Shown: positions 1 to 64,000 of the stretch, piece after piece | Position numbering within the stretch: the first letter of the stretch is position 1 | Layout of the letters: every line of letters starts with the position of its first letter | IMG/VR virus record: IMGVR_UViG_3300044898_000031 | Coordinates: 12,529 to 76,528 of that record | Length of the DNA stretch: 64,000 nt | Strand: one strand, 5' to 3' | From: a virus | Taxonomy: Duplodnaviria; Caudoviricetes | The notes under the pieces: generated by a model | Told to the model about the DNA's origin: nothing | What the model saw: only the letters and a program-made list of their open reading frames with translations | Database searches by the model: none | Program-made: the position numbers and the translations under genes

Positions 1-74
1 TAGGATTAAATTCAGACATAATTTAATTAATTTAGGTAAGTTTTGATTTTTTAAACAGATAACAGCCAACAAAT

Positions 75-266
75 TCACGCTACCTTTGCGATAGGGAATA
101 TGACATGCTTAAGCAGTTCTTTTAGCTGATCTTCTTTTTCAAGGGAAAGTGAGCGTTCACCGCGCATAACCATAGAGAAGTATTGGGGATGAATTTCGAG
201 TTGTTTTGCCAGATGTTTATACTTGAATCCGCTGGCTTTTACTTTTTCTTTTGTGATATTGTTCAT
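75..266 (-). CDS. Cro/XRE-like helix-turn-helix DNA-binding protein
   Basis: 63 aa; HTH pattern 'YKHLAKQLEIHPQYFSMVMRGER'; TATGTTTA box 4 nt upstream of ATG. Confidence 0.75.
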   Translation of the reverse strand: MNNITKEKVKASGFKYKHLAKQLEIHPQYFSMVMRGERSLSLEKEDQLKELLKHVIFPIAKVA

Positions 267-370
267 ACTGTAAACATACGTGTATTGATTTATTAAAGCA
301 AGTATAAATACCTGTTTTTGCCTTTTTTAAAACAAATACTTACTAACATTGTATGTGGAGAAAAATAGGA

Positions 371-410
371 AAAAAATAAAGCCGCACAGATTACCACGTC
401 TGTACGGCTA
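371..410 (-). terminator. Intrinsic terminator downstream of the NinB-like gene
   Basis: Minus strand: AGCCGTACAGA-loop-TCTGTGCGGCT followed by TTATTTTTT. Confidence 0.75.
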
Positions 411-464
411 AAACCAAAAATTACTTTGAAAAGTTACCGTTGGTAACGGTAGTAAAAATTTTTA

Positions 465-890
465 TTAAAATATTTCTTTTTGCTGTCCTGGATCGTTGAT
501 TACTACCCCTAAAAATTCTGCTGCCCATTGTTGTATTTCTGCAATAAAATCGTTAAATTCAACTGTTGACAATGAAGCGGTTGACTGAATGATCGTGATA
601 AACTGCCCTTCCTCATTGGCCACATCTTTTTTAAGGAATTTCGCCTTTAGCATCTCATGTATCGTTTCATGGTCGAGCATATGCCTTTCAAAGCCCATAT
701 TGATTAACCCGTCCTTAACTTCATTCAATACTATACCGTGATAAAATGCATTTTGGTTGAGGCTACGCTGCTTTTTTGCTTTAGCAATAGTAACTATCCA
801 TCGACCATCATTAAGAGATTGTAGCGCCTCATACAATGGCCTATTGCCTTTTAAGACACCCTCTTGTTTGTGTAGGTTAAACTGTTTCAT
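465..890 (-). CDS. NinB/Orf-like recombination accessory protein
   Basis: 'RSLNQNAFYH' and 'STASLSTVEFNDFIAEIQQWAAEFLGV' match the NinB-type pattern. Confidence 0.7.
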   Translation of the reverse strand: MKQFNLHKQEGVLKGNRPLYEALQSLNDGRWIVTIAKAKKQRSLNQNAFYHGIVLNEVKDGLINMGFERHMLDHETIHEMLKAKFLKKDVANEEGQFITIIQSTASLSTVEFNDFIAEIQQWAAEFLGVVINDPGQQKEIF

Positions 891-1257
891 CTGTTTCGTA
901 ACCTATTCTATCCCTGAAACCATACCATTCAGACCGCCTCATAACTGCTTTTCCAAACGTATCAAGGCAGTCGTTTAGGTAATTAGCTAAAATAAAATCA
1001 GGTGTATTACTACCATTTTCTTTAGAGTATCTGTTTATCAACGCTTCAAGTTCTTTTATGAAAGTATTGCCATCCCGTTCTTCTATCTGCGGGTATGGAT
1101 TATAGGGTTCGTTGATAGCTGTGCTTAACTCACCGATTGGCTTTATATGTTCATGGCTTTTCGCGCTAAGTTGTGTTTTTTCATCAACAGCCCCGGCCAA
1201 GAAAACATAATCTGTAGCTGTGTTATGTAAAATAGTTTTTCCTTTTATAATTTTCAT
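877..1257 (-). CDS. Conserved-type phage hypothetical protein
   Basis: 126 aa; C-terminal 'ELEALINRYSKENGSNTPDFILANYL...WYG' motif resembles a common phage small-protein family. Confidence 0.6.
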   Translation of the reverse strand: MKIIKGKTILHNTATDYVFLAGAVDEKTQLSAKSHEHIKPIGELSTAINEPYNPYPQIEERDGNTFIKELEALINRYSKENGSNTPDFILANYLNDCLDTFGKAVMRRSEWYGFRDRIGYETDETV

Positions 1258-1286
1258 AATTTTATGTGTTAAAATATATTTAATTA

Positions 1287-1487
1287 CTATTTAACTGGCT
1301 TAAATAAGCCATATCCATCACTTTTTAATAAGTCAAATCTTTTTAAGATTATTTTATTGGTATTGTTGTAAAACGCCAATAATGAATTTGGTCTGTCTTT
1401 ACTTGGCTTAAAAATATCGGTAGAAGTGTCTATATCATCCAATAATTGCCAAAGATTTTCAGCTATTTTTTTGTAATCTTTTTCCAT
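1287..1487 (-). CDS. Hypothetical protein
   Basis: 66 aa ORF in operon orientation with A-rich leader. Confidence 0.55.
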   Translation of the reverse strand: MEKDYKKIAENLWQLLDDIDTSTDIFKPSKDRPNSLLAFYNNTNKIILKRFDLLKSDGYGLFKPVK

Positions 1488-1504
1488 TTTTTTTTACTAA
1501 GTAG

Positions 1505-1735
1505 TTAAATAATTGCTTTTAATTTTTGTTTTGGCAACTCAATATGGTCATAATGTACGTACTGTTGTTCATTCCCTTTATGAATATCAGTTGGAATAAT
1601 CCAAACCTTTAAGATACCTTCATCGAAATCAACAGAAACTAAAATACAAGGAATTATATATTTAGTTCTTGGGTCAGTATATTATAACTCCATATTAAAC
1701 TTAAAACATAATTTTTTAAACCTTTCTTCTGTCAT
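1505..1735 (-). pseudogene. Small gene interrupted by an in-frame TAA
   Basis: MTEERFKKLCFKFNMEL*YTDPRTKYIIPCILVSVDFDEG...KAII*; TAA at 1682-1684; frame fills the gap between neighbouring genes. Confidence 0.55.
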
Positions 1736-1931
1736 AAAAAGCTTTTAGTGAATAATATACTTTAACCTTACCTGTAGCTATTAAATGGTTAATACGATCG
1801 GTAAATAAGTCAACTTTTACTGGTAATTTTGATTTATATTTAGTACATTTAACTACTGTTTTCATCGTAGCGCCATGAAATGCATCACGTTCTTTACGGC
1901 TGTTAAACGCAGGTTCTTTATCATCAAGCAT
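1716..1931 (-). CDS. Hypothetical protein
   Basis: 71 aa ORF in operon orientation. Confidence 0.5.
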   Translation of the reverse strand: MLDDKEPAFNSRKERDAFHGATMKTVVKCTKYKSKLPVKVDLFTDRINHLIATGKVKVYYSLKAFYDRRKV

Positions 1932-1966
1932 AAGCCTTTAAGTGGTGAATATCCTTTTGGCTCGCC

Positions 1967-2350
1967 TCATATCCTATCTCCTTCCAACATTCTTTTTTGC
2001 CTATCCCGAAATTCAGAAGTTATAGACAAGCGCATTTCGTATGGGCCACATCTAAAATAAAAATCATTAGCAGGATATCCACGTTCCATTGCATTTAACA
2101 TTGTATGCTCGCATTTATACCCTTTTTGGGTCAATATAGACTCATAATAGAGTTTGGCGTCTATGGTCATGTAAAATGTCACAAATGAGCCTTCAACATG
2201 AAAATTCATAAAGTTTGACCCCGGACGCATATGATCCATACCTACAATAAAATCAAAAAATGATGCCATTGGGTCAGGTATTTTTATTTGTCCCTCCCTT
2301 AAAGGTAAATTGGCATTTCTGCCTATTGGTATTTTTATTTCTTTGCTCAT
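1967..2350 (-). CDS. Hypothetical protein
   Basis: 127 aa; ATGA-type coupling with upstream ORF. Confidence 0.6.
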   Translation of the reverse strand: MSKEIKIPIGRNANLPLREGQIKIPDPMASFFDFIVGMDHMRPGSNFMNFHVEGSFVTFYMTIDAKLYYESILTQKGYKCEHTMLNAMERGYPANDFYFRCGPYEMRLSITSEFRDRQKRMLEGDRI

Positions 2351-2535
2351 AAAATTTGTTTTTTATTACCGATATTATAACTTACTTTATCCTTCTCTGC
2401 CTGTAGCCTGAATAACGCACAATAGCAGTTTTTATCGCTACCACAACTTTCCCATTTTATAGGGTGGTTATCACATAATGCACACTTGATATATAACCTG
2501 TCGTATTCAGCTTTTGTTATAGTAGTCCTTTTCAT
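2347..2535 (-). CDS. Small Cys-rich (Zn-binding?) protein
   Basis: 62 aa; CxxC...C...CxC; ATGA overlaps. Confidence 0.55.
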   Translation of the reverse strand: MKRTTITKAEYDRLYIKCALCDNHPIKWESCGSDKNCYCALFRLQAEKDKVSYNIGNKKQIL

Positions 2536-3023
2536 TTTCTTACCACATTATCAGGAAACTTAGTTATCCTATTGCCATTAAAAAACCAATGTGGATTTAT
2601 CCAGTAATAATCCATAACATGTATCTTTGCTATAATACCGGTTTGCATTAACTCTACTATAGCTGACTTATATGTGTTTATTGAGCCTACCTCATTTTCT
2701 TCCATATACCTAACCTTATTGATCCATATATAATCCTTGCCTGACTTTAACTCATACCCTATCCACAAAAATAAATCTTTCGACCTCGGCTTTAATTTTG
2801 CCATTATAGTACGCCTTTGTTTATCTGAAAATACCTTACAGTAAGGCGTGGCCTCATAATCAAAGTTTGCTAACTCATAGATAGAATCCTCTCCTGAGGA
2901 CTTATCATGTACCCTATATTTATTATCAGACCGTACCGAATTTACAGGTATTTTTAAACTCGATACAAATGGATTTATACCTAATTCAGCCTCATCTAAT
3001 TCTTGCTTTTCATACTTACTCAT
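2532..3023 (-). CDS. RepL-like (plasmid replication/maintenance-type) HTH protein
   Basis: C-terminal 'AIVELMQTGIIAK..YYWINPHWFFNGNRI' fits the RepL-family HTH pattern; first gene of the leftward operon. Confidence 0.6.
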   Translation of the reverse strand: MSKYEKQELDEAELGINPFVSSLKIPVNSVRSDNKYRVHDKSSGEDSIYELANFDYEATPYCKVFSDKQRRTIMAKLKPRSKDLFLWIGYELKSGKDYIWINKVRYMEENEVGSINTYKSAIVELMQTGIIAKIHVMDYYWINPHWFFNGNRITKFPDNVVRK

Positions 3024-3729
3024 ATAGAATACAAATATAAATAAATTGACATAACATCAAAATATTAATTACAAATAATTGCCTTTTTATCAAAAATAAA
3101 TACCATGTCAATTTTTTGGTTCCAAAATCAGTTTACTGACACCCTGTTTTTATGCCTTTTTAATACCTACAAGCCACTTTTTACTACCATAATTATCCAA
3201 TACTCGATTAGTCATATAATAAGTATTAAGTTAAATCGAGTACCTCTGCTAAAATAACATCAATTAACTTAACATTACACCTATTTAAAATAACTTATGT
3301 TGCTGTTAACAATAAGTAAGTAGCAATATAAATAATACCTCATATTGGTACCTATGGGGGGTTATCTCCTCAAACACTACCCCATGATCCGTGTTTTTAA
3401 AACGGGATTTTGGTAACCGGGTGGCATCGTTTTGTAAAAGGTACTACACTATCAGCTATAGGAGCGTAGCATACAGCATGGGATCAGTCAAACCTTTTTG
3501 CTATAGCTCATTGTAATGGTGTTATCACAAGTGACATTGTTTACTGTCATAGCATACATACATTTTAAAAACTAATAACATTATTTGTATTATTGTATTG
3601 TAAAAACAGTAGGGTAGGGGAGAGGTGTTTTAGTTAATTATATTTCTACTTAACATAATTAACATTATGAGTACATTTTACCTCTTTCTGTTTAACCCTT
3701 TTTTTAAGCATTTTAAGACACTTTAGTTT
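3024..3729. other. Divergent 706-bp non-coding region (candidate origin, packaging site or genome end)
   Basis: Longest ORF-free stretch; lies at the strand switch between RepL-like and winged-helix genes; G-tracts at about 3355 and 3611. Confidence 0.4.
3032..3060 (-). promoter_or_regulatory. Bacteroidota primary-sigma promoter for the leftward operon
   Basis: Minus strand TTGATG-N15-TATATTTG-N8-ATG. Confidence 0.65.
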
Positions 3730-4143
3730 ATGTTGGAACAATCTCCTTCCCTATTTTATAAAGACTTTCCCAAGGCTGTAAAAGCAAAATTAAGGGGGTT
3801 AAACCACGTCTTAACAGATGACGTTATATTATCACTTTGCCGATGGTATCAGTTCAACGACACATTAAAAAACAAATACAGGTTGCATCAGGTGAATGTA
3901 TCAACGTTAATGTTAATCATTTATAACTGGAATTATAAGCAGCAGGGGACGAGTGTGTATTGCATTCAAAAGAATGTAGATAAATGGCAAACGATTAAAA
4001 ATACGGTGTCTATAAGGGATAGGTTGTATATTCTAATGGAAAGGGGTTTAGTTGAACAATCGGTAAAAAACGGAGCACTGAAGGTTTACACTCCAACATT
4101 AAAAGCCTTGCAGGAAATTACTACACTATCTCAAACGGTGTAA
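3730..4143 (+). CDS. Winged-helix DNA-binding protein
   Basis: C-terminal 'IRDRLYILMERGLVEQSVKNGALKVYTPT' wHTH helix-wing pattern. Confidence 0.55.
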   Translation: MLEQSPSLFYKDFPKAVKAKLRGLNHVLTDDVILSLCRWYQFNDTLKNKYRLHQVNVSTLMLIIYNWNYKQQGTSVYCIQKNVDKWQTIKNTVSIRDRLYILMERGLVEQSVKNGALKVYTPTLKALQEITTLSQTV

Positions 4144-4470
4144 AATAAATCCATCATTATAACTATACTTAACCCCACTAAAACAGGTCAAAAACCCTCA
4201 TACGATAGCAACAGGAAATAAAGAGAGTGAACAGTATATAATTACGTATTGTACGTATGAGCGGTATTTGTGTTTGGTTTTGATCTTATTCTATTTGTAG
4301 CACTGTAGAAATTTGGTATATAAATTACGCAAAGTGTGTATATTATTCTACAATGTAATTCCCCATTGAATAATAAAAGTGCTTGTGTAGGTTGTATACC
4401 TATTTGGCACAGTATTTGTATATGTATTTACAACACTGCGGTGTTGCAGTGGGTAAAAAAGCTTAGCAGT

Positions 4471-4872
4471 ATGTTAAACATTAATCCCTTTGCTGAAATA
4501 TTCAGCACAACTAAAATTAAATCATTAGGCATATCGCTTGATACTTTTTACATGGGTGATAAATTAGCCTATAAAATGCATGTTAATGGTGTTTTGTTAT
4601 TTGAAGGCACTGATTTTAAACCCTCCCCTTTGTATAATTGGGATGATTTGGAGGCAAATATTGATTTATTGGGATTCCTATCATGTGGAATACATGATAC
4701 CGATAGTGAATACTTCGCTAGTTATAACCATGCTCAATTAGACTGGGCTAATGATGTAAGCGGCGGTATAACCATACGGGAACGATTGAGCGGCTTGGTA
4801 TCGGATGCCAGCGACAAAAGAAGCGAGTACTATAAAGACGCTATTAAGCAATTCAAACATAAAACGCATTAA
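4471..4872 (+). CDS. Early hypothetical protein (conserved-type 'FEGTDFKPSP...LLGFLS...DTDSEYF' motif)
   Basis: ATG at 4471 with A-rich leader preferred over the GTG at 4336 given in the ORF track. Confidence 0.65.
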   Translation: MLNINPFAEIFSTTKIKSLGISLDTFYMGDKLAYKMHVNGVLLFEGTDFKPSPLYNWDDLEANIDLLGFLSCGIHDTDSEYFASYNHAQLDWANDVSGGITIRERLSGLVSDASDKRSEYYKDAIKQFKHKTH

Positions 4873-4879
4873 CCGTTGT

Positions 4880-4943
4880 TCCGCTAAGCTCAGCGGATGA
4901 TCTGCCAGCCTGCTATCCTTATAGGAAGCGGGCAATTGGCAGT
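4880..4943 (+). ncRNA. Structured intergenic RNA element, copy 1 (small hairpin plus bulged long hairpin)
   Basis: CCGCT/AGCGG hairpin; CTGCCA/TGGCAG, GCCTGCT/AGCGGGC and TCCT/AGGA nested stems. Confidence 0.55.
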
Positions 4944-4975
4944 AGGGGATGTTCCCAAATTTAAAACTTAGCAAA

Positions 4976-5278
4976 ATGCCACTTACAACAGCTTTAAACT
5001 ACCAACGAATAATGGCTCTTAAGCCCACTGTTTATTGCACCATTACCAATTCATTGGGCCAATCATTTGATTTGATAGAGCATCCAACAAAAGGCGATGA
5101 ATATACAGTAATCATAATGTATCACGATGAAAAATTAGCTATTGATAGCGAGTTTTGGGACACTGAAGATATGGAACACACTGAGGATTATATGCCATAC
5201 TATATCTATGGTGAAATTCATTTAGGGTACGAATTAGATAATATAGATAAGACACCATTTGATAAATTACCTATATGA
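4976..5278 (+). CDS. Early acidic hypothetical protein
   Basis: ATG at 4976 after AAATTTAAAACTTAGCAAA leader. Confidence 0.65.
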   Translation: MPLTTALNYQRIMALKPTVYCTITNSLGQSFDLIEHPTKGDEYTVIIMYHDEKLAIDSEFWDTEDMEHTEDYMPYYIYGEIHLGYELDNIDKTPFDKLPI

Positions 5279-5296
5279 AATAACGAACTATAAAGT

Positions 5297-5357
5297 TCTG
5301 CTAAGTCTTTAGCAGTCTGCCAGCGCGACACTCTAAGGGGTTCGCGATTAAGGCGGT
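5297..5357 (+). ncRNA. Structured intergenic RNA element, copy 2
   Basis: CTGCTAA/TTAGCAG hairpin; CTGCC/GGCGG, CGCGA/TCGCG and ACTC/GGGT nested stems; same architecture as copy 1. Confidence 0.55.
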
Positions 5358-5371
5358 AAAAGATAAATAAA

Positions 5372-5539
5372 ATGATAGAAGAAGCTAAATATAAAATTGT
5401 GAGGCAAGCGGATGGTAAAGTTATCAAATCACACAATTTACAAGCACTTGCACGCTATTTTGATTGCGGTATAATGTATATTAAACTTCATTTAGATAAA
5501 CCGGTTCAATTAAACGGTTGGGAAGTAAAATCGATATAA
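5372..5539 (+). CDS. Small putative DNA-binding protein (NUMOD1-like)
   Basis: 55 aa, below the ORF-track cutoff: MIEEAKYKIVRQADGKVIKSHNLQALARYFDCGIMYIKLHLDKPVQLNGWEVKSI. Confidence 0.5.
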   Translation: MIEEAKYKIVRQADGKVIKSHNLQALARYFDCGIMYIKLHLDKPVQLNGWEVKSI

Positions 5540-5556
5540 CAGATAATTATAAGATT

Positions 5557-5748
5557 ATGAGAAAGAATATTGACATATCAGAATCAGCGGTAAAAGTATT
5601 AGATACTTTGGCAGTGGCTGATAACAGGCCAACAAAGAACTATATAGAAACTCAAATAGAGTTCTTATGTAAGAAAAATATAAATGCTATTGACCTCTGG
5701 AATCAGTGTGAAGCAGTTACTAAACAGTTACAACAATTAAGTAAATAA
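5557..5748 (+). CDS. Ribbon-helix-helix DNA-binding protein
   Basis: MRKNIDISESAVKVLDTLAVADNRPTKNYIETQIEF: strand-helix-helix pattern. Confidence 0.7.
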   Translation: MRKNIDISESAVKVLDTLAVADNRPTKNYIETQIEFLCKKNINAIDLWNQCEAVTKQLQQLSK

Positions 5749-5752
5749 GATT

Positions 5753-6058
5753 ATGAAAACGTTAGAGCCTTCATTAGCTGCACTGTCACTAATTAAACAA
5801 GCTGAAATAATAAATGCTAATCTTGACAGGCTGCACGATATTATCAATAAGGCGGAACGCGGAGCAATGGGGTTAACCTTAGATAGTTCTAAAACCCCTG
5901 AATGGAGTAAAGCTAAGCATGAATACGACATGATGTTTAGCCGGTTACGTGCAGTTAACAGCCAGTTGAATAAACTACGTAAATGCGTAGGTTATGAGGC
6001 TGTGAACGGCAAGAGGGTAGCAATCTATCAATACAAAGATAATCAATTAACCAAATAA
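5753..6058 (+). CDS. Hypothetical protein
   Basis: 101 aa; 'KTPEWSKAKHEYDMMFSRLRAVN' helix motif of a common phage family. Confidence 0.6.
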   Translation: MKTLEPSLAALSLIKQAEIINANLDRLHDIINKAERGAMGLTLDSSKTPEWSKAKHEYDMMFSRLRAVNSQLNKLRKCVGYEAVNGKRVAIYQYKDNQLTK

Positions 6059-6083
6059 GTATCACCAATAATCAAAAACTATC

Positions 6084-6428
6084 ATGTCTATTAAATTATT
6101 AACACCGAACCAACACGATGAATTATTAAACCTTTATCGATTATTCCCTGAACTCACTTTAGAGAATAAAGGGTACGAGGGTATAAACAGATGCGATTTT
6201 ACACAAGAAGCAAAAGACGCTGATAAAAAAGTCAACAGTATTTTAAAAAATAGTATCAGTGGCTTTAGTTCTTTTCAAAATTTCTGTCATAGCAAAGCGG
6301 GTGAAATATGTTTAAGGTTTCAATATAACTATAGTTACGATACAAATGATCTGCCATTTACAGGAGTAGGATATATTCTTTTGGATGAACTATTGAACGG
6401 CTTTAGTGACAAAACCCAAAAAAGCTAA
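6084..6428 (+). CDS. Hypothetical protein
   Basis: 114 aa ORF with A-rich leader. Confidence 0.6.
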   Translation: MSIKLLTPNQHDELLNLYRLFPELTLENKGYEGINRCDFTQEAKDADKKVNSILKNSISGFSSFQNFCHSKAGEICLRFQYNYSYDTNDLPFTGVGYILLDELLNGFSDKTQKS

Positions 6429-6550
6429 TCACAAAAATACTCCTGTTTCCTGATCGTTCAGGAGCACACCACCCGGCTGACTGTATTTATTTACGGGGTG
6501 CGCTTTTGAGGTGAGAAATGTTTAATAAATAACAAATTAAAAACGTAAAG

Positions 6551-6769
6551 ATGAATTTTAACACAGCACAAGAAGCGCAAACATTATTTGAATTGGCTTT
6601 TGGACGCTTACTAAGAATAGGGTCACGCCCGGCACAAGATGGAGATGTAGTAGAATATGAGCATTGTAAATGGGTTTGTTATAATGCTGCTGAATATTTA
6701 GGTATTCAAACAGAATATTCTAGGCCGCATGATTTTGTAAGAGATTATTATAAGATTCACCATGACTAA
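6551..6769 (+). CDS. Hypothetical protein
   Basis: 72 aa ORF with A-rich leader. Confidence 0.6.
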   Translation: MNFNTAQEAQTLFELAFGRLLRIGSRPAQDGDVVEYEHCKWVCYNAAEYLGIQTEYSRPHDFVRDYYKIHHD

Positions 6770-7009
6770 CGAAGAAAAGATGCAGATATTAAAAGATAAT
6801 AATATAGAGTATCAATTTAATCCCCAAGGTAATTTAATGGCGCTATGTAAAATTAGCGTTTTTACTGAAGAGGAATGGTTTTTAGCAGACGATGTAATTA
6901 AGCTACTCTGATTTTCTTTGATAACGTTTCAGCGCAACGCTCCAAAGGCTTGCGCTTTTGGAGGTGCAAGGCAATAGTGCCGAAGCATAACAAAACGATC
7001 ACAATTAAC

Positions 7010-7285
7010 ATGAATAAGCAAAACAGAAAAGATTTAACCGAAGCCGTTGAATTTTTAGAAAAAGCAAAGGAACTAATAGCCAGGGCAAAAGAACGTGTTG
7101 AGCAAACCGGAAACGAGGAACAAGAAAAATACGACAATGCAAGTGAAGGTCAGCAAAGCAGGGATAAGTTCCAGCAAATGGAAGAAAACGCTTCTTCTTT
7201 GGAAGATATTTCAGGGTATTTAGATGAAGCTGAAACATCTATTGATGACCAAATAAACGCAATTCAAGATATTATCAACCAATAA
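7010..7285 (+). CDS. Acidic coiled-coil phage protein
   Basis: MNKQNRK...EEQEKYDNASEG...MEE pattern; ATG at 7010 preferred. Confidence 0.65.
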   Translation: MNKQNRKDLTEAVEFLEKAKELIARAKERVEQTGNEEQEKYDNASEGQQSRDKFQQMEENASSLEDISGYLDEAETSIDDQINAIQDIINQ

Positions 7286-7297
7286 ACCCTTAAGATC

Positions 7298-7429
7298 ATG
7301 AACTTTATTCAATTTTCAATAGGCTTAGTACTCATAGTGGGTTTAGGCTTATTAGCTATCAATGTAAACTGGGCTAATCAATGTCAGGATTTATTTAACT
7401 TGTTTAAAGGTAAGGAGAAAGTAAAATGA
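7298..7429 (+). CDS. Single-pass membrane microprotein
   Basis: 43 aa MNFIQFSIGLVLIVGLGLLAINVNW...; ATGA coupled to next gene. Confidence 0.55.
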   Translation: MNFIQFSIGLVLIVGLGLLAINVNWANQCQDLFNLFKGKEKVK

Positions 7430-7758
7430 ACCTAAAAGACGAAACCCTTAAACATATTGGCAATAAGTCAATAAAATGTATTTATATATTTTATTGCTAT
7501 TTTAGGATCGACCACGATAGTGATGTTGAGCAATTTATATTGCCAGTTAATCACACAAATGAACAAGCAAATGATTTTATAGCGTCTTTGGATTTTAATT
7601 ATGATAATGGTTATGGTTCTCAGCGCTACGATGGCACTATATGGTATAAAGACGGATCCTGGTCAGAGCGAACCGAATATGATGGCTCCGAATGGTGGGC
7701 ATATAGAACATGCCCCGAAATACCTAAAGAATTAAAAGGAGAACACCATGCCATTTAA
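7426..7758 (+). CDS. Conserved-type phage hypothetical protein
   Basis: 'LDFNYDNGYGSQRYDGTIWYKDGSWSERTEYDGSEWW' motif. Confidence 0.65.
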   Translation: MNLKDETLKHIGNKSIKCIYIFYCYFRIDHDSDVEQFILPVNHTNEQANDFIASLDFNYDNGYGSQRYDGTIWYKDGSWSERTEYDGSEWWAYRTCPEIPKELKGEHHAI

Positions 7759-7933
7759 ACCGTACACCCCTGAACAGGTCTTTGATTTACTCGGCAGCGT
7801 AACATGTGAAACCGATGTAATAGAAATAGAGCATTATGTAAAATCACACTGGCAGTATTATACGCCTTTAGATGTGCGCCTTTTCTTACAGAGTATTAGA
7901 ATGATTAATCAATATTTAAATAAAAAGACATGA
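7748..7933 (+). CDS. Hypothetical protein
   Basis: 61 aa, overlapping neighbours. Confidence 0.5.
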   Translation: MPFKPYTPEQVFDLLGSVTCETDVIEIEHYVKSHWQYYTPLDVRLFLQSIRMINQYLNKKT

Positions 7934-8172
7934 AAACTATTAGCGATTTAGATAAGCAATCTTTAAGAAATTATGTTAAACTGATTAACGAAGATCAGGG
8001 AAAGGTTAAAATAAAAATATCATTCAATATATCAAGTGTTGATGACTGCGAATACTTAATGTTCAATGTAAACGGTAAGAACATAATTCGTTTTACATTA
8101 GATGAAGCAATAAGTTTCTTAGATGGCTTAATGACGGCTTTAGATGCTTGTTTTTTAGATCAAATTAGCTAA
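7930..8172 (+). CDS. Hypothetical protein
   Basis: 80 aa, ATGA coupled. Confidence 0.55.
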   Translation: MKTISDLDKQSLRNYVKLINEDQGKVKIKISFNISSVDDCEYLMFNVNGKNIIRFTLDEAISFLDGLMTALDACFLDQIS

Positions 8173-8233
8173 CCAAACCACTAATTTCAAAGAACTGATA
8201 CATAAATATAACTAATTAAAACCAAAAATTACC

Positions 8234-8431
8234 ATGAAAAAAGCAAATATATTGGGCATATTAGCCTCAACTGCAATGTTAGGAATGCCAACAAGGCTAC
8301 CGGAAAGTAGACGCAGAAATTACCCATTACAAGGCAATCAAGGGTGGGGACATTACCACGAGCCAAAGGTAAAAAAATGGAGAGCGAAGGAACGAAGAGC
8401 AAAACAAGCACGTAAAATTAACTGGAATTAA
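8234..8431 (+). CDS. Small basic protein
   Basis: 65 aa; Arg/Lys-rich C-terminus; AACCAAAAATTACC leader. Confidence 0.55.
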   Translation: MKKANILGILASTAMLGMPTRLPESRRRNYPLQGNQGWGHYHEPKVKKWRAKERRAKQARKINWN

Positions 8432-8456
8432 AAACAAACCAAAAATTACCACAAAC

Positions 8457-8838
8457 ATGAAAAAATTACTACTCCTGCCATCCCTGTTATTTGTTTTAAC
8501 AGCTTCGGCACAAACAGCACAATACAAACGTATTGAAACAACTCATTTTAAAGGGGATAAATTGTCTTCTAAAGTTATCAATTACAAATCTGGAAATATT
8601 TCGATGGGAGACAGTTTTATCAATATCGAAGGATTAAAGAGTTTTACAATTGTTTCTAAGGGTCAAACGGAGGCCGAGGATGAAGGATATTATTCACGGA
8701 CATTATTTGATCACTGAGACGACCAAAGGCTCGCTAAAGGCTTTAAAACCCGTTCTTTTTTGGTCGCCTAAAAATAAACTAGTAGATGTAGTGGTAAAGG
8801 ACGGCCACCGAAATATTGATTATTGTTTAACCAATTAA
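8457..8838 (+). pseudogene. Secreted beta-rich protein with a +1 frameshift
   Basis: Signal peptide MKKLLLLPSLLFVLTASA|Q; deleting one T at 8703/8704 joins ORFs 8457-8717 and 8650-8838 into one 126-aa ORF. Confidence 0.55.
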
Positions 8839-8847
8839 AAATAAACC

Positions 8848-9126
8848 ATGCATATATCTGACCCAACTATGCTAATTGTGGAGTTTATTAAAAAATTAAC
8901 AAATCTTACACCATACGAAAAAGATGATGGTGATAAATACACCTTGTTGTTAGGGTATTTCAATCCACTGGAAATAGGTTTTTACAGACATAAACACCCT
9001 AATATGAATGACGAAAATATGAAAATGTCTGCTCACCTCCGGTTATTGCATGAGGTGTCTGTATTTATTACCAATTGGGACGAGTGGTGCACATGGCTTG
9101 AAATGGAAGAATCTAACAATAATTAA
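8848..9126 (+). CDS. Hypothetical protein
   Basis: 92 aa ORF with A-rich leader. Confidence 0.55.
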   Translation: MHISDPTMLIVEFIKKLTNLTPYEKDDGDKYTLLLGYFNPLEIGFYRHKHPNMNDENMKMSAHLRLLHEVSVFITNWDEWCTWLEMEESNNN

Positions 9127-9135
9127 AGTAAAATT

Positions 9136-9234
9136 ATGAAAAACCCCTACGAAAATATGCCACCGGATCAGCACTATACACTGGTCATTATTATATTATT
9201 TATTATTTTAGGACTTTTAAGCAGTATGTTATGA
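9136..9234 (+). CDS. Single-pass membrane microprotein
   Basis: 32 aa ...YTLVIIILFIILGLLSSML; ATGA coupled to next gene. Confidence 0.5.
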   Translation: MKNPYENMPPDQHYTLVIIILFIILGLLSSML

Positions 9235-9644
9235 AAAACGAAATATATAAAGGCCAAATCTATGTAACTAAAAGCTCTTGTACATTCTGCCCAAGTATGA
9301 AACCATGGGAAATTATAGAACTATACGAAACAGAACCCAAAGAGTTTTATGATGCGGTCGAAATGGAGCGTAATGCAAAAGGAAACTTAAATACTATAAA
9401 GGGGCTTGGCCGGGACTTTTCTTGGTGGGATTTAATTGTAGCTTATAGGTATCTTAAATTTGTTCAAAGAGCCAATATTATTGGTCTTTATATTCCACTT
9501 AAAATTTCGAAATTAATGAATAAGGTAAATAATAGTAGACCTATTGATTATGAAAAATTATCAAGGGATAGAAATAATCCTACTCAACAAGTGTGCGATT
9601 TATTTAAACAAAATATAGAAATGCCATGCGACTGCATGAATTAA
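9231..9644 (+). CDS. C-terminal fragment of a PAPS-reductase-like protein
   Basis: 'KSSCTFCP...EFYDAVEMER' plus terminal 'CDC'; no N-terminal PP-loop. Confidence 0.45.
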   Translation: MKNEIYKGQIYVTKSSCTFCPSMKPWEIIELYETEPKEFYDAVEMERNAKGNLNTIKGLGRDFSWWDLIVAYRYLKFVQRANIIGLYIPLKISKLMNKVNNSRPIDYEKLSRDRNNPTQQVCDLFKQNIEMPCDCMN

Positions 9645-9826
9645 TAATTTAAACCATGAAAAAGAAATATATATTATCATACACTTTTCTAAATGTAGAC
9701 TGCATTTTAGAATTTACTAACCTGTTTGACTTTTCGGCTAAATTAGAATGGTGTCAGGAACAAGCCGAAATACTACAGCATACTATTGATTTTAGAACTG
9801 AGTAAAAATAAATTATTAAAAATTAT

Positions 9827-9856
9827 TTTGATATTAAAAAAATAACATTATATTTG
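9827..9856 (+). promoter_or_regulatory. Bacteroidota-type promoter (middle operon)
   Basis: TTTG (9827-9830)-N18-TATATTTG (9849-9856). Confidence 0.6.
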
Positions 9857-10007
9857 AGTTCTTAAATAAAGATTTAAATAGCAAAAACAAATCTACACAA
9901 TTAAAACAAGGGGAGGCAACATGAGAAAGTATTAAATTAAATCAAAATCAGATAAAAAACAAAGGCGATTCATTGAAGTCGCCTTTGGCGGTAGAAAACA
10001 TTTGATA

Positions 10008-10163
10008 ATGAGCAAAAGCGATATTAAATCATTCCCAGTTTATCTACCAATAGATAAATTTAATAAATTAGATGAACTGGCTAAAAAAAAGCGAATCCCA
10101 AGAACCCGATTAGTAGAGGCTGAAATAGATAAGCTTTTGGCACGAGAAGAGAAAAGTAAATAA
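10008..10163 (+). CDS. Ribbon-helix-helix DNA-binding protein
   Basis: 51 aa MSKSDIKSFPVYLPIDKFNKLDELAKKKRIPRTRLVEAEIDKLL. Confidence 0.7.
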   Translation: MSKSDIKSFPVYLPIDKFNKLDELAKKKRIPRTRLVEAEIDKLLAREEKSK

Positions 10164-10193
10164 CAAACAAATAAACCACAAAATTACCACACA

Positions 10194-10406
10194 ATGAAAA
10201 CTTTAACCAATCAGCCACTACTCAACGACCAATTGAGCAGGGTATTTAATCACGCCATTTTAGTTGGAGCAGGATTAAAAACAGAAGATGCTTTTAATAT
10301 AAGCTTTAACAGCCCCCTATCTCTTTGTTGTGGGATGCCATTAGATCGTGAGGGATCATACGAATTTTGTAGTTATTGCATGGAGTTTCATAATAGTGAA
10401 CTATAA
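10194..10406 (+). CDS. Small Zn-ribbon protein
   Basis: 'SLCCG...FCSYCMEFH' motif. Confidence 0.55.
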   Translation: MKTLTNQPLLNDQLSRVFNHAILVGAGLKTEDAFNISFNSPLSLCCGMPLDREGSYEFCSYCMEFHNSEL

Positions 10407-10615
10407 TGGAATACGGCGAAATAAATTGTCCTTTATGTGGATGGGAAGCGCCACCTTTTGAAGGAAAGTATTATACTGTAAATAAGAAAAAATATCCTGT
10501 ATTTTTAAATGAACATAAGTACTATAACGGTTCATTTGATATGCATGATTGGGACGAAAGGCATTGTTGCCCCAAATGTAAAAAAGAATTTGAATTTTCA
10601 AACGGATCGGTATAA
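10406..10615 (+). CDS. Small Zn-finger protein
   Basis: CPLCG...CCPKC. Confidence 0.6.
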   Translation: MEYGEINCPLCGWEAPPFEGKYYTVNKKKYPVFLNEHKYYNGSFDMHDWDERHCCPKCKKEFEFSNGSV

Positions 10616-10851
10616 TGATAACACAACAACAATACGATGAAGCTATCGACAAAAGGTTAACAGCCATCATAGATATTGAACAGCTAAAAGCAGAAATAGA
10701 AGTATTGGATGCAATAATAAACGAATTTGAGAAACAAGAAGAACCATTTTAACTAATGTACATGGGATGATTGTAGCTAAGAATTTAAAGCTAAAGTTGC
10801 AAAACAACATAATAATCCACAAGTAGAAGATAAAAAAAATAGGGAACTATT

Positions 10852-11034
10852 ATGAACCAGCTTGACAGGCACGTTTTTAACGCGTATCACCCAAAAAAGC
10901 AATGGCCTAACTGGAAGTATGTCATAGTAGAACAGTATGGCAAGGAAGTCTACAGGGCATCTTCCCCGGCTTTTTGCCATAAGTTTATAAAAGAAAATGC
11001 TCTTAAAAATGCAATAGTGAAATTCGTCAGATAA
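10852..11034 (+). CDS. Hypothetical protein
   Basis: 60 aa ORF. Confidence 0.5.
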   Translation: MNQLDRHVFNAYHPKKQWPNWKYVIVEQYGKEVYRASSPAFCHKFIKENALKNAIVKFVR

Positions 11035-11060
11035 AAAACCAAAATTAAAAAATCAAATAA

Positions 11061-11360
11061 ATGGAAACAGAAAAATTCAGCATTATCAGAACACATTCCG
11101 CAGGTGTATGGTTCGGCAACATTAAAAAATTAGATGGCAGTATAGCCATTGTTACCAATGCCAGAAGATTGTGGTATTGGTCAGGTGCAGCTTCTTTGAG
11201 CCAGTTAGCCGTTGAAGGCACAAAAAGGCCACGTGATTGCAAATTCACCGTAACTATAATAGACGAAGATGGCGTTTATCTGCCACAAGTTATCGAAGTA
11301 TTACCATGCACTAAAGAAGCTATTGAAAATATAAATTCAGTACCTGTATGGAAGATTTAA
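11061..11360 (+). CDS. DUF6948-like phage protein
   Basis: 'IIRTHSAGVWFG...NARRLWYWSGAASLSQLAVEG' signature. Confidence 0.7.
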   Translation: METEKFSIIRTHSAGVWFGNIKKLDGSIAIVTNARRLWYWSGAASLSQLAVEGTKRPRDCKFTVTIIDEDGVYLPQVIEVLPCTKEAIENINSVPVWKI

Positions 11361-12055
11361 TTAAAGCATTTATGGCAATAGAGCAGGTAAGCGATGGCTC
11401 TGGCGATGGCTATGGCTCTGGCGATGGCTCTGGCTCTGGCGATGGCTCTGGCGATGGCTCTGGCGATGGCTCTGGCGATGGCTCTGGCGATGGCTCTGGC
11501 GATGGCTCTGGCGATGGCTCTGGCGATGGCTCTGGCGAAATTAAACAAATCACTTATGCTGACTATAAAAAAGGCTTTTTAGATAAGCAGATACATTCAC
11601 TAAAGTCATTCAGCGGCAAACCTGTCTATTATATCGACAACATCCCTTGTACGTTTTTATCAATTGTGAATAACGTGGCTAAAGTATCTGTCATTAAAGA
11701 TGACTTCACTACCGAAAAGATGTACATCGCTAAGTCGGGTAATCTCTTTGCGCATGGCGATACAAAAGAACAGGCATTACAATCTGTAAATGATAAATAT
11801 TTTGCCTCACTATCTTTTGCTGAAAATAAAGCGGAATTTATTAAACTTTTCAAAAAAGAAGAAAAGTATAGCAATCAATTATTTTTTGAATGGCATTATC
11901 TTTTAACAGGAAGCTGTAAAAGTGGTCGGTTGATGTTTGTGAAAAGTCACGATATTGATCTGAATGGCAAGATGACCACTTTTGAGTTTTTAAATCTGAC
12001 CAAATCGGAATACAATGGTGAGATCATAAGGGAAATTATAAGTGGATTATCATGA
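11348..12055 (+). CDS. GSGDG-repeat phage protein with conserved C-terminal domain
   Basis: (GDGS)n tract, then 'FAHGDT...FEWHYLLTGSCKSGR' domain. Confidence 0.7.
   Translation: MEDLIKAFMAIEQVSDGSGDGYGSGDGSGSGDGSGDGSGDGSGDGSGDGSGDGSGDGSGDGSGEIKQITYADYKKGFLDKQIHSLKSFSGKPVYYIDNIPCTFLSIVNNVAKVSVIKDDFTTEKMYIAKSGNLFAHGDTKEQALQSVNDKYFASLSFAENKAEFIKLFKKEEKYSNQLFFEWHYLLTGSCKSGRLMFVKSHDIDLNGKMTTFEFLNLTKSEYNGEIIREIISGLS
11391..11537 (+). repeat. 12-bp tandem repeat GGCGATGGCTCT, about 12 units
   Basis: Directly visible; last ~8 units identical; variant 6-bp half-units near the start. Confidence 0.95.
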
Positions 12056-12360
12056 ACCTTGAAATAACTATAGTAAGCTTTAAACAGACATCCGAAAGCG
12101 AGGAGGAATTATATTTTTGCTCTGACAGGCGAATTGAATCAGGGGATTATTATCTAAATAACGCACTACAACCATTTATAAGAGTTCAGAGAGCATTTAA
12201 ACCGGTAAGTGGGGAAAGATGTAAAAAGTTAGAAGCCTCTACGTGTAGGGCTTATAATGTGCCCGAAATACCACTGTCATTTGTAAAGCAGTATTTTGCT
12301 TTGGAGAAAAAGGACAGGCCAGTGAAAACTTACTTTAGAATAGAAGAATTAACTAAATAA
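12052..12360 (+). CDS. Hypothetical protein
   Basis: 102 aa, ATGA coupled. Confidence 0.55.
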   Translation: MNLEITIVSFKQTSESEEELYFCSDRRIESGDYYLNNALQPFIRVQRAFKPVSGERCKKLEASTCRAYNVPEIPLSFVKQYFALEKKDRPVKTYFRIEELTK

Positions 12361-12372
12361 ATATAAACAAAA

Positions 12373-12927
12373 ATGAAAGATCAAGAAACGCTACGGAAAG
12401 AGCTATCTGCGCCGTTGCCTGCGGAGGCTGTAAAACCTCACCCCACTAAAACCTACCTATCGTCTATTAAGGCTATTTATGTTACCGAGCGGTTAAATAC
12501 TGTATTTGGTATCGGTAAATGGACACTAAAGGTAGACAAGATAGAGCGAGCCGAAGGGGGTACGGTGGTTGTAAAGGCTACTTTAGAAATCCCCGAATAC
12601 AGTATTTACCTTGAAAGCTACGGCGGGAACGATAATGGGGGGGAGAACAGCAAAAACTTCGACTTAGGGGATGCTTATAAGGGTGCCACGACCGATGCAA
12701 TCACAAAGATATGCTCATACCTTGAAATAGGAATAGATGTCTTTAAAGGGCTGAAAACACCACCTACGCCTAAAGCTGATAATCGGTTGCTATGGCTCAA
12801 GCCAAATACCGAGGCATGGACAAAAGCAATACCTTATCTTAAGGGTGGTGGAACAATTGCAGATATTAAAGAAAAATACAATTTAACCGAAGAAAACGAA
12901 AAAGAACTTTTAAAACAAGCGATATGA
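12373..12927 (+). CDS. Rad52/Rad22-like (Sak-type) single-strand annealing protein
   Basis: 'LSAPLP...YLSSIKAIYVTERLNTVFGIGKW...DAYKGATTDAITK' Rad52-family pattern. Confidence 0.8.
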   Translation: MKDQETLRKELSAPLPAEAVKPHPTKTYLSSIKAIYVTERLNTVFGIGKWTLKVDKIERAEGGTVVVKATLEIPEYSIYLESYGGNDNGGENSKNFDLGDAYKGATTDAITKICSYLEIGIDVFKGLKTPPTPKADNRLLWLKPNTEAWTKAIPYLKGGGTIADIKEKYNLTEENEKELLKQAI

Positions 12928-13193
12928 TTAATCTTGACATCTGTTTATCAGAAATCCCACAGGACGCAAGGCGTACAGGGAAAAACAATAAGGTCTACAC
13001 TAATATAGTAGTAGATAAAATGAAACAAGTTGACCAATACGGGAATACACATACCGTTTATATGGCGCAAACTAAAGAAGAAAGAGCCGCCAAAAAAGAT
13101 AAGGTGTATATCGGTAAGGCAAAGGAGTTTATTTTCGAGAATAACACTGTTTCAAACGGGAATTACCCTCCCGAAGATAATTTGCCATTTTGA
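12924..13193 (+). CDS. Putative phage single-stranded DNA-binding protein
   Basis: Beta-rich 89 aa next to the annealase; acidic tail ending 'EDNLPF'. Confidence 0.6.
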   Translation: MINLDICLSEIPQDARRTGKNNKVYTNIVVDKMKQVDQYGNTHTVYMAQTKEERAAKKDKVYIGKAKEFIFENNTVSNGNYPPEDNLPF

Positions 13194-13225
13194 TATTAAT
13201 ACTCAATTAATTAACTGATAACTCC

Positions 13226-13257
13226 AATAATCCCGGTTAAATAGCTGGGATTATTTT
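13226..13257 (+). terminator. Intergenic hairpin (terminator or processing site)
   Basis: AATAATCCCGG-loop-CTGGGATTATT then TT. Confidence 0.5.
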
Positions 13258-13271
13258 AAACACTTAAACCA

Positions 13272-13802
13272 ATGTCAGCATCAAAAAATGAATTTATGGC
13301 TCTAAGAGAACAGGAACAAAACGAAACTACCGGGACACAAACAGCGGTAATCTTAACTAAAAAAAGCATCCTACACATGAGTAAATCTACTATTGAGGAC
13401 TTGGCTAAAGCCGATGTTGCCTTAGTGGTTGACGGCCATGAAGATGTTGTAGAAGCAATGATATATGTTTCTAAAGGATTAGAATATTTTACCCTGCTTG
13501 ATAAAAACCTGCGCCCCTACCTGTATGAAAAGCAGTTAGAAAAGCAGTCGCTTTACAGCATGAAGGTTGAACCGGCACAATTAGGTACTAAGTATGATTA
13601 TTCAGTTTGTCAGGATCACATACTTGATGAACTGAATGCCAAACTTGAAGAAGCTAAAAAAGCGGTCACAGACAGGCAGAACTTTTTAAAGGCAATTAAT
13701 GTATCAGCTAACCTTGTCGACGATGACACAGGAGAGATATATAAGGTCTATGCCCCTAATAAAACCGCAACGAGTGGTTATAAATTATCTTGGGATAAAT
13801 AA
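13272..13802 (+). CDS. Hypothetical protein of the recombination cluster
   Basis: 176 aa; 'GTKYDYSVC...RQNFLKA...DDDTGEI' pattern. Confidence 0.65.
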   Translation: MSASKNEFMALREQEQNETTGTQTAVILTKKSILHMSKSTIEDLAKADVALVVDGHEDVVEAMIYVSKGLEYFTLLDKNLRPYLYEKQLEKQSLYSMKVEPAQLGTKYDYSVCQDHILDELNAKLEEAKKAVTDRQNFLKAINVSANLVDDDTGEIYKVYAPNKTATSGYKLSWDK

Positions 13803-13926
13803 ACGATACTGGTTAAGTAGTTCCATTCTAAAAACTACATAGTGATTAGGTTTAAGGTTTAGGAGAGTATCGGGGAGAGCAAGTCAATCCGGTACTTATT
13901 TAAAAACACTTTAAAAAAAACTGAAA

Positions 13927-15291
13927 ATGAAATACTTGAAAATTAAAAACGATGGCGAAATAGACATTAGACTGATATGTTTAATGGGTGCTAGTACTAA
14001 AACCGATGACCCTAAGAAAATTGGGCAATTTGGCACTGGATTAAAATATGCTATAAGCTATTTTCTTCGCAATGAGATAAAGTTCTCTCTGTTTGTAGGT
14101 AAAGAAAAAATTAATTTTAGTATTCAGGAAGAAAGTATTTCAGGAAAGGATTTTAAAGAGATTTATTGCAATGGCAAATCCATGAATATTACCACTCAAT
14201 ATGGCTATCAATGGGAGGCGTGGGAGGCTATACGTGAAATTTGGTGCAACGCTACAGATGAAGATAATGGTTTTCGCAAGGTAATTGACGATAGAAGTAA
14301 ATTAATGGGCGAACAGGGTAAAACTATTTTTTATATCGAAGTAACTCCTAAAATTGAAGAAGTGATAAATAAGTGGGAAGAATATTTTTTAAATGACAAT
14401 CCCATTTATGAAGATAAAGAAATTGCTATTTATTTAAATACAGGCAAGCATTTAAAACTTTATAAAAACAAAGTTCTTATTCAAAATAGTGAGTATTATA
14501 GTTCGCTATTTACCTACGACCTTAAATCAGCCAATTTAAACGAACTTCGCCAATATCAAGGGTATTTATCATCTGATATAGGGAAAGCATTGCTTGGGTC
14601 ATCTAAAGAGGTCGTATCGCTACTTTTAGAAGCTATACGCGATAAATCTAAAACGGATATGTATGAGGTTAAAATGGATTGGAGTTATCTTACCTACTCC
14701 ACTGCCAAAGTACGTGAAATATTTGCAGGTTGGTTATTTCTGCATCCATTATCTGCTCAAACAAAAAGTACCAAAGGGGTTATCGTAAATGAATCATTAT
14801 TTAATCTACTTAGAAAAATAGGGTTGCCTACGGAACGGATTAAAAAATCATCAGGTGGTTGTTATGGTGGTGGTGGATTTGGATATATTGACAATAATGA
14901 GGTTTCATACAAGGAGGTATTAAACCCTGATTTACAAAAAAGGATTGAGGTAATCGCAGTTAAATATGGGTCAGGAATGAAATATACAATTGCTATCCCA
15001 AAAACAGATGATTTTGAAGTATTGGTAAATAAATCACAAGTGATCTTTAATTCATCATTAGAAAATCTGTCAGATACCGACCTTGAAGCCACTGTCTTAA
15101 TAGGTATTTTCCATTCACAAGAATATAATATTTATAAAGGGTTTAAACGATTGATAAAATTCGTAATGGGGAACAGGAATTTCCGTAAAATTCTATTTGG
15201 CAGAAATATTAATGACAAGGTTAAGCCTACTTATCAACCGCCTTTGATAGGAGTTGAAAAAGAAGATACAGAAATAGAATTACCATTTTAG
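13927..15291 (+). CDS. GHKL-type ATPase, apparently circularly permuted
   Basis: G1-like 'KIKNDGE', lid 'GASTK..IGQFGTGLKYA', N-box 'REIWCNATDE' at aa 103-112, G3 'GKTIFYI'. Confidence 0.75.
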   Translation: MKYLKIKNDGEIDIRLICLMGASTKTDDPKKIGQFGTGLKYAISYFLRNEIKFSLFVGKEKINFSIQEESISGKDFKEIYCNGKSMNITTQYGYQWEAWEAIREIWCNATDEDNGFRKVIDDRSKLMGEQGKTIFYIEVTPKIEEVINKWEEYFLNDNPIYEDKEIAIYLNTGKHLKLYKNKVLIQNSEYYSSLFTYDLKSANLNELRQYQGYLSSDIGKALLGSSKEVVSLLLEAIRDKSKTDMYEVKMDWSYLTYSTAKVREIFAGWLFLHPLSAQTKSTKGVIVNESLFNLLRKIGLPTERIKKSSGGCYGGGGFGYIDNNEVSYKEVLNPDLQKRIEVIAVKYGSGMKYTIAIPKTDDFEVLVNKSQVIFNSSLENLSDTDLEATVLIGIFHSQEYNIYKGFKRLIKFVMGNRNFRKILFGRNINDKVKPTYQPPLIGVEKEDTEIELPF

Positions 15292-15462
15292 CATGGGAAC
15301 AAGAACTTCTGCCACATGGGTAACACATTATTATGATGCCCTGTTAGAAAGTAGCTTACCGGGTGACATATCTTATTTAAGGGCTTTAGCTAAAGGAGAA
15401 TGGAGGCCATCAGAAGCTAAACAACAGCAGATAAGAATTTACGAATCTAATATTAAAAAGAA

Positions 15463-15690
15463 ATGAAAAAGATAGAAATAACTGAAAATCAGAGACAGCA
15501 ATTTAATCTTATGAGAATGGCGTTAATTCAAATTCATAAGGACTACCAAACTCCAAGCCAATTAAGGCGCGATTGTAAGGGAGATTATGGTTTAGAGTTT
15601 GAAGAAACTATAGAAATGGCCTATGAGAATATACAGCATTTAGCTAAGTCAATGGTTAAAGGTGTTAAAGCAATAGAATTTAAACCATGA
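15463..15690 (+). CDS. Hypothetical protein
   Basis: 75 aa ORF, ATGA coupled to a small upstream ORF. Confidence 0.55.
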   Translation: MKKIEITENQRQQFNLMRMALIQIHKDYQTPSQLRRDCKGDYGLEFEETIEMAYENIQHLAKSMVKGVKAIEFKP

Positions 15691-15741
15691 ATCAATTTCA
15701 TTCTCTCCATCCGGGAGTTTTACCCTTAATAGTTCAATAGC

Positions 15742-16185
15742 ATGATACAACCTAAACTTAAGATTTGCGGTACGTGTGGGCGAAATTGCTACTTATGGGT
15801 GTCTTCTCCCCCTACATGTAAAGAATGCCACCAAAGGGCTAAAAGTATGCTTAAACAGACAACTGACGGTAAGGTAGCTAAACCCTTTAAAGTATACTCA
15901 ACTAAAGCTATAAAAGCAGTAAGTACAAGACAGATGAAACTCAATTACGCTTATAAAGTATTGCGTGACCAGTTTATGAAAACACGCCCTACCTGTCAGG
16001 CAGGATTAGGAGGATGCACTATTAAATCAACGGAATGTCACCATATACGGGGAAGGGGCGAATACCTTTTAAATGATAAATACTATTTAGCCCTTTGTAA
16101 TAACTGCCATCGGTGGATAAACGAACATAATGAGGCAGCTACAGCAATGGGGTTCTGCCAATCACGATTAAATAAAGTAATATGA
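15742..16185 (+). CDS. HNH nuclease with Zn fingers (NinG-like position)
   Basis: CxxC pairs and 'CHHIRGRG...LALCNNCHRWI'. Confidence 0.75.
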   Translation: MIQPKLKICGTCGRNCYLWVSSPPTCKECHQRAKSMLKQTTDGKVAKPFKVYSTKAIKAVSTRQMKLNYAYKVLRDQFMKTRPTCQAGLGGCTIKSTECHHIRGRGEYLLNDKYYLALCNNCHRWINEHNEAATAMGFCQSRLNKVI

Positions 16186-16487
16186 ACCATACAGAATTAG
16201 AAAAATTTATCCATGCCGAACTCCTTAAAGAAGGGTGGGAGCCAAATCAGTTTGGCGTTATATCCGCAGATTTTGAAGGTGGTAGCTGTAACCTTACTTA
16301 TGTTATTGCTGATATTATACGGGCTTGGGAATGGTTCGCAGAATATGTAAAAATAGCTAATGATCACTTCTCACAAATCCCAGAAGATTGGTTTGATATC
16401 GGCTATTGGGATTCCCATGAACAGGATTATTTAAATGGATATACGCCACAAGAGGCATTTTACCAAGACTTATATACTGACATTTAA
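16182..16487 (+). CDS. Acidic hypothetical protein
   Basis: 101 aa, ATGA coupled. Confidence 0.55.
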   Translation: MNHTELEKFIHAELLKEGWEPNQFGVISADFEGGSCNLTYVIADIIRAWEWFAEYVKIANDHFSQIPEDWFDIGYWDSHEQDYLNGYTPQEAFYQDLYTDI

Positions 16488-16498
16488 AAGTTAATCCC

Positions 16499-16964
16499 AT
16501 GAAAACTGAACAATCAAAAGCTGAAAGTGTGGAAGAAGCTGTAATAAGAGCGTCCTTTCCTAAACATGAAAGTTTCATACCATTTATCTTTAATGATAAA
16601 CCTGATAAGCCTTTAGGGTGGGATGAATCAATTGAATTTGCCCAAAGTAACTATTGCAGCCTTGACCCAAGAATAGATAACACTCCGCGTCAAATGCGTG
16701 AAAAAGCTATTTCTGCTTGGTCGTATCAGGCTGGTGCTAATTGGCAAAAAAAACAAGATAACTGGATAAGCGTAGGTGAAAGGCTACCAGATGAAGGGAC
16801 AAATCGTAGATGCATGGGTAGGACGCAATGCAAGAAGTCAATTTGTAAATGGCAGATTTGAAAGATATGTTGATATATCTGAACTCGACAGAGTAATATT
16901 TACCATAAACTATATTAATGTCACCCACTGGCAACCACTTCCAAAAGAACCTATAAATAGATAA
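16499..16964 (+). pseudogene. DUF551-domain protein with a +1 frameshift
   Basis: 'WISVGERLPDEG' in one frame and 'QIVDAW...VTHWQPLPKEP' in the next; one extra G in GGG at 16796-16798. Confidence 0.7.
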
Positions 16965-17224
16965 ACTATATTATAAAACCAAAATACAGAATAATCCAAT
17001 GTAGCAATTTAGATAAAACGTGGTTCGAGGTTGAAAAACATCATTGGTATGGGTGGATAGTAGAAAAAGTAACTAATTATATGGGCGCTTTTCTTTTACC
17101 AATATCTTGGGCTTTTGAATTTACTACCTATGAAAAAGCCAAGAAATATATTATAGGCGAACTGCCAAAAGAATATAAAAAAGAATTACCAACTGAGAGA
17201 CATATTTACGAAACATTTTAAATT

Positions 17225-17416
17225 ATGAAACCAAATTTACGTGCTATAGTCCCAGATGAAAAGGAAAAGCCACTGCACTTTAAAACAATGGCAGAGATCA
17301 TCGGAAGACCGGAACAGGAAACCAAAGAGTTTATTCAAAGGGTAAGACCAGAGGTGCCCGATGACCTGATAGACTTTACCAAAAAGAACTATATTCCTTT
17401 CTTTAAAAAGATATAA
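17225..17416 (+). CDS. Hypothetical protein
   Basis: 63 aa ORF. Confidence 0.5.
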   Translation: MKPNLRAIVPDEKEKPLHFKTMAEIIGRPEQETKEFIQRVRPEVPDDLIDFTKKNYIPFFKKI

Positions 17417-17418
17417 CT

Positions 17419-18039
17419 ATGCGCGGACTCTTAGCAATAGAACCTTTATACCATCAGATCGTAAAAGGCGCAAAAACCCAAACTCGTAGGAGTGGATGTC
17501 TTGAAGAAGTGAATGTCAATCCTGACAATTGGGAGATAACCGGATATACGGGAGAAGAAAATCAGTTAGAAGAAGTTGACTTTTGTGATTACATGGATAC
17601 CCAACGTAATATCCATTGCAAACCACGATACAAAGTTGGCGAAGTACTTTACCTGAAAGAACCAATTACTATTATAAGCGGTGGCGTATCTGAAAAAGAG
17701 TTTCTTCTTTATAAGTATAATACAGCAGAAATCGATAGGTGTAATTTTAAATGGTCAAATAAACTATTTATGCCACAAGCTGACGCCCGTGCCTTTGTAA
17801 AGATCACTGGCATACGCTGTGAGCGCCTTTTGGATATAAGTTATACTGACGCTATATCAGAAGGAGTGCAATCAATGGGATACCACGGATGGAAAGATTA
17901 CCTTAAGCCGAATACCTTTGAACTAACTGCTATAGAAAGCTTTCTATCCCTTTACAAGTTCGCCAACAAAGTAAAAACCATTGATAATATTTGGGTATGG
18001 GTATACGAGTTCCAATATATTAAGGATTACAAAATATGA
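17419..18039 (+). CDS. ASCH/PUA-like domain phage protein
   Basis: 'GAKTQTRR...YKVGEVLYLKEP...FMP..ARAFVKITGIRCERLLDIS..DAISEG'. Confidence 0.7.
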   Translation: MRGLLAIEPLYHQIVKGAKTQTRRSGCLEEVNVNPDNWEITGYTGEENQLEEVDFCDYMDTQRNIHCKPRYKVGEVLYLKEPITIISGGVSEKEFLLYKYNTAEIDRCNFKWSNKLFMPQADARAFVKITGIRCERLLDISYTDAISEGVQSMGYHGWKDYLKPNTFELTAIESFLSLYKFANKVKTIDNIWVWVYEFQYIKDYKI

Positions 18040-18263
18040 GTAGTTTTCAAGTATGCCCTAAATGTAATGGCACAGGTAAACGGATCAATCCTGTACCTGA
18101 AACATCATGGTTGGCAGTAGTGGCTAATATTGGTATTACAATGCCATATTTTTATAAAGATGAAAATGGGGAACTAAAAGTAAAGCCGGTTGAAAACATC
18201 TGCCCTGTATGTAATGGTAAAATGATTATTTCAACAGAAACAGGTAAACCACCAATAGATTAA
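18036..18263 (+). CDS. DnaJ-type Zn-finger small protein
   Basis: CPKCNGTG ... CPVCNG. Confidence 0.65.
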   Translation: MSSFQVCPKCNGTGKRINPVPETSWLAVVANIGITMPYFYKDENGELKVKPVENICPVCNGKMIISTETGKPPID

Positions 18264-18268
18264 AACCA

Positions 18269-18490
18269 ATGAGAGGCGATAAACGACATATATTAAGAAC
18301 CTATAATATGCATTTGGAAATAATGTGGGAGGACTTAATAGCGTTGGAGTTTCCATTACTAAGAGGTATCAGAGTAATTATATCCAATGGTAATATAAAT
18401 ATTACATATTTAGGCGATCCTTATCCAAAAGAACAAATTACCAATAGGATAAATGAACTTATAAAAGAATTTAGCAATCCAGTAATATGA
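18269..18490 (+). CDS. Hypothetical protein
   Basis: 73 aa ORF. Confidence 0.5.
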   Translation: MRGDKRHILRTYNMHLEIMWEDLIALEFPLLRGIRVIISNGNINITYLGDPYPKEQITNRINELIKEFSNPVI

Positions 18491-19224
18491 GCCGAGTACC
18501 ATACACTATAGAGCAACTCAAAAAAATGGGTCTTGTTGAAAAAGACGGGCAATATGTTCAAGTTAAGTCATTAGTAGCTAAAAAAGTGGAAAAGTTGCCG
18601 TCTTTGATTGAACAGTGCAAGCCTTTTGTTGATAATATGACCGAAACTATAACCAAGATGCAGGTTATAATTGATAAGTCAGGGCCAGTTTTTGATAATA
18701 TAAAATTACAAAATAGGATTACTGAATTAAACGCTCAAGAAGCCTTTGATTTATTTAATAGAACAGGTTTCATGTTCGTTAAACCTAATCCAATTGAACA
18801 GTTTCTATTGCCCGATGGTACCCATGTAGATGTGCTTTATAGGTTTGACATAGAGCCTTGCCCCGCACCAAGAATGACCCAAAGCGACAAATGGAAAACA
18901 GACCCTTATCACACCGACCAATCTAAGCGTCAAAGAAAGCCCGTAGCGCAATATTTTGCCTTTAGGGATAAACTACTATCGCTCTGTCAAGAAAATGGCT
19001 ACAAACTCACTAATACGCTTAATATCCTATTTATAGTACCATTTCCTAAGTCCTACAGTAAAAAGAAACGCGAACAGTTAAACAACCATCCACACGATCA
19101 AAAGCCCGATATTGACAATTTTTGCAAATGCTGGATGGATAGCCTATCATCCAATGACTGTAAGGTCTGGAACATTAGAGCAATTAAACTTTGGGGGTAC
19201 AAAGGACAAATAATAATATTTTAA
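18487..19224 (+). CDS. rusA: RusA-like Holliday junction resolvase with N-terminal extension
   Basis: 'PAPRMT' and 'KPDIDNFCKCWMDSL..ND..VW' RusA catalytic pattern. Confidence 0.75.
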   Translation: MSRVPYTIEQLKKMGLVEKDGQYVQVKSLVAKKVEKLPSLIEQCKPFVDNMTETITKMQVIIDKSGPVFDNIKLQNRITELNAQEAFDLFNRTGFMFVKPNPIEQFLLPDGTHVDVLYRFDIEPCPAPRMTQSDKWKTDPYHTDQSKRQRKPVAQYFAFRDKLLSLCQENGYKLTNTLNILFIVPFPKSYSKKKREQLNNHPHDQKPDIDNFCKCWMDSLSSNDCKVWNIRAIKLWGYKGQIIIF

Positions 19225-19226
19225 AT

Positions 19227-19454
19227 ATGAAAGACAAACCTTTAATTGTTAGTGAAATGCTATCATCTCCAATGCGACCAACGGATTATATGTTTCCAAA
19301 TGCCACGATGACTATCATAACTGAACATAATATTGATTGTAAAAATTGCCTATATGGATTAGTAAAAAACTGGCTTGGAATAAGTAAGATTTGCCCTGTC
19401 TGCAATGGCACATATAGTATAGGGAAGTACACCACAACAACTATACTCAGATGA
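19227..19454 (+). CDS. Small Zn-finger protein
   Basis: CKNC...CPVCNG; ATG at 19227 preferred. Confidence 0.55.
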   Translation: MKDKPLIVSEMLSSPMRPTDYMFPNATMTIITEHNIDCKNCLYGLVKNWLGISKICPVCNGTYSIGKYTTTTILR

Positions 19455-19699
19455 AACGTAAGCACATCAAACAGTTTCAGGTAGTCCACTATCAAAAATC
19501 AGACGAACGTATCTTAGGATGCGTTATAAGGGCTATGCTCTCCCATTGTGGTCTTTGGACTAACGGAGAAAGAAAGTTTAAACGGTTTAATATATTTAAT
19601 GACGGGATATGATGAAAGACAAAATAAAATACTTTGGATTAAAGACTTTAATAATATTAATGGCTACGGCTGTTTATGATACTTTAAAAACTATAAATC

Positions 19700-19915
19700 A
19701 TGGAAAATCCTAAAACACACTTTTCATTCGGACTTATTTGTGGGGCAGCAAGTTTTATAGCCGCTCTGCTTATAGATAGCTATAAACCTGATTACAGGGA
19801 ACAAGTTCGCGCCAAAGACGCAGAGATAGGCCGCCTAAAGCTTGAAAACGAAATGCTTAAAGGCGATACTATTAACTACTTTACAGAACATAGCGAGATT
19901 GTTAAGGGTAATTAG
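19700..19915 (+). CDS. Membrane-anchored coiled-coil protein
   Basis: One N-terminal hydrophobic helix, then heptad-like region. Confidence 0.55.
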   Translation: MENPKTHFSFGLICGAASFIAALLIDSYKPDYREQVRAKDAEIGRLKLENEMLKGDTINYFTEHSEIVKGN

Positions 19916-20313
19916 GGTTTGGCTTTGGGATTACCGATAAGCGCACGACGTTTAAGAGTGTTAGACCGACTCCAATAATTTTCTTTGTTAAATGTAGCTT
20001 GATTTAATCCTTTATAATATTCTATATAATGTTTTTCAAGAGTGCCACCCCATCCATACGTAACGTCAATTACATTAAAAATAGGAGTCTTTCCAATGGA
20101 AATCATTGCTCTTATCCAAAACCCAACCGTGCTTTTTGCGTGCCTATGGCAGTAAAATCTTTCGGAGAAATTAAAGGTTTTTCCTACGTAAACGACAAAT
20201 CCATTATAGGGGCAACAAATAGTGTAAATATATTCAGGAACAAAAGGCACTATAAGCCCATTGCTCATATATTCCCATTTTTTGGGAAAGCCAGTTTTGG
20301 GTTGATTTATCAT
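19912..20313 (-). CDS. GIY-YIG nuclease
   Basis: 'YIYTI...YVGKT..FSERFYCH' and 'LEKHYI...FN'. Confidence 0.7.
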   Translation of the reverse strand: MINQPKTGFPKKWEYMSNGLIVPFVPEYIYTICCPYNGFVVYVGKTFNFSERFYCHRHAKSTVGFWIRAMISIGKTPIFNVIDVTYGWGGTLEKHYIEYYKGLNQATFNKENYWSRSNTLKRRALIGNPKAKP

Positions 20314-20474
20314 TTTTTATCCTGTTTCGGTATTTCAATATTTAAACGCTTGGCGTTTTTTTTAATCCAGTGTTCGACCAGGTTGCCCTGCGATCTGCCT
20401 TCATGCTCGGAGATTTGTTCCAATACCGGCTTTAGATTTTCTTCAATTTTTACAGTTAACATTTTTTTTGCCAT
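20310..20474 (-). CDS. Ribbon-helix-helix protein coupled to the GIY-YIG gene
   Basis: 54 aa MAKKMLTVKIEENLKPVLEQISEHEGRSQGNLVEHWI; ATGA overlap; TATATTTG 3 nt upstream. Confidence 0.75.
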   Translation of the reverse strand: MAKKMLTVKIEENLKPVLEQISEHEGRSQGNLVEHWIKKNAKRLNIEIPKQDKK

Positions 20475-20547
20475 GCTCAAATATACGTATAAACGAAGTA
20501 TTTACTGATAAATAAAAAATAATTTAAAAAAATATATTCAAAAAGTA

Positions 20548-20577
20548 TTGACAATGTACATATTATTTGTATCTTTA
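20548..20577 (+). promoter_or_regulatory. Rightward promoter, back-to-back with the RHH promoter
   Basis: TTGACA-N16-TATCTTTA. Confidence 0.55.
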
Positions 20578-20609
20578 CATTGCCATTCAATAAAGGATGA
20601 TATTAAAAG

Positions 20610-21038
20610 TTGCAAAAGATGAGAACAAGATACCAAATACAATCGGCAATTGGCGCATGTCGCGGGCGAATAGAAAACGGCGCTGATTTGAAAAATGCAT
20701 TCGCTGATTTATTAGATGATATATCTGATATTTATGCAGGTGCGAGTATTTATGAATCACAAGATGGCGAAGACGGGCATTTGAGCGATTGCGCATGTCA
20801 CAATGAGCCAAGCAAACCAAATGAAGCATGTTCATGTGGTTTCGAACCGTCTCCAAATGTGGAATTTGAAACCCAATACCAATTGGAGCAATTTAGAGAA
20901 ATTGAAGGTCAATACTTTGACGAATATAATATACACTACGCAGGAACGCAAATGGATCGTAATTGCGCTCAAAAGATGCTTAATCTTATTAATCAAATGG
21001 AATATGAAATAAAAAAACATGCAAGATTTTATAATTAA
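20610..21038 (+). CDS. Hypothetical protein
   Basis: 142 aa; CxC motifs. Confidence 0.55.
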   Translation: MQKMRTRYQIQSAIGACRGRIENGADLKNAFADLLDDISDIYAGASIYESQDGEDGHLSDCACHNEPSKPNEACSCGFEPSPNVEFETQYQLEQFREIEGQYFDEYNIHYAGTQMDRNCAQKMLNLINQMEYEIKKHARFYN

Positions 21039-21267
21039 CCATATCAAACGAAAATGGCTTGCTATAGTAACCTGTTTCCTGATTGGCACTGCATTTATTT
21101 GTGCTGTATTAACTGTAATTAATCTTAGTAGGTAATTTATATTAAAGATGATGATATAACCAATAGCAATGACACTGAGCTACCTGATTATAGAAAAAGG
21201 CAAGCATTTGCAAATCTTAAAAAAATGTTAACAATCAAACAAATAATAAGTCACTAAAACAAAAGAC

Positions 21268-21507
21268 ATGAAAACACAAGCAAATGACAGTATTAACCCC
21301 CAAATTGAAACTATAGAACGCGCTGGCGAACAATTTTACACAGACATTTTTAGTACAGGCGGTCTCACTAAGCGAGAGTACTTTGCTGCTATGGCCATGC
21401 AGGGAATATTAGCGAGTTCAGCAGATAGAGGCGAAACAGCAGCAGGTAATATGGCAGTTAAGTTTGCAGATGCTATTATCCAAGCCCTTAACAAAGACGA
21501 GAAATGA
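21268..21507 (+). CDS. Conserved-type small phage protein
   Basis: 'GGLTKREYFAAMAMQGILA...AVKFADAIIQAL' widespread phage motif. Confidence 0.7.
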   Translation: MKTQANDSINPQIETIERAGEQFYTDIFSTGGLTKREYFAAMAMQGILASSADRGETAAGNMAVKFADAIIQALNKDEK

Positions 21508-21767
21508 AAACAAAGCTTTTACGTAAATTCAGAAAGCGATTTAAGTTCACCGATATACACGGGTATTGGGAAATGCTTGATAAGCATACTAATATTATTT
21601 ACGGCCCGGAATGGGGTTATTGCAGAAGCAGGTATTCAGTAAAAGAATATCTTTATTTCAAGGCTATAGCATTACTAATAGGTAATGAATACTGGAAAAG
21701 CGATAGGCTTTTAAAGAAAAGTAAAAGGCGCAGGTTATTTCATATTAAACAGATTAAATCAGCATGA
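21504..21767 (+). CDS. Basic hypothetical protein
   Basis: 87 aa, ATGA coupled. Confidence 0.55.
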   Translation: MKTKLLRKFRKRFKFTDIHGYWEMLDKHTNIIYGPEWGYCRSRYSVKEYLYFKAIALLIGNEYWKSDRLLKKSKRRRLFHIKQIKSA

Positions 21768-22360
21768 AAACATACCAAATCATAGTAAAGGACGGTAAGG
21801 GCAGACCTGTAAATCCGTATCAAAGGTTAATACCAAGATCGGATAAATATCCAAACGAGAATATAGTTAATCCAGATTGGACGATGTTTCAAGAAAACGA
21901 ACCATGGTTATCGACCGATAACATTCCAGACACCTCAATAGGTGAACCAATTATGGCGTATTTACAATGGCAATATAATAAAAATAATGGCACGCCGAAT
22001 GGTAAATGGGTCAATATACCTACTACCGACAAGGTTTCATATTATAAAGATATTCCTACCCGTCAAATATGGGTAGCTACCCCCGAATCAAAACAGGTAG
22101 AATCTAAGTTCGGAGAGTGGGTGAGTAAAATTAGGACTAAAGCCATTGAGGTAATAGTTAAGCAAATGGGCGATTTGGATTACATGCATTTTCCTCTAAG
22201 GAAAGTAGCATACCTCAAATCATTTGTATCTAATCCGGTAACTTCTAATTACGCCACTAAGGGCAATTTAGAATTATGGTCAACTGATAGCTTATGTGAA
22301 TTAGCAGATTATATTAATTCTCTTCCCTCACCACCAAATACAGTTAAGAAAGGAGAATAA
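21764..22360 (+). CDS. Hypothetical protein
   Basis: 198 aa, ATGA coupled. Confidence 0.6.
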   Translation: MKTYQIIVKDGKGRPVNPYQRLIPRSDKYPNENIVNPDWTMFQENEPWLSTDNIPDTSIGEPIMAYLQWQYNKNNGTPNGKWVNIPTTDKVSYYKDIPTRQIWVATPESKQVESKFGEWVSKIRTKAIEVIVKQMGDLDYMHFPLRKVAYLKSFVSNPVTSNYATKGNLELWSTDSLCELADYINSLPSPPNTVKKGE

Positions 22361-22660
22361 GAGGTGATGAAATTCTTTAAAATATATTGGCCCAATATAA
22401 TATTTGCGGCAGCCGTATTGGGACTTATATGGGTAGTGATTTTTATGATGTCTGATAAACAATATGAACTTAAGTAACCACATGACAAACGAATAACTAA
22501 TAGAAAGGATAATAACTGATGAAACGTTCATATTATTTACTGATAATAGCATTGATGATTATGTCATTCTTATTAGGAGTTATACTTACTCCTATTATAA
22601 ATCAGTTGATTTATGGTAAGAGAAATATTTACATTGAAGTAAAGCATTAATTCATTATAA

Positions 22661-22843
22661 ATGGTACTAAATAAAGAAGAATTTATTCAACAATACGTTA
22701 TTCAGTATGTAGCTTTGAAAATGTCACGAGTTAATCGCTATGAAGTAGTTAATGGTGATATTGTAGAAAGAAATACATTGATAGCAATGAGTGAAGCAGA
22801 AGAGATTTACAATAAACTATATTCATTAAAGATAGGATCATGA
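22661..22843 (+). CDS. Hypothetical protein
   Basis: 60 aa ORF. Confidence 0.5.
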   Translation: MVLNKEEFIQQYVIQYVALKMSRVNRYEVVNGDIVERNTLIAMSEAEEIYNKLYSLKIGS

Positions 22844-23265
22844 ATGAACAACCAAAAGCTGAAACAGTTGAAGAAGCTGCAATCATAATTTACAATGAGA
22901 AGTACGGAGACAAATCCGATACCGCTGAAATAGAACATGCTTTCTTTTCTGGGTTTAAGGAATGTTCAATTTGGCAATCCCAACAACCCCTCACCGAAGC
23001 CCAGGTAACAGAGATAGATTATAAATTATTCGATGCCTTTATTCACTGCTTGTTAATTAGTGGTGCACATACAATTGAATCATTGAGATCGAAGGATAAA
23101 GAAACAGTGATTGAGGCATATAAATATTGGCTTAAAGAATTACCAACTGGGCTTTTGTCCATGCAAGATGAAATAGTTAAACACCATGTCCGTCCAATTC
23201 AGGAAGTCTTAAATAATGCTGAAGATCGTTGCAAAGGCTTAGGGCTTAAGATTCAACCCCACTAA
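22840..23265 (+). CDS. Hypothetical protein ('KAETVEEAA' N-terminal module)
   Basis: 141 aa; N-terminus resembles that of 16499. Confidence 0.6.
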   Translation: MNEQPKAETVEEAAIIIYNEKYGDKSDTAEIEHAFFSGFKECSIWQSQQPLTEAQVTEIDYKLFDAFIHCLLISGAHTIESLRSKDKETVIEAYKYWLKELPTGLLSMQDEIVKHHVRPIQEVLNNAEDRCKGLGLKIQPH

Positions 23266-23281
23266 AACAACATAGTAAACA

Positions 23282-23641
23282 ATGGAAAATAAATTAACTA
23301 AAAAAGAGGCGTTAGAACAAGGTTTTACGCTGTGCGGAGACGCTGATTCGGAATGCCAATCATTAATGGAAATTTCAGATATAGCAGATGAAGATATTAC
23401 TTACCGAACTTATATCGCAGCCAAAGAGCCTATATTCCCGGAAATATCCGAAGACGAATTAAAAGAAATTGTTACTGACCACATTGTAGATAAATGGATG
23501 GGTAAAGTAGGTGATGAAATGGGGTTATCAATTTATTTGGAAGAATTTGATTTTAAGCCGTTCTCGGATGCCTTGAATAAAAAAATCGGTGAAACCGATT
23601 GCGCTTGGTATCCATTAACCGAAATCCAACTTATACCATAG
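23282..23641 (+). CDS. Acidic hypothetical protein
   Basis: 119 aa, strongly Asp/Glu-rich. Confidence 0.6.
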   Translation: MENKLTKKEALEQGFTLCGDADSECQSLMEISDIADEDITYRTYIAAKEPIFPEISEDELKEIVTDHIVDKWMGKVGDEMGLSIYLEEFDFKPFSDALNKKIGETDCAWYPLTEIQLIP

Positions 23642-23677
23642 CCGCCATTAAAAAGGCTGAATAAATAATTAAAGATT

Positions 23678-23869
23678 ATGACATTAATAAGCGAAGATCA
23701 ATTTCAGAAAAAGTACGGATTGGATAGACGAACATTCGATTTCTCAAATCCTAGAACATTTACAAAATCTATTCAAGCTTTACGCCGTTTATCAGAAGAT
23801 GAGCGACAGGTATTAGAAGAACTTATTTGGATGTGGGAAGAAAATAAATTTAACCATGAAACAAACTAA
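23678..23869 (+). CDS. Hypothetical protein
   Basis: 63 aa ORF. Confidence 0.5.
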   Translation: MTLISEDQFQKKYGLDRRTFDFSNPRTFTKSIQALRRLSEDERQVLEELIWMWEENKFNHETN

Positions 23870-23987
23870 ACAACCCTCCCTCACCCCATTCTACATTTTA
23901 TGCGAATTACTCATTATATCAATGCTTAGTTGCGCTATATTTGTATTAACTTATTCAAATTATTAACTTTAAAACAAAACAAACATT

Positions 23988-24506
23988 ATGAGCTTTGGAA
24001 CATGGATAACTAAGGTTATCAACTCAATCGGAAACTTTGTATCAGGCGCAGTAAAAGCCGCACCTACAGTAATTGTAAATGTAGAACACGCGCTTGAAAC
24101 AGCGGCACAGGTATCAAGCAATCTTGTGAATGCTTTAAAATCATGGATTGCCACACCAACAGGCACTTTGGTGAAAGACGTTATTGAAACCGTAGTACCT
24201 GCCCAATGGATAGAGGGAGTGCTTAACTTTTTGCCAACTATTTTACAGGATTTAGGATGGGCGCAGGCAGAGTTTAATAAGTCCCCTGCACAAATCGTTC
24301 AGGACGGCATTACATACGCTACAAGCTCATCAAATCCAAATGTGGTAGCAACTAACCTTGCAACGCTTGCTGCTCATATAAACACGCATATTGGCTCTGT
24401 ACAGGGTGTAGATATTCCCATTCAGGCATCATTATCTCAGGCTCACGTTGTTTATTTAGGATTACCCGGGGCTGATACTACGGTACAGGATACCCCAAAC
24501 GCATAA
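23988..24506 (+). CDS. Amphipathic helical protein of unknown function
   Basis: 172 aa; N-terminal amphipathic helix 'FGTWITKVINSIGNFVSG'. Confidence 0.65.
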   Translation: MSFGTWITKVINSIGNFVSGAVKAAPTVIVNVEHALETAAQVSSNLVNALKSWIATPTGTLVKDVIETVVPAQWIEGVLNFLPTILQDLGWAQAEFNKSPAQIVQDGITYATSSSNPNVVATNLATLAAHINTHIGSVQGVDIPIQASLSQAHVVYLGLPGADTTVQDTPNA

Positions 24507-24579
24507 GCCAGTGGTATATACGGGCATAGAACTGGATTAAAAAGAAACTACATGTGATGTAGTGTTAATTGTGGTTAGT

Positions 24580-24607
24580 AAGCCGGGTTTGGTCGCCCGG
24601 CTTTTTT
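24580..24607 (+). terminator. Intrinsic terminator
   Basis: AGCCGGG-TTTGGTCG-CCCGGCT-TTTTT. Confidence 0.85.
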
Positions 24608-24793
24608 AAACTTTAAAATTATGATTGAAAACCCGCCGATGGAGTCCTTAATCTATTTTTTCAACTATCACAAAAACTTAGCTAAAGAAGCCTTTGTAAT
24701 ATATAATGATATGGCAGATGCTTATTTTATTCATGATTACCACATGGAACAGGCTGAAAAGTACGAGAAGGAAATTTTGAAGCAATTGTAAAC

Positions 24794-24830
24794 AAAAAAA
24801 GCAGAGTAAGCCTCGCGCTCCCCTGCTTTT
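24794..24830. terminator. Bidirectional terminator at the early/late convergence
   Basis: A7-GCAG...CTGC-T4 between convergent operons. Confidence 0.6.
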
Positions 24831-24852
24831 ACATCTGCTTATGAAAAAAAAA

Positions 24853-25137
24853 TTATGAATTAATCCTTATACCCCAAAAGTCTTCTGCCTTTTGCAATAT
24901 CAATACCAATACTCCCATGTATTCCAATATCTGCTTTTTAGCATCTTCGGGTATTTCAGATATGCCATTTGCAACCAGTCCTACAACGATTGTAAAGAAC
25001 GTTATCATTTTAAATATGGCTTTTATCTTATCGGGTGTAGGTAAGCTGAGTGCGCTTATGCCAACTACTGTTTTTGTATCGGATACATCCGATACTACTG
25101 GCTGCTGCGCTATTACTGGTTCGTTTTGATCTGCCAT
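24853..25137 (-). CDS. Putative holin
   Basis: 94 aa, two TM helices, directly after the lysozyme gene. Confidence 0.65.
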   Translation of the reverse strand: MADQNEPVIAQQPVVSDVSDTKTVVGISALSLPTPDKIKAIFKMITFFTIVVGLVANGISEIPEDAKKQILEYMGVLVLILQKAEDFWGIRINS

Positions 25138-25149
25138 TTGTGATAATTT

Positions 25150-25596
25150 TTAACTAATATACAAATTATATTCTGCCTTTCTCCTGTCAACCAAGTCCTG
25201 CAATATCTTACCATCTGCCTTGTTCCATGCATACCATGCTTTTTGCAAATCGCCCTGTTGTCCGTTGATGATCTTAAGCAGCGTTGAACTCCGAAACCCG
25301 GAAGTTCCGATATTGTATACTAAACTAAACAATGCATCAAACTGATTTTGTTTAAGTATTGGCTTTGTCCAGTAAGCCACTGCATGGGAGTATTGTCCGG
25401 AAGTATTATTGAATAGTTCACGGGCGCGTTCTATGGTTATTGGCGGGTCGGTTATCTTTACATGTTCTCCATTTTCGTAATACGTAGACCCGTAGCCGAT
25501 AGTAGGTATGCCAACTTGGTCAAGGTATGGGTGTAGTACAAGCCCTTCTTGTTGTTTAATGAAGTTAAATCCTGCTTCGCTTAAAGTCGTTATCAT
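25150..25596 (-). CDS. Endolysin, GH24 lysozyme
   Basis: E-x8-D-x5-T triad: 'QQEGLVLHPYLDQVGIPTIGYG'; 'NQFDALFSLVYNIG'. Confidence 0.92.
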   Translation of the reverse strand: MITTLSEAGFNFIKQQEGLVLHPYLDQVGIPTIGYGSTYYENGEHVKITDPPITIERARELFNNTSGQYSHAVAYWTKPILKQNQFDALFSLVYNIGTSGFRSSTLLKIINGQQGDLQKAWYAWNKADGKILQDLVDRRKAEYNLYIS

Positions 25597-25802
25597 GCCG
25601 CTAATTCAAATTGTAACTCTTTATATTCTTTTTTCTTTTTCCAATTAACTTTCATCTTTTCCGCATGGCAGCACCAACATGAACAAGGTTTGCCATGCGA
25701 CCTAAAGCAGTAAAATTTGCCAACTGTATTAGTCAATCCATAATTTTTTAACCGCTTTTTATACTTCAGCATTTTCAATTCATGCCGTCTTGCTTTGTTC
25801 AT
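25593..25802 (-). CDS. Small basic protein with CSCxxC motif
   Basis: 'KPCSCWCC'; ATGA coupled to the lysozyme gene. Confidence 0.55.
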   Translation of the reverse strand: MNKARRHELKMLKYKKRLKNYGLTNTVGKFYCFRSHGKPCSCWCCHAEKMKVNWKKKKEYKELQFELAA

Positions 25803-25905
25803 CTATTCGCCATTATAATCTTTACATTAAAAAATATCGCTACTAAAATAATGTAGTACCAAGAAAAGTTGTGGATGGCAAGCCGTCTAAACTTGTGATC
25901 ATTAT

Positions 25906-26086
25906 TTATTTATTTATTTTCATCATTGATGCACCCCATATGACCAGACCTAAAAGCGCTATAGCGAATACTATGAAGTTAATGCTCATTTTATGCAATA
26001 ATAAATAAAAAGATAGATATTATTAACAGGGCTGAAACAGCTAACCCAACATACCAGTCATCTGCCTTTTCCTTATTTAATTTCAT
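25906..26086 (-). CDS. Two tandem single-pass membrane microproteins (25991-26086, 31 aa; 25906-25989, 27 aa)
   Basis: MKLNKEKADDWYVGLAVSALLIISIFLFIIA and MSINFIVFAIALLGLVIWGASMMKINK; TATATTTA box upstream. Confidence 0.5.
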
Positions 26087-26116
26087 GCATTAAATATAAT
26101 AAGATTATTTTCAAAT

Positions 26117-26147
26117 AAAAAACCCCAACGCTCGCCGTCAGGATTTT
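26117..26147 (-). terminator. Intrinsic terminator after the beta-helix/Ig gene
   Basis: Minus strand AAAATCCTGACG-GCGAG-CGTTGGGGTTTTTT. Confidence 0.75.
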
Positions 26148-26203
26148 CATCTACCTATCTTATTACCAATTAAAGCTACCGCATGATACGGCCTGCTGTG
26201 AAG

Positions 26204-28054
26204 TCAATAAACAATAATACCAAACTTACCGTCGATAATCACAAAGTGACTCTGCGCAGCAGGGCTTACGGCAAAAGTGATTGTATAATGCGAACTGCCA
26301 CCCGTATTGGTTGCTGTAATCGTTACTGCTGTAGGGCTGTACACCGCAGTCGGCAAGCCCGATATAACACCTGTAGCGGCGTTTAAAGATAACCCCTGCG
26401 GTAATGCGACATCACTCGTATAGGATGTTGGGATACCACCCGTATTCGTTGGTGTCAGGGCAGTTATCCCCTGATTCTGAATATAAGCCACCATAGAAAG
26501 CGGGTAAGTGATATTTGGGGCAACTACCGGGATGGCATTTACTTTGATCGTTATAGGTACGCTACTGCTTCCTCCTCCATTTGTTGCGGTCGCTGTATAG
26601 GTAGTTAGCGGAGAGCTTGCCAGTGGAATACCTAATATTGTCCCATTAGCGAATATAAGCCCCGCAGAGAGAGCCGGCGAAATTGACCATGAAGTAACCG
26701 CACCACCTGTATTCGATGGATTTAAGGGGGTTATAGCCGTCCCTACTGTTGCGGTGAGCGTGTTGGGGGAATAGGATATATTAGGAGGGACTATAACCGG
26801 AGCTTTAACAACAATTGTTAAAGGCACACTACTCGTACCGCCTGAGTTATGCGCCACCACAGTATAGGTAGCCGACACGGTGACAGCACCGGGTATCCCG
26901 CTAATAATCCCCGTTGTGCTATTGATGCTTAACCCCGAAGGGAGTGCAGGCGATACGGTGTAGTTTACGATTGCCCCGCCAAAGCTATTGGACACAATGC
27001 TTACTATCGGTAAGCCTACCGTAAACGAATAAGAGGTAGGGGAATAACTAATACTCGGCGGCGCGACTACAGGGGTGCATGCAGGCCATAGCGGGTTAGG
27101 CAGGATGGATGCGTTTAACGCAGTACTGGTGGTATTACTTGCCCAACCAGTAGGCGAGAAAGCCGTACTGGGGTCAAACCAGTAGTTAAACACGTTCCCG
27201 TTGGCTGCGTTACAGCGAACGTTATTGAACGCCATGGTAATATTATTTGACGGTTGTCCGGAATAATTACCAAATGCGATGCCTACTGAAGTGTAAGATG
27301 TTTGTGCTAAATAACCTGTGTTATAACTCATTTCAATAAACGTACCACCTTGCACCTGTGCGCACACACTGCCACAGTTCACAAATGTATTACTATCGCA
27401 TCGTTGATATGAACCACCAACGTCCCCTCCAACCATGCCAACATAGCCTGTTCCCGGTGGATTATTAGAACCATTTAAGCATTGATTTCTACAAGCCCGT
27501 ATAGGACTTGCGGGAGTTCCATTACATTTATACAAAGAAAATTGGTCGCCTATTCCCGGGCCGCTCACGTCATGATAGGATTTATTATCTAAAATCTGAA
27601 TTGATGGCCCATTACACCCATTCAATTGAACCGAACTACCCCCTCCATCACTTGATGATGCTGTAACATTTGGATCAATAATATTATGGAAATAATTATA
27701 CCAAATATGAATATTACTTGTATTACCTGTCGTTCCATTTATTCCACGCCAACCGGACTCAAAGAAACAAGTGTCTATTGTGATATTGTAACATCCTGAA
27801 TTTATCCTTATCAACCCTGATAAAGCCGTACTATTTTTAATGATACATTTAGTAATGTGTACATCATGAACTCCCGCAGGAATGTTTATACCCACTGTAG
27901 CTGTGCCACCGAGGTCAATTGATTTTCCTGAAATAGTTGTGTTTGATGTTGCTGTGATTGCGCCGCTTGAGGTAAATGTTCCGCAACCGGGGACGGCTTG
28001 CGCCAAAGAGAACAAAGGTAAAATTGTGAGAAAGAACAGGATCAATCGTTTCAT
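26204..28054 (-). CDS. Secreted right-handed beta-helix protein with three putative Ig (He_PIG-type) repeats
   Basis: Signal peptide MKRLILFFLTILPLFSLA|Q; Asn/Cys-rich beta-helix repeats; three 'LPSGLSINSTTGIISG.P'-type repeats. Confidence 0.8.
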   Translation of the reverse strand: MKRLILFFLTILPLFSLAQAVPGCGTFTSSGAITATSNTTISGKSIDLGGTATVGINIPAGVHDVHITKCIIKNSTALSGLIRINSGCYNITIDTCFFESGWRGINGTTGNTSNIHIWYNYFHNIIDPNVTASSSDGGGSSVQLNGCNGPSIQILDNKSYHDVSGPGIGDQFSLYKCNGTPASPIRACRNQCLNGSNNPPGTGYVGMVGGDVGGSYQRCDSNTFVNCGSVCAQVQGGTFIEMSYNTGYLAQTSYTSVGIAFGNYSGQPSNNITMAFNNVRCNAANGNVFNYWFDPSTAFSPTGWASNTTSTALNASILPNPLWPACTPVVAPPSISYSPTSYSFTVGLPIVSIVSNSFGGAIVNYTVSPALPSGLSINSTTGIISGIPGAVTVSATYTVVAHNSGGTSSVPLTIVVKAPVIVPPNISYSPNTLTATVGTAITPLNPSNTGGAVTSWSISPALSAGLIFANGTILGIPLASSPLTTYTATATNGGGSSSVPITIKVNAIPVVAPNITYPLSMVAYIQNQGITALTPTNTGGIPTSYTSDVALPQGLSLNAATGVISGLPTAVYSPTAVTITATNTGGSSHYTITFAVSPAAQSHFVIIDGKFGIIVY

Positions 28055-28109
28055 AATTGTAAATTAATTTATGCAACTAATTTACAATTATTTATGAAAA
28101 TAAAAATGA

Positions 28110-28391
28110 TTAAAACCTGTTATGAAAGCGGATATATTTCCAAAGGTATAGCATAACAATACACATCGGCAGGTTAAGAATTAATATCCGGATAAGAGCC
28201 GTTGCGTTCGGGGGCCATATCAAAAAGAAAATACCAGCGCCACCGTATACCCAGATTTTACAAACAAATAAGGCAATCAGCAACTTGCGTAACATCCCAT
28301 TTTTAGAGCGGTAAAACTCGTATGCTATCCCGACCGACATCAGGCAGATAACAAGCATTACTATTTCAATTGCGATAAGGTTAAGGTTCAT
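28110..28391 (-). CDS. Small multi-pass membrane protein
   Basis: 93 aa, about 3 hydrophobic helices. Confidence 0.7.
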   Translation of the reverse strand: MNLNLIAIEIVMLVICLMSVGIAYEFYRSKNGMLRKLLIALFVCKIWVYGGAGIFFLIWPPNATALIRILILNLPMCIVMLYLWKYIRFHNRF

Positions 28392-28645
28392 TTTCTGTTT
28401 TCTAACATGGTTTTTACTGCTGTTAACACATTGGTGTTATTGTTGGTTACTCTATTGCTTTCCTCAAATTGTCTTTCTATGGTCTTTTTCCAATCTGTGC
28501 GTTCATCTCTATGCTGCCGCTCCAGTTCTTCACGCTCCCGCTTATGGTCTTGAATAACGTCCTTGATGAACTTAACGCACCATCCTATAGCTCCTATAGC
28601 GATTGCTGCAATTACACCGGGGATGCCATACTTATCTAAATCCAT
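28388..28645 (-). CDS. Holin-like single-TM plus coiled-coil protein (BhlA/UviB-like architecture)
   Basis: N-terminal TM 'YGIPGVIAAIAIGAIGW' followed by charged heptads. Confidence 0.6.
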   Translation of the reverse strand: MDLDKYGIPGVIAAIAIGAIGWCVKFIKDVIQDHKREREELERQHRDERTDWKKTIERQFEESNRVTNNNTNVLTAVKTMLENRK

Positions 28646-28701
28646 CCGAACTTTATTTTTGCTTCAATTATTACAGTTGCTGACAAGTATTTTCATTTGA
28701 T

Positions 28702-29001
28702 TTATCTTTTCATATCCCTATAAATATCTGTAATTTGTTTTCTGATGCCTTTCTGTTCATCCCTTAAATCCTTGATGTCATCTCTGATATTAGAGATTGC
28801 TAAAGTAACAGATTCGTTTACTACGCTTTTTATAAACTCCTCTTTCTCTAACCTTAATAATCTATTGGCCTCTGTTTTTTGCTGCTTAAGGTATTTAAAA
28901 TACTGGTCAACGCCCCAGCCAAAGCCAAACACGCCGCTTACGCAAGCGGTAATCCATTTAAATAAAGCGATCCAATCCGGTTCAGGTGGTGGTATTGCCA
29001 T
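28702..29001 (-). CDS. Holin-like single-TM plus coiled-coil protein
   Basis: Start MAIPPPEPDW at 29001 preferred; TM then heptads. Confidence 0.6.
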   Translation of the reverse strand: MAIPPPEPDWIALFKWITACVSGVFGFGWGVDQYFKYLKQQKTEANRLLRLEKEEFIKSVVNESVTLAISNIRDDIKDLRDEQKGIRKQITDIYRDMKR

Positions 29002-29008
29002 TTTGTTT

Positions 29009-29446
29009 TTAATCTGATAGTAAGTCATGTCTTGATCCGCTTATTAGTATTAACAGGGTTACAATAAACGTACCGATATTTAAAGCTAAAAAATAAACAT
29101 AAGGGTCACTAATTTTGCCGAAATAAACTCCTGTAATCAGGACGTAAGTTAAAACAATGGCTACTTTAAAGCAATTTAATATTTGCCTTTGAATAAAATG
29201 CCTTACGCCCATAAACTCAAAAATAAAAACAGAGCTAATGCCTAACCCCATAATCGCATTACGCCACTTATCTTTAAACCAGATACACTCCATCATGTCC
29301 ATTTTAACAGTGGCAAGTATATAGTAAAAACGAGTTATGCTTACAGAAAATATCAGCAGGCACAAGCAGGTAACCCCGGTTAAGGAGAATACATTCTTGC
29401 CTATCTTTATTATCCAGTCAATAAGTGATCCTATAAAAAGTTTCAT
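29009..29446 (-). CDS. Four-TM membrane protein
   Basis: ATG at 29446 overlaps the stop of the upstream peptide gene (ATGA); four hydrophobic segments. Confidence 0.7.
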   Translation of the reverse strand: MKLFIGSLIDWIIKIGKNVFSLTGVTCLCLLIFSVSITRFYYILATVKMDMMECIWFKDKWRNAIMGLGISSVFIFEFMGVRHFIQRQILNCFKVAIVLTYVLITGVYFGKISDPYVYFLALNIGTFIVTLLILISGSRHDLLSD

Positions 29447-29643
29447 GCGGCGGGTATCCATACACATGCACCGTTTGAGCATACCCAATAGCCGTTAGTT
29501 GTTTTACCAGGGCCTGAACATGCCGGGTTGCATGTGGTGCTAACCTCAGGGTGAACGATACCGAATTGGTCTCTTGTAACATAGCCTGCTACGGTGGCGA
29601 ATGTTTCTGGTGATAATGTTTGTAAGTAATCTTTGATTTCCAT
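29443..29643 (-). CDS. Small Cys-rich peptide (C-x3-C-x12-C-x4-C)
   Basis: 66 aa; Cys38/42/55/60 confined to the C-terminal half; A-rich leader. Confidence 0.7.
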   Translation of the reverse strand: MEIKDYLQTLSPETFATVAGYVTRDQFGIVHPEVSTTCNPACSGPGKTTNGYWVCSNGACVWIPAA

Positions 29644-29661
29644 TTTATTGTGTTTTTAAAG

Positions 29662-30036
29662 TTAATTCTGTTTTGCCAGCCGTTTAGTATTTAAAAAAAT
29701 CCAGGTATATAGCTTTGTTTGTAAAGCCGTCCATTTTGAGTAAACACTTGCGGGCATATCCTTTTTCACGGTGGTTAATAGCGAACCTGATTTATCATAA
29801 TACCTTAGCTCTAACTGAATGTTTATGGTGGTATCACTGGTTATGTGCGCTAATATATCTACAGAACGCACTGAATCCCCTAAGGCATTTGCGGGGATAT
29901 TAACAATCTCCTGCCCGTATTTAGGCATCCAAAGCGAATCATTTAAAGTCAGGTTCTTAGACTTTACTTTAATCATTGTTTGTGCATTTGCGCCGATAGC
30001 TGCTATCAGGAGCAAAAAGGTTAAGTATTTTTTCAT
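29662..30036 (-). CDS. Secreted small protein, candidate fibre-associated or chaperone factor
   Basis: Signal peptide MKKYLTFLLLIAAIGANA|Q; ATGA coupled. Confidence 0.7.
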   Translation of the reverse strand: MKKYLTFLLLIAAIGANAQTMIKVKSKNLTLNDSLWMPKYGQEIVNIPANALGDSVRSVDILAHITSDTTINIQLELRYYDKSGSLLTTVKKDMPASVYSKWTALQTKLYTWIFLNTKRLAKQN

Positions 30037-30476
30037 CTGTAATCTCCTAATAAAGTTATTCTTAAATTTAATGTGCTGCCTGTTACCGTTGCCGCCGTCA
30101 CCTTAACAAATATGCCTGTATTCGCAGGAACTGACGTTGCTATTGTTGCCAGTGTCGGGTACATGATACTATTTAGCGTGTACAAGCTAGTTAAGGTTGT
30201 TGCGGGTACTATGTTATTGTAATTGGGGCTGTTAGTACCCACCGATACAATGGCAGGAACAGTAAGTACGGTAACATTACTGCTCATTATCTCACAAACA
30301 GCCAAAAGCGGATAAAACATCTCTGTCCCATTTTCGGTCGTCCCTATCTGTGTGGATGCGGAGGAAAGCAAACTGATGTTCGTTTTAGGGAACCGCTCCA
30401 ATGGCCTGTTCCCCGCGCCCTGTGCGAAAAGTAATGCGGGTGAAAGTAATAAAAATAATAAGATAAGATTTTTCAT
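30033..30476 (-). CDS. Secreted small beta-sandwich protein
   Basis: Signal peptide MKNLILLFLLLSPALLFA|Q; Thr/Val-rich strands. Confidence 0.7.
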   Translation of the reverse strand: MKNLILLFLLLSPALLFAQGAGNRPLERFPKTNISLLSSASTQIGTTENGTEMFYPLLAVCEIMSSNVTVLTVPAIVSVGTNSPNYNNIVPATTLTSLYTLNSIMYPTLATIATSVPANTGIFVKVTAATVTGSTLNLRITLLGDYR

Positions 30477-30478
30477 AT

Positions 30479-33400
30479 TTAATAAGTAAAAAAGTTTCCG
30501 GATGAAGCAACATAATAAACCCTTATGTTGCCATAATTTGTATTGATTGTTTTACTTGATGCACCGTCAATAGTTTTACCTGAAGGTGCATTTATAGTGA
30601 TATTGTTTGTTCCTGCTGTTCCAGCCTCATCTTTGATGATTTGCTGTTGCTGATCTGTCAGCGCGATTAAGGTAACGGTACGGGCGGCTGTAAGTGACGT
30701 GTACGAAATCAGGTAGTCGGTCGATAAGGCGGTGTATGCAACGTCCGAAACGGTAGTTCGGCTGTTCAGATAATTAGTGCTGTTTACACTCACTAAGTTC
30801 TTGTTTGCGTCTGTGCCTACAAGTTTTGAAGCTGTGAGTCCGTCCAAGTGAAATGCTCCTGTTCCGATCCATGCTGAAAAATTATTAACCCCGGTAGCCA
30901 CCGCATTCCCCACGTATAACGAAGCTGTATTAGTTACCGAACCTGTTCCTACCAGTGTAATTGTGCCGAGTGGGTTAGCTACAACAGTTGCGGCCCATGG
31001 TACAGTTGTGGCTGTTCCTACCTGAAATGGTGTTGAGCCGAATATAGCGTTTGAATAAGTAGTGCCATTTGCAACAAGTGAGTTAGTATTACCGTTAAAT
31101 AGAACTCTATAATTATTGGTTGCTGCACCGGCATATATAGCACCTGTTGATGTAGTTGTTGTGGTAGATGTGCCCCCGTTCGCATTAAAATTAGCTGTAC
31201 CCCCTGAAGCGGTGAATATACCCTGATTACCTTGTATAAAACCTCCTATAATGCTTCCGTTTGTGGTGAAAGTCCCACTATTTGTAAGTGTTAGCGAACC
31301 TGAATTATCCAAAACCATTCTTGTAGTATATGACGGCGTACTTGATGAACCCCTTGAGGATGCCCATGTAAGTGTGGTGGTTGGTGCTGCCCCGCTTGTT
31401 ACATCAGCATATTGTATCCAGTCGGCATAATTATCGGCAGCCGTTGTGGTGGTATTCCATACATGCGCACCCAAATGAAGTGATGGCGATATTTGTCTTG
31501 GTACGCCTGATGTGGATAGTGTATTATTTTGCAAGAAAAGCGCATCCGTTGGAGTAATGACGATGTTGTTTTGCTGAAAGGTATTTAACCCTGTCCATAT
31601 ATTGGCTGCTGTTAAGGAAACACCCTCATTGTAATCCACCCACCAGCTTGCTGCGGTTGTACCACTTGTTAAGATACACGTAAATACAGCAGATGACCCG
31701 GCAGGCATAATACGCACCGTGTTACCTCCAGATGATTGCACCGTAACCACTCCTGTACTTGAATTTTTTATAGATATGGAATAGTTAAACACCAATGTTG
31801 ATGCTACAGGCAGTACGCATGTTTGTGTTGTTGTGCCTGTAAATATTGTTTTATTTGGAGAGCCTACCGTAAGGGTGGTTGTCCCGGCTGCTGTAGCTAT
31901 ACTTTGCCCGTTTTGAATTAGGTTGTTAATTGTTGAGTTGGCATTAGCATCACGGGAAACAATAGTACTTGCAGTGGCAGCATTGGTAGCATCGGTAGTG
32001 ATCGTAACTGCTGCTGACCCATTATAAGATGAACCTCCGGATGTAAGATGTGTGTCAAATGTCAGTGCATTAAGATTTGACCCTAATGATACGCCGCTAA
32101 TGGTTGAGTTGACTAAACCAGCGTTTGGTAATCCTGTAGCATTGGCAAGTGTTAATGATGCCGGAGTTCCAAATACACCACCGTTGGGAATAGTCACCGT
32201 CCCTGTGAAAGTTGGCGAAGCGATGTTGGCCTTTAAAGTAATATTACTTGTGTTGGTAGCAATATTGGTGGTATTGGTTGTAATCCGTCCACTCAAATTA
32301 TTATAATCAGTCAACGCCCCTGCTTTGCTTTTTAAAACTGTAGTATCCGCGCTGATAGTCCTATTTGCCGAAAGGTCGCCAATGGTTTGCATACCTAATC
32401 CTGCTGTTAAAGTGCGGGTTGTTGGAACATAACCATTAAACTTGGTTTGAAGTGCTGAAAGTGAGTAACTATTTGCTACGGTTCTGAATACTGCACTGTC
32501 GACTTTTGGTGCTGCATCGCTTCGCATGAACGTAACAGCAGAACCATTTACAGCCGAAGTCCCTGCTGTTGCTGTCGGATTAGCACCCGTAGGAACTGTA
32601 ACCCCGCTTACCGCATTATCTACATACGTCTTAACTGCATTTTGAGTTGGGTATAGTGTATTGCTTGTTCCTAAAGTAGTAGTAGTTGATTTATTGGCGA
32701 CTTTCTCTAACAAAGCCTCGAATGTGCTTGATATATCAATTACAGGCGTTGCACCTCCTGTAGAAGTAATTCGGTTAGTTGTTCCTGAAACAGAGGTGAC
32801 ACCCGATGAAATAGTCCCCTTAACACTATCTGCTTTGGCTTTGGCGGTACTGTCTGTATATGATTTGTTTACTAAGCTGTTTCCCCAATATAAGGCATGA
32901 TTAACACCCGATATTTCAATTCCATTGTGAGTAGTATTATCAATGCCCTGAATAGCCGAATGAAAACCTACGCGCGGTGTCGTCTCTATAAATATGGCAA
33001 CCTGATGCGATATGTCTTTATTTTGAATAATATCAAACCTGTCATTACCAATATTTACATCGGTATAATTTGCTGAATCCCGGCTGCCTGATGGATTGTC
33101 CCCGGTTACAAAATGATAACCTGAATACGAGCCGTAATTATGAAAATCAAACAGGTTTCCGTTCAGGTCTAAATCAAAGTTACCAGTTAGTGTACCGCCC
33201 AAGTTAACTGTACTATCCCCGATTGCTGTTGTACCGCTTCCGTCAACAATATGCGAACCGCCTCCACCGCTACCAGTTCCCACGTTCCCACCCGCATCAA
33301 CTACTAACGAAGTGCCCCCCGTTATCGCTGGCAAGTCCAGTATTGTCATGCCACCTTTTACTTTTAACGCCCCGTTAACCCCTGCGCCTGTTGCCGGGCC

Positions 33401-34657
33401 TGTAATATTTACGGTATAGGCTGAATCTATTGTTGCCCCGCCTATATTAATAATATGCAGTGGTTTTATTGCTATTTGGTTGAACATGGAATAGCTCCCA
33501 CCAGCCGCAGCAGTCACGTCCTGATTGCCGATAATAAACCCGGAATAATCCGTGCCTGATAAGGGGTTGGCAGAAGTTGACCCCCGCATAAATGCCCGGT
33601 AAGCTACTGTGCTATGGTCTGATATTAATAGCTTTGGATTGGTACTTGTATTTACCCCGCTCCCAAATACGGCAAAGTCGGATGACTCCCTCGCGCCGGG
33701 GTTGGACTGGTAAACGCCTTCAAGTGGTGTGCCAATTATAGGCCCTGTAAAAGCAAGCGTATCGCCGTGTTGATGTACAGTTACGTTTGACCTGAAATTC
33801 AATGGCAGAAAAGGTAAAACCAATGTGTCCACCTTTAGCGTATCATTACTCGTCCGTAGTCCGAAGCCGATATGCGCCGTATGTGCGGTCAGTGTATCCT
33901 TTAAAGCTGTTTGGGTAACTACATTTATCGTATCCACTGAAAATACATTAGCGGATAATTTCAGCCCGAACCCGGCATTATAAATCGCCTGATTACTGAA
34001 AAAAAGGTTTCCTGCCCCGTCCGTTTGTATTACCTGCCCGCTCAGCCCGTCGTTTGCCGGGAGGATATATTTTCCTCCAATAGTAAGCGTGTCTGTCCTT
34101 AATGACCTCACCCACGGCGTAGCGGTATTTTGCTGTATTAAGGGGTTAGCAAGAACAAACTGATTGATTGGCCCGGGTGGGATTATTATTGTACCCGTAG
34201 GAGTGATTAACACAGCCCCTGCGCGAAGGTCGCCATGCGGTATACTTGGCTCTACCGGATTAGGAGAAAGTATCCCTACGGCGATGTGAATGCCGTTATT
34301 GGCACTGTCGGCATAAACCGTCTCATACCGTGAGTAAACACTGTCTCTTGGTTGCAGGGTAAAGTTGGCAGGAGATGATAAAGTATATACCGTATTACTG
34401 ATATTCCAACTCCCTGCGCTTACAGTTAGCGTCGAGCCGGATACCGAAAGATTAAGACCTGATAATATTTGATTATATGATTGGTATTGCCCAAAATCAA
34501 AGTACTGGTATGTTAAACCATTAAACATCCATCTATGATGGGTTGACTGGTCATAATACATGGTTGCCTGTGGCATTTGTACAGGCTGCAATGGCTTTGT
34601 TTGTGACTTAACTAAAAACGGGCACAACAATAAAAAGTATAAAAGTAATTTTTTCAT
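30479..34657 (-). CDS. Tail-fibre-like protein (1392 aa) with N-terminal Sec signal peptide
   Basis: ATG at 34657 overlaps the upstream stop (ATGA); MKKLLLYFLLLCPFLVKS|Q; fibre motifs 'PANDGLSGQVIQTDGAGNL', 'YNAGFGLKLSANVFSV', 'GTPASLTLANATGLP'; C-terminal 'IIKDEAGTAGTNNITI...IDG' domain. Confidence 0.8.
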   Translation of the reverse strand: MKKLLLYFLLLCPFLVKSQTKPLQPVQMPQATMYYDQSTHHRWMFNGLTYQYFDFGQYQSYNQILSGLNLSVSGSTLTVSAGSWNISNTVYTLSSPANFTLQPRDSVYSRYETVYADSANNGIHIAVGILSPNPVEPSIPHGDLRAGAVLITPTGTIIIPPGPINQFVLANPLIQQNTATPWVRSLRTDTLTIGGKYILPANDGLSGQVIQTDGAGNLFFSNQAIYNAGFGLKLSANVFSVDTINVVTQTALKDTLTAHTAHIGFGLRTSNDTLKVDTLVLPFLPLNFRSNVTVHQHGDTLAFTGPIIGTPLEGVYQSNPGARESSDFAVFGSGVNTSTNPKLLISDHSTVAYRAFMRGSTSANPLSGTDYSGFIIGNQDVTAAAGGSYSMFNQIAIKPLHIINIGGATIDSAYTVNITGPATGAGVNGALKVKGGMTILDLPAITGGTSLVVDAGGNVGTGSGGGGSHIVDGSGTTAIGDSTVNLGGTLTGNFDLDLNGNLFDFHNYGSYSGYHFVTGDNPSGSRDSANYTDVNIGNDRFDIIQNKDISHQVAIFIETTPRVGFHSAIQGIDNTTHNGIEISGVNHALYWGNSLVNKSYTDSTAKAKADSVKGTISSGVTSVSGTTNRITSTGGATPVIDISSTFEALLEKVANKSTTTTLGTSNTLYPTQNAVKTYVDNAVSGVTVPTGANPTATAGTSAVNGSAVTFMRSDAAPKVDSAVFRTVANSYSLSALQTKFNGYVPTTRTLTAGLGMQTIGDLSANRTISADTTVLKSKAGALTDYNNLSGRITTNTTNIATNTSNITLKANIASPTFTGTVTIPNGGVFGTPASLTLANATGLPNAGLVNSTISGVSLGSNLNALTFDTHLTSGGSSYNGSAAVTITTDATNAATASTIVSRDANANSTINNLIQNGQSIATAAGTTTLTVGSPNKTIFTGTTTQTCVLPVASTLVFNYSISIKNSSTGVVTVQSSGGNTVRIMPAGSSAVFTCILTSGTTAASWWVDYNEGVSLTAANIWTGLNTFQQNNIVITPTDALFLQNNTLSTSGVPRQISPSLHLGAHVWNTTTTAADNYADWIQYADVTSGAAPTTTLTWASSRGSSSTPSYTTRMVLDNSGSLTLTNSGTFTTNGSIIGGFIQGNQGIFTASGGTANFNANGGTSTTTTTSTGAIYAGAATNNYRVLFNGNTNSLVANGTTYSNAIFGSTPFQVGTATTVPWAATVVANPLGTITLVGTGSVTNTASLYVGNAVATGVNNFSAWIGTGAFHLDGLTASKLVGTDANKNLVSVNSTNYLNSRTTVSDVAYTALSTDYLISYTSLTAARTVTLIALTDQQQQIIKDEAGTAGTNNITINAPSGKTIDGASSKTINTNYGNIRVYYVASSGNFFTY

Positions 34658-35232
34658 GATATGATAAAGCCGCTTATTTGAATATAGCCTGTAGTCGGTA
34701 TAGGATATGTCCATGTGTAACTGTCTGGCAGGTTTATATCGCTGTCAATATTAATGATGGTAGGCACTGTTGCGGTATCCTGTGTATACGTTCCATCGCC
34801 GTTGGATACCCATATAGATATATCAGGGAAGTTTCCATACAAGATAGAATAGGTAGCTTGATAGCCCGATAATGAAATGGTAGTTTGTGCATTAAATAGT
34901 ATCCTTGTTGCATTGGCCGTGACATCTTGGGTGATAACAATTGAATTTGGCGGCGGTTGGTAATTCTCGTCTATCTCATTCAGTGTGGGGTCCAGCCCTA
35001 TTTTTTCACTCAGACAGATATAAACGGCTACCGCTTCACTTGAATTATAATCACCCATATTAAACTGCCTGCTCAATGCCTGTATATTAAGGTAATATTC
35101 TTGTGCTTCTTTCCAACTGACAGACCCCAATGGTGCTCCTTTAGTCAATTTTACACGGTTATCCTCAACTAAATTCGCCATAATCAGTTGAGCCGTGAGT
35201 ATCGTATTTTGTACCTGATCCTGTGTTATCAT
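34654..35232 (-). CDS. Putative tail hub or fibre-docking protein
   Basis: 192 aa between ejection genes and fibre; no signal peptide. Confidence 0.45.
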   Translation of the reverse strand: MITQDQVQNTILTAQLIMANLVEDNRVKLTKGAPLGSVSWKEAQEYYLNIQALSRQFNMGDYNSSEAVAVYICLSEKIGLDPTLNEIDENYQPPPNSIVITQDVTANATRILFNAQTTISLSGYQATYSILYGNFPDISIWVSNGDGTYTQDTATVPTIINIDSDINLPDSYTWTYPIPTTGYIQISGFIIS

Positions 35233-35684
35233 GGGTTCAAATAAGTATTTGCTGCTACAATATTATTTTGTGCCAAAATGCTTAACCCTGCCAAGGCATA
35301 GCGTAAAGCTGCCGCTAAAAATAGTTCACCTATTGAAAGTTCCTGAAATGTTTCATGTGAACAGTTACAGGAGCACCCTACTTTACTGATGATATTTAAA
35401 AAAGTGGCACTATAAATACCTATCGCTAAATAGTCCCTTATTTTTTCATAACTGCCGTTATTGTCTATCACGTCAAGCTTAAACCGAAACCATGCATCTG
35501 CCGTAATGCCATAATTTGCGGTCAGGCTTGTACCCATATTGATCTGCGTTAGCTCGTTGCCTAATGCATCGTAGATAGTCAGCATACGGCTTGTTACTGT
35601 GCCGTACCCTGTTCCGGTATCCGTGGCTGTCAGGGTTTTCCCGTCAAGGGATGATGATATTGAAAGTCCTATTACTGCTGACAT
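35229..35684 (-). CDS. Putative tail/collar structural protein
   Basis: 151 aa; beta-rich N-terminus, 'CSCNC', helical C-terminus; late-operon position. Confidence 0.45.
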   Translation of the reverse strand: MSAVIGLSISSSLDGKTLTATDTGTGYGTVTSRMLTIYDALGNELTQINMGTSLTANYGITADAWFRFKLDVIDNNGSYEKIRDYLAIGIYSATFLNIISKVGCSCNCSHETFQELSIGELFLAAALRYALAGLSILAQNNIVAANTYLNP

Positions 35685-35687
35685 AAC

Positions 35688-36023
35688 TTATGCTTTTTGG
35701 TATTGTAAAAGACTGTAATCTGCAAAAGATGGCGGAACAAGAACATTTATAAGCAACGTATCGCCATTGGCTAATCCGCCCGGAAGCGTTGTCCACGTAA
35801 TGGTATAAACGGTCAATCCGGCTACTGTAGTTTTGGCAACGGTAGCACTATCCATAGGAATAGTGAGTGCTGCGGTAACATCATATATGCTTACTATTGA
35901 CCCCGGAACACCAGTACTAAGATTTATTTTAAGTCCGCTCTGAATACCGTTTATCACCAGCTTTCCGTTGCCGGGGGTAAACGTGTATGTGTACGGATTT
36001 TGTTTACTAATCTGAATAACCAT
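35688..36023 (-). CDS. Putative small virion beta-sandwich protein
   Basis: 111 aa, Thr/Val-rich; TATCTTTA box upstream. Confidence 0.45.
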   Translation of the reverse strand: MVIQISKQNPYTYTFTPGNGKLVINGIQSGLKINLSTGVPGSIVSIYDVTAALTIPMDSATVAKTTVAGLTVYTITWTTLPGGLANGDTLLINVLVPPSFADYSLLQYQKA

Positions 36024-36068
36024 GATTTCTCTATTTTTAGTAAAGATAATTTATTATAAAGGTGTTTT

Positions 36069-39000
36069 TTATTCAGCCTCTTTTGCCATTGTCTTTTGTA
36101 AATCCTGTTGGCCCTTTTGTATAAAATGTGCTTTTGCAGCATCATTGCCATGAGGAGTAAATAATCTCGGCAGTGCTATATCTCGTATATACCCGAAAAG
36201 CGATAATACACCTGCTTGGTCAGCATTAACATTATTATCAATTGAGTTTATGCCAAATAAGCTTTTTTCAAATCCTGTCTTTTGGTTAAGATAATTTATG
36301 CCTTTTTCAAGTGCTGGATTTAATGATTCGGTGGCTACCATAGCATTTGCAAGATACTGCTCTCCAAATCCTACAGCATTAACTTTCCTAAATAAACCAA
36401 TATCTGGTTGCCCTTTATCATTTCTGTTATTAGTAATATAAGGTGCTCTACCTGTTACAGCAGTTGTCACAAACTGAGTCCCTGGCGCTGAGGTTAAAGG
36501 ACTAACGAATGTATTTAAAGCCTGATTAGATGCTGCTTCGACGCTTTGACCTGCTGTACCGCCCAATTGATTTGTTTCCCATGCTTTAGGTGCGCCAATG
36601 GCACGTAATCCACGACCAAGTACAGGGAATTGAGAACCAAAAATATCTATATCATCCCATTCACCAGTTTTTTCATTATAAGCGAATTTCTTCGTGAAAT
36701 CATTTTTAAGGGACTCTGGCATAGGCACACGACCAAGTTTACTTGTTTCATCTTCCCATGGCCATTTTCCTGTAATCGCATGATAGGCTGTCATCCAGTA
36801 AGCAACTGCCCCTACAACCCCTCCTGTCACTAATTGAGCGGCTTTATATCCTATCAATTTAGCCGTTTGTTTAGCGCCCATTTTTGTTGTAAATGCCTGT
36901 TTTATAGTTGGTCTTTCTAATGCCAATGGGCTTGTTCCTGTTACTGCCTGTAATCCTGCTTTATAAATAGCAGAACCAAAGGTATAATATGGTGCCATTC
37001 CGCTCTCCTTTAGATTCCTGCCTAATGTGCTTTGCAGTGCTTTGGTATAAACACCCAATTCTTCCTGCATTTTTTGATGTAATTCAGGGGTTGCCTGTGG
37101 ATTCATAGCATCTGTAAGCCTGTACATAAGAACTCTTGCCTTCAAGTCAAAAGAATGATTGCCATAAAGTAATGGTGAAAAATCCCAAAAAGCAGGAATA
37201 TCTATTTTGCCAACTTTTAAACGTAATGCTTTTGCACCCATATCTTCGGCAAATTCCCTATTCCATGTTTTCTGCCATGTCTTTTCAGGTATAAACCCTT
37301 CATTAGCCATTTTTTGAATAGTTCTTAAAGCATCGTCACTTGAAATGTCAGTGGCTAATATTTTCCCTATTGTTAAAAAACTTTTTGTTACTGGGTTATT
37401 AGCTATAAGCCCTCCCGCTTTACCTATCAGCCCATTTTTATAAGCCCATTCAGTTACATATGGATTTGACCCCGTAATGACACCTGTGAGCCTGTATGCA
37501 TGTGCGGTAGCTTCTAACGGCCCACCCAATTGGAATTTTATGAGTGTATTGGCTACTTTTCCAAATAGGCTATACTTATCAAATTCATCCGTTGAGTTAA
37601 ATATAGGTTTCATCTCATCATGTAACCATTTAGGCATCAGTACGTATTTTGATGGTGTATGTGTGATTTTACCATCATTTATAATCATCCTACTGTCCTT
37701 TACCTTTTCCTTAACAGCATCAAATACCTCGTCACCTATCTGTATTTTATTGCCATCGTCAGGATGATTATGTGGTATATCAACTACTAATCCTGCTTCT
37801 TTTAAAGCATCAATTGCATTTGATTTATTGTTGGTTTTAATAGATGATACAAGCTTATTTGAAAAGTCAGCAATTGCGGTGCTATAATTATCGCCCTGTC
37901 CTGTAAACATTTTATTGTTTATATTTTGAGGGGCATTAAAAGTATTTCCTTTCGACGGTATTCTCGCTTTTTCATTGCCACCTAAACGAGTCATGGGGAA
38001 ATAAGTATCTAATGGGCCAAGAGCATCACTAAAAATACCCTCGTTACTTGCATGGCTGTCGGCTATTGGTTTTTCTATAAATTCCTTATATGCCTCCAAT
38101 GCCTGTTGCATTTTATGGTCGGTAAATTTGCCGTCTTTTACCTGATCATCGAAAGTCTTACCATTAGATAATGTTCCTAAAGTAATTACATTATCTGCCG
38201 CATGTTTAAATACGTCTGAAATATATTGCCGAGCTTCGTCATACCTCGCAGCCCCAATAAGGCTTGCGGCAAAGTCAGCTGGATTACCTTCTCCCTCTAA
38301 TGGCTGTAAGGTTTTTATCATGCTGTACATATTGCCATCTTTGCCATCCTTAAAAAGGTCATGCAAATCACTATCACTTTGCTTTTCTATTTGGTCAGCA
38401 TAGCCATTCCATCGTTCTTTTGCCCCTCGTAGCCTGCTTTCTACCAATGCTTCACGTAGATTTGTCCACCCATCGCTACCAACTAAGTTCTTTATTGCCT
38501 TAGTAGCTGTTTTAAGTATAACTGAGGCTTGCGATCGAGAGGTAGCATATTTTCTAACTGCATCATAAGCATCAAAGTTTTTTATGTCGTGTGTAAATGC
38601 CCTCAACTGTTCTAAGTTCCGTATAGTATAACTTTTTAGTGCCGCTGTTCGGGTATATACCCTTTTAGTTTCATCTTTCTGTTTTTCAGGTAATTCATCT
38701 ACTGGAACAGGTAACTTTGCTTGTGCAGGTATTTGCCTTTTAGGAAGTGTGGCAACTGGCTTTTTGCGCTCCGCCATAAACTGGTCAAGTTCCTTTGGTG
38801 TATTGTATGGCTTTCTCTCTTTTGGATCAAGGTTGGCAAGATGTGCCGCATACGCTGACTTTAAAGCATCAACATCCTCATCGGTGGTATCATGATACGT
38901 TTTTAACCAATCATTTACTATATCGGCAAATTTATGTATACCAATATCAGCATAAGCCTTTATCACTTTAGCCATGCTCTTTAATAATTCAGGGTTGACC

Positions 39001-42000
39001 CCTATATTTGTTTCAGAACGTGCTTTTTTTAAGGCTTGTGATAATTCTTTTTTAGACTGCTCTAAATATTGCCCCCGTTTTACTGCGCCTGCGGATTTTT
39101 CAGGTTGTTCACGTACTGTCTCACCTTTAATATTTTCGTCCGCACTTCGGCTTTCGTCATTGGCCTGTCGTACATCTTCCGGAATGCGTCCAGTGTCTTC
39201 TGCGTTGTTTGCAGGTAGTCCGGTATTTGTTCTTGACTGCTCATAATCCCTTATTTGGTCGGCAGTGATGCCGTTTGGTTTTAAATCCTTTGTTACTCCG
39301 GCTTTTGCCTTATCATTCAGGTTTACCAGTTTAGCCTTACTCTCATCTTGAATATCTAATGCTTCTTTAGCCTTTTTAATAAGTTCGGGAGTAAGTTTTT
39401 CACGATTCTGGCTGTAAGCTAACCGCGCCTCAAAATCGCTGTCATAGGGTTTAGAAATAGTTAATCCTGAATTGGTATCCACAATACCGAATTTCCCATC
39501 AGGGAGTTCCCCCAATGCTAAATGATATTCAGACCCTTTTAGCTTATAAGGTTGAAGCAGGTTATTATCCTTAATTTTGATTTTACCTGCTTTACCTTGC
39601 GTTACTTCTTCTTTGGTGGGAATGGGTTTTTCTTCTTTGCTGGTTTTTTCTTGCTGCCCATTTTGTCCGCTTTCTTGTCCATTTTCGGCTCGTAGCCCTT
39701 CTTCATTGTTGCCATTTTCTGTTGTTTTTATTGGTGAATATTTAATATATTTAGCTATATCATAAACTTTTTGCTCCCGATCAACTTCTGCCTGCCAAAC
39801 TTTAGCCATCTTCTCATCTTTAAGACGATTAGCTTCGACAAGATTATCTTTTGCATTTTGTAACCTTCTCTCAGTGGCTTCCAAATTAGGTCTATTCTCA
39901 GCCAATTGTCTTTCAGTTGACCTTTTTGGCGTTAAATTCGGTTTGCCTTGTGGTGCTTTATCAATACGCTCAGGGAACTCTTTTTTTATTTGGTCAAGCC
40001 CATCGGTGCCTATAAACCAATCTTTGTGAACCTTAAATACACCATCATCCTTTACATTAAAGATAACTTTACCGTCTTTATCAACTTCATACCCTGCTTT
40101 TTTAACAGCATCTACATTTTCGCCATCACCATCCAAAGCCGCATGAACTTCTTGCATTTGATCGATAATATCAGCTTTTTGTGCCTTTAGTTTTGCAGTA
40201 GTGGCATTATCTTTATCCTTTAACTCTTTAGCTTTACTATCAATGGCTTTAATCAACTGTTCTTCTTTGACATCATCCGCTTTAACTTCGGTACGTCCAC
40301 TGGCTTGCTCACTTGTTGTGGTAGGCTCTTTTGGTCGGTCTGATCCGCCCATTTTTTCGCCCATTTCTGGTGTGTCGCGAATGCCCATTTTTGCTGTTTC
40401 TTGCTGAGAAAGGGTGCCATTTTCTTGTTCTCCTATATTAGTTTCAGGTGTTTCATTAACTTTTTCAGCAGGGGCTTCCTGCGGTGCTTGCGGTACGCCA
40501 TTTTCAACAGTCGGCTCAATCGGTGGTGTGTTGACTTGGTTCTGTATATCTTCATGCTGCTCTTTGATGACACCTTTTAAAGCCTTATAAGCCTCGTTCT
40601 TTAATTTGGTAAGGTTCTCTATCCCTACTTCCGCTTCGGTCTTTTCAACGGGGTCTTGTGAGCCGTCAGCGATAGGTTGCAGGTTCTTTAAATCCTCGTC
40701 AATCGCACTGATCTTTTTGCCTATCTTCTGCTTTAAATTTTCCGTCAAATCCGTATGTACGGCATTTACCTTGTCTAAAACGGCCTGTTTCTCCGGTGCT
40801 GATAATTCTGAATTATTTATACCCTCTACGAAACTTGCCTTATCAGCCAATAGGCTTTGCGCTATCGTTTTGACATTGGATAGCTTGCTATACGTTGAAC
40901 TTGCTGCTGCCAGTTGCGCCCTTTTCTCCGGGTCAGTCTCCTTTTTTGCCTGTGCTGCATAATCTACCGCTTTCGCATTCAGGTCAGCCGCATTATCCGG
41001 TAACTCATAAGCTTCTTTAATAGCATCAGGGGAAGCATCCAAAAAGTTGTTCATCGCTACCGCCTGCCTGTTCTGCTTAAATTCCTGCAATGGCGCATCC
41101 GCCTTTTCAAACTCTCCTGCGGTATGTGCCGCCTTTAACAGCCCAAAAAAACCACCGATACCTGCATTAGTTTCCGCCTCTTTTAAATCAAATGGTTTTC
41201 CTTGTAATAAATTTGAGGCAATAGGATAAGCCCCGAAGATAGCGGCATCCGTAACTGCATCAACCCCCATTTTAGTAAGTTTACCATCGGTTAATATTCC
41301 TGTCGAAGTAAGTCCGTTAGCTATCTTTGGCGAAATAAACTCCCCTCCTATTGAACCCAATACATTCATGGTAGCGGCGCTTATCCCCTCGTGTACTGCT
41401 CCCTTTAAGCCCTCTTTAGCAGCTTCTGCGGGTGCGCGTCCCTGCTGCCTTGCAAGGTCATAGCTTTCCAGCCCTCCTTTAATAGCTGATATTTTTGTAA
41501 ATGGATTTATCACCACTGATTTTAACTTCGCCAGTGACGCAGCATTTACGCCCATATCGGCTGTAGTGCCCAATTCCGCTTCGGGTGCTAATGCTGCCGC
41601 ACCTGCTATTGGGGCTATATTGATAAGCCCACTTGTCACGTTCCCAAAAAATGTATTTGGCAACGGGTTCTTCTGATCCTGCTCCGTAGTGGCATTATTA
41701 TAACTGTCAAGCCCTAAAGCAAGCTTATTAGTAAAACTGCCTGCGGTATGGTCATCCCCTAATTTATTAGCCAAATCAACTGATACGTGGGCTAAGCCAG
41801 CCAGTGGCTTTGTTACAGCCCCTACAAGCGCATGCTCAAATATTGGGAGTGTATTGCCCCAATTCCCGGGATGTGCTTTCTCAAAGTCTTTACGCTGCTT
41901 TTCTAAGTCCTGATAATATTGACTACCGGGATTATTAAGCTGCGCTTCAGGCGTATTTTGATTAGCTATAAACTGCTGCACTGCTGCTTTATCATCAGGG

Positions 42001-42335
42001 TTATTCTGATTAAAAATAGGGGCATCCTGTGGCATTCCCTGAAACTGTGGATTTGGCGTATTAGCTACCTGCTGGTCGTGCGCTAACTGCGCTTGTCCGT
42101 TTAATGGGAATGGATTAAAATCTTGGCCGTTCGTGCCACCACTCTGCGAGCCGTTTGAGGTAGTTGACGCAGCGGGAGTAGAAACTTTTTTTTTTACGGC
42201 CAAATCCCCGAAAGGATTAAGACCGCCCGTTTTATCCTGTACAGGCGCAGGCGTAGTCCCATGCTTGTACTGATGCAAAGCCTTTAAAAGTGGGTTATCG
42301 CCCGGAGGTGTTTCTACTGCATTTAAATCAGCCAT
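36069..42335 (-). CDS. Large internal virion or ejection protein (2088 aa)
   Basis: Largest ORF; after two cargo-type genes; low-complexity N-terminus, Gly/Ala helices, helical C-terminal region; no DxDGD/DFDxD polymerase motif seen. Confidence 0.65.
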   Translation of the reverse strand: MADLNAVETPPGDNPLLKALHQYKHGTTPAPVQDKTGGLNPFGDLAVKKKVSTPAASTTSNGSQSGGTNGQDFNPFPLNGQAQLAHDQQVANTPNPQFQGMPQDAPIFNQNNPDDKAAVQQFIANQNTPEAQLNNPGSQYYQDLEKQRKDFEKAHPGNWGNTLPIFEHALVGAVTKPLAGLAHVSVDLANKLGDDHTAGSFTNKLALGLDSYNNATTEQDQKNPLPNTFFGNVTSGLINIAPIAGAAALAPEAELGTTADMGVNAASLAKLKSVVINPFTKISAIKGGLESYDLARQQGRAPAEAAKEGLKGAVHEGISAATMNVLGSIGGEFISPKIANGLTSTGILTDGKLTKMGVDAVTDAAIFGAYPIASNLLQGKPFDLKEAETNAGIGGFFGLLKAAHTAGEFEKADAPLQEFKQNRQAVAMNNFLDASPDAIKEAYELPDNAADLNAKAVDYAAQAKKETDPEKRAQLAAASSTYSKLSNVKTIAQSLLADKASFVEGINNSELSAPEKQAVLDKVNAVHTDLTENLKQKIGKKISAIDEDLKNLQPIADGSQDPVEKTEAEVGIENLTKLKNEAYKALKGVIKEQHEDIQNQVNTPPIEPTVENGVPQAPQEAPAEKVNETPETNIGEQENGTLSQQETAKMGIRDTPEMGEKMGGSDRPKEPTTTSEQASGRTEVKADDVKEEQLIKAIDSKAKELKDKDNATTAKLKAQKADIIDQMQEVHAALDGDGENVDAVKKAGYEVDKDGKVIFNVKDDGVFKVHKDWFIGTDGLDQIKKEFPERIDKAPQGKPNLTPKRSTERQLAENRPNLEATERRLQNAKDNLVEANRLKDEKMAKVWQAEVDREQKVYDIAKYIKYSPIKTTENGNNEEGLRAENGQESGQNGQQEKTSKEEKPIPTKEEVTQGKAGKIKIKDNNLLQPYKLKGSEYHLALGELPDGKFGIVDTNSGLTISKPYDSDFEARLAYSQNREKLTPELIKKAKEALDIQDESKAKLVNLNDKAKAGVTKDLKPNGITADQIRDYEQSRTNTGLPANNAEDTGRIPEDVRQANDESRSADENIKGETVREQPEKSAGAVKRGQYLEQSKKELSQALKKARSETNIGVNPELLKSMAKVIKAYADIGIHKFADIVNDWLKTYHDTTDEDVDALKSAYAAHLANLDPKERKPYNTPKELDQFMAERKKPVATLPKRQIPAQAKLPVPVDELPEKQKDETKRVYTRTAALKSYTIRNLEQLRAFTHDIKNFDAYDAVRKYATSRSQASVILKTATKAIKNLVGSDGWTNLREALVESRLRGAKERWNGYADQIEKQSDSDLHDLFKDGKDGNMYSMIKTLQPLEGEGNPADFAASLIGAARYDEARQYISDVFKHAADNVITLGTLSNGKTFDDQVKDGKFTDHKMQQALEAYKEFIEKPIADSHASNEGIFSDALGPLDTYFPMTRLGGNEKARIPSKGNTFNAPQNINNKMFTGQGDNYSTAIADFSNKLVSSIKTNNKSNAIDALKEAGLVVDIPHNHPDDGNKIQIGDEVFDAVKEKVKDSRMIINDGKITHTPSKYVLMPKWLHDEMKPIFNSTDEFDKYSLFGKVANTLIKFQLGGPLEATAHAYRLTGVITGSNPYVTEWAYKNGLIGKAGGLIANNPVTKSFLTIGKILATDISSDDALRTIQKMANEGFIPEKTWQKTWNREFAEDMGAKALRLKVGKIDIPAFWDFSPLLYGNHSFDLKARVLMYRLTDAMNPQATPELHQKMQEELGVYTKALQSTLGRNLKESGMAPYYTFGSAIYKAGLQAVTGTSPLALERPTIKQAFTTKMGAKQTAKLIGYKAAQLVTGGVVGAVAYWMTAYHAITGKWPWEDETSKLGRVPMPESLKNDFTKKFAYNEKTGEWDDIDIFGSQFPVLGRGLRAIGAPKAWETNQLGGTAGQSVEAASNQALNTFVSPLTSAPGTQFVTTAVTGRAPYITNNRNDKGQPDIGLFRKVNAVGFGEQYLANAMVATESLNPALEKGINYLNQKTGFEKSLFGINSIDNNVNADQAGVLSLFGYIRDIALPRLFTPHGNDAAKAHFIQKGQQDLQKTMAKEAE

Positions 42336-44035
42336 TATTGTATATTAAATGTTTTGCTCAAAAAGTCAAACCTGTCTTGTGCACTAAGCGCCTTAAAATC
42401 AGGGCTATTTATCAGTTCTTTAAAATCATCCTGCATTTTGTCAAATTTATCAGTTTTTATCTTACTATTTCCCTTGATGGCATCATAAGGGATTGCTGCT
42501 GGCTGATACTCTGTCTTCCCTTTTTCATTTTTTACTGGCCTGTCCCCATATACCCACGGTGAAAAATTGATCTTATTCAGCTGATTTGATTTTATCAGGT
42601 TGGTTAATTGCTCTTTTGACATCACGGCACCATCCTTACTATCTGAAAAAGTTGGCTCCATCTTTATTGCCCCTGCGGTAAATTCAAAAGGCTGCGTATT
42701 TTTTATTACGTGTCCTGTTTTTATATCTACATAGCTTCCCGGGGTCGTCATTACCTTTGTTTGAGGAAAGTTCTGTGAAAATAAAGTAGCCCCTTGTTTG
42801 GGTACGACAAAGCTATTAGCCAAGATTGGTTTATCGAGATCGTCATCTATACCATTTAATTTCTTTTTGTAACCAACAATTTTAGGCACAACCTTACCAT
42901 TTTTATCTATATTCTGTGAGATAACAGGGACAGTGCTTTCCTGATTGCCAAATACAACATCACCGCCATCATTCTTATTCTGCTTATCCTCAAAGTCTTT
43001 CTGCGCCCGGTTTTCCTGATTATAGGCAAAATCAGGTACGTCCTCATTCTTGATATTGGCTTTTGTCCTTGCCCGGTCAACATACTCTTTTATAATGCCA
43101 TTATAAGCCTGCTTGCCCTGAAAGTCTCGTTGTGACTTCTGCTGTAATAATGCCTGATAACGCGGGTCTTGGTAACTGGTTATTCCTGCCTGTACCAATC
43201 CCTGTTGCCCTTGTGGGTTATTCCGGAAAAATACATCGTTGATATGGGTAATATCATCCAAATTATCAGGCAGGCCTTGTGCCTGCTGTGGTGTTAGCCC
43301 TGTCTTTTGCTGTATATATTGCTGACCTCCCGGTGTTGAAGCATAAAGGTTAGCCCCGTTACGTGCTGTGGCCTGCGGCATAAACTGCTTGCTGACTATT
43401 TTATGACCGCTTTTGGTAACTATCGTATTTTCAGGGGTCATTACAGGCTCCGCTTTACTCAATACGGTCGTTTCAGGATTAAACGCTTCGCTCACATAAG
43501 GCGCCTGCAATCCTTTGTCAATAATGTCCCTTAATTTATTTTTAGTATAAAAATCATGCATATTCTGTATTGCAACGGGGTCAAACTGCCCGGCAGGGCT
43601 TTCAGCTACTTTCTTATCCTGCTCCAAAAGGTGGTCTTGCAGTTGCTTTCTGACATCCTGCATATTGTATAAATGGGCGCGGTCGCTCATATACTGGTCA
43701 TGGGCTGCCATCTGCTGAGGGTCGTTGGGATTAGGGTTATAAATATCGATCCCCTGTTTGGCGTAATCACTCCCCTGCTGTATGTGCTTTTGCTGCAAAG
43801 CCATCAGTTCATTATTGAACAGTGTGCCATTGGCTGCCTTAAACGCATTTTCCTTATATGATTTTGCTAAGTCCTGCGCTTGTTTTTGTTTATTAGCGGC
43901 ATTTAACTGGTCTATCTTCTGATTATAGTCAATCGTGTCCAATAGCCTGTCTGCTGCCTGCGAGCCTTGCGGTAATATATACGCGGCACCTGTTCCCGCT
44001 TCACCTAATGGTACTGAATTGTAGCCGTCTGCCAT
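42335..44035 (-). CDS. Internal virion or ejection protein (566 aa)
   Basis: TAATG-coupled start MADGYNSV at 44035; Gln-rich helical. Confidence 0.6.
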   Translation of the reverse strand: MADGYNSVPLGEAGTGAAYILPQGSQAADRLLDTIDYNQKIDQLNAANKQKQAQDLAKSYKENAFKAANGTLFNNELMALQQKHIQQGSDYAKQGIDIYNPNPNDPQQMAAHDQYMSDRAHLYNMQDVRKQLQDHLLEQDKKVAESPAGQFDPVAIQNMHDFYTKNKLRDIIDKGLQAPYVSEAFNPETTVLSKAEPVMTPENTIVTKSGHKIVSKQFMPQATARNGANLYASTPGGQQYIQQKTGLTPQQAQGLPDNLDDITHINDVFFRNNPQGQQGLVQAGITSYQDPRYQALLQQKSQRDFQGKQAYNGIIKEYVDRARTKANIKNEDVPDFAYNQENRAQKDFEDKQNKNDGGDVVFGNQESTVPVISQNIDKNGKVVPKIVGYKKKLNGIDDDLDKPILANSFVVPKQGATLFSQNFPQTKVMTTPGSYVDIKTGHVIKNTQPFEFTAGAIKMEPTFSDSKDGAVMSKEQLTNLIKSNQLNKINFSPWVYGDRPVKNEKGKTEYQPAAIPYDAIKGNSKIKTDKFDKMQDDFKELINSPDFKALSAQDRFDFLSKTFNIQ

Positions 44036-44838
44036 TATGTTGTAGGATAACGTGAGTAAAGGTCTTTCCAACCCGTGAATTGTGGTACTTGTCCCCCTTG
44101 ACTATCTGAATAAGGATTTTGAGGTTGCTGTGCCGGGGCTGTTGCAAATATACTTTGCATGGGCTTTGCATTTCCTACCCCCTGATTGCTTAAATCCGTT
44201 GTGACGTGTTTAGGGTTCAAATAGCCGGATAATACGCTTGCCCCTGTGTCAATGGCATTATATTCATTGGTATTGCCTGCCTGTGTAAGTGCTGCCTTTT
44301 GCCTTAATAACTGGTCATACTGCTGCCTGTCATAAGCGTTCTTGTTTTGATACTGCTGCCCTGCTGCTGCATTGGCATCGAGGTAAGTGCCCAACATGCT
44401 ATCTTTTCCTTGCTGCTGCGCTGCGGTTAGCTGCTGCTGTGCAACATTTTTACCATAAGCCAGCTTTGCTGCTAAGTCGGCTACATCCCCACCGCTCGAA
44501 GCGCCCTGTACCCCCTGCGTATAGGCATTCTCAAAATTGTTATTTATATTGGATTGTGCCTGTGTCTGTCCGGGAAGGGTGTAATTATTATATCGGTCGC
44601 TTACGATACGCTGGTTATTAATAATGCCTTGATTAAGCTGATAGCCGGGGTTGACAGGGTTTATTTTATTCGCCTGTGACTTTTGTGAAGCACCTGAAAA
44701 TAGCTTAAATAAAGATGGCGCAAGCCCGATAACACCACCTACAACAGCGCCTGCTGCTGTTCCAACACCGGGAATAACAGACCCAATTGTTGCACCTGTG
44801 GCTGCGCCCGAACCTGCTGCTCCGAAATCTAATCCCAT
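44035..44838 (-). CDS. Ejection protein with N-terminal glycine-zipper TM segment
   Basis: 'GAAGSGAATGATIGSVIPGVGTAAGAVVGGVIG' then Gln/Ala coiled coil; follows the muzzle genes. Confidence 0.7.
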   Translation of the reverse strand: MGLDFGAAGSGAATGATIGSVIPGVGTAAGAVVGGVIGLAPSLFKLFSGASQKSQANKINPVNPGYQLNQGIINNQRIVSDRYNNYTLPGQTQAQSNINNNFENAYTQGVQGASSGGDVADLAAKLAYGKNVAQQQLTAAQQQGKDSMLGTYLDANAAAGQQYQNKNAYDRQQYDQLLRQKAALTQAGNTNEYNAIDTGASVLSGYLNPKHVTTDLSNQGVGNAKPMQSIFATAPAQQPQNPYSDSQGGQVPQFTGWKDLYSRYPTT

Positions 44839-44868
44839 ATTACAAATATATTAATTTAACGCCCTTAA

Positions 44869-45807
44869 TTATTCACCGCCATTATAGCTATAATTTTGAT
44901 TATCTGTCATAAAATCCATACTCACTATCCTTACAAAAGTATTGCTGTCATTCCTGATCGTTACCTGCATTATTTTGCCCTGTAATTCCGCTCCGTTAAA
45001 CAAGGCTTTTACCACATCGGTATAACGAGGGTCTGTCATATCCCTTAAAAAGTCGGCAAAGTAATCCCCCTGTAATTGCTTATAATTCCCCTTTTTCAAC
45101 CTCGACTGCTGCCCGTTTGGTTTCCCCTCATACGGTAAGATAAATATATCCCCCTGATTTGGTGAACCCCATACGGATGAGGCTACCTGACGGGCTGAAA
45201 AGAAGTTTTTCACTACCTGATCGTCCACGTTTACATAAAAGGTTATTTCAGACTCATACTGCACCCCATAAAAGTTATTATATACCGAGCTATCATTGTT
45301 TTTCCAAAGCTGTCCATTTTTAAAGCTAAATAACTTATCCCCATACCTGATGCTGTTTTCAGGCTCTAAAGAATAGTAAGTTGACCACTTCTTAAATTTC
45401 TCGCAAAAAGCTAATGTCTGTCCGTTATCGGGATTAAGTAAATGGATGGCTATTTCAAAGGCACTTATCCTTAATGAGCCATCAGAGTAAAACTGGATAT
45501 TAGGATTCCCGTCATAGGTAAACGTCTGTTCAAAGTTTACCACGTTCCCGGTTTGTGGCGTGCCATTTACTGCTCCGAATATCGGGTATACCTGCCCTGA
45601 CACATAATTATCAACGGTATAAGTCAAATCGTACTGTTGCCCTGTTATTAGCCCCAATTGCGTCAGGTCGCCTTTATAGCTTACCAAGCCGGGATTGCAG
45701 GGGAAGTGCTGCGCAAAGCCTCCGCTTATTACCCATCCGCTGTCTGAGAAATCAGAAACAGGGTCTACATATCCCATTTGCCCGACTATCATTGATATAC
45801 TTCCCAT
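44869..45807 (-). CDS. C-terminal part of the tail muzzle protein, with N-terminal jelly-roll-like domain
   Basis: 'AFCEKFKKWSTYYSLEPE...FSFKNGQLW...NNFYGVQYES...VKNF' resembles the C-terminus of crAss-like muzzle proteins; TAATG-coupled start at 45807. Confidence 0.6.
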   Translation of the reverse strand: MGSISMIVGQMGYVDPVSDFSDSGWVISGGFAQHFPCNPGLVSYKGDLTQLGLITGQQYDLTYTVDNYVSGQVYPIFGAVNGTPQTGNVVNFEQTFTYDGNPNIQFYSDGSLRISAFEIAIHLLNPDNGQTLAFCEKFKKWSTYYSLEPENSIRYGDKLFSFKNGQLWKNNDSSVYNNFYGVQYESEITFYVNVDDQVVKNFFSARQVASSVWGSPNQGDIFILPYEGKPNGQQSRLKKGNYKQLQGDYFADFLRDMTDPRYTDVVKALFNGAELQGKIMQVTIRNDSNTFVRIVSMDFMTDNQNYSYNGGE

Positions 45808-46157
45808 TATACTCCTCCTCCTGTTGCTCCTGTTGCCGGAATAGGGCACGAAGTCGTATTAAAAACTGGTGCTACATAATAGGTATTAAGTACACGGTCA
45901 GTAAGCAACGTCCATGTACCTGCTATTTTCTTAAATAAAGTATCGTTGGGCTGATTATACCAAATATCCCCATCAGAACCTCCAATGGGTGATATATTAC
46001 TATTGGCATTATAGGTAATAGAAGTCCCATCCGGCACGATTGCCTGTGGTGATATTTGCTGAATATTAGGCATAATCAGTCCATCAAGGGCGCTGTTATC
46101 TAAATAGATACCTTCTAATATTGTCCATCCCAAATATCCACTATTTACTAATGCCAT
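45807..46157 (-). CDS. Small tail-associated protein
   Basis: 116 aa; 'NSGYLGW...PN...Y.AP...SCP' with an internal 'GSDGDIWY...KKIAGTW' fibre-type repeat. Confidence 0.5.
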   Translation of the reverse strand: MALVNSGYLGWTILEGIYLDNSALDGLIMPNIQQISPQAIVPDGTSITYNANSNISPIGGSDGDIWYNQPNDTLFKKIAGTWTLLTDRVLNTYYVAPVFNTTSCPIPATGATGGGV

Positions 46158-46159
46158 AA

Positions 46160-49100
46160 TTATGTTGGATCAAGTTCTACAATTATTGGTGTTTGTACCC
46201 CTGTTTGCGTAATAGTCAACCCCATATTCGAAACAGTATATGGGGTTATAGTACCATTTGAATCTACCCTTAGCACACCCACGCCCCCATCCGTACTGGG
46301 TAAAATCTTCACATTGACCGAATACCCTGTCCCGGATGCAATAGTACCCGATACCGATGTACCTGCTAATATATTAGTTCTACTATAAACTAATGTTGCC
46401 CCTTTGAATACTTTTACAAAAGCAATATTAAAATCAGTAGTTGTATTATTAATACTTATTGTTGATGTTGGCGGGATTGGCGGTACAAACGGAATTTGTA
46501 AACAATAAGCCGAAGAATCACGCATCTTGTACCCCTTCTGCCTGATGGCAGGATAACTTACAGTGATGCATTCATTCTTAATAGTCGTAAAAGAGGAGTC
46601 AGGCAATTGAAGCTTATAAGTAAAACTGTCCGTACCCACAAAGGTAGGGTTCATGGTAATCTCAAAATTACCCGTAATCCCATTATAAACCACATTCCCG
46701 TTTACGGGCTGTGTCACTACTATTCCTGTGCTGTTATTCGGATTAATATCCTGCACTGTTGACCATATATTTGAATTAAATCCCCCGTTGAATAAAACCT
46801 CGATATAAGGCAATATAGTCCATAGGGCTTCATCATTCTCCCGGTCAAACCCTGATAGCAACTGAAGCCCATATTGCTGTACAATGGCTAATAAAGCCCT
46901 GCAAGCTTTGTCAAAAAAATATATAGAGGAAATAGCATCGCTTCCGTCGCCTGCTATTCTTAAAAACACTCCTGAATTGGCAGAAGCCAGATACATATAA
47001 TTCCCGTTCGATGTCCAGCTTTCAGGATTATTGCCTATGCCCCCCTCCCATGCAAAATACTGCATCTGATTTAGCAGTTTTTCGGTTGATGCTAACAACG
47101 TATTGCCATCTGCTCCTGTAGTAAGCTGGTTATTTACCAATATATAACCACTCTTTAGTTCCTTAAAGGCATATAAACGCGCCTCCCTGAACTTGGTAAG
47201 CTGTATCACGCCGTACGGGTCATCATAATCCTCCCTTGATGCACTGTCGAAGTCATTCAATCCATTGACTGAGGTATCCTGTATATAATTGTTGGAATAG
47301 CGCACCCGTGAGCCAAACAACTTCTTCCCCAATCCCAAGTCCTGCGGGTACACCCTGCCAGTATCATGCATATCGGAGAAGTAAAAGTCTGAAAAATTAG
47401 GGTCAACGGCCTTGTTTACCGTTACCTGAGTACCGGGAAAGATCGTATTGGTCGGGTATTCCCTGTTTCTGATATAAGCATCTCCGTTTATTACACTCAT
47501 TAAAGCAGGCGCAATAGCAGACTGATTTTGAACATTTGCAGCATGATAGGCATTTGCTGTTCCCCAGTTGATTATTTCAAACTTTTGTCCGAAGTCATAG
47601 AATATCTTGTAATCGGTGGATATAGCTGCTGCCTGCGGGGTGTATATCTCCACAATGGAATTAGGAAGTATCGTTATCCCGGTCGGCTTTGCTATCCTTA
47701 TCGTTCCCCTGCGGTCAATAAGTACAAAATTAGGATATGTTACTACGGTCGTGGGTGAGGACGTATTATCTCCTACAATGGGTTCATCGAGAGCGTATGT
47801 ATTTGCTCCGGTATCTACAGTCACAATTAACCGCTCATTGCCATTAATCTGTATATTAAACCCTGCCTGATCTAATCTAACAGGTTTTGTAGGAGTTACT
47901 ATTGTTGACCCATTAACCGTTATATTGGAATTTACCAATTCAGTGGTCTCTGTGCTATAACTTAATATCTCCGTGTCGTAATATTGATTATATAGATTTC
48001 CTGTAGCTGTATCTAAAACCGGGCGCAGCCTGTCACCACGCGTAAACTCATAAGTTAAGATTGAGTTTGGGTGCAGTTTATTATAAGTAGGCAGGCTGCC
48101 TATCGCCAAGTCAAGGTATTCACCGTCCCCTATGGTTCCGGGGTCTTGTTCAATCACCTGCTGTATAAGCGTCCAAATAAAACTGGCAGTATCAGGTGTT
48201 CTCACTAATTTCCAGTATTTGGCCCACAACGGGGGTTGGTGGTTAATGGTAATGGTGTGCACAGGGCGCTGAAAGTCACCGTTGGTATTTAATCCTATTT
48301 CGGTAATAAAGGGTGTTCTTACAACGCTTGTCGGGGAGGTATATGCCAAGCTTTCCCTTCCGTCATCATCCACATATACAAAGCCGTAATTTCTTACAGT
48401 GCCATATTTTACAAGATTAAAGGATGTACCGTCATCCTTAAGGCTTTCAAAGGAAACAGGGGTAACACTTCCTGAAAAAACCGTTTGGCTTGATTTCCAC
48501 TTCCCCAAGTAACCATAATCCCAGTGCACAGTGCCTGAGCCGTCCGTACCCTCGTTTGATATGGCATTGGGGTTCGAGGGATACCCACGCCCTATGCTAC
48601 GTAAAAACTGTTTGATCTGCGCAGCAACCGTTTCGGCAGTATCATTGCCATTTGCCGTATAGGTGAAAAAATAATTATCCTTATCGCCTGCCGACCCTGA
48701 AATATTTAAAGGGTCAAGTATCTCATTGCTCGTTGTACTACCTCCGTTGGTGCCGTAAATATTATATACGTTTCCTTTTTTTACATCAAAACCTATCGTA
48801 AACCTATAGGTAGGGTTATAACGAACCACCACAAATAATTGCTGCTTTTCCTTGTTTACAGAAACAAGGGTAACGGTAATAGAGGGGTTGTTAAGTTGAT
48901 TTACCGTGCCAGCAGGAATAAACAGGTCGGTAAAGGTACAGGCTACGCTTGCATCCACCAGTACACTGTCAAACCCCTCCTCAAAATTGGTGTAGGTCAT
49001 CGCATTCCTTACGAATGCCTGACATTTAGGGACACGCGGCAAATAACTATACAGCCTGTTTATCTTATTTTGGTCGGTATTGGAGTATGATCCATCGTTA

Positions 49101-50017
49101 TAAAAGTTCCATATATAAGTTGATAGATCGGGTATGCTCAGTTCATCTTTATTCAACAACTGGCAGACAACAAAGTCTGTGATCTGTATTTCCCCTACGG
49201 CATTTATTTGGTTATTATTAACCTTAACTGCTATCTCTATTTTCTTTACCAGTGAACTGCCTGTGGGTACTGGTAAAGCAATGGCATTATTCGTATTGGT
49301 AATCCCTGCTATGCCTAAATAACTTTGACTTGAAGGAAGCGGAACAACCGACCAATCACACCAGTTTGACAATTCGCCATCATCATAATGCCACCGTACC
49401 GTGAATTTAAAAAGGTTGGCATACAGGTTATTGGTATTTCTTGAAGTATCGGTAATATAATAAGGTACAGGGGCGAATATCGCTGTTTGCTTATAGGCGG
49501 TTATATAGTCCTCGTAAATGGCAAACCCATAGCCATTGACAGACTGATCCATCATTTTTGATATATTGAATTTACGGGCTTTATTTAAGCCATCAGTCCA
49601 GTATATCAGGTTACCCGCAATAATGTCTGTGTGTAAAATCAGATAATTGGGTGAAAACTTTAAAATATCAATCCCATTACTTTGTGTAACTGACTGAAAA
49701 ACACTTATTACCTGATTGGTGATGTCATTATACAGGAAAATAGTATGAAGGGATGTATCGTTATAGACAAAGAAAAAAAAGCGGTTATTAGCTTCATCGG
49801 GGTAAGAACCTATTGTTCTGTTATTTCCTGACGGAAGTGGTGTAGTAATTAACGTGGTGCCTTTTACATTGGTGATAACCCCTAAATTGCCAAAAGAAAA
49901 ATAACGGCAGTTGAGCATATACCGAGCCTTTGTATTGCTGAGATATTCAGGACTTGTATCACTGTCCATCCCATCAATGAAAACATGCTTACTATTCTTT
50001 TTTTGTGGTATAGCCAT
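46160..50017 (-). CDS. Tail muzzle/stabilisation protein, N-terminal major part (1285 aa)
   Basis: 'GMDSD...RYMLN...G.ITNVKG', 'YGFVYVDDDGRES', 'GGIGNNPES' resemble crAss-like muzzle proteins; follows the ring genes. Confidence 0.7.
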   Translation of the reverse strand: MAIPQKKNSKHVFIDGMDSDTSPEYLSNTKARYMLNCRYFSFGNLGVITNVKGTTLITTPLPSGNNRTIGSYPDEANNRFFFFVYNDTSLHTIFLYNDITNQVISVFQSVTQSNGIDILKFSPNYLILHTDIIAGNLIYWTDGLNKARKFNISKMMDQSVNGYGFAIYEDYITAYKQTAIFAPVPYYITDTSRNTNNLYANLFKFTVRWHYDDGELSNWCDWSVVPLPSSQSYLGIAGITNTNNAIALPVPTGSSLVKKIEIAVKVNNNQINAVGEIQITDFVVCQLLNKDELSIPDLSTYIWNFYNDGSYSNTDQNKINRLYSYLPRVPKCQAFVRNAMTYTNFEEGFDSVLVDASVACTFTDLFIPAGTVNQLNNPSITVTLVSVNKEKQQLFVVVRYNPTYRFTIGFDVKKGNVYNIYGTNGGSTTSNEILDPLNISGSAGDKDNYFFTYTANGNDTAETVAAQIKQFLRSIGRGYPSNPNAISNEGTDGSGTVHWDYGYLGKWKSSQTVFSGSVTPVSFESLKDDGTSFNLVKYGTVRNYGFVYVDDDGRESLAYTSPTSVVRTPFITEIGLNTNGDFQRPVHTITINHQPPLWAKYWKLVRTPDTASFIWTLIQQVIEQDPGTIGDGEYLDLAIGSLPTYNKLHPNSILTYEFTRGDRLRPVLDTATGNLYNQYYDTEILSYSTETTELVNSNITVNGSTIVTPTKPVRLDQAGFNIQINGNERLIVTVDTGANTYALDEPIVGDNTSSPTTVVTYPNFVLIDRRGTIRIAKPTGITILPNSIVEIYTPQAAAISTDYKIFYDFGQKFEIINWGTANAYHAANVQNQSAIAPALMSVINGDAYIRNREYPTNTIFPGTQVTVNKAVDPNFSDFYFSDMHDTGRVYPQDLGLGKKLFGSRVRYSNNYIQDTSVNGLNDFDSASREDYDDPYGVIQLTKFREARLYAFKELKSGYILVNNQLTTGADGNTLLASTEKLLNQMQYFAWEGGIGNNPESWTSNGNYMYLASANSGVFLRIAGDGSDAISSIYFFDKACRALLAIVQQYGLQLLSGFDRENDEALWTILPYIEVLFNGGFNSNIWSTVQDINPNNSTGIVVTQPVNGNVVYNGITGNFEITMNPTFVGTDSFTYKLQLPDSSFTTIKNECITVSYPAIRQKGYKMRDSSAYCLQIPFVPPIPPTSTISINNTTTDFNIAFVKVFKGATLVYSRTNILAGTSVSGTIASGTGYSVNVKILPSTDGGVGVLRVDSNGTITPYTVSNMGLTITQTGVQTPIIVELDPT

Positions 50018-50760
50018 TATCTTGGAGAAGATTTATACATGGATTGTGCTGTATTGGCCATAAATAAGGCTGTTCTGTAATTGTAGAGCCTTTTTAGGCG
50101 ATTATATTCCCTTTCATAAGATTGACGGTTATACTCCGATAGTTGAAGATTTCTATTTAAATACCACTCAGCCAAAGCATAATATTTAAGGCAGTTCCAT
50201 TGCTCTACGGGGATTAAGGTAAGCCCGTCTTCTACGCCTGAGCTTTTGTATTCTACCACAATTTCTGCATCTATAGGTAGTAAACTGCCAATATAAATCT
50301 CACCTAATTTTCTATTGATATTATAATAACCATTACAGTTAAAGTTTCCGCCTACTCCGTAAAGCTCGCCTAATCCCGTAGCCGTAAAAGGGTAGTTATA
50401 AAAAAAATACTGGTCTCCGTAAGCTCCCCCATCCCAAATACAGTTTAATGCTTGGTCTGTCTGCTCCTGCGTAAGCGTTTCCCGTGTGATGCTTGTATCC
50501 AACGTCATCACTGCTATTATGCCATTTCTCTTAATTCCTATCTTGGTCTCAAATACAAAATCATCGGGTAATTTAACCACATTGTCATATTCCAGTACCG
50601 CAGTTTTTACGCAAAATTCCTGATCTACATATAGATGTAATTCCCTGTACCCTGCAAGTAGTTTGCGCATAATGCTGAATTTGAACCTGCTGGTTGAATC
50701 CGACAAATCGACACATAAATCATCAGCAATAGTTTCTATGGGTACGAGTGCTTTTGACAT
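50017..50760 (-). CDS. Tail ring (adaptor) protein
   Basis: 247 aa; 'LPDDFVFETKIG', 'IVVEYKSSG..DG...IP' ring-protein pattern. Confidence 0.6.
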   Translation of the reverse strand: MSKALVPIETIADDLCVDLSDSTSRFKFSIMRKLLAGYRELHLYVDQEFCVKTAVLEYDNVVKLPDDFVFETKIGIKRNGIIAVMTLDTSITRETLTQEQTDQALNCIWDGGAYGDQYFFYNYPFTATGLGELYGVGGNFNCNGYYNINRKLGEIYIGSLLPIDAEIVVEYKSSGVEDGLTLIPVEQWNCLKYYALAEWYLNRNLQLSEYNRQSYEREYNRLKRLYNYRTALFMANTAQSMYKSSPR

Positions 50761-50761
50761 A

Positions 50762-51376
50762 TTATGAAGCGTTTAAGTCCTGTTTATTTACATCCACATC
50801 TGCGGGTTGCTGCCGTTGTGCTGAGAAATGCTGCACGCACAAATCTATTACATCAGCCTCTAACCCTGCTGCTATAGGTAACTCATCATTATCGGTATAC
50901 TGGCTGGGGTCAAGAATTACTATAGCATTTACAGTAGTGGCAAATTTAGTTACGTTCCAAAGTTGTACGGTCTGTCCCATTTGCAGGAAAAGCCTCGTAT
51001 TGGGAAATACATCTTTGTAATAATTGATCATGCTTACCTCCCCGTCCTGCACAGGTGTGTAAGTATTTCCAAAGTCGTCCTGTAAATTCCTTATTCCCTG
51101 ATTTCCGGCAAACTGCAAAACTACTTTCGGCAAGGTAATAGTAGGTATACTTCCTGTCCTTGATATTGTCAGGTTGGGGAACGAGGTATAAAAATAGCTT
51201 GGGAAGTCCCTGTTATACTCCTCTTTTTTGTTCGTAAAGTAAAATTTGGTGGTGGCGAAGTTCAAGGCGATAGGCAGATACGCCCGTATATCAGCACGTT
51301 GCACAGCGGAATCATCGGTCAAATTTCCGCCATTTACTCTTAAAAGAATTAAATCTACCAATTTTCCCTGCAACAT
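50762..51376 (-). CDS. Tail ring (adaptor) protein
   Basis: 204 aa; position and 'D.ELPI..GLEADVI' C-terminal pattern. Confidence 0.55.
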   Translation of the reverse strand: MLQGKLVDLILLRVNGGNLTDDSAVQRADIRAYLPIALNFATTKFYFTNKKEEYNRDFPSYFYTSFPNLTISRTGSIPTITLPKVVLQFAGNQGIRNLQDDFGNTYTPVQDGEVSMINYYKDVFPNTRLFLQMGQTVQLWNVTKFATTVNAIVILDPSQYTDNDELPIAAGLEADVIDLCVQHFSAQRQQPADVDVNKQDLNAS

Positions 51377-51377
51377 G

Positions 51378-51899
51378 CTATATTACCTCCAAATACTTAT
51401 TAATAAGTCCATTTTCATTTAAAAAATTGATATATGCGTCCCTTGCATCTTCCTCTTTTTTAAACCTACCTATTTTAATACTTTTACCTTTAAAACTTAT
51501 TTCTGCTATCCATCTATCTTTTCCTTTTTCAAAATAAACACCTGTAAATTTTGAGGTTTTATTTATACGTAATGCTCCATGCGAAACATTTTCTCTCGAA
51601 TTAACTAATTCTAAATTATCCAACCGATTGTTTTCCCTGTTCGAATCTTTATGATTCACCAATAAACCAGATAATCTTTTTCCTATAAAAGCATCTACAA
51701 CAAGATATTGTATTAAGTATGCCTTTCTTTCCTTATTTTTAACAAGTGTTACGGATAAATACCCGCTTTTAGGATGGCAACGCTTTAAAAAGGTAACATT
51801 TTTATACCTGCCAATAAGGGTTTTTACACGACCAAAATCAGATATTTCATAAATACCCTCATATCCAATTACAGGTAACCAAGTTTCTTCGTTGTTCAT
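51378..51899 (-). CDS. NUMOD4-HNH homing endonuclease with AP2-like C-terminal domain
   Basis: 'WLPVIGYEGIYEISDFGRVK', 'VNHKDSNRENNRLDNLE', 'SKFTGVYF...W.AEI'. Confidence 0.88.
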   Translation of the reverse strand: MNNEETWLPVIGYEGIYEISDFGRVKTLIGRYKNVTFLKRCHPKSGYLSVTLVKNKERKAYLIQYLVVDAFIGKRLSGLLVNHKDSNRENNRLDNLELVNSRENVSHGALRINKTSKFTGVYFEKGKDRWIAEISFKGKSIKIGRFKKEEDARDAYINFLNENGLINKYLEVI

Positions 51900-51902
51900 T
51901 AG

Positions 51903-52607
51903 CTATTTTTCTCCCCTTTCTGACATGCCTAAAAGATACTCTTTAGGAATGCCTAATTGTGAATACTCAAAAAGTAACTGGTCTTTCATCTCTAATCCCA
52001 GCATTTCCATCATGTGATAATAAAAAAGGTTATATACTACAGGCGACCATATCAAATCATGCCCTGCGGTAGCTACCACATAATCTGAATTAGCGTCTGA
52101 GTTTTCAGTCAGCACTATCGTCGCTATAGGTGGCACTTTGCAATAAACCAATGTTACAGGCAACTGTTGGGCAGGCATCACTTGTATCGAACCGTCAAGA
52201 TAGTAGTAGGAATAGTTCCCATCTGCGACACTTGGCCTTCTTACATAACTCGTGCTATAAGCCGATATTTGGCTTGATGCTATTTTACTGGCAGGTGTAG
52301 GTATTCCACCTATATTTATCCAAAGGCTGATTAACCTGAAATAATCAGATGGGTTGGAAATAACGCCAAAACTGTTTGATGAGGAAAATATACCAGTGGA
52401 TGTAGAAGTGCCGCTATGGGTCACTAATAGCCCGAACAATGCATCTTCAACTTTTTGCGACTTATCATAGTTATCACACAAAACATTGGCTATACGCTTC
52501 TGTACAGTATCAATATCCCTGTTCCAGTCGTTTTCTGACTGATAGCCGCTCGTACCCGTCTTTGCGGAGGTCTGTACTTGATTCCAAAGTGCTACTATGC
52601 TAATCAT
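51903..52607 (-). CDS. Tail ring (adaptor) protein
   Basis: 234 aa; 'PSDYFRLISL', 'LVYCKVP' pattern; first gene after a terminator. Confidence 0.55.
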   Translation of the reverse strand: MISIVALWNQVQTSAKTGTSGYQSENDWNRDIDTVQKRIANVLCDNYDKSQKVEDALFGLLVTHSGTSTSTGIFSSSNSFGVISNPSDYFRLISLWINIGGIPTPASKIASSQISAYSTSYVRRPSVADGNYSYYYLDGSIQVMPAQQLPVTLVYCKVPPIATIVLTENSDANSDYVVATAGHDLIWSPVVYNLFYYHMMEMLGLEMKDQLLFEYSQLGIPKEYLLGMSERGEK

Positions 52608-52620
52608 TGGGTGCTAATAT

Positions 52621-52656
52621 AAAACAAAAAACCCGTCCATTTTACGGGACGGGTTT
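52621..52656 (-). terminator. Intrinsic terminator
   Basis: Minus strand ACCCGTCC-loop-GGACGGGT-TTTTTGTTTT. Confidence 0.85.
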
Positions 52657-52702
52657 CAACATGAAAAACCAAAAACTATTTCAATTATTAACCAAATAAT
52701 TC

Positions 52703-53041
52703 TTACTCATGATACCTCATATTACCACTGCCGGGAGTTGAATATCCCTCGTAATAATCCTGCCGTACTTGTGGGATTACTTTAGGTTGCTCTATGGGTT
52801 GTGACTGTGGCTTCTTTACCCACTCATCCAACCAATCCCCCATCGTTTTCATATCATTAAAAGGCAACCCCTGTTTTGCGCTGTCCAAAAATTGCTGTTT
52901 GGTAATAATGTTCCCCTTAGGAGTAGTATACACGTCCGGTATGACAGGCGCTTGCGCCACCGCCTTTAACTTCTTTACCGATACTCCCTTTGCAGGCTTT
53001 TTACCCCCTGTACCCCCATCGCCATTAATTACTAATTCCAT
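52703..53041 (-). CDS. Hypothetical protein flanked by terminators
   Basis: 112 aa; basic Gly-rich N-terminus. Confidence 0.55.
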   Translation of the reverse strand: MELVINGDGGTGGKKPAKGVSVKKLKAVAQAPVIPDVYTTPKGNIITKQQFLDSAKQGLPFNDMKTMGDWLDEWVKKPQSQPIEQPKVIPQVRQDYYEGYSTPGSGNMRYHE

Positions 53042-53053
53042 ATACTAATTTAT

Positions 53054-53088
53054 AAAAAAAACCTGCTACTTTTTTAGGGTAACAGGTT
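53054..53088 (-). terminator. Intrinsic terminator
   Basis: Minus strand ACCTGTTAC-loop-GTAGCAGGT-T7. Confidence 0.8.
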
Positions 53089-53108
53089 CTTTAAATTAAA
53101 AAGGTTCT

Positions 53109-54239
53109 TTATACCGTTTCTGCTACGGGGCAATTCTCATCAAGCCACTCCTGTATATTATCATCCGTCACCTCCGAAGCTAATACCGCTTTATACAAAG
53201 CTGATATTTTTATGGTCGATTGCGTTTTTCCTGTCTTGACCAAAAGGTAATCCTTTGCCTCATTAAAGTTTTTTGGCAGGTTGCCGCCAGTACCTACTTT
53301 TTTCAGGTGGTCAGGCAGTGAATTGCCTATCTGTTTTCCTGTTTCATCAGGGATGCTCTCCAAATCCCTCAATGCTTTATCCCTTGCGCTAACACTATCA
53401 TTCATGTTGTTCAATAGGAACAGGAAGTTATTCAGGTCATTCAGGATATGGTTTTTAAGTGCTTCACGGGCATTTACCGTCACGTTGTATATATCCAGTA
53501 TCGTTTCGCCGCTGAGTTGCCCTGCCGTCCACTTCCACCGCCTTGTTTCGCCAATGGTTTCCTGTTTGAAAATCTCCTTATCGCAGAAGTGTTCTATCTG
53601 CCCCTCTATCATGGTGATACGCTGGTCTTTCTTGGTAAGGTACACGGCCGGGAATTGGGAAGCGTAATTCATCAGTTCTGCCGTTACCTCATGGTCGTCC
53701 TTATTATGCGTTCCTGTAATCCCTAACCCTTTAGCTAAAATACGGGCATCCTCGCCTTTAATTGTCTTGGCATGTAAAATAGCCTCTCCCAAAGCATCAA
53801 GGTCACTGATACGTTTATTTGCCCTCGCTGCCGTATCAATAAATTCAAACTTGGACTTATCTCCATCTTTATGAAAAGGAGACAAAGCATTGGTAGGGTG
53901 AAAATACCAGAATACTGCCAAATCTAAATCTTCTGAAAACTGCTGCCCCGCACCGGGCATATCTACCCTAACCGGAAAGTATATCCAAAGGTCGCTGTCA
54001 TTAGGGTCTTTTCTCCTTGTCTTGGCATACCGTATCTCAATAGGCATTTCACCATCTTCCACAAAGAACCGAGCCAATACGTTTGAGCCTGCCGGGTATC
54101 TCTTTTTATTATGGTTGGCTAAATCCTGCCATCCGTTAGTTCCCTCAAACTCCGGGCGTTTTAATATTTTGCCCATATCCACCTTAAACCTTTTGCAAAG
54201 GTCTGTCCGCGATATTACCTCGTTGTCAATTAGTAGCAT
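53109..54239 (-). CDS. Conserved head-module protein (position of crAss-like gene 75)
   Basis: 376 aa directly downstream of MCP; 'LAVFWYFHP', 'LAKGLGI', 'ELMNYA..FP..YL' pattern. Confidence 0.55.
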   Translation of the reverse strand: MLLIDNEVISRTDLCKRFKVDMGKILKRPEFEGTNGWQDLANHNKKRYPAGSNVLARFFVEDGEMPIEIRYAKTRRKDPNDSDLWIYFPVRVDMPGAGQQFSEDLDLAVFWYFHPTNALSPFHKDGDKSKFEFIDTAARANKRISDLDALGEAILHAKTIKGEDARILAKGLGITGTHNKDDHEVTAELMNYASQFPAVYLTKKDQRITMIEGQIEHFCDKEIFKQETIGETRRWKWTAGQLSGETILDIYNVTVNAREALKNHILNDLNNFLFLLNNMNDSVSARDKALRDLESIPDETGKQIGNSLPDHLKKVGTGGNLPKNFNEAKDYLLVKTGKTQSTIKISALYKAVLASEVTDDNIQEWLDENCPVAETV

Positions 54240-54387
54240 TTTCTTTTAATTTAAGTTCCAGTTTTGTTTTTACTATTTTCTCCCTGATAGCCATATCAAT
54301 AAACTTCGACGGTATAACCCCATGGGACTTTTTATAGTCCTCCATGAAGTCAATGTCCTCTTGGTTTATAATAATGACTTTTTTCAT
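54226..54387 (-). CDS. Ribbon-helix-helix-like protein inside the head module
   Basis: 53 aa MKKVIIINQEDIDFMEDYKKSHGVIPSKFIDMAIREKI; overlaps the next start; TATACTTG 4 nt upstream. Confidence 0.65.
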   Translation of the reverse strand: MKKVIIINQEDIDFMEDYKKSHGVIPSKFIDMAIREKIVKTKLELKLKENATN

Positions 54388-54430
54388 AAAGCAAGTATAA
54401 ACATATATTTCTATATATTTTTTAACGCAA

Positions 54431-54463
54431 TAAAAATCCCCTGCTTTACGGCAGAGGATTTTA
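54431..54463 (-). terminator. Intrinsic terminator after the major capsid gene
   Basis: Minus strand AAAATCCTCTGC-CGTAAA-GCAGGGGATTTT-TA. Confidence 0.8.
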
Positions 54464-54484
54464 TTATTAAATGTAAAGACAATA

Positions 54485-56029
54485 TCATAGTATCATCGCC
54501 TCAGGATGGCCTATAATCCAAGCATCGCCAAGAGCAAAGTGAGCGGCTATCTCACTACGTAAGTAAGTATACTGAACGTCTTGATCGGTTGATTTAGCAA
54601 ATATCGCTTTCATCTCACCTGCGCTTGTTACAGCCCGTCCGTTGCCTGCGCCTGCATTTATCCATACTTCGTTCTCACGAGAGTAGCCATCTGTGCCGCG
54701 GAACTCGTAGCCTACATAAGGCACACCCTGAGCATCGCTTTCAGACGACTTACCGAAAGGTGAAGCAATGAACACGTCTTTGTAGCCTACTGCGCCTGCT
54801 CCCTGAGCATTAGAGAACTCTTCTGCTTTGGTTTGAAGGAAAGTAAAGTTGCCTACACGGAATCCATCGATGCCGAGATTGATGAACATGCCCTCCGTAT
54901 CAAAACCATTGTCAAGTGATTTTTGACGGCTGATGACATCGGACATATAGCGGTCAGATACGCCTGCCACCCAAGTATAGTTTATTAGGTCAGCAAATGC
55001 CTGTTGAAAGGCGATATTAACATTATATCCCTCAAATAACATTACTTCCGAGGTAGAGATACGGATGTCGTTGAAATAGGCTGATATAGCATATAGATCG
55101 GCCTGTGTCAGGTTAGACGGATCATAAGAGAAGTCATATCCCCATTTCCTTACAAAATCTACCATCCCTTCCGTTCCGTTTACGGGAACAGTGGTATTCA
55201 GCGGGGTAGAGAAATCTGTAAAGTTAGTGAACTGGCTGCCGAACATAAAGGTGTTCCCTTTAGCCATCTCATGGCGCATCTCCGCATCTTTCAAACCTTC
55301 CAAATAAAGCAGGTGGCTTCCCGGTACTGGCATAAACTTCACCTCAGTGGTCATGTTTGTACCTGATACCAAATGTGTTTCGTCTATGATCTGGAAAGTA
55401 TTCTGATATTTGTATTGCAGGTTACGCAATGAGCTGATTTGCCCTGTTGCCTCACCTTTGGCTGGTGATACGTAGAATAATTTAGCTCCGGCTACAATAT
55501 CTGCTGCTGCTGTAGCACCCGTACCGCACTGTAAAGTGATACGGTGCAATGAAGGAACAGTAGTAGTATCCTTAGCAATAACGCGGTATTTATTACCATT
55601 GCCTAAGCCGTAAACTTCACTTACGCGGGGACGGGAGTAATATGCTGGCTGACCTGCATAGTTCACCTCTACATCCATTTCGTCTGCTGTAAGCGAAACC
55701 TGCACGGTAGTAGCGTTAATTACGCTGATAACAGTACCTAAAATTAGCACGTTGTTTGGGCGTGGCTTTTCGTAGTGCTGTGTTACCGGGCCTTGTACGG
55801 CACGGGATGTATTCAGCCTGCCGAATTGAAATGCCCTGATCTTGGCAAGCGTAGATACTGGGTATCCTGCCTGTTTAAAATATTCAGGGAGTATCTGTGG
55901 GTTATCCGCTAATAGCGTTGACCCTAATATAAAGACATCACCGTAACCACCCTCGACATGGGTAGGCGGATTAATTCCGCTATTTACGTTGCCTTTTTCC
56001 AGTTGTGGGTTTAATCCAGTATATGGCAT
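54485..56029 (-). CDS. Major capsid protein (crAss-like, HK97 fold inferred)
   Basis: 514 aa after portal and scaffold; 'YQNTFQIIDET..VSG', 'GTEGMVDF', 'YLRSEIAA' pattern; followed by a strong terminator. Confidence 0.8.
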   Translation of the reverse strand: MPYTGLNPQLEKGNVNSGINPPTHVEGGYGDVFILGSTLLADNPQILPEYFKQAGYPVSTLAKIRAFQFGRLNTSRAVQGPVTQHYEKPRPNNVLILGTVISVINATTVQVSLTADEMDVEVNYAGQPAYYSRPRVSEVYGLGNGNKYRVIAKDTTTVPSLHRITLQCGTGATAAADIVAGAKLFYVSPAKGEATGQISSLRNLQYKYQNTFQIIDETHLVSGTNMTTEVKFMPVPGSHLLYLEGLKDAEMRHEMAKGNTFMFGSQFTNFTDFSTPLNTTVPVNGTEGMVDFVRKWGYDFSYDPSNLTQADLYAISAYFNDIRISTSEVMLFEGYNVNIAFQQAFADLINYTWVAGVSDRYMSDVISRQKSLDNGFDTEGMFINLGIDGFRVGNFTFLQTKAEEFSNAQGAGAVGYKDVFIASPFGKSSESDAQGVPYVGYEFRGTDGYSRENEVWINAGAGNGRAVTSAGEMKAIFAKSTDQDVQYTYLRSEIAAHFALGDAWIIGHPEAMIL

Positions 56030-56060
56030 TTTTTAAAGTTTTAATAAGTTTAATATTCTG

Positions 56061-57188
56061 TTATTTTTTACCCACCAAACCGTTTAAGAATTTATTGTAA
56101 TCTGCATTTGAGTTTTCAGACACCTGAACTTCCGGAGATTTCGGAAGGCCCGACTTATTCTCATACTTGTTTATAGCATCTTCCGTAGCTTTTGCATAAG
56201 CACTATCCCAAATCCTTTGGGATATAACAGGGAAGTTTTCATCAAGGTAATAGGCGTTAATGGTCTTGAAAGCCTCCTGAACAGTCTCATTATTGATAGG
56301 CGTTTGCCCATCCATGAAATATTCCGTCAGCTTATCTCCAATCTGCGCTTTGAACTCCGCAGGATAATCAAACTTCAGCTTACCCTGTTCCACGCCGTCC
56401 TTGTTTTTAAAGGAAAGCTCTCCCATGCCATTGATTTGGCTGGCGATATTAGGAACGGTGCTTTTTACATAGGTCTCGTGTTGAGCCTTTTGTGCAAGCG
56501 TTTGAAGTTGTACGTCCTCTGCCGGATTTGTTACCGTTGATGTTTGGGCTTTATATTGGGCTAAAGCGGCTTTGTCGGTATTGGAGTCTACACGAAGCTT
56601 TTCTTCAAGTATCTCCTTTTCGTCACTGCCATCATCGTAATCGGTAATAGGATAATCCTTATCTACCATTTTACGTGCTACGCTCTCTTTATAGCCGTCT
56701 ATTAAAACCAGTTTTGCTACTTTAGCATCAATAGGACTGAGGGTGTTGATGTCCCCTATCGCATTGATTTTCTGAAAATTATTCAGTTGGTCAACTGTAG
56801 CGCCTTTTGAAACAAGGTCATTGAGTATCTTCACATAGTCACTGGCAAATGGATTTTCTTTGGTTTTAGCCTCGAAAGTGTCCCTTTCCGTTTTCAGTTT
56901 ATCATACTCTGATAGTTTCGGTAAAGACTGCTTAAATGCATCTACATCCTTAAACATACCGCCTGTTATTTCGTCTACCCATTTGTTGGCATCGAAAGCG
57001 GGTTGCTCGGTTGTTGGTTTAGCCTCTGGTTCTGCTGGTTGTTCGCCTGTTGGTGCTACCTCACTCATCACGGGTGCTGCTGCGGGTTCATGAGTAGCAA
57101 CTGGTGCCTGTTCCATCACGGAAGTCGGCTGTGGCGTTGATACCTCTTGTGAAATTGAAGCGATTAACTGTTCATCTATCGTTGGCAT
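56061..57188 (-). CDS. Putative capsid scaffolding protein
   Basis: 375 aa, acidic/Pro-rich N-terminus, helical; between portal and MCP. Confidence 0.65.
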   Translation of the reverse strand: MPTIDEQLIASISQEVSTPQPTSVMEQAPVATHEPAAAPVMSEVAPTGEQPAEPEAKPTTEQPAFDANKWVDEITGGMFKDVDAFKQSLPKLSEYDKLKTERDTFEAKTKENPFASDYVKILNDLVSKGATVDQLNNFQKINAIGDINTLSPIDAKVAKLVLIDGYKESVARKMVDKDYPITDYDDGSDEKEILEEKLRVDSNTDKAALAQYKAQTSTVTNPAEDVQLQTLAQKAQHETYVKSTVPNIASQINGMGELSFKNKDGVEQGKLKFDYPAEFKAQIGDKLTEYFMDGQTPINNETVQEAFKTINAYYLDENFPVISQRIWDSAYAKATEDAINKYENKSGLPKSPEVQVSENSNADYNKFLNGLVGKK

Positions 57189-57235
57189 ATTATTTTATTT
57201 GGTTACAATAATAATTTAATTTATTCAATATTTTT

Positions 57236-59770
57236 TTATGCCGCCTGTTCCTGCTCTGGCTGTGGCTGCTGATTTGGGTCGGCAGGCATCGCATTAGGGT
57301 CTTGTGGCGGCATTCCCTGATCTTGCCCCTGTACAGGTAATCCCTGTGGTTGCGGGTTTAAAATAGCCTGTATCTGCTGCTGGTTGCCCTGTACCTGCCC
57401 TGCCACCTGTGCCCCGTTTATGGGTTGCCCTAATGCCGTCTGGTTCTTTAAAAATTCCTGCATTAGCATCCTGTTTTCCTGACCCAACTCTTTTATCAGT
57501 TGTACCATGGCATCTGCCTGCCCTGTCGCTGCTGCCTTTGTCTGTATGTTCTGTTCGTCTCCCTGTTGTTTCTGTGCTGCCGACTGCTGCTGTGCCTGAA
57601 TATTATTCTGCTGGTTCTGCTGCTCCTGCTGCATAGCGGCTTTGGTCTTTTTAGCCTGTATCTGAGCCATTACATACATGGCCTCGCGTATATTACCTGC
57701 AATAACCCTATCGTACACGTACATCCATTCTGCCACACTTAATCCCTGTGTACCGTTCGTCTGGTCGCCCAATGCTTTTTGCTGCTGTATGGACTGCAAT
57801 AACTGCTGTTTCTGTGCATCTGTAGTCCCCATCTGCACGTCAAGGTTAAACTCAGCGTTAGCGAAGTCGCCGCCTAATTCCAGTATTTTCATATTCTTCA
57901 CCCCTAAAGGCGAGAAACCTATCTTTGCTCCGGTGTCCTTTGCTACTATCTGCCATTTTTTTATAATATCCTCAAAAGCAGCCCTGAAAAGTGATATATA
58001 GGCGTTAAAAGTGGGGTAAAGAGCAGAGTTTGATGCCTGCATCGAAAGCTGTGTCTTTCCCAAGCCATCGTATTGCTGCGGGGTTGACCCATCCGCTCCT
58101 TGCGGGATGCCCAACACTTCCCGTATCTCATTTACTTTATTGACAATAATCTCCCCATAGGTATTCAGTACGCCCACAATCTTTGTCACATCTAAAAAGT
58201 CTATAGGTTTTGCCCCCCCTGCCATATATAGGGGCTTGCCGTGGTCATCAAGCCCGTTGTAGTACAATACCCCTCGCTCGATAAGGGCTTGTAATATATC
58301 TTCGGGCTGCTGTTTTATACCGTTCAAAAAGACGTTTTCAATCAAATCTTTTTGTATCGCCATGCCCGGTGCTGCGGGTACGGTAGCAAGTGTATTACGC
58401 TGTTTAATAATAGCAAGATCAATATCATCCACCAAAGCGATACAACGCTCCACAAGGCTTGCATTACCGGTCTTGGTGAAGAAGTAGTCCAGCCTTGGGG
58501 TTTTATTTCCATCAGGGCCGTAATACACTACATCAGAACAAACACCATAGTCCAAAAACATATCCGTGCCTATTATCCATTGCGCATAATATTTACGGAT
58601 AACACTTTTCCTGATTACCTCGTCCCCGTTCTTTTCGCTTTTTTTATCCTGCTGAAATGTGTACGGCGCTTTCTTAAAGAAAATATCTCCGTCACCGCGT
58701 GTATTCTTGATGTTTGTTTCTATGTCTGTACTCAACCATTGAGCATCCAGCACCATTATTTTTACCCTTGAAACAGGGTCATTGTCAAAATTCGAATAAT
58801 TGTTAAAATTTTCCCTTGCCCGCCATCCTTTAGTGCCTATTAAACTGGCAAACTCCGGGTTGTACCATGCAAACGATTTAGCCAAATAGTTAATGTTTTC
58901 AGCACTAAGATCAGGGTTTTCTTTTACCACATCGGCTAAGGTCATTATCCTTATCTCCCCTGCCCGTGTAATATCCTGAAAGTCATTGTACTCTGAATAG
59001 GGGATAATAGCCCTGTCGATATATACTTTCCTTATCTTGGGCAGTTTGGTTGATTTTTCAATGTACGTTTTCCACCCGGTTAAGGCTACCTGTATCAAAT
59101 CATCAAAAGTGCTGTCCTGAGTCACCTTATAACCCGATACCATCTTTGTTTTAAGGCAAGCCGCTACACAAGCCATTTCCCTTTGCATGGTATAACCCCC
59201 TGTATCAAAGTAAAGGTCAACATCATCACTGCTCTGCATGCCCATTGTCCGAGGGTCTGATTGTGGTGGTATCTGATAATTGGACTGCTTCAAAAACTCT
59301 TGGGTGGCAGGGTGTAACAAGTATTTTAAGGTAGCTTTTTCGGCTTCTTTAGTGGCTAAGCTATCGGTATCTATACAGGAAACTTCCACATCGTACTCTG
59401 CCTGCATATTCTTTTCCCGCATCACATCGAACATCTTTGGCAGGATATAATAGTTATCCCAGCTGATATTCATCTTGGTAGGGTACGTGCCGTCATTCCG
59501 GCGCTTGCTCCTGCCTATTACGGTATCTTTTAGCTTTGAGCTTCCTTGTTGCCCAGTGGCGTAAGCCCTTAATTCCTGAAAGGTTCTTTTCTGACCAAAC
59601 TCAAAGGGCACATAACAATAATTTGAGGCATAATCGGCTATAAAAGCACGTACTATTTGCAGATACCAGTCTTTTTGTAGTTTAAGTGAGGGGTCTATGT
59701 TATCGGAGGGATAGGCATATTGATACCGTTTACCACTATATTCAGATAACTTTAAGTATTTTTCAGCCAT
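57236..59770 (-). CDS. Portal protein (crAss-like)
   Basis: 844 aa after TerL; 'YIDRAIIPYS...D...GEIRIMT', Gln-rich C-terminal coil. Confidence 0.8.
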   Translation of the reverse strand: MAEKYLKLSEYSGKRYQYAYPSDNIDPSLKLQKDWYLQIVRAFIADYASNYCYVPFEFGQKRTFQELRAYATGQQGSSKLKDTVIGRSKRRNDGTYPTKMNISWDNYYILPKMFDVMREKNMQAEYDVEVSCIDTDSLATKEAEKATLKYLLHPATQEFLKQSNYQIPPQSDPRTMGMQSSDDVDLYFDTGGYTMQREMACVAACLKTKMVSGYKVTQDSTFDDLIQVALTGWKTYIEKSTKLPKIRKVYIDRAIIPYSEYNDFQDITRAGEIRIMTLADVVKENPDLSAENINYLAKSFAWYNPEFASLIGTKGWRARENFNNYSNFDNDPVSRVKIMVLDAQWLSTDIETNIKNTRGDGDIFFKKAPYTFQQDKKSEKNGDEVIRKSVIRKYYAQWIIGTDMFLDYGVCSDVVYYGPDGNKTPRLDYFFTKTGNASLVERCIALVDDIDLAIIKQRNTLATVPAAPGMAIQKDLIENVFLNGIKQQPEDILQALIERGVLYYNGLDDHGKPLYMAGGAKPIDFLDVTKIVGVLNTYGEIIVNKVNEIREVLGIPQGADGSTPQQYDGLGKTQLSMQASNSALYPTFNAYISLFRAAFEDIIKKWQIVAKDTGAKIGFSPLGVKNMKILELGGDFANAEFNLDVQMGTTDAQKQQLLQSIQQQKALGDQTNGTQGLSVAEWMYVYDRVIAGNIREAMYVMAQIQAKKTKAAMQQEQQNQQNNIQAQQQSAAQKQQGDEQNIQTKAAATGQADAMVQLIKELGQENRMLMQEFLKNQTALGQPINGAQVAGQVQGNQQQIQAILNPQPQGLPVQGQDQGMPPQDPNAMPADPNQQPQPEQEQAA

Positions 59771-59805
59771 AGTAGCAAAAGTAATATTATTAGCTGTTTA
59801 TTTTT

Positions 59806-61971
59806 TTAAACGTAGTTTTCATGATAATGAATAATTTCGCTTTGTTCAATAAACGCCTTTCTGCTTGTTGGTATTGTAGCAGCAAACAAGGCCCATCCGC
59901 AAGCAACCCCTAAGTCTTTTTTCCCTTTATTTGCATAATTCATCGATAATAACTGTTCTAATAAATCAGGATGATCTATTGTATTCCACCATTTACAAGA
60001 TAATGTAGTTAGAAATGTAAAATAAGCATCAATATTCCCCTCTGTAGCACTTACGCCATCCCTTTCTTGCTGTCCCCTGTAGTTCTTAAAAGTAGTTGGG
60101 CGTTCCATTTTATACAGATCATAGTTTCGAGTTGAAAGATAGGTAACAAGCGCGTGTTGCCTGTTCTTTTCTATTAAGGCATCACTACCATAATATCTTA
60201 ATGTTAAAATAACATCCTCAAAAAACTCCATTGGATCATTCGGTCTTTGTACATAAGTACAACATACGCGGTTCGTAATAAAGTCAAATCCGCCGTTTAC
60301 AGGATCGCCTTTTCTTATACCCTGCTCAGGATCATCAAATTGATAATATTTTTCCTCACCCCCATCAATATACTCATCCAATTTGGCAAACACACATATT
60401 CCGCCTAATGATGGGTCGCTTTCCAAAACACTCTTTTGATCGATCGGGTCAATACCGGTACAAAAACGTGTTGTATTTGCTGGCTTTGGAGCAACTATAC
60501 CATTTATAATTGCATTCTGTTTCAAGCCAAAATCAGAAGGATGTTTAGAAATTATCCATTTACCTTTGCTATTTGGCTCCCAAACTACAACACTATCTCT
60601 AACACCATCTTTCCAAACAAGATTGCCTTTTACATACAGAGATTTTGGGGCATCATTCTGAATATAATAAAGCCGTCTTTGTAATTTTTCAACATCAAAC
60701 TGGCTTCCTTCATTAGTCGTTAAAAACACATCTTCGATAGTAATAGCGTTCATACGCTTATACTCAATCATGCCCTTGATGTCACCTACCGCCATATAAG
60801 CAGCTAAATCACTTTTTATTTTTTCAAGTGCTAATTCTTTTTGAGGGAAACCCCATCTATCAGGCGGAGCGCAATCTAATGCTCCTCTGAAAATTCTATA
60901 TAATCCTGTAAGTGTCTCTCCGTTTGAATTTCGCTTTTCAGGATCACTTTGATTCCAAAATTTCTTAGCGGTTTTTAACGTTTCTCCACCGCTTAATTCT
61001 TCAACTGTTGATGTGAAAATTGCCTTGCCTAAAATATTATTGGTAATCTTATTATACATGGCCTGCTTTACAACATTCCATGTATATAATGGGTCGGCTA
61101 ATTGCCACTTTCCATGCTCATCATTATAATATCTACCGTAAGTACCTGTTCCAAAAACGTGAGGTTTAGTTGCGCCATAAAGAATAGCACTATTTAATGG
61201 CTGATGTTCATATTCATCATAAGTTATTTGGGCTATACCATGCTCTGTTTGATTTTTTAACATCTTCCCTTTTGAAAGAGTTTCTCTTTGGTAGTCAAAA
61301 ATTAATCCATCTTTTGGGTCTGATGTACCTCTGTTGGTGGCTCTCATATAAAAAACCATTTCTCCATGAGCATGGAGAATACGAGTATAAGCATTATCAA
61401 AAATGTCATCCTCATTTATAGACTGCATTGCTGCCTTTACACCCCTTACCCTTGTAGTATACTCATATATAATACAGATAGCCTTTTCGGTATCACCCGC
61501 CTGCCTGCATTTATCATCTAACAGTCCGTAACATTTTGGATCGTAACAAATATGTAGCCACATAATGAAAAATTCCCAATCTGTATACCTGTAAATAAGG
61601 TTATCAGCGGTCATAGATGTCCAATAAGTAAGAAAAAAATAAAAAGGGCCGGGAATGTAAAATTTTTCTCCTTTTATAAAAATCCAAACTCCATTATGTC
61701 GCCTGTGATGTTCATCCCTTATAAATAATTCTCGATCTTTAGTATGCCATCTTTTTAAATCGGGTGGTATAAATACTCTGCGCCATATTTGGTCATTTAT
61801 TGGTAATTTATAATTGATACAATCTTCGTCTTTAGGAGCTTCTGGAAGAATTATATCATAGCCATAAACATTTATTTTCTTGGAAAGTGTAGTGAATTTA
61901 ATATCATATAAAGGAATACCGCTTAAATCAATTTTACCGTCATCCCTTATGGTTTTTTTCCAATCAGTCAT
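59806..61971 (-). CDS. terL: Terminase large subunit
   Basis: 721 aa; Walker A-like 'KCRQAGDT', Walker B 'YYNDEHGKW', nuclease 'TGIDP' and 'KDL.VA.GWAL'. Confidence 0.88.
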   Translation of the reverse strand: MTDWKKTIRDDGKIDLSGIPLYDIKFTTLSKKINVYGYDIILPEAPKDEDCINYKLPINDQIWRRVFIPPDLKRWHTKDRELFIRDEHHRRHNGVWIFIKGEKFYIPGPFYFFLTYWTSMTADNLIYRYTDWEFFIMWLHICYDPKCYGLLDDKCRQAGDTEKAICIIYEYTTRVRGVKAAMQSINEDDIFDNAYTRILHAHGEMVFYMRATNRGTSDPKDGLIFDYQRETLSKGKMLKNQTEHGIAQITYDEYEHQPLNSAILYGATKPHVFGTGTYGRYYNDEHGKWQLADPLYTWNVVKQAMYNKITNNILGKAIFTSTVEELSGGETLKTAKKFWNQSDPEKRNSNGETLTGLYRIFRGALDCAPPDRWGFPQKELALEKIKSDLAAYMAVGDIKGMIEYKRMNAITIEDVFLTTNEGSQFDVEKLQRRLYYIQNDAPKSLYVKGNLVWKDGVRDSVVVWEPNSKGKWIISKHPSDFGLKQNAIINGIVAPKPANTTRFCTGIDPIDQKSVLESDPSLGGICVFAKLDEYIDGGEEKYYQFDDPEQGIRKGDPVNGGFDFITNRVCCTYVQRPNDPMEFFEDVILTLRYYGSDALIEKNRQHALVTYLSTRNYDLYKMERPTTFKNYRGQQERDGVSATEGNIDAYFTFLTTLSCKWWNTIDHPDLLEQLLSMNYANKGKKDLGVACGWALFAATIPTSRKAFIEQSEIIHYHENYV

Positions 61972-62612
61972 AAGGGTAATTTTATTTGATGTTCTACTAT
62001 CTTACTGCCTTTCTGAATATTTTCCTTCCACCATAAGGGTTGTAAATTTGTATAATGACATAATATTCGTAATTCTTCTTCTGTTTTGGCTGTTGATAAA
62101 GCCATTTTATGGTCAATATGCCATCCGAATTTGCCAAAATTTTCCCATGACATGCCTTTTTTAAATTGCCTTTCAATATGTATTTTGGCAGTCTCGTAAT
62201 CACATCCAAGCAACTCTTTTGACCTGCCTTGTTTACCCCATCCTTGTTTTATTTTAAACGCTCTGGTTACGCCATTTCGTAATGAAACAATCATTCTATT
62301 AAATGGATCATTATCGTACCTTTCTTTTCTTAATATTCTCCTTCTCTCATTGTAATTTCTTTTATACAATTTTATTTCTTCAAAGTGTTCACTGGCATAT
62401 TTAGCGCTAATGGCATTAAGTTTTTCTTTGTTCGCTATCTGATATTGTCGTTTATATTCCTTATTTTTTTCAGCATTTTTTTTCCTATATGCTTTTTGAT
62501 AGTCTTCTGTACAAACCTTACATGAATATTGAATACCTAATTTTCTTTTTTTATGTAAAGGAAATTCTTCAAATTCTTTCTCAATATTACATTTAATACA
62601 AACTACTCTCAT
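61968..62612 (-). CDS. HNH (endonuclease VII-like) nuclease
   Basis: CxxC...CxxC N-terminus; 'GMSWEN...WHIDH...CHYTNLQPLW..EN..K'. Confidence 0.85.
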   Translation of the reverse strand: MRVVCIKCNIEKEFEEFPLHKKRKLGIQYSCKVCTEDYQKAYRKKNAEKNKEYKRQYQIANKEKLNAISAKYASEHFEEIKLYKRNYNERRRILRKERYDNDPFNRMIVSLRNGVTRAFKIKQGWGKQGRSKELLGCDYETAKIHIERQFKKGMSWENFGKFGWHIDHKMALSTAKTEEELRILCHYTNLQPLWWKENIQKGSKIVEHQIKLPL

Positions 62613-63208
62613 ATAACACTCCTTTCCTGAGCAAACTTTTCAGGGTATCCAATTATTTTAACCATTTCATTAAACACAATAGCATTTTTCATTTTTATAT
62701 CAGGAAATAAGCGCTGCTCGTAGCGTTGTAACTTTTCTATAAAATCCTCAGAGTTCTTTTCTAAAAGCAATTTACGCTTGATATAAGCGTCAATATCATC
62801 ATCTTTTGCCTTTGGTTGGTTCAGTTCTTTTTGCAGTTCATAGTAAAGCCTGTTAAGTGTCCACCATCTGGTAAAGTCGTGCTTTGACTGCATCTGAAGA
62901 TAAACAGAGGTTATATCAATTATCTTTTTATGCTGCCACTCCAAAACCTGCTTATACAATTTTTTATTTTTTTCAATATCGATTTTAAGGTAGTCAAAAA
63001 TTGCCTTTACCTTGCTGTCCAAATCGTTTATTTTAAGGAAAGGACTGTCAAAGTCAGATAAGCAAATAGATATTTTTATCTCGTCATCCGAGGCGGTAGA
63101 GAACTCTGAAAAAGAGGAAAGATGAGTAAAGTGTTCTATTAAAGACAGGTTCTTTGGACATGATTCGAAATTTATCAAGCACTTATCAAACTCGTAGTTC
63201 ATAATCAA
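62609..63208 (-). CDS. Helical protein upstream of TerL (candidate terminase small subunit)
   Basis: 199 aa, mostly helical; called from position only. Confidence 0.35.
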   Translation of the reverse strand: MIMNYEFDKCLINFESCPKNLSLIEHFTHLSSFSEFSTASDDEIKISICLSDFDSPFLKINDLDSKVKAIFDYLKIDIEKNKKLYKQVLEWQHKKIIDITSVYLQMQSKHDFTRWWTLNRLYYELQKELNQPKAKDDDIDAYIKRKLLLEKNSEDFIEKLQRYEQRLFPDIKMKNAIVFNEMVKIIGYPEKFAQERSVI

Positions 63209-63975
63209 ATATAAGAGATATTTACGGTGTTCTCATCCAGTACTGCGTAGATGTCCTTACGCTGTATCCTAAGCAACTTTTTATCGCTGAATACCCTGTG
63301 CAGACCGTACTCTAATTCTTTGGCATATCGGGGATCGTAGAGTATCGTATCGCCTTGTTCTGCTGCGCCGTCCTGATAACCCCTAAAATCAAGATATTTA
63401 TTACAAGGTGCATTAGCGCTGATAATTTTTGCTTTTGCCCTGTTCCTGTTCTTTTTTTCAGTTTGGTTAAGCATCAGTTCTATCCCCGCTACTTCCTGCT
63501 TTTCTAACTTCTCATTTTCTATCAGCACAAAACCATTGAGCATCTTACACTCATTATCCCTTAATGCAAGAATGAGCATGTCATACTTTATCAGCATCAT
63601 TATCCCCTCGTTAGTAAGTATTTTTTCTGATAACTGGTAAGCCAAGTATTCAAAATATACCTTATCGCCTTTTTCTATTTCTACGGGGACATTATACTGC
63701 ACACTTTGACTCCTCAGGTGATCAATTTTATGCTGTACATAGGGCTGGCGCACAAATGTGCCCTGCCTGAAATCATTATTGTCCTGTAAGTCCCAAATAT
63801 CATCTGCATAAAATTTAAGTTTTTCAGGAACAGCATACACCGTCCCGCAAACAGAGACATGCTCCATTTCTGTTGAGTGCATGATACCTTTCTCATCGTA
63901 TTTGTAACTTGCCGCTAAAATGCCTGTTTCATTCCCTGAGAACTGGTAGGTTTCAAAAGCCTTATCCGGCTTCAC
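63205..63975 (-). CDS. GroES-like co-chaperonin with two tandem domains
   Basis: 'GTVYAVP...IEKGDKVYF...IKYDMLIL' and 'NGFVLIE...AKIISA...QGDTILY...IQRKDIYAVL'. Confidence 0.6.
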   Translation of the reverse strand: MKPDKAFETYQFSGNETGILAASYKYDEKGIMHSTEMEHVSVCGTVYAVPEKLKFYADDIWDLQDNNDFRQGTFVRQPYVQHKIDHLRSQSVQYNVPVEIEKGDKVYFEYLAYQLSEKILTNEGIMMLIKYDMLILALRDNECKMLNGFVLIENEKLEKQEVAGIELMLNQTEKKNRNRAKAKIISANAPCNKYLDFRGYQDGAAEQGDTILYDPRYAKELEYGLHRVFSDKKLLRIQRKDIYAVLDENTVNISYI

Positions 63976-64000
63976 TAATACATAATTACTTAAAATACGC

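Follow-up and report, generated by a model that had tools for sequence, protein, structure and literature searches.

The first two early genes of an uncultured Bacteroidota phage are each followed by a folded two-hairpin RNA element whose family is present in 14 phage genomes, this one and 13 very different others. The element is a new structured RNA family, absent from Rfam and supported by clear covariation. Its first hairpin is complementary to the start region of the gene upstream, and the two sites co-vary; this relation, which was absent from the initial annotation of the locus, is the most informative feature of the family. The element is most likely a built-in RNA control and a gene-swapping point for the first-expressed phage genes. 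Phages seldom conserve noncoding sequence this strongly, an indication that an important early step of infection is involved.

The window, the 64-kb stretch of DNA that we analysed, holds two copies on the + strand, A (4880-4942) and B (5298-5356). They are the only two full elements in the whole 76,528-bp genome as judged by the pattern GCTAAG-N5-25-CTGCCAG, which occurs twice in the window against 0.02 expected. Folding and sequence reading bore out the coordinates and the two-hairpin anatomy that the initial annotation had given both copies. In copy A, hairpin 1 (4880-4897; UCCGCU/AGCGGA, loop AAGCUC) was defined by folding and has a homolog in L165 (54 bits); the sequence GCUAAGCU (4883-4890), which we call the anti-start-site sequence, lies half in its stem and half in its loop. 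Hairpin 2 (4902-4942), supported by folding and family covariation, runs from an outer stem (CUGCCA/UGGCAG) through a 3' internal loop, a middle stem (GCCUGCU/AGCGGGC) and a bulged A to a tip stem (UCCU/AGGA). Copy B is preceded by a 5' flank, F (CUAUAAAG, 5288-5295). Its hairpin 1 (5298-5315; CUGCUAA-GUCU-UUAGCAG), again supported by folding and family covariation, has the anti-start-site sequence as its 5' arm and a copy of the leader motif as its 3' arm, and a single unpaired U (5316) separates it from hairpin 2 (5317-5356), which folds as CUGCC/GGCGG, CGCGA/UCGCG, a bulged C, ACUC/GGGU and the 3' internal loop AUUAA. The conserved 3' flank UAAAAGA follows, with an A-rich leader and the AUG (5372) of the next gene (5357-5374), a 55-aa ORF matching phrog_10808 'transcriptional regulator'; an AUG 15-25 nt 3' of hairpin 2 is also found in G002, G004, L163 and L207.

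The two copies had been described as sharing an architecture but little sequence. The architecture holds, whereas 'little' does not: column identity is 69%, with three exact blocks in common (GTTCYGCTAAG, TCTGCCAGC and GGCRGTA). Both copies lack a U-tract and precede an A-rich leader and ATG (4976 and 5372), as had been noted. A decayed third copy on the + strand (6904-6971; covariance-model match of 16.5 bits, E 0.013) keeps an F-like UACUCUGA with its stop codon, lacks hairpin 1, has a poor outer stem, and carries an inner hairpin resembling that of L158 and L165, followed by UUUU. No tRNA or tmRNA was found.

Neither copy matches a family in Rfam 15: there were no matches in the 64-kb window at the gathering score, and a permissive scan of positions 4700-5500 returned chance-level matches only (at most 21 bits, against gathering scores of 50-90). 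Homologs occur in 13 further phages, with strong covariation; a covariance model, R1, scores 54-90 bits in 12 elements, and variants of the element were found in L172, L205, L207, L209 and at a second site in L168. Genomes with flanks that cannot be aligned still share the element at 82-100% identity, blastn homology being confined to 30-90 nt around it, and when compared with the terminase of the window those of element-bearing genomes show 53%, 35%, about 24% and about 20% identity. Each genome carries one to three copies, always behind the first ORF unit, and the element has the orientation of the surrounding genes in all 14 genomes.

Several searches delimit this distribution. A first loose pattern, GCTAAG-N5-25-TCTGCCAG, gave more than 116 chance matches, and stricter patterns were used instead. 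A pattern scan of 185,579 prokaryote genomes gave nine matches, none confirmed by the model, and so found no copy of the element. Cultured Cellulophaga phages with a gene-2 homolog have no model match and no room for the element, and gene 1 has no relatives in IMG/VR or among cultured phages. Searching for relatives through the terminase yielded only three loci, as the element-bearing phages are too divergent for this route to be productive. Further type-A trailers were sought by the hairpin-3 motif (see below), and none of the 97 loci retrieved was real.

Minimum free energies are -34.4 kcal/mol for copy A (z-score -3.3, relative to dinucleotide shuffles) and -25.2 kcal/mol for copy B (-3.0). 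Folds of the opposite strands are weaker (-30.9 and -18.2 kcal/mol), and the + strand fold is the more stable wherever both strands passed the fold filter. Across the family 94.6% of cells are paired, against 22-47% in slid controls, with G-U cells outnumbering A-C cells by 15 to 7; double changes occur in 13 of 21 pairs, and none of 500 shuffles attains these values. The outer stem of hairpin 2 in L207 is CCGGCA/UGCCGG in place of CUGCCA/UGGCAG, and hairpin 1 stems take the forms CUGCUAA/UUAGCAG, UCCGCU/AGCGGA, CCCGU/ACGGG and CGGU/ACCG. These data support, for a sense-strand RNA in 14 genomes, the earlier proposal of selection on a cis-acting structure with compensatory changes. The spacer between the hairpins is one unpaired nucleotide in all type-B homologs and 4-5 nt in type A.

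A second form of co-variation links F to hairpin 1. F reads UAA(A)G and the hairpin 1 3' arm CUU(U)AG, and the numbers of A and U agree in 11 of 12 elements. The indel differs despite a near-identical hairpin 2 between window copy B and G001, and between L158 and L163. A coding cause was rejected: none of the ORFs extends past the UAA on the 5' side of the variable A.

The element forms the trailer of a cassette and lies behind its unit of variable ORFs. From 5' to 3', a full cassette comprises a promoter-like block, a 5' hairpin, AAAA-CUUAGCA-N2-3-AUG, variable orphan ORFs (usually a single one, at most three) and the element. At the head of cassette 1 in the window (+ strand, as are all features below) stands the block TTTGGCA-N4-ATTTGTATATGT (4403-4425), which occurs 45-60 nt upstream of the slot-gene AUG in L163, G004 and L207; in other genomes TTGACA-N17-TATACTTGTATTGT takes its position. 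From its sequence, this conserved block appears promoter-like, and it is restricted to the cassette head. No promoter motif was found inside the element, nor was the host sigma-A form TTTG...TAnnTTTG. The 5' leader hairpin of cassette 1 (CACUGC-GGUGUU-GCAGUG, 4434-4451, by direct sequence reading) has counterparts in all cassette leaders, where a small hairpin of differing sequence precedes the leader motif. Leader motif 1 (AGCUUAGCAG, 4460-4469) ends 1 nt upstream of the gene 1 AUG (4471). Between copy A and gene 2, hairpin 3 (GGG..CCC), an A-rich tract and leader motif 2 (CUUAGCA, 4967-4973) occupy 4945-4973 in the layout of a promoter-proximal leader, with the gene 2 AUG at 4976. In all 14 CUUAGCA-class units the first ORF is preceded by AAAA-CUUAGCA-N2-3-AUG; the second unit of L168 and L172 have other sequences at this position. 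Of the start sites in the window, those of the two cassettes alone have the CUUAGCA motif, and no second start-site motif (UAAGAUU) with a matching anti-motif was found. A hairpin promoter for a virion RNA polymerase of the N4 or crAss type was also considered, and was dropped because nothing in PDB or PHROG matches the 2088-aa ORF and D-x-D-G-D is absent from every long ORF.

The ORFs in these slots belong to at least 12 unrelated orphan families; they encode diverse proteins of 65-165 aa that are not hydrophobic peptides, and Pfam, PHROGs and the ESM Atlas were all uninformative about their function. Slot ORF 1 (4471-4872, 133 aa) is an orphan with no Pfam or PHROG family, no phage tblastn match and uninformative Atlas matches. 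Slot ORF 2 (4976-5278, 100 aa) matches phrog_11770, of unknown function, and its homologs in L158 and L168 also have a type-B element 3' of them. A stop codon lies 1-20 nt upstream of hairpin 1 and is often the UAA within F; unrelated slot ORFs end in a common KETV-stop, whose codons belong to the conserved element.

In all 16 cassettes hairpin 1 has, in its 5' arm or its loop, 8-10 nt of complementarity to the start region of the unit's first ORF. Leader motif 1 is the complement of GCUAAGCU of copy A over 8 nt, a match equalled in 1 of 184 control windows, and leader motif 2 that of UGCUAAGU of copy B, again over 8 nt. The complementarity is kept in four sequence classes, UGCUAAGU with ACUUAGCA, GCUAAGCU with AGCUUAGC (window copy A and L165), GUGAGAUUG with CAAUCUCAC (the second L168 element; 1 of 102 control windows) and CCGUCAAGCU with AGCUUGACGG (L172; 1 of 212 control windows), and the leader and hairpin 1 sites have therefore changed together. 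The motif is fixed at -11 to -3 from the AUG in 15 of the 16 cassettes. The long-range helices are short (8-10 bp), and for single cassettes 0-5% of control windows match. Independent support for the co-variation amounts to the four sequence classes and two or three indel events, since most type-B copies are near-identical and do not count independently.

When whole cassettes were folded, the leader was predicted to pair with the F/hairpin-1 region in 10 of 13; in nine of these the pair probability is 0.5-0.96. Leader and element co-fold better than they fold separately by 1.7-13.8 kcal/mol, and hairpin 2 is retained. The two cassettes of the window itself gain little by co-folding (-1.7 and -3.4 kcal/mol), and in folds of their whole mRNA the fold-back helix has a probability of nearly or exactly zero; type B, moreover, keeps its anti-start-site sequence in a good local hairpin. 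In G001, G002 and L209 the leader is predicted to pair with F and not with the 5' arm, so that the exact pairing scheme is provisional. The near-invariance of type B across distant phages exceeds what RNA-RNA pairing needs, and hints at a conserved protein partner or recent transfer. Inverted repeats bound by one DNA-binding protein would co-vary too.

We favour, tentatively and a little short of calling it probable, a reading of the element as an anti-start-site fold-back RNA by which immediate-early translation is limited or timed; hairpin 2 would mark the 3' end or insulate, and the conserved flanks would permit ORF swapping. The family, its structure and covariation, the complementarity and the cassette architecture are results of the analysis; that the element acts as RNA, that its effect is repressive and that it sets the timing of expression we infer. 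On the + strand mRNA, copies A and B would each close, as a 3' trailer, one of two immediate-early cassettes arranged in tandem, and the anti-start-site sequence of hairpin 1 (UGCUAAG) would have two alternative partners. In the first state it would pair with its own 3' arm, the leader-motif copy, leaving the start site free. In the second it would pair with the real leader motif, which lies at -11 to -3 relative to the first ORF's AUG, and in type B F would capture the displaced 3' arm; the mRNA would then be folded back and its start site blocked. The local hairpin should form first, during RNA synthesis, and the more stable long-range state later, such that each transcript might have a short period of translation before shutting itself off. 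The fold-back could be reopened by ribosomes that terminate in or beside F, where the stop codon lies. Hairpin 2, stable and U-less, may end, protect or insulate the upstream cistron and at the same time provide the A-rich leader of the next gene with its 5' hairpin. Since leader and trailer are conserved and the ORF is not, the pair could also be used as homology for exchanging first-expressed genes between phages.

A broader version of the fold-back reading is possible, though we regard it as doubtful. Leader and trailer would constitute a portable self-timing cassette built on a four-segment bistable switch (leader motif, F, anti-motif and decoy arm) that gives a burst of translation and then closes. 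Such a cassette would have spread by recombination among distant soil Bacteroidota phages, would mark a hypervariable immediate-early slot for host takeover or anti-defence, and would use a pairing code in at least four specificities.

Hairpin 2 itself raises the question of whether the element is only a site of RNA processing or stability. Its irregular helix comprises three segments, 14-19 bp in all, a conserved, asymmetric internal loop of 3-5 nt on the 3' side and a variable tip; the hairpin lies between early cistrons and lacks a U-tract, and in type A it is followed by hairpin 3 and a leader resembling the 5' end of a primary transcript. Its shape agrees with the RNase III site proposed in the initial annotation: RNase III or another endonuclease might cut in or beside it, leaving the upstream cistron a protective 3' hairpin and giving the downstream cistron a defined 5' end, with the leader complementarity secondary. 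We consider this unlikely as a full account. It leaves unexplained both the four-class co-variation of hairpin 1 with the start region and the indel co-variation of F with the 3' arm; moreover, a genome has no more than one to three such sites, each of them behind the first ORF unit, and the lower stem of hairpin 2 measures only 5-6 bp.

The position of hairpin 2 also bears on transcription. In L205 and L209 a U-tract hairpin stands at exactly this position, in clear terminator form in L209 and in weaker form in L205, which suggests that the position belongs to a hairpin that forms a 3' end or insulates. In G001 and G005, hairpin 2 is followed by a further, small hairpin whose tail is U-rich. 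Together with the placement of the element, always after the first one to three ORFs behind the promoter-like block, these features would suit a factor-dependent or leaky stop or pause that closes the immediate-early unit and makes the delayed-early genes depend on read-through. This alternative is distinctly unlikely: all 12 full elements lack a U-tract (the 3' flank is UAGGGGA in A and UAAAAGA in B, in the window as in the other full elements), the need for leader complementarity is left unexplained, and type A leaves too little space for a new promoter ahead of gene 2, so that a complete stop would shut this gene off.

Unrelated ORFs between conserved flanks in distant phages, and the KETV-stop codons that they have in common, bring DNA-level recombination into consideration. 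The short inverted repeats, formed by the leader motif and the hairpin 1 arm, and the hairpins would then be sites of cassette excision, inversion or exchange in the style of integron attC sites or invertible segments, and the layout of hairpin 2 (conserved base, unpaired spacer, bulged base, variable tip) is attC-like. We find this improbable. The motif-to-AUG distance is fixed (-11 to -3 in 15 of 16 cassettes), the fold is biased to the sense strand, the orientation is the same in 14 of 14 genomes with no inverted or empty forms seen, the attC core sites RYYYAAC/GTTRRRY are absent on sequence reading, and the repeats span no more than 8-10 bp. The swapping is explained by ordinary homologous recombination where regulatory DNA is conserved, as in T4-type PeSL cassettes (PMC4122927). 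The cassette exchange proposed in the initial annotation shows up in the evolutionary outcome, as unrelated ORFs between conserved flanks, with no sign of a dedicated recombinase site.

A put-like antiterminator, also proposed initially, would be a cis-acting RNA that binds host RNA polymerase and confers resistance to termination. The two hairpins of type B with one unpaired nucleotide between them, the location a few hundred nt 3' of the promoter-like block, and a near-invariant sequence across distant phages, as for the ligand of a conserved host enzyme, would fit. The proposal fared poorly, and we hold it to be very improbable: a search of the HK022 genome with R1 (E <= 10) gave no match, the type A spacer is 4-5 nt, a simple scan of the + strand from 3000 to 12500 found no terminator-like U-tract site to override, the put-like model does not lead one to expect leader complementarity, and L205 and L209 replace hairpin 2 with a U-tract-tailed hairpin. 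Least probable of all, and barely credible, is a decoy for a host protein, either an RNA anti-CRISPR mimicking a CRISPR repeat or a small RNA released from the 3' UTR to act in trans at several early start sites: early location and very high sequence conservation fit, L168 has UCUCAC at four consecutive start regions matching a single GUGAGAU loop, and GUUC, CUGCC/GGCAG and CUAAG of the element may recall the type I-F repeat, but type I-F systems are to our knowledge not typical of Bacteroidota, the inner part of hairpin 2 is long, variable and unlike a repeat, the window has the motif at two cassette start sites only, and the pattern scan of prokaryote genomes found no copy.

If the fold-back reading is true, the element is an RNA-only control device for immediate-early genes. 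The Bacteroidota hosts initiate translation without Shine-Dalgarno pairing, and post-transcriptional control in them is poorly known. The leader and trailer signature also marks the slot of the first-expressed gene. This slot usually houses anti-restriction or other anti-defence genes, such as T7 gene 0.3, and the signature thus flags a dozen orphan families as candidates.

Among known systems, the closest in principle to the proposed fold-back are the hok-family type I toxin-antitoxin mRNAs, of about 300-500 nt. Their 3' end is complementary to their own 5' leader and start region (fold-back inhibition, fbi/tac), and local hairpins compete with the long-range helix, so that translation needs refolding. 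For the regulation of hok mRNA, see PMC9841398. The element resembles them in the complementarity of its 3' end to the leader and start region and in the competition between local and long-range pairing. It differs in that no toxin ORF or Sok-like antisense gene was identified, the ORFs being diverse and 65-165 aa long, and in its place inside a polycistronic phage early operon, with a second large hairpin. We know of no sequence similarity between hok fbi/tac and the element. Pairing of a distant RNA segment with a start region also controls the use of that region in the read-through transcripts of T4 genes e, soc and 49 and in MS2; the likeness lies in long-range pairing of the same RNA with its translation start region, whereas the partner segment here is 3' of the gene's own stop codon and has a built-in competitor arm.

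The RNase III sites between T7 early genes (R0.3-R1.3) are irregular hairpins with internal loops, lying between cistrons. Hairpin 2 is likewise irregular, intercistronic, furnished with an internal loop and devoid of a U-tract, but it is shorter than the classical sites, with a shorter lower stem, and it is accompanied by a conserved hairpin 1 at one to three sites, all behind the first ORF unit. HK022 putL and putR consist of two adjacent hairpins of about 70 nt with a one-nucleotide gap, are carried on early transcripts and act on the RNA polymerase beta' subunit. Type B, with its two adjacent hairpins of about that length and its one-nucleotide gap, and the two copies on early transcripts of the window genome recall them; unlike put, copies A and B lie on one strand, 400 nt apart and around one gene, R1 has no match in HK022, no downstream terminators were found, and a link to a start region is not a put feature. 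On sequence reading, integron attC sites differ as well: GTTCTGC does not fit GTTRRRY and has no RYYYAAC partner.

For the cassette as a whole, a close parallel is the T4-type PeSL (promoter-early stem-loop) cassette, in which variable orphan early ORFs lie between small conserved regulatory sequences with stem-loops; each PeSL combines a stem-loop of terminator type with a sigma-70 early promoter 3' of it, and a genome contains many of them (PMC2839356, PMC4122927). Our element differs in having one to three copies per genome, no U-tract and no internal promoter, and its leader-trailer complementarity is without a PeSL counterpart. In both systems the element is far better conserved than the ORFs and forms an exchange point between otherwise unrelated sequences, and the cassettes described here provide a second example, after the T4-type PeSLs, of modular shuffling at conserved regulatory sequences.

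Reading and folding of the DNA bore out the two-hairpin shape described in the initial annotation for copies A (4880-4942) and B (5298-5356) on the + strand. Folding energies are -34.4 kcal/mol for copy A (z -3.3) and -25.2 kcal/mol for copy B (z -3.0), and the opposite strands of both give less stable folds. The combined pattern occurs twice in the window against 0.02 expected, with zero further copies in the whole genome. The two copies had been thought to share little sequence; that view is corrected by the exact blocks GTTCYGCTAAG, TCTGCCAGC and GGCRGTA, which are present in both. Besides A and B, a decayed third copy was found at 6904-6971. Overlapping, mutually exclusive hairpins, GCGCAA...UUGCGC (followed by UUUU) and CUCCAAA...UUUGGAG, lie in this copy at 6920-6960 and may form a weak terminator or a switch. 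Rfam searches gave no match, permissive thresholds included, and a tRNA search found none.

Scanning by pattern and then with a covariance model (R1) identified further homologs in 13 more phage genomes or contigs, recovered from metagenomes of soil, rhizosphere and other origins; divergent members are under-sampled, because the collections were scanned by exact pattern. Each complete relative carries one copy, and the window genome carries two plus the decayed third. The element has two main forms. Type B, the form of copy B, has a near-invariant 5' 40 nt and a variable inner hairpin 2. Type A, comprising copy A and locus L165, differs from type B in hairpin 1, and downstream of its hairpin 2 come a small third hairpin and a conserved leader. 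L172 and the second copy of L168 represent divergent forms. The hairpin-2 outer stem of L207 is rewritten with compensatory changes, and L205 and L209 retain hairpin 1 and place a U-tract-tailed hairpin in the hairpin-2 position, a clear terminator form in L209 and a weaker one in L205.

Compensatory change, first proposed from the window copies, extends to the family: 94.6% of cells pair, and 13 of 21 pairs have changed on both sides, counts that lean towards structure, the alignment having been fitted to the model. None of the shuffles reached the observed pairing or double changes, and pairing in slid controls was 22-47%. Members are few, and type B includes many near-identical copies. Of the two strands, the + strand gave the more stable fold in all cases in which both passed the fold filter, and G-U cells outnumber A-C cells (15 vs 7). 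The orientation of the element is always that of the surrounding genes, which points to an mRNA structure. We class the element as a new RNA family whose leader-trailer design is unusual.

The virus record comprises 76,528 bp, of which the window covers bases 12529-76528. Small early genes are arrayed on the + strand from ~3100 to 24000, with the element copies 1.2-2.2 kb inside the array; the minus strand of the window encodes portal, large terminase and virion protein. The phage has a putative Bacteroidota host, an assignment that is in part indirect. Homologs of one early gene come solely from Cellulophaga phages, and a good match to a Bacteroidota-type promoter, TTTG-N18-TATATTTG, at 3032-3061 heads the leftward genes. 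A 59-nt noncoding block containing GTAGGGTAGGGGAGRGG is shared at 81% identity by the window phage (3602-3659) and G004, an element-bearing phage (L148 5137-5195). It precedes the ORF at 3730 by ~70 nt, is part of a 630-bp noncoding stretch (3100-3730) at a divergent junction, and could be an origin or regulatory site. In the structural module, a minus-strand ORF of 2088 aa (36069-42335) matched no PHROG family or PDB sequence and does not contain D-x-D-G-D, a motif of crAss-type virion RNA polymerases.

The element lies directly 3' of an ORF unit in all genomes; the unit is a single ORF except in G005 and in L168 (second unit), where it holds two or three. The start region of the first ORF reads AAAA-CUUAGCA-N2-3-AUG in the 14 CUUAGCA-class units, with a small hairpin 5' of the leader motif and a conserved promoter-like block further upstream. 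Two such cassettes follow one another in the window: a leader (4434-4470), gene 1 (4471-4872) and element A, then hairpin 3 with a leader (4945-4975), gene 2 (4976-5278) and element B. The promoter-like block at 4403-4425, with equivalents in L163, L148 and L207, reads TGGCAY-N5-TTGTA and resembles a sigma-54 -24/-12 promoter, but with GT in place of GC; G001, G003 and G005 instead have TTGACA-N17-TATACTTG, which fits sigma-70 and partly the Bacteroidota -7 motif. Another start-region word, UAAGAUU, stands just before the AUG of three more early genes (5550, 5746 and 6751), with no complementary partner nearby.

The ORFs occupying the slot between leader and element represent at least 12 unrelated families, none with known function. 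Several unrelated ones end in KETV-stop, and these last codons are part of the conserved element, a pattern that shows recombination at the element's edge. The G004 slot ORF (L148 5957-6382) is a fusion: over its N-terminal 90 aa it shares 70% identity with the L207 slot ORF, and its C-terminal part resembles the small phrog_10808 'transcriptional regulator' downstream of element B in the window (5372-5539). This amounts in effect to a deletion of the element that separates the two genes.

Compared with the window's terminase, those of element-bearing phages show identities of 53%, 35%, about 24% and about 20%, and blastn homology between early regions is mostly limited to 30-90 nt at the element (82-100% identity). 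The element is absent from cultured Cellulophaga phages with a gene-2 homolog, and a pattern scan of one genome per species across 185,579 prokaryote species gave no model-confirmed copy. Two very different phages share an intergenic 56-nt stretch at 85% identity (L145 6706-6761; L149 6520-6575, reverse complement). Its T-arm (CAGGTTCGATTCCTG) is tRNA-like and its flanks are acceptor-like, but ARAGORN called no tRNA in it.

The hairpin-1 5' arm and the leader motif are reverse complements of each other, and this relation is kept in four sequence classes: UGCUAAGU with ACUUAGCA in type B, GCUAAGCU with AGCUUAGC in type A, GUGAGAUUG with CAAUCUCAC in the second L168 element (site at the first ORF of the unit, 829 nt upstream), and CCGUCAAGCU with AGCUUGACGG in L172 (site 16-25 nt inside the upstream ORF). 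A G precedes CUUAGC only in the two leaders ahead of type A. In L168, UCUCAC also occurs at the starts of the two intervening ORFs and of the ORF after the second element. Part of the anti-start-site sequence is in the hairpin-1 loop in type A, the second L168 element and L172, a placement that recalls antisense RNAs; the type-B sequence is paired along its whole length, its partner being a copy of the leader motif. In type B, single-base indels in flank F on the 5' side (UAA[A]G) and in the 3' arm (CUU[U]AG) go together in 11 of 12 elements, among them pairs with nearly identical hairpin 2. Coding was rejected as the origin of this co-variation, since the ORFs end at or before the UAA in F. 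Taken together, the leader/5'-arm and F/3'-arm relations make two exclusive pairings possible among leader motif, F, anti-start-site sequence and 3' (decoy) arm. In 10 of 13 cassettes, whole-cassette folding predicted that the leader pairs with the F/hairpin-1 region (probability 0.5-0.96 in 9); this was not so for the window's own two. Co-folds of leader and element gained 1.7-13.8 kcal/mol with hairpin 2 retained; in G001, G002 and L209 the leader was predicted to pair with F, not the 5' arm.

The most economical reading is that the element is an RNA device that couples the translation start of the first early cistron to that cistron's end. We infer that the local hairpin would form first, leaving the start free; that a more stable long-range state would block it; and that terminating ribosomes beside F would hinder closure, giving a brief, self-limiting burst of expression. 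Hairpin 2, which is replaceable by a U-tract hairpin and has the next gene's A-rich leader close behind, would act as a 3'-end or insulating hairpin. Plain processing by RNase III or another enzyme is possible, as are a stop or pause signal without a U-tract, recombination sites at the DNA level, and a trans-acting decoy or small RNA; several of these rivals may operate alongside fold-back. The initial annotation's put-like antiterminator is a further, unlikely rival: model R1 did not support homology to HK022 put, and a scan of the + strand in 3000-12500 showed no terminators downstream.

Compared with known systems, the element falls in no Rfam family, has no similarity to put, and is a member of none of the hok, T4/MS2 sequestration or PeSL systems. 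It differs from hok-type systems in having no toxin or antisense gene, and from PeSL cassettes in having no promoter-terminator composite. Its closest working likeness would be the fold-back inhibition of hok-type mRNAs, together with start-site sequestration in T4 and MS2 transcripts, and in evolutionary behaviour it resembles the PeSL cassettes of T4-type phages (PMC2839356, PMC4122927).

Follow-up and report, generated by a model that had tools for sequence, protein, structure and literature searches.

Predicted Sec leaders obeying the Q-rule on a receptor-binding fibre and three late-operon neighbours of a Bacteroidota podovirus

The DNA analysed here (the window, 64,000 nucleotides) comes from an uncultured, short-tailed, Bacteroidota-infecting phage with a genome of about 76-76.5 kb, a podovirus of the crAss/Pachyviridae type. 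The minus strand of its late operon carries four translationally coupled genes, encoding proteins of 1392, 147, 124 and 616 aa, that begin with a hydrophobic leader followed by Gln. These genes and their neighbours are located in the window as follows:

35688..36023, minus strand: leader-less conserved late protein, 111 aa, conserved in related loci
35229..35684, minus strand: leader-less conserved late protein, 151 aa, conserved in related loci
34654..35232, minus strand: leader-less protein, 192 aa, ATGA-coupled to the fibre gene
30479..34657, minus strand: fibre/receptor-binding protein precursor, 1392 aa (leader, homologues, variable C-terminus)
34604-34657, minus strand: fibre leader, residues 1-18, with Gln19 as the predicted mature N-terminus
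34160..34486, minus strand: fibre residues 58-166, beta-sandwich with the RBP/TssK "shoulder" fold (AF2 model and fold search)
30033..30476, minus strand: leader-bearing protein, 147 aa, eight-stranded jelly-roll (model pLDDT 82)
29662..30036, minus strand: leader-bearing protein, 124 aa (3 O-glycosylation sequons vs 0.5 expected)
29443-29643, minus strand: 66-aa peptide with 4 Cys, within the block 28110..29643
29009-29488, 28702-29028, 28388-28645 and 28110-28391, minus strand: four small membrane-protein genes (hydrophobic segments)
26204..28054, minus strand: leader-bearing beta-helix/He_PIG protein, 616 aa (Pfam He_PIG, 7.5e-21)
25150..25596, minus strand: endolysin, GH24 phage lysozyme without leader (Pfam PF00959, 5.9e-32; phrog_7)

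A reading of the locus from the sequence only had described the leader-bearing genes as tightly coupled to the signal-less genes at 34654-36023, and the spacings bear this out: they are +3, -4 and -4 nt for the 111-, 151- and 192-aa genes, +2 nt from the fibre to the 147-aa gene, and -4 nt from the latter to the 124-aa gene. In every related locus the 192-aa gene directly precedes the first leader gene; its product has no match in Pfam or PHROG, its Atlas leads are at chance level, and we consider it a candidate adaptor or export chaperone. The same reading placed a Cys-rich peptide gene and four membrane-protein genes between the third and fourth leader genes. The 66-aa peptide does have four Cys residues, and clear TM segments are present in three of the four membrane proteins (157, 108, 85 and 93 aa), the 108-aa one having only a moderately hydrophobic segment. 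This whole gene set, also found in five syntenic phage contigs of 71-76 kb (L002, L004, L005, L011, L014), is probably a holin/spanin-type lysis cassette. A moron or lysogenic-conversion origin of the leader genes (lambda Lom/Bor type) is not supported: their starts overlap the preceding late genes or sit 2-3 nt away, promoter- and terminator-like sites are not above the level in shuffled sequences, and the GC content of the region resembles that of the remaining late operon.

Inspection of the N-termini confirmed the four ORFs and their leaders as first proposed. The predicted leaders are MKKLLLYFLLLCPFLVKS in the 1392-aa fibre (start 34657), MKNLILLFLLLSPALLFA in the 147-aa protein (start 30476), MKKYLTFLLLIAAIGANA in the 124-aa protein (start 30036) and MKRLILFFLTILPLFSLA in the 616-aa protein (start 28054), each followed by Q. 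All have one or two Lys/Arg residues, an uncharged hydrophobic core of 12-15 residues and a small residue at -1, with Gln at +1 of the predicted cleavage site in four of four proteins; the -3/-1 pairs are V/S, L/A, A/A and S/A, of which Leu at -3 of the 147-aa protein is atypical. The longest fibre ORF begins 57 nt further upstream, at 34714; 34657 is the better start, because homologues begin at MKK and because it gives the ATGA overlap. Bacterial lipoproteins (SPase II substrates) were considered and rejected, since no Cys follows the hydrophobic core and a lipobox with Cys at +1 is absent from all four proteins. Gln at +1 is a Bacteroidota-specific mark of signal peptidase I substrates (Bochtler et al. 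2018, PMC5837995), and judged by their N-termini the four proteins are Sec/signal-peptidase-I substrates that obey this Q-rule, with cleavage predicted before the Gln. The expectation that only these four would carry Sec leaders holds for the late operon, where scanning all six frames by a simple n-region/h-region rule yielded only the four genes; it does not hold for the early region, in which we found a fifth genuine-looking Sec+Gln ORF (8457-8717, plus strand; MKKLLLLPSLLFVLTASA, then Q). The scan gave four more hits, which are shadow ORFs or internal starts.

Analysis of homologous loci reveals that the leaders are conserved. A basic-hydrophobic leader followed by Gln is present in 18 of 20 fibre homologues, a leader begins all 19 close homologues of the 616-aa protein, and all fibre-like genes of the five syntenic contigs carry one; L005 also encodes a leader-bearing homologue of the 124-aa protein at the equivalent place. 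Gln occupies +1 in all leader-bearing fibre homologues and in most homologues of the 616-aa protein. Related domains are leader-less in other phages and belong to lipoproteins in Bacteroidota chromosomes (a lipobox is present in the chromosomal relatives of the beta-helix domain), and it follows that the leader is a lineage-specific addition for targeting.

The 1392-aa protein, encoded at the end of the tail module, has no match in Pfam, PHROG or NCBIfam, no sequence match in the PDB and no tblastn match in cultured phages. Its AF2 model reaches pLDDT 76-90 across residues 58-166 and is poor outside residues 60-160 (mean pLDDT 54). A VIA-align search of 48,161 chains with residues 58-166 placed N-domains of RBPs or tail fibres, or TssK, in each of the first 12 rows (Z 8.4-4.8), and the next, unrelated row drops to Z 3.9. 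The matches include SPP1 gp22 (Z 8.4), the HFTV1 tail fibre (Z 8.1, rmsd 2.0 over 90 residues), BPP-1 Mtd (Z 8.0), the RBPs of the lactococcal phages 1358 and p2 (Z 7.5 and 6.5), the fibre of cyanophage A-1(L) (Z 7.5) and TssK (Z 6.5-5.0); as chance matches do occur at Z of 6-8, the case for a shoulder domain depends on the mutual agreement of the top 12 rows. Foldseek ranked the same entries first, but as weak matches. Because the Z-scores are middling, the assignment is a statement at the level of the fold. The N-terminal ~280 residues are conserved, while the remainder is swapped between relatives, some of which bear SGNH esterase or K1-lyase_C domains at the variable end. The fold of residues 58-166 together with this conserved N-terminus and variable C-terminus upholds the earlier view of the protein as a tail fibre: by fold and architecture it is a true RBP-type fibre. 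Elsewhere in the 76.5-kb genome, we recognised no fibre-like gene without a leader.

Fold matches of the 147-aa jelly-roll are generic (phage cement proteins, fibre tips, CBMs) and include the tip domain Bd2133 of the Bdellovibrio MAT fibres (Z 6.8); its family has members with and without leaders, and a gene of this type comes right after fibres with a common C-terminal motif. In the ESM Atlas, the 124-aa protein falls into viral hypothetical clusters only. The 616-aa protein is composed of a right-handed beta-helix (residues ~20-330; relatives of this N-domain carry PF13229/PF05048), three He_PIG Ig-like domains and a conserved C-terminal tail, IDGKFGxIVY. Four of its Cys residues, C24, C70, C96 and C326, are invariant (alignment A4), which suggests a periplasmic life for the predicted mature protein.

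A further hint of periplasmic life was found in the distribution of the sequon of Bacteroidota general O-glycosylation, scored as D[ST][AILVMT]. The fibre family has 250 sequons vs 94 expected (2.65x; 7.1x within residues 1-300), and the window fibre has 15 vs 6.5 expected. Among the controls for this family, D[ST] followed by another residue is at 0.46x, the reverse motif at 0.76x and the E/N motifs at about 1; leader-less structural proteins are at 0.65x for the sequon itself. Among distant domain relatives, the median is 1.79x in leader+Gln proteins vs 0.83x in leader-less ones (Mann-Whitney p = 0.0015). The 616-aa and 147-aa proteins show no sequon enrichment. The enrichment, specific to the motif and to leader+Gln proteins, suggests passage through the compartment in which such sites would be glycosylated.

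According to textbooks, folding and assembly of every tailed-phage component take place in the cytoplasm. Known Sec-dependent phage proteins are the coat proteins g3p and g8p of filamentous phages, secreted or SAR endolysins, and the lambda morons Lom and Bor. These serve, respectively, as membrane-assembled inovirus coats, in lysis and in lysogenic conversion, unlike the fibre described here, and to our knowledge none of them is a receptor-binding fibre of a tailed virion. The phenomenon had been thought undescribed, and our literature search indeed found no description of tailed-phage tail fibres with export signals; the claim of novelty nevertheless has to be narrowed on two counts. Leaders that follow the Q-rule occur on proteins of unknown function in Porphyromonas gingivalis phages, for which host-envelope modification was proposed (Matrishin et al. 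2023, PMC10367356); they share with our proteins a phage-encoded leader with Gln at +1, whereas the carrier here is an RBP-type fibre with its operon partners. Moreover, gp085-gp087 of Cellulophaga phage phi18:3 (NC_021794, Pachyviridae) and gp091-gp094 of phi10:1 (NC_021802, Assiduviridae) all begin with a leader and Gln, and their records annotate them as "structural protein, experimental MS/MS proteomics"; we found no paper commenting on these leaders. As in the window, their genes, of fibre/lyase type, follow one another where the tail module ends, just before small membrane proteins and the endolysin, and phi18:3 has the same particle type, its gp114 being homologous to the window's 1285-aa tail protein (E 8e-17). 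The leader-bearing Cellulophaga proteins, however, have no detectable sequence homology to ours, which makes them analogous only, and unlike our fibre family they show no sequon enrichment.

Two other systems are comparable at the level of architecture. The mosaic adhesive trimer (MAT) fibres of Bdellovibrio bacteriovorus show that trimeric fibres of the phage type, equipped with a signal peptide and with an N-terminal beta-domain that is conserved, can be exported (Caulton et al. 2024, PMC10769870). They resemble the fibre described here in the succession of signal peptide, conserved beta-rich N-terminal domain and exchangeable tips, but they are bacterial and sit on the surface of the predator, while our genes lie in the late operon of a tailed phage. 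In siphophage RBPs (p2, 1358, SPP1 gp22, BPP-1 Mtd) and in TssK of the T6SS, the N-terminal shoulder fold is the baseplate anchor; the similarity is confined to the fold (5-14% identity), those proteins have no signal peptide, and the present phage is a podovirus.

Since the fibre and its three neighbours bear the secretion signal of the host, the host-recognition gear very probably matures in the periplasm rather than in the cytoplasm. Predicted export of the four proteins is well supported, and on balance we favour a Sec-exported receptor-binding module that becomes attached to the particle around or after lysis. The four precursors would be made late from the coupled operon and translocated by the host Sec system; signal peptidase I would cut before Gln19, which the host glutaminyl cyclase would convert into pyroglutamate, and the proteins would fold in the periplasm. 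There the fibre shaft may receive host general O-glycosylation at D-(S/T)-(A/I/L/V/M/T) sites, and the Cys-rich beta-helix may form disulfides; cleavage, glycosylation and disulfides are all presumed from sequence features. Capsid and tail would be assembled in the cytoplasm as usual, and we infer that the fibre meets the particle only once the holin opens the inner membrane, or after lysis, attaching via its conserved N-terminal region (residues 19-57 and the shoulder domain). In its full form, this model has part of a tailed virion built outside the cytoplasm, namely an exported, pyroglutamate-capped and oxidatively folded fibre with an O-glycan-coated shaft, fitted only once the holin has triggered and before the outer membrane ruptures, or else following release; the glycan might be modified by a glycosyltransferase cluster that the phage itself carries at the left genome end. 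This elaborated form is possible, and we advance it tentatively. Against the favoured model, no precedent has been described for fitting fibres from the periplasm onto particles from the cytoplasm around lysis, a step that may be inefficient, and the window's 1285-aa tail protein, which is leader-less, could have a receptor-binding function of its own.

The most serious alternative, on the whole unlikely, is that the proteins are exported without becoming part of the virion, as a late periplasmic or released "exit kit" that cuts, masks or binds host surface glycans and thereby helps progeny to escape from debris, blocks re-adsorption or superinfection, or supplies free adhesins or decoys. Such a role would suit the 616-aa protein, with its glycanase-type beta-helix and Ig-like repeats inside the lysis region, the SGNH esterase and K1-lyase domains of fibre relatives, the position of the leader genes on both sides of the holin-like genes and the endolysin, and the envelope modification proposed for the Porphyromonas phage proteins (PMC10367356). 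The RBP shoulder fold and the combination of conserved N-terminus and exchangeable C-terminus, however, point to docking on a conserved partner, no other fibre-like gene was recognised in the genome, and the leader-bearing counterparts in Cellulophaga phages are annotated as MS/MS-detected in virions. The two roles are not mutually exclusive.

Other explanations fit the data less well. That the hydrophobic N-terminus stays uncleaved, as a membrane anchor or structural helix of a cytoplasm-assembled fibre, is very improbable: residues 2-10 and 2-16 are helical in AF2 models, as expected for any leader, but the full n/h/c architecture, the small -1 residue and the +1 Gln recur in essentially every family member, in other phages the homologous domains have no such segment at all, and the sequon enrichment is confined to leader+Gln proteins. 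Slightly less credible still is display on the infected cell through post-Sec type IX secretion or outer-membrane insertion. The same repeats occur in many distant relatives that are giant Bacteroidota proteins (3000-4500 aa) with leaders, and both the fibre and the 616-aa protein have aromatic residues at their C-terminal ends; against this, none of the four proteins has a T9SS C-terminal domain (NCBIfam E <= 1; Pfam) or a lipobox, and fibre C-termini differ between relatives.

The favoured model of a Sec-exported receptor-binding module would, if true, change where and when a particle turns infectious; in its elaborated form it would also give Caudoviricetes a second assembly compartment and virion appendages with host-type glycosylation. 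The phage would depend on the Sec system, signal peptidase I, glutaminyl cyclase, the O-glycosylation machinery and disulfide formation of its host. For host-range work it implies that such fibres may be unmodified or misfolded when expressed in the cytoplasm of E. coli, and for annotation it matters because leader-bearing phage proteins are often dismissed as non-structural. As the trait is shared with cultured Cellulophaga phages, the question is directly testable there.

The four late genes that the sequence-only reading described as starting with a signal followed by Gln were all confirmed in the translated ORFs (we call leader a predicted Sec/signal-peptidase-I signal peptide). The first three lie, as that reading also stated, tightly packed behind three genes without a leader, with spacing of -4 to +3 nt:

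35688..36023, minus strand: leader-less 111-aa protein
35229..35684, minus strand: leader-less 151-aa protein
34654..35232, minus strand: leader-less 192-aa protein
30479..34657, minus strand: fibre, 1392 aa, with leader
30033..30476, minus strand: 147-aa protein with leader
29662..30036, minus strand: 124-aa protein with leader
26204..28054, minus strand: 616-aa protein with leader
8457-8717, plus strand: 86-aa ORF with leader, early region

A simple n-region/h-region rule applied to the six frames of the window retrieved these four leaders and none besides in the late operon. The expectation that among the late ORFs only these four would carry one thus holds; in the early region we found one further convincing case (MKKLLLLPSLLFVLTASA followed by Gln), distant from the late operon and without a family match; its product is possibly an early periplasmic protein, e.g. 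a superinfection-exclusion factor. In all four late proteins the predicted cleavage site has a small residue followed by Gln, and a lipobox is absent from all four. Gln straight after a small residue is a mark of Bacteroidota signal peptidase I substrates (Bochtler et al. 2018, PMC5837995). Scans of the leader region for Bacteroidota-type and sigma-70-type promoters and for terminators returned sites at chance level, which together with the tight spacing rules out the leader genes as morons; they are therefore members of the operon. Two other ideas were dropped: an internal start producing a cytoplasmic fibre isoform (Met28 and Met33 vary among homologues), and a leader less conserved than the mature N-terminus (the majority-residue fraction is 0.70 for the leader versus 0.63).

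The window covers the rightmost 64 kb of an IMG/VR virus record of 76.5 kb that is rated complete, and the late operon runs on the minus strand from the large terminase through the portal and virion proteins to the leader-gene region:

59806-61971, minus strand: large terminase, start of the late operon
57236-59770, minus strand: portal

One late protein possesses the crAss muzzle C-terminal domain, terminase and portal show 23-25% identity to their counterparts from Flavobacterium and Cellulophaga podoviruses, and the 1285-aa tail protein has a homologue in gp114 of the cultured Cellulophaga phage phi18:3 (Pachyviridae; E 8e-17). These similarities identify the phage, at the sequence level, as an uncultured crAss/Pachyviridae-type podovirus; its cultured relatives have Bacteroidota hosts in every case. 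A search with the fibre N-domain against genomes of 185,579 species found no relatives, and hence yielded no prophage or host assignment, and tblastn with the fibre as query had no matches among 50,697 phage records. The giant 2088-aa late protein (36069-42335, minus strand), which has no family match, is probably ejected cargo, like phi18:3 gp123 and phi38:1 gp101.

Conservation of the leader, which the sequence-only reading had singled out for comparison across homologous loci, is borne out: 18 of 20 fibre homologues, situated on phage-sized contigs of 71-76 kb, start with a similar leader and Gln. In five syntenic loci on related contigs (L002, L004, L005, L011 and L014) the leader is present on each large fibre- or spike-like gene from the giant gene (1600-2088 aa) to the endolysin, i.e. 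on 2-4 large genes per phage, and the 616-aa protein has it in 19/19 close relatives. Among distant relatives of the fibre N-terminal domains 74/123 are leader-less; leader-less members also exist for the 147-aa family and for the beta-helix domain, and relatives of the latter on Bacteroidota chromosomes are lipoproteins. The occurrence of the same domains without a leader or as lipoproteins argues that the leader is a targeting device gained in particular lineages. Three sets of distant cultured relatives differ in this respect: fibres of phi18:3 bear a leader, and those of phi38:1 and of the Flavobacterium elemoviruses lack it. The trait is therefore lineage-specific rather than general to this type of particle. 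In an unrelated 64-kb contig (L022:6712-8411) the gene after that of a leader-bearing 427-aa protein encodes a 147-aa-family member that has no leader; targeting is therefore not always common to a fibre and its partner.

Identification of the 1392-aa product as a fibre was upheld by an RBP (receptor-binding protein)-type shoulder fold in its N-terminal part and by the conservation of ~280 N-terminal residues, with the remainder swapped among relatives, some of which carry C-terminal SGNH esterase or K1-lyase domains. The AF2 model is confident at residues 60-160 only. A fold search with this domain placed twelve rows at Z 8.4-4.8, ahead of the next at 3.9, comprising SPP1 gp22, tail fibres of HFTV1 and cyanophage A-1(L), BPP-1 Mtd, RBPs of lactococcal phages 1358 and p2, the phi812 baseplate, and TssK/IglD; Foldseek ranked the same RBP/TssK entries first. 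Judging from the model, the domain is an RBP "shoulder", the tail-anchoring part of such proteins, the Z-scores being middling and the match list coherent. Neither the fibre nor the 147-, 124-, 192-, 151- and 111-aa proteins have matches in Pfam, PHROGs, NCBIfam or PDB sequences, and leads for the 124- and 192-aa proteins in the ESM Atlas were at chance level. The 147-aa protein is modelled as a jelly-roll (pLDDT 82), a fold so common (366 chains at Z >= 5) that no function can be named from it; in unrelated contigs a gene of this family follows fibres that share one C-terminal motif. The 616-aa protein combines a right-handed beta-helix, in which four Cys are invariant, with three He_PIG domains and a C-terminal tail that is likewise conserved.

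A further sign of periplasmic life, independent of the leader, may be read from the Bacteroidota O-glycosylation sequon D-(S/T)-(A/I/L/V/M/T), counted as observed versus expected. The window's fibre has 15 sequons versus 6.5 expected, and the cytoplasmic 2088-aa protein 1 versus 6.3. Across the fibre family enrichment of the sequon is 2.65-fold; D-(S/T) with any other residue in third position is depleted (0.46), and the reversed motif and E/N controls are at about 1. Enrichment begins at residue 105 and is 7-fold within residues 1-300; it is lacking from the C-terminal 600 residues of the fibre in the window. Because members of the fibre family share descent, we also used distant relatives, whose median ratio is 1.79 with leader and Gln, 0.87 with a leader without Gln and 0.83 without a leader (Mann-Whitney p = 0.0015). 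No enrichment was found in the 616-aa, 147-aa and Cellulophaga leader-bearing proteins.

None of the four leader proteins matches a T9SS sorting domain in Pfam or NCBIfam, and the exported proteins should for this reason remain in the periplasm until lysis. For what follows, we favour, on indirect evidence, later attachment of the exported fibre module to the particle: the shoulder fold is combined with a conserved mature N-terminus, no other fibre-like gene was found in the genome, and all seven leader-bearing tail-end proteins of phi18:3 (gp085-087) and phi10:1 (gp091-094), whose N-termini we checked directly, are annotated in GenBank as structural ("experimental MS/MS proteomics analysis"). 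The Cellulophaga proteins, however, have no homology to those of the window, and their detection by MS/MS may reflect co-purification. It is also reasonable to regard the exported proteins as a free kit of enzymes and adhesins that acts on the surface of the host at about the time of lysis, and this is compatible with particle attachment.

In agreement with the earlier statement that such a system is not known to be described for a tailed phage, no account of tail fibres with a signal peptide was found in the literature searched. The closest published reports concern Porphyromonas phages, which encode Q-rule proteins of unknown function (PMC10367356), and Bdellovibrio, whose MAT fibres have a signal peptide (PMC10769870). 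This phage adds an RBP shoulder fold immediately after the leader, together with clear enrichment of the sequon.

Genes possibly connected with export or glycans, and small Cys-containing genes, were also found:

G000:C1:1-8600 (locus L009, left of the window): glycosyltransferase-like cluster (GT2-like, GT1-like, DUF5672) with a hexapeptide acetyltransferase
29443-29643, minus strand: small leader-less peptide, at the same position in L002, L004, L005 and L014
25593-25802, minus strand: 69-aa Lys/Arg- and Cys-rich ORF with a CxCWCC motif, ATGA-coupled to the endolysin gene

The glycosyltransferase-like cluster, in which no flippase or oligosaccharyltransferase was seen, might alter the glycan put on the exported fibre; it is split by HNH and GIY-YIG homing endonucleases. 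A related phage (L002, a 72.8-kb NCBI assembly contig) encodes a SecB-family export chaperone (L002:21768-22208, minus strand; PF02556, E 2e-12), absent from the window's genome. The presence of this chaperone gene is suggestive for a phage that exports large proteins, but SecB-like proteins occur in toxin-antitoxin systems too. The 29443-29643 peptide has a conserved C-terminal motif (approximately C-x2-G-Y-x4-6-G-x-C-V-x-[DE]-[IV]-G), and its gene invariably has the small leader-bearing proteins on one side and a multi-TM protein on the other; its stop codon falls within the following gene. In L005 a small Cys-containing ORF related to the 69-aa one precedes the endolysin.

Follow-up and report, generated by a model that had tools for sequence, protein, structure and literature searches.

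The genome of an uncultured soil phage of Bacteroidota, which belongs to a crAss-related lineage, contains a gene for a 66-residue cysteine-rich protein (hereafter, the mini-protein) that overlaps a gene for a protein with four transmembrane (TM) helices (hereafter, 4TM). The question raised by this locus is what such a pair does. The first-pass annotation had interpreted the small protein as a leader followed by a Cys-rich core and the pair as a possible signal and receptor or toxin and immunity protein, and it had also mentioned lysis timing, superinfection and a disulfide-bonded fibre accessory as possible roles. The locus was studied in a window of 64,000 nucleotides, which corresponds to bases 12529-76528 of G000, a 76,528-bp IMG/VR virus record with a CheckV completeness of 100%. 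All coordinates below are those of the window. The same genes were found in G001, a distant IMG/VR phage of 74,713 bp (74.7 kb) that is 100% complete.

Structure and conservation of the overlapping gene pair

The mini-protein gene is located at positions 29443..29643 on the minus strand, and the Cys residues of its product at positions 38, 42, 55 and 60 form the pattern C-x3-C-x12-C-x4-C, as was originally described. An 18-nt A-rich spacer (29644..29661, minus strand) lies between a gene for a 124-aa exported protein and the ATG of the mini-protein gene. The CACAATAAA immediately 5' of the ATG is the same in the JGI contigs L002 and L003.

The 4TM gene was assigned to positions 29009..29461 of the minus strand. 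The originally reported overlap of the mini-protein stop codon with the ATG of a 145-aa 4TM protein was found again: the TGA at 29445..29443 and the ATG at 29446..29444 share the ATGA at 29446..29443. This start had to be supplemented with a possible upstream one, since a second in-frame ATG was found 15 nt upstream, at 29461, inside the Trp62 codon (A-TGG) of the mini-protein gene. Its use would give a 150-aa protein and a dual-coded overlap of 19 nt (29443..29461, minus strand), in which the -1 frame of the mini-protein end C-V-W-I-P-A-A-stop encodes M-D-T-R-R-M of 4TM. The same overlap is present in L002 and L003. The upstream start was chosen by gene callers and is the one used in most homologues, which begin with MD.RR or MGS.R and contain no second Met; in G001, the 4TM gene has the ATGA arrangement. 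From the sequence, both starts appear possible, and the genes overlap with either of them. A programmed frameshift that would fuse the two products was rejected because neither the window nor L002 has a slippery heptamer in the overlap.

Approximately 20 relatives of the mini-protein were found, all of them metagenomic. A word-seeded search of 5.8 billion proteins gave P0002 (80% identity) as the sole close relative, and a HMMER search over 1.84 billion cluster representatives gave 18 further true mini-protein clusters with E values from 3e-17 to 9e-4; all clusters of the family are metagenomic singletons. For 4TM, approximately 14 relatives were found, 12 of which are 42-77% identical to it. 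Neither protein had a match in Pfam, PHROG, NCBIfam or PADLOC at E <= 1. Six synonymous changes against a single conservative one separate the mini-protein ORFs of L002 and L003, and this excess of synonymous changes indicates that the ORF is translated and is under purifying selection. As judged from their sequences, both are genuine, conserved genes.

In G000, L002, L003 and G001, the mini-protein and 4TM genes lie next to each other and overlap. In addition, P0002 and P0004 come from equal-sized contigs of 33,635 bp and P0026 and P0008 come from equal-sized contigs of 3,471 bp; each of these was taken as one contig carrying both genes. Thus, the pair is adjacent or on one contig in five lineages, which are those in which the context could be read, and the proposed co-occurrence with the four-TM gene was borne out wherever this context was visible. 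For several mini-protein homologues on long contigs, no 4TM was matched; this does not mean that it is absent, since the diverged 4TM of G001 also escaped the word-seeded search. L002 and L003 are near-identical over the mini-protein gene, the 4TM gene and the first half of the third gene of the locus, and this identity ends approximately 30 nt upstream of the mini-protein ATG and in the middle of the third gene. These breaks on both sides indicate that the pair travels as a mosaic unit. It is therefore very unlikely that the mini-protein is simply a structural virion protein, such as a small decoration or fibre-tip protein, that is oxidised after release and has no functional tie to the membrane genes. 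Its position as a late gene adjoining fibre genes would agree with such a role, as would a small disulfide-stabilised fold, which suits extracellular life; however, this explanation does not account for a linkage with 4TM that is conserved in five lineages or for the co-inheritance of the pair in L002 and L003, where the upstream flank was exchanged and the pair remained intact.

Fold of the mini-protein

A precursor consisting of a leader and a core, as proposed in the first-pass annotation, would show a conserved Cys core against a variable leader. The Cys core was indeed kept across the homologues, but the N-terminal half was almost as well conserved. In an alignment of 21 sequences, residues 1-33 had a mean pairwise identity of 0.35 and residues 34-66 had one of 0.44, and the latter value was only 0.39 when the four Cys columns were left out. 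Five residues of the first half (Y6, L7, L10, V18 and G28) are nearly invariant in the family, and four members contain an extra helical N-terminal extension, the extensions being mutually homologous. AlphaFold2 gave a single compact alpha/beta model of the mini-protein (pLDDT 87.7, pTM 0.73) with helices at residues 3-9 and 12-26 and a hairpin of strands 51-56 and 59-64. In this model, C38 and C42 are placed in a loop rich in Gly, Pro and Thr, and C55 and C60 are placed in the beta-hairpin.

No conserved cleavage motif was found. Approximately half of the 22 members have a Gly-Gly type site ahead of the first core Cys, that is, a G/A/S-G pair (G-G, S-G or A-G); the mini-protein of the window reads STT before C38, and the 80%-identical P0002 reads SGG. 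The core is neutral to acidic, with a net charge of -3 in the N-terminal half and +1 in the C-terminal half of the window protein and values from +1 to -5 in the C-terminal half across the family. According to sequence inspection, the mini-protein has neither a hydrophobic N-terminal signal nor a lipobox. Hence, the earlier statement that it has no Sec signal was upheld, and the accompanying statement that no modifying enzyme is present was found to hold not only for the window but also for the rest of the 76.5-kb genome, as determined by a Pfam scan with the matched families listed. Peptidase_C39, ABC_tran, radical SAM, LanB/C and YcaO were absent among the best 25 of 30 families matched by the 111 ORFs of G000 and among all 20 Pfam families matched by the 84 ORFs of G001. 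These scans covered the phage genomes alone, and an exporter could be encoded by the host.

The design of leader plus core was thus disfavoured by the conservation of the N-terminal half, the single compact fold, the absence of a conserved cleavage motif, the absence of a peptidase, exporter or maturase, and the neutral to acidic core. A RiPP precursor with an unstructured leader and a separately evolving core was rejected in view of the identities of the two halves and the single AlphaFold2 fold. The mini-protein gene shares with genes of double-glycine bacteriocin and RiPP precursors the small size of a Sec-less ORF, a helical N-terminal part, a C-terminal part with Cys and the multi-TM protein encoded next. 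In contrast to these precursors, its cleavage motif is not conserved, it matches no precursor family in NCBIfam or Pfam, and neither a C39-peptidase ABC exporter nor a modifying enzyme was found in the listed families of the phage genomes. To judge by the model, the mini-protein looks like a small folded alpha/beta protein, whose family is new, and not like a leader-plus-core precursor.

Comparison of the model with the PDB (Foldseek, VIA-align wide) and with BFVD gave only noise, and the mini-protein showed no sequence kinship to the fibre or to an exported protein of 616 aa that is encoded nearby. The sole PDB matches obtained from the HMM were the scorpion K-channel toxins 1jlz and 1pvz, with non-significant E values of 1 and 4.1; these matches reflect likeness in Cys and Gly spacing and are not evidence of kinship. 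With scorpion alpha-KTx toxins and defensins, the family shares a CxxxC ... G ... NG.C.C-like spacing (in the six-Cys members), a small size and an even number of Cys residues. However, the model has a loop and not a helix over CxxxC, no fold match was found, and the mini-protein has a conserved helical N-terminal half of 33 residues, lacks a signal peptide and is not cationic. The disulfide pairing proposed for it below (1-5, 2-4, 3-6) would also differ from that of the toxins and defensins (1-4, 2-5, 3-6). A lysis peptide of the cationic disruptin type (phiKT gp28) was rejected in view of the charge of the two halves.

Cysteine pattern of the mini-protein family

The number of Cys residues in the C-terminal half was even in 22 of 22 sequences (four in fifteen, six in five, eight in one and two in one). 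Moreover, Cys residues were gained and lost in pairs. P0027 lacks both C42 and C60, which are replaced with P and W; P0029 and P0024 lack both C38 and C55; and in the six-Cys forms, a Cys inserted between C38 and C42 occurs together with W53C. In P0014, C55 is shifted to the other side of the hairpin. The even parity is limited to the C-terminal half, since three members contain one additional unpaired Cys in helix 2.

The even counts and the paired gain and loss point to disulfides rather than zinc. A zinc site is unlikely because the spacing between the first two Cys residues varies (from one to three residues, and ten where a Cys is inserted), because lost Cys residues become P/W, G/K, V or Q and never His or Asp, and because members with two and with eight Cys residues exist. 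CxxC knuckles were absent, and no zinc-ribbon match was obtained in Pfam or in the fold searches. A zinc ribbon or knuckle was therefore rejected on the basis of the spacing (C-x1-C to C-x3-C and C-x4-C), the loss of Cys residues in pairs and the absence of a Pfam match. The simplest connectivity suggested by the pattern would pair C38 with C55, C42 with C60 and, in the six-Cys forms, the inserted Cys with Cys53. If such disulfides are formed, the working state of the mini-protein would lie outside the reducing cytoplasm.

Properties of the 4TM protein

The 4TM protein was described correctly as a four-TM protein. AlphaFold2, run with an alignment of seven sequences, gave a model with an amphipathic, basic N-terminal helix followed by four TM helices (pLDDT 80), consistent with an inner-membrane protein. 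Its family keeps an invariant F-K-D-K-W-R-N-x-I-x-G-x-G motif (FKDKWRN..G.G) at the start of TM2 and H-x-x-L-x-D at the C-terminus. A count of Lys and Arg residues (7.1 versus 4.1) favoured an N-in/C-in orientation; the topologies of all proteins of the locus were derived from such charge counts only. In this orientation, the invariant motif would probably be periplasmic and outward-facing. The 4TM protein of G001 has 121 residues and is 28% identical. At the site of the invariant motif it reads TKSNWRAF, and the basic N-terminal helix is missing from it. Its homology was established with hhalign (probability 97.8%, E = 1e-12), and it was not detected by the word-seeded search.

The model of 4TM matched only generic four-helix bundles with Z <= 10.8, which is below the meaningful level for helical bundles. 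The hits in the ESM Atlas were unnamed clusters that scored <= 0.90. No TPR and no AgrB match was found. A relationship to DsbB or VKOR was rejected because the Cys residues of 4TM are not conserved. The AgrD/AgrB system shares with the pair a signal-less peptide with an N-terminal amphipathic helix and Cys and an overlapping multi-TM gene. However, the gene order is reversed, 4TM has neither an invariant Cys nor a match to AgrB, and the mini-protein is a folded protein of 66 residues and not a short thiolactone precursor. The Arbitrium system (AimP/AimR) was rejected as well, since the mini-protein has no hydrophobic N-terminus and its partner is a four-TM protein without a TPR match.

According to one explanation that bears on these data, the mini-protein is a cytoplasmic regulatory subunit that binds metal or acts as a redox switch through its Cys residues and keeps 4TM or its holin-like neighbours inactive, in the manner of the soluble antiholins T4 RIII and P1 LydB. 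The absence of an export signal is consistent with this explanation, as are the acidic mini-protein set against the basic N-terminal helix of 4TM, the predicted cytoplasmic location of the coiled coils of the neighbouring proteins and the translational coupling, which suggests a 1:1 complex. Nevertheless, we consider such a subunit quite unlikely because the spacing of the first two Cys residues varies, Cys residues are lost two at a time and never to His or Asp, the Cys count drops to two in one member and rises to eight in another, there are no CxxC knuckles or zinc-ribbon matches, and the 4TM protein of G001 lacks the basic helix. This last finding also weakened the proposal that the mini-protein docks on that helix.

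Another explanation is the one put forward in the first-pass annotation, namely, a released signal with its receptor or a toxin with its immunity protein. Lysis or a host exporter would free the mini-protein, which would be oxidised outside the cell and would then bind the periplasmic face of 4TM on neighbouring infected cells or harm cells that lack 4TM. The disulfide-type Cys pattern, the tight coupling to a 4TM protein with an invariant and probably periplasmic motif and the G-G, S-G or A-G pair in about half of the members agree with it, and the only PDB matches, although non-significant, were to scorpion K-channel toxins. On the other hand, the N-terminal half is conserved and is modelled within the fold, the GG motif is missing from the mini-protein of the window, the core is not cationic, and no C39 peptidase, ABC exporter or maturase was found in the listed Pfam families of either genome. 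Furthermore, both partners are conserved and not diversified, and the genes belong to a late operon in a genome in which no integrase domain was found among the best 25 of 30 Pfam families matched, so immunity would have little to protect. A signal/receptor or toxin/immunity pair thus seems rather improbable.

The pair opens a conserved block of five genes

In G000, the pair was found to be the beginning of a block of five genes that spans positions 29643..28110 on the minus strand. The order of the genes is the same in G000 and G001: the mini-protein, 4TM, two single-TM coiled-coil proteins and a three-TM protein (3TM). The holin-like gene with a TM helix and a coiled coil that had been noted behind 4TM is the third gene of the block (28702..29028, minus strand), which encodes one TM helix and a charged coiled coil. 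Translation could begin in frame either at 29028, which gives 108 aa, or at 29001, which gives 99 aa; the first of these ATG codons sits within the His145 codon of 4TM, and the longer product has the additional residues K7 and K9. The dual start is present in both G000 and G001, with an extension that adds two or three Lys/Arg residues at the N-terminus, which in the predicted topology would have to pass through the membrane. In L002 and L003, a positional counterpart of this gene has the same architecture, with a pairwise E value of 0.13 that is not significant. The fourth gene (28388..28645, minus strand) encodes an 85-aa protein with a single TM helix and a highly charged helical tail that is 39% identical to its G001 counterpart; its PHROG matches were weak only (phrog_462, phrog_4884 (holin, E = 0.007) and phrog_9829). 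The fifth gene (28110..28391, minus strand), which ends the block, encodes a 93-aa protein with three TM helices and a basic C-terminus that is 40% identical to its G001 counterpart. The acidic N-termini of the single-TM proteins and the basic residues past their TM helices suggest an N-out/C-in topology, in which the coiled coils would be cytoplasmic. A two-component spanin was rejected in view of this predicted topology and because the mini-protein has neither a signal peptide nor a lipobox.

On the minus strand of G001, a gene for a fibre of 1,214 aa, whose signal peptide is of the Bacteroidota type, is followed directly by the block, which encodes a mini-protein of 78 aa, a 4TM protein of 121 aa, single-TM coiled-coil proteins of 89 aa and 69 aa and a 3TM protein of 98 aa. 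The mini-protein of G001 was aligned with the family at E = 1e-17 (hhalign), and the pairwise E values between G000 and G001 for genes 2-5 were 1e-11, 3e-6, 8e-16 and 8e-15. BLASTP comparison of the two genomes showed just 21 of 126 ORFs in common. Since the block is syntenic despite this divergence, it is a conserved part of the lineage and not a casual insert.

G001 was found in IMG/VR with a hand-written DNA pattern of the six-Cys core. Scans of IMG/VR with protein patterns for the mini-protein, P0024, 4TM and the third gene gave no matches, and the mini-protein and 4TM families were found in just two IMG/VR records, G000 and G001. Among the 50,697 cultured-phage records of INPHARED, no DNA or tblastn match was obtained to the region, the mini-protein, four other members of its family or 4TM, and the same was true of the fourth and fifth genes. 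No prophage copy was detected in GTDB genomes, and no published description of such a pair of mini-protein and 4TM was found in the literature.

Upstream of the block in G000, there are genes for three proteins with Sec signals (the fibre, a 147-aa protein and the 124-aa protein), and after the block there is a gene for a fourth, the 616-aa protein, which contains a beta-helix and He_PIG (beta-helix/Ig). All other products of this operon stretch are envelope-directed, having either a Sec signal or TM helices. No terminators were found inside the five-gene block, and a terminator-like hairpin first appears past the 616-aa gene. A PF00959 lysozyme gene with an adjoining gene for a two-TM protein is located further downstream, 2.5 kb from the block, and is parted from it by the 616-aa gene and the terminator-like site. 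In G001, no recognisable endolysin or wall hydrolase was found by a Pfam scan of the ORFs or by a six-frame search for four common families. In this lineage of crAss-related Bacteroidota phages, the block stands at the end of the fibre/late operon.

This location raises the possibility that the block is a fibre-maturation device, which might, for example, hold, fold or hand over the exported fibre and its partners at the inner membrane, with the mini-protein as a disulfide-bonded accessory or adaptor. In both phages with the full block, the tail fibre carries a Sec signal, which in G001 is of the Bacteroidota type, and the block shares an operon with the fibre gene, which it follows without a gap in gene order in G001, whereas in G000 the genes for two exported partners come between them; the exported beta-helix/Ig protein is encoded right behind the G000 block. 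However, this context comes from two genomes only, and L004 has a fibre and a homologous exported partner yet contains no block. The mini-protein also lacks a sequence link to the fibre, and a cytoplasmic location is predicted for the coiled coils of the single-TM proteins. A role in fibre maturation is considered unlikely, although less so than the other alternatives to the interpretation preferred below.

A late membrane module as the preferred interpretation

We tentatively prefer the interpretation that the block is a late membrane module that permeabilises the envelope or times lysis and that the mini-protein is its soluble partner or cargo; this is put forward as a plausible possibility with a somewhat less than even chance of being correct. 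According to this interpretation, the mini-protein would be made in the cytoplasm without an export signal and in a fixed ratio with 4TM. It would reach the periplasm via its 4TM partner or once the holin-like proteins have opened the membrane. After oxidation in that compartment, it would act on the envelope as infection ends. Among the earlier suggestions, a lysis-timing role and disulfide bonding appear to fit the sequence evidence best.

Several observations favour a lysis-type module. The three small membrane proteins encoded behind 4TM, with their charged and predicted cytoplasmic tails, have the general look of holins, and the dual start of the third gene is like that of lambda S107/S105, an antiholin/holin pair that arises from a dual start and differs by basic residues. 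The placement of the block between the fibre genes and the lysozyme gene and the absence of terminators inside it also count for a lysis-type module, and the envelope-directed character of all operon neighbours counts for an envelope role.

Other observations count against it. None of the block proteins scored meaningfully against holin, antiholin or spanin models in Pfam, PHROG and NCBIfam, and 4TM ends without the long, charged tail that holins typically have at the C-terminus. In G000, the lysozyme gene already has a two-TM neighbour, so the block would be extra there, and in G001 a holin would find no recognisable endolysin to let out. Furthermore, because the mini-protein is a signal-less protein made in a reducing compartment, its disulfides would need an export or release step. 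The unpaired Cys in helix 2 of three members and the derivation of the topologies from charge alone also weigh against the preferred interpretation.

By analogy, the architecture of the block most resembles that of multi-protein lysis cassettes with a soluble partner, although no test of membership gave a positive result. With the cassettes of lambda (S107/S105), T4 (T with RI and RIII), P1 (LydA/LydB) and P2 (Y-K-LysA-LysB-LysC), the block shares overlapping small genes for proteins with 1-4 TM helices at the end of the late genes, charged cytoplasmic tails, a dual start that adds basic residues and a small soluble co-encoded protein. In contrast to these cassettes, it has no holin or antiholin match by sequence or profile, it stands apart from the lysozyme gene in G000 and is accompanied by no recognisable endolysin in G001, and its soluble partner has a disulfide-type Cys pattern. 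Such a pattern is not known in the soluble partners of the lambda, T4, P1 and P2 lysis cassettes.

A further proposal, to which we assign a rather small chance, is that the mini-protein is itself an envelope effector of a lysis pathway independent of a classical endolysin or is a released signal that is sensed by 4TM and delays the lysis of neighbours. As an effector, it might cross the membrane via 4TM or the holin-like neighbours, become locked by disulfides and attack or block the wall or the outer membrane in the manner of a protein antibiotic. The finding that G001 keeps the whole block in the absence of a recognisable wall hydrolase bears on this endolysin-independent variant. As a signal, the oxidised mini-protein would be freed at lysis and would be sensed by the invariant outer motif of 4TM on neighbouring infected cells.

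Significance

The manner in which phages of Bacteroidota breach the envelope is poorly understood, and no characterised holin or spanin family matched G000 or G001 in the libraries searched. The mini-protein and 4TM families are new, being unannotated in all libraries searched (Pfam, PHROG, NCBIfam, PADLOC, PDB and BFVD). They can now be recognised by their sequence motifs, NG-[YH]-[WC]-x-C ... C-x-W-[IV]-P for the mini-protein and FKDKWRN and [DN]PY ... IGT..VT for 4TM. Thus, a conserved five-gene membrane module with a signal-less mini-protein family of the disulfide type was defined in a lineage of phages that export their fibres via Sec. As a lysis or envelope device, the module would represent a small, defined set of genes for a new way of opening the envelope of Bacteroidota or of timing its opening. 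Should the mini-protein be released and sensed, it would represent a new type of phage signal that has the size of a protein.

Results and discussion

The five-gene block (the Cys mini-protein, the 4TM protein, two single-TM coiled-coil proteins and a 3TM protein) was kept in the distant phage G001 (IMGVR_UViG_3300009093_000003; 74.7 kb, rated complete). In both G001 and the phage under study, G000, the third gene of the block was found to have two in-frame ATGs spaced 9-10 codons apart (window 29001-29028, minus strand; counterpart in G001 at 18787-18819 of locus L008, minus strand). The upstream ATG lay within a conserved His codon near the 3' end of the 4TM gene. Initiation there would add 2-3 Lys/Arg residues ahead of the acidic, Pro-rich N-terminus, giving MTYYQIKNK-MAIPPPEPDW in G000 and MDFYKIKTRT-MAAPEP in G001. 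These paired starts resemble the dual-start motif of the lambda antiholin/holin pair S107/S105. The upstream start was absent from L002 and L003, two JGI contigs carrying the mini-protein and 4TM genes.

The two contigs also differed from each other. In L002, a 169-aa HNH-type ORF (1072-1581, plus strand) was located between the third block gene and the next membrane gene, whereas it was missing from the equivalent site in L003. What came next in both contigs was a coiled-coil protein anchored by a TM segment at its C-terminus (107 aa in L002 and 131 aa in L003). Among the metagenomic homologues of the 4TM protein, the N-terminal half of P0005 was identical to that of the L002 protein (246-692), and its C-terminal half was of the type found in P0004. 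Because the two halves follow different types, intragenic recombination in the P0005 gene is suggested by these sequences.

When 84 ORFs of G001, a set without the three that straddle locus borders, were compared with Pfam, no recognisable peptidoglycan hydrolase was detected, and six-frame searches of this genome for four families (Phage_lysozyme, Amidase_2, SLT and Peptidase_M15_4) gave no match. In the window, the stop codon of a very basic 69-aa ORF (25593-25802, minus strand) overlapped the lysozyme start (ATGA). It represents another case of a small Cys-rich product whose gene is coupled to one for lysis; it contained the C/H cluster C-x3-H-x3-C-x-C-x-C-C-H and had no match in Pfam or PHROG.

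In L004, an unrelated 38-kb IMG/VR phage, the fibre gene was followed by two signal-peptide proteins and then by two TM proteins, one of 70 aa and the other, of 118 aa, with its TM segment at the N-terminus (6358-8838, plus strand). One of the signal-peptide proteins was homologous to the 147-aa protein of the window (44% identity, query residues 54-140). The mini-protein/4TM pair was absent from L004, in which one lysozyme-like and one CsrA-like gene were located on the opposite strand. The 1,214-aa fibre-like protein of G001 (19410-23054, L008/L009, minus strand) started with a Bacteroidota-type signal peptide, MKKLSFILLLFISAAAFAQP; therefore, the exported-fibre trait is common to G000 and its distant relative.

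The crAss muzzle C-terminal domain (PF25729; E about 1e-6) occurred in a protein of each genome (window 44869-45849 and G001 36180-37130, both on the minus strand). Judged by this shared domain, the G000/G001 lineage falls near Crassvirales.
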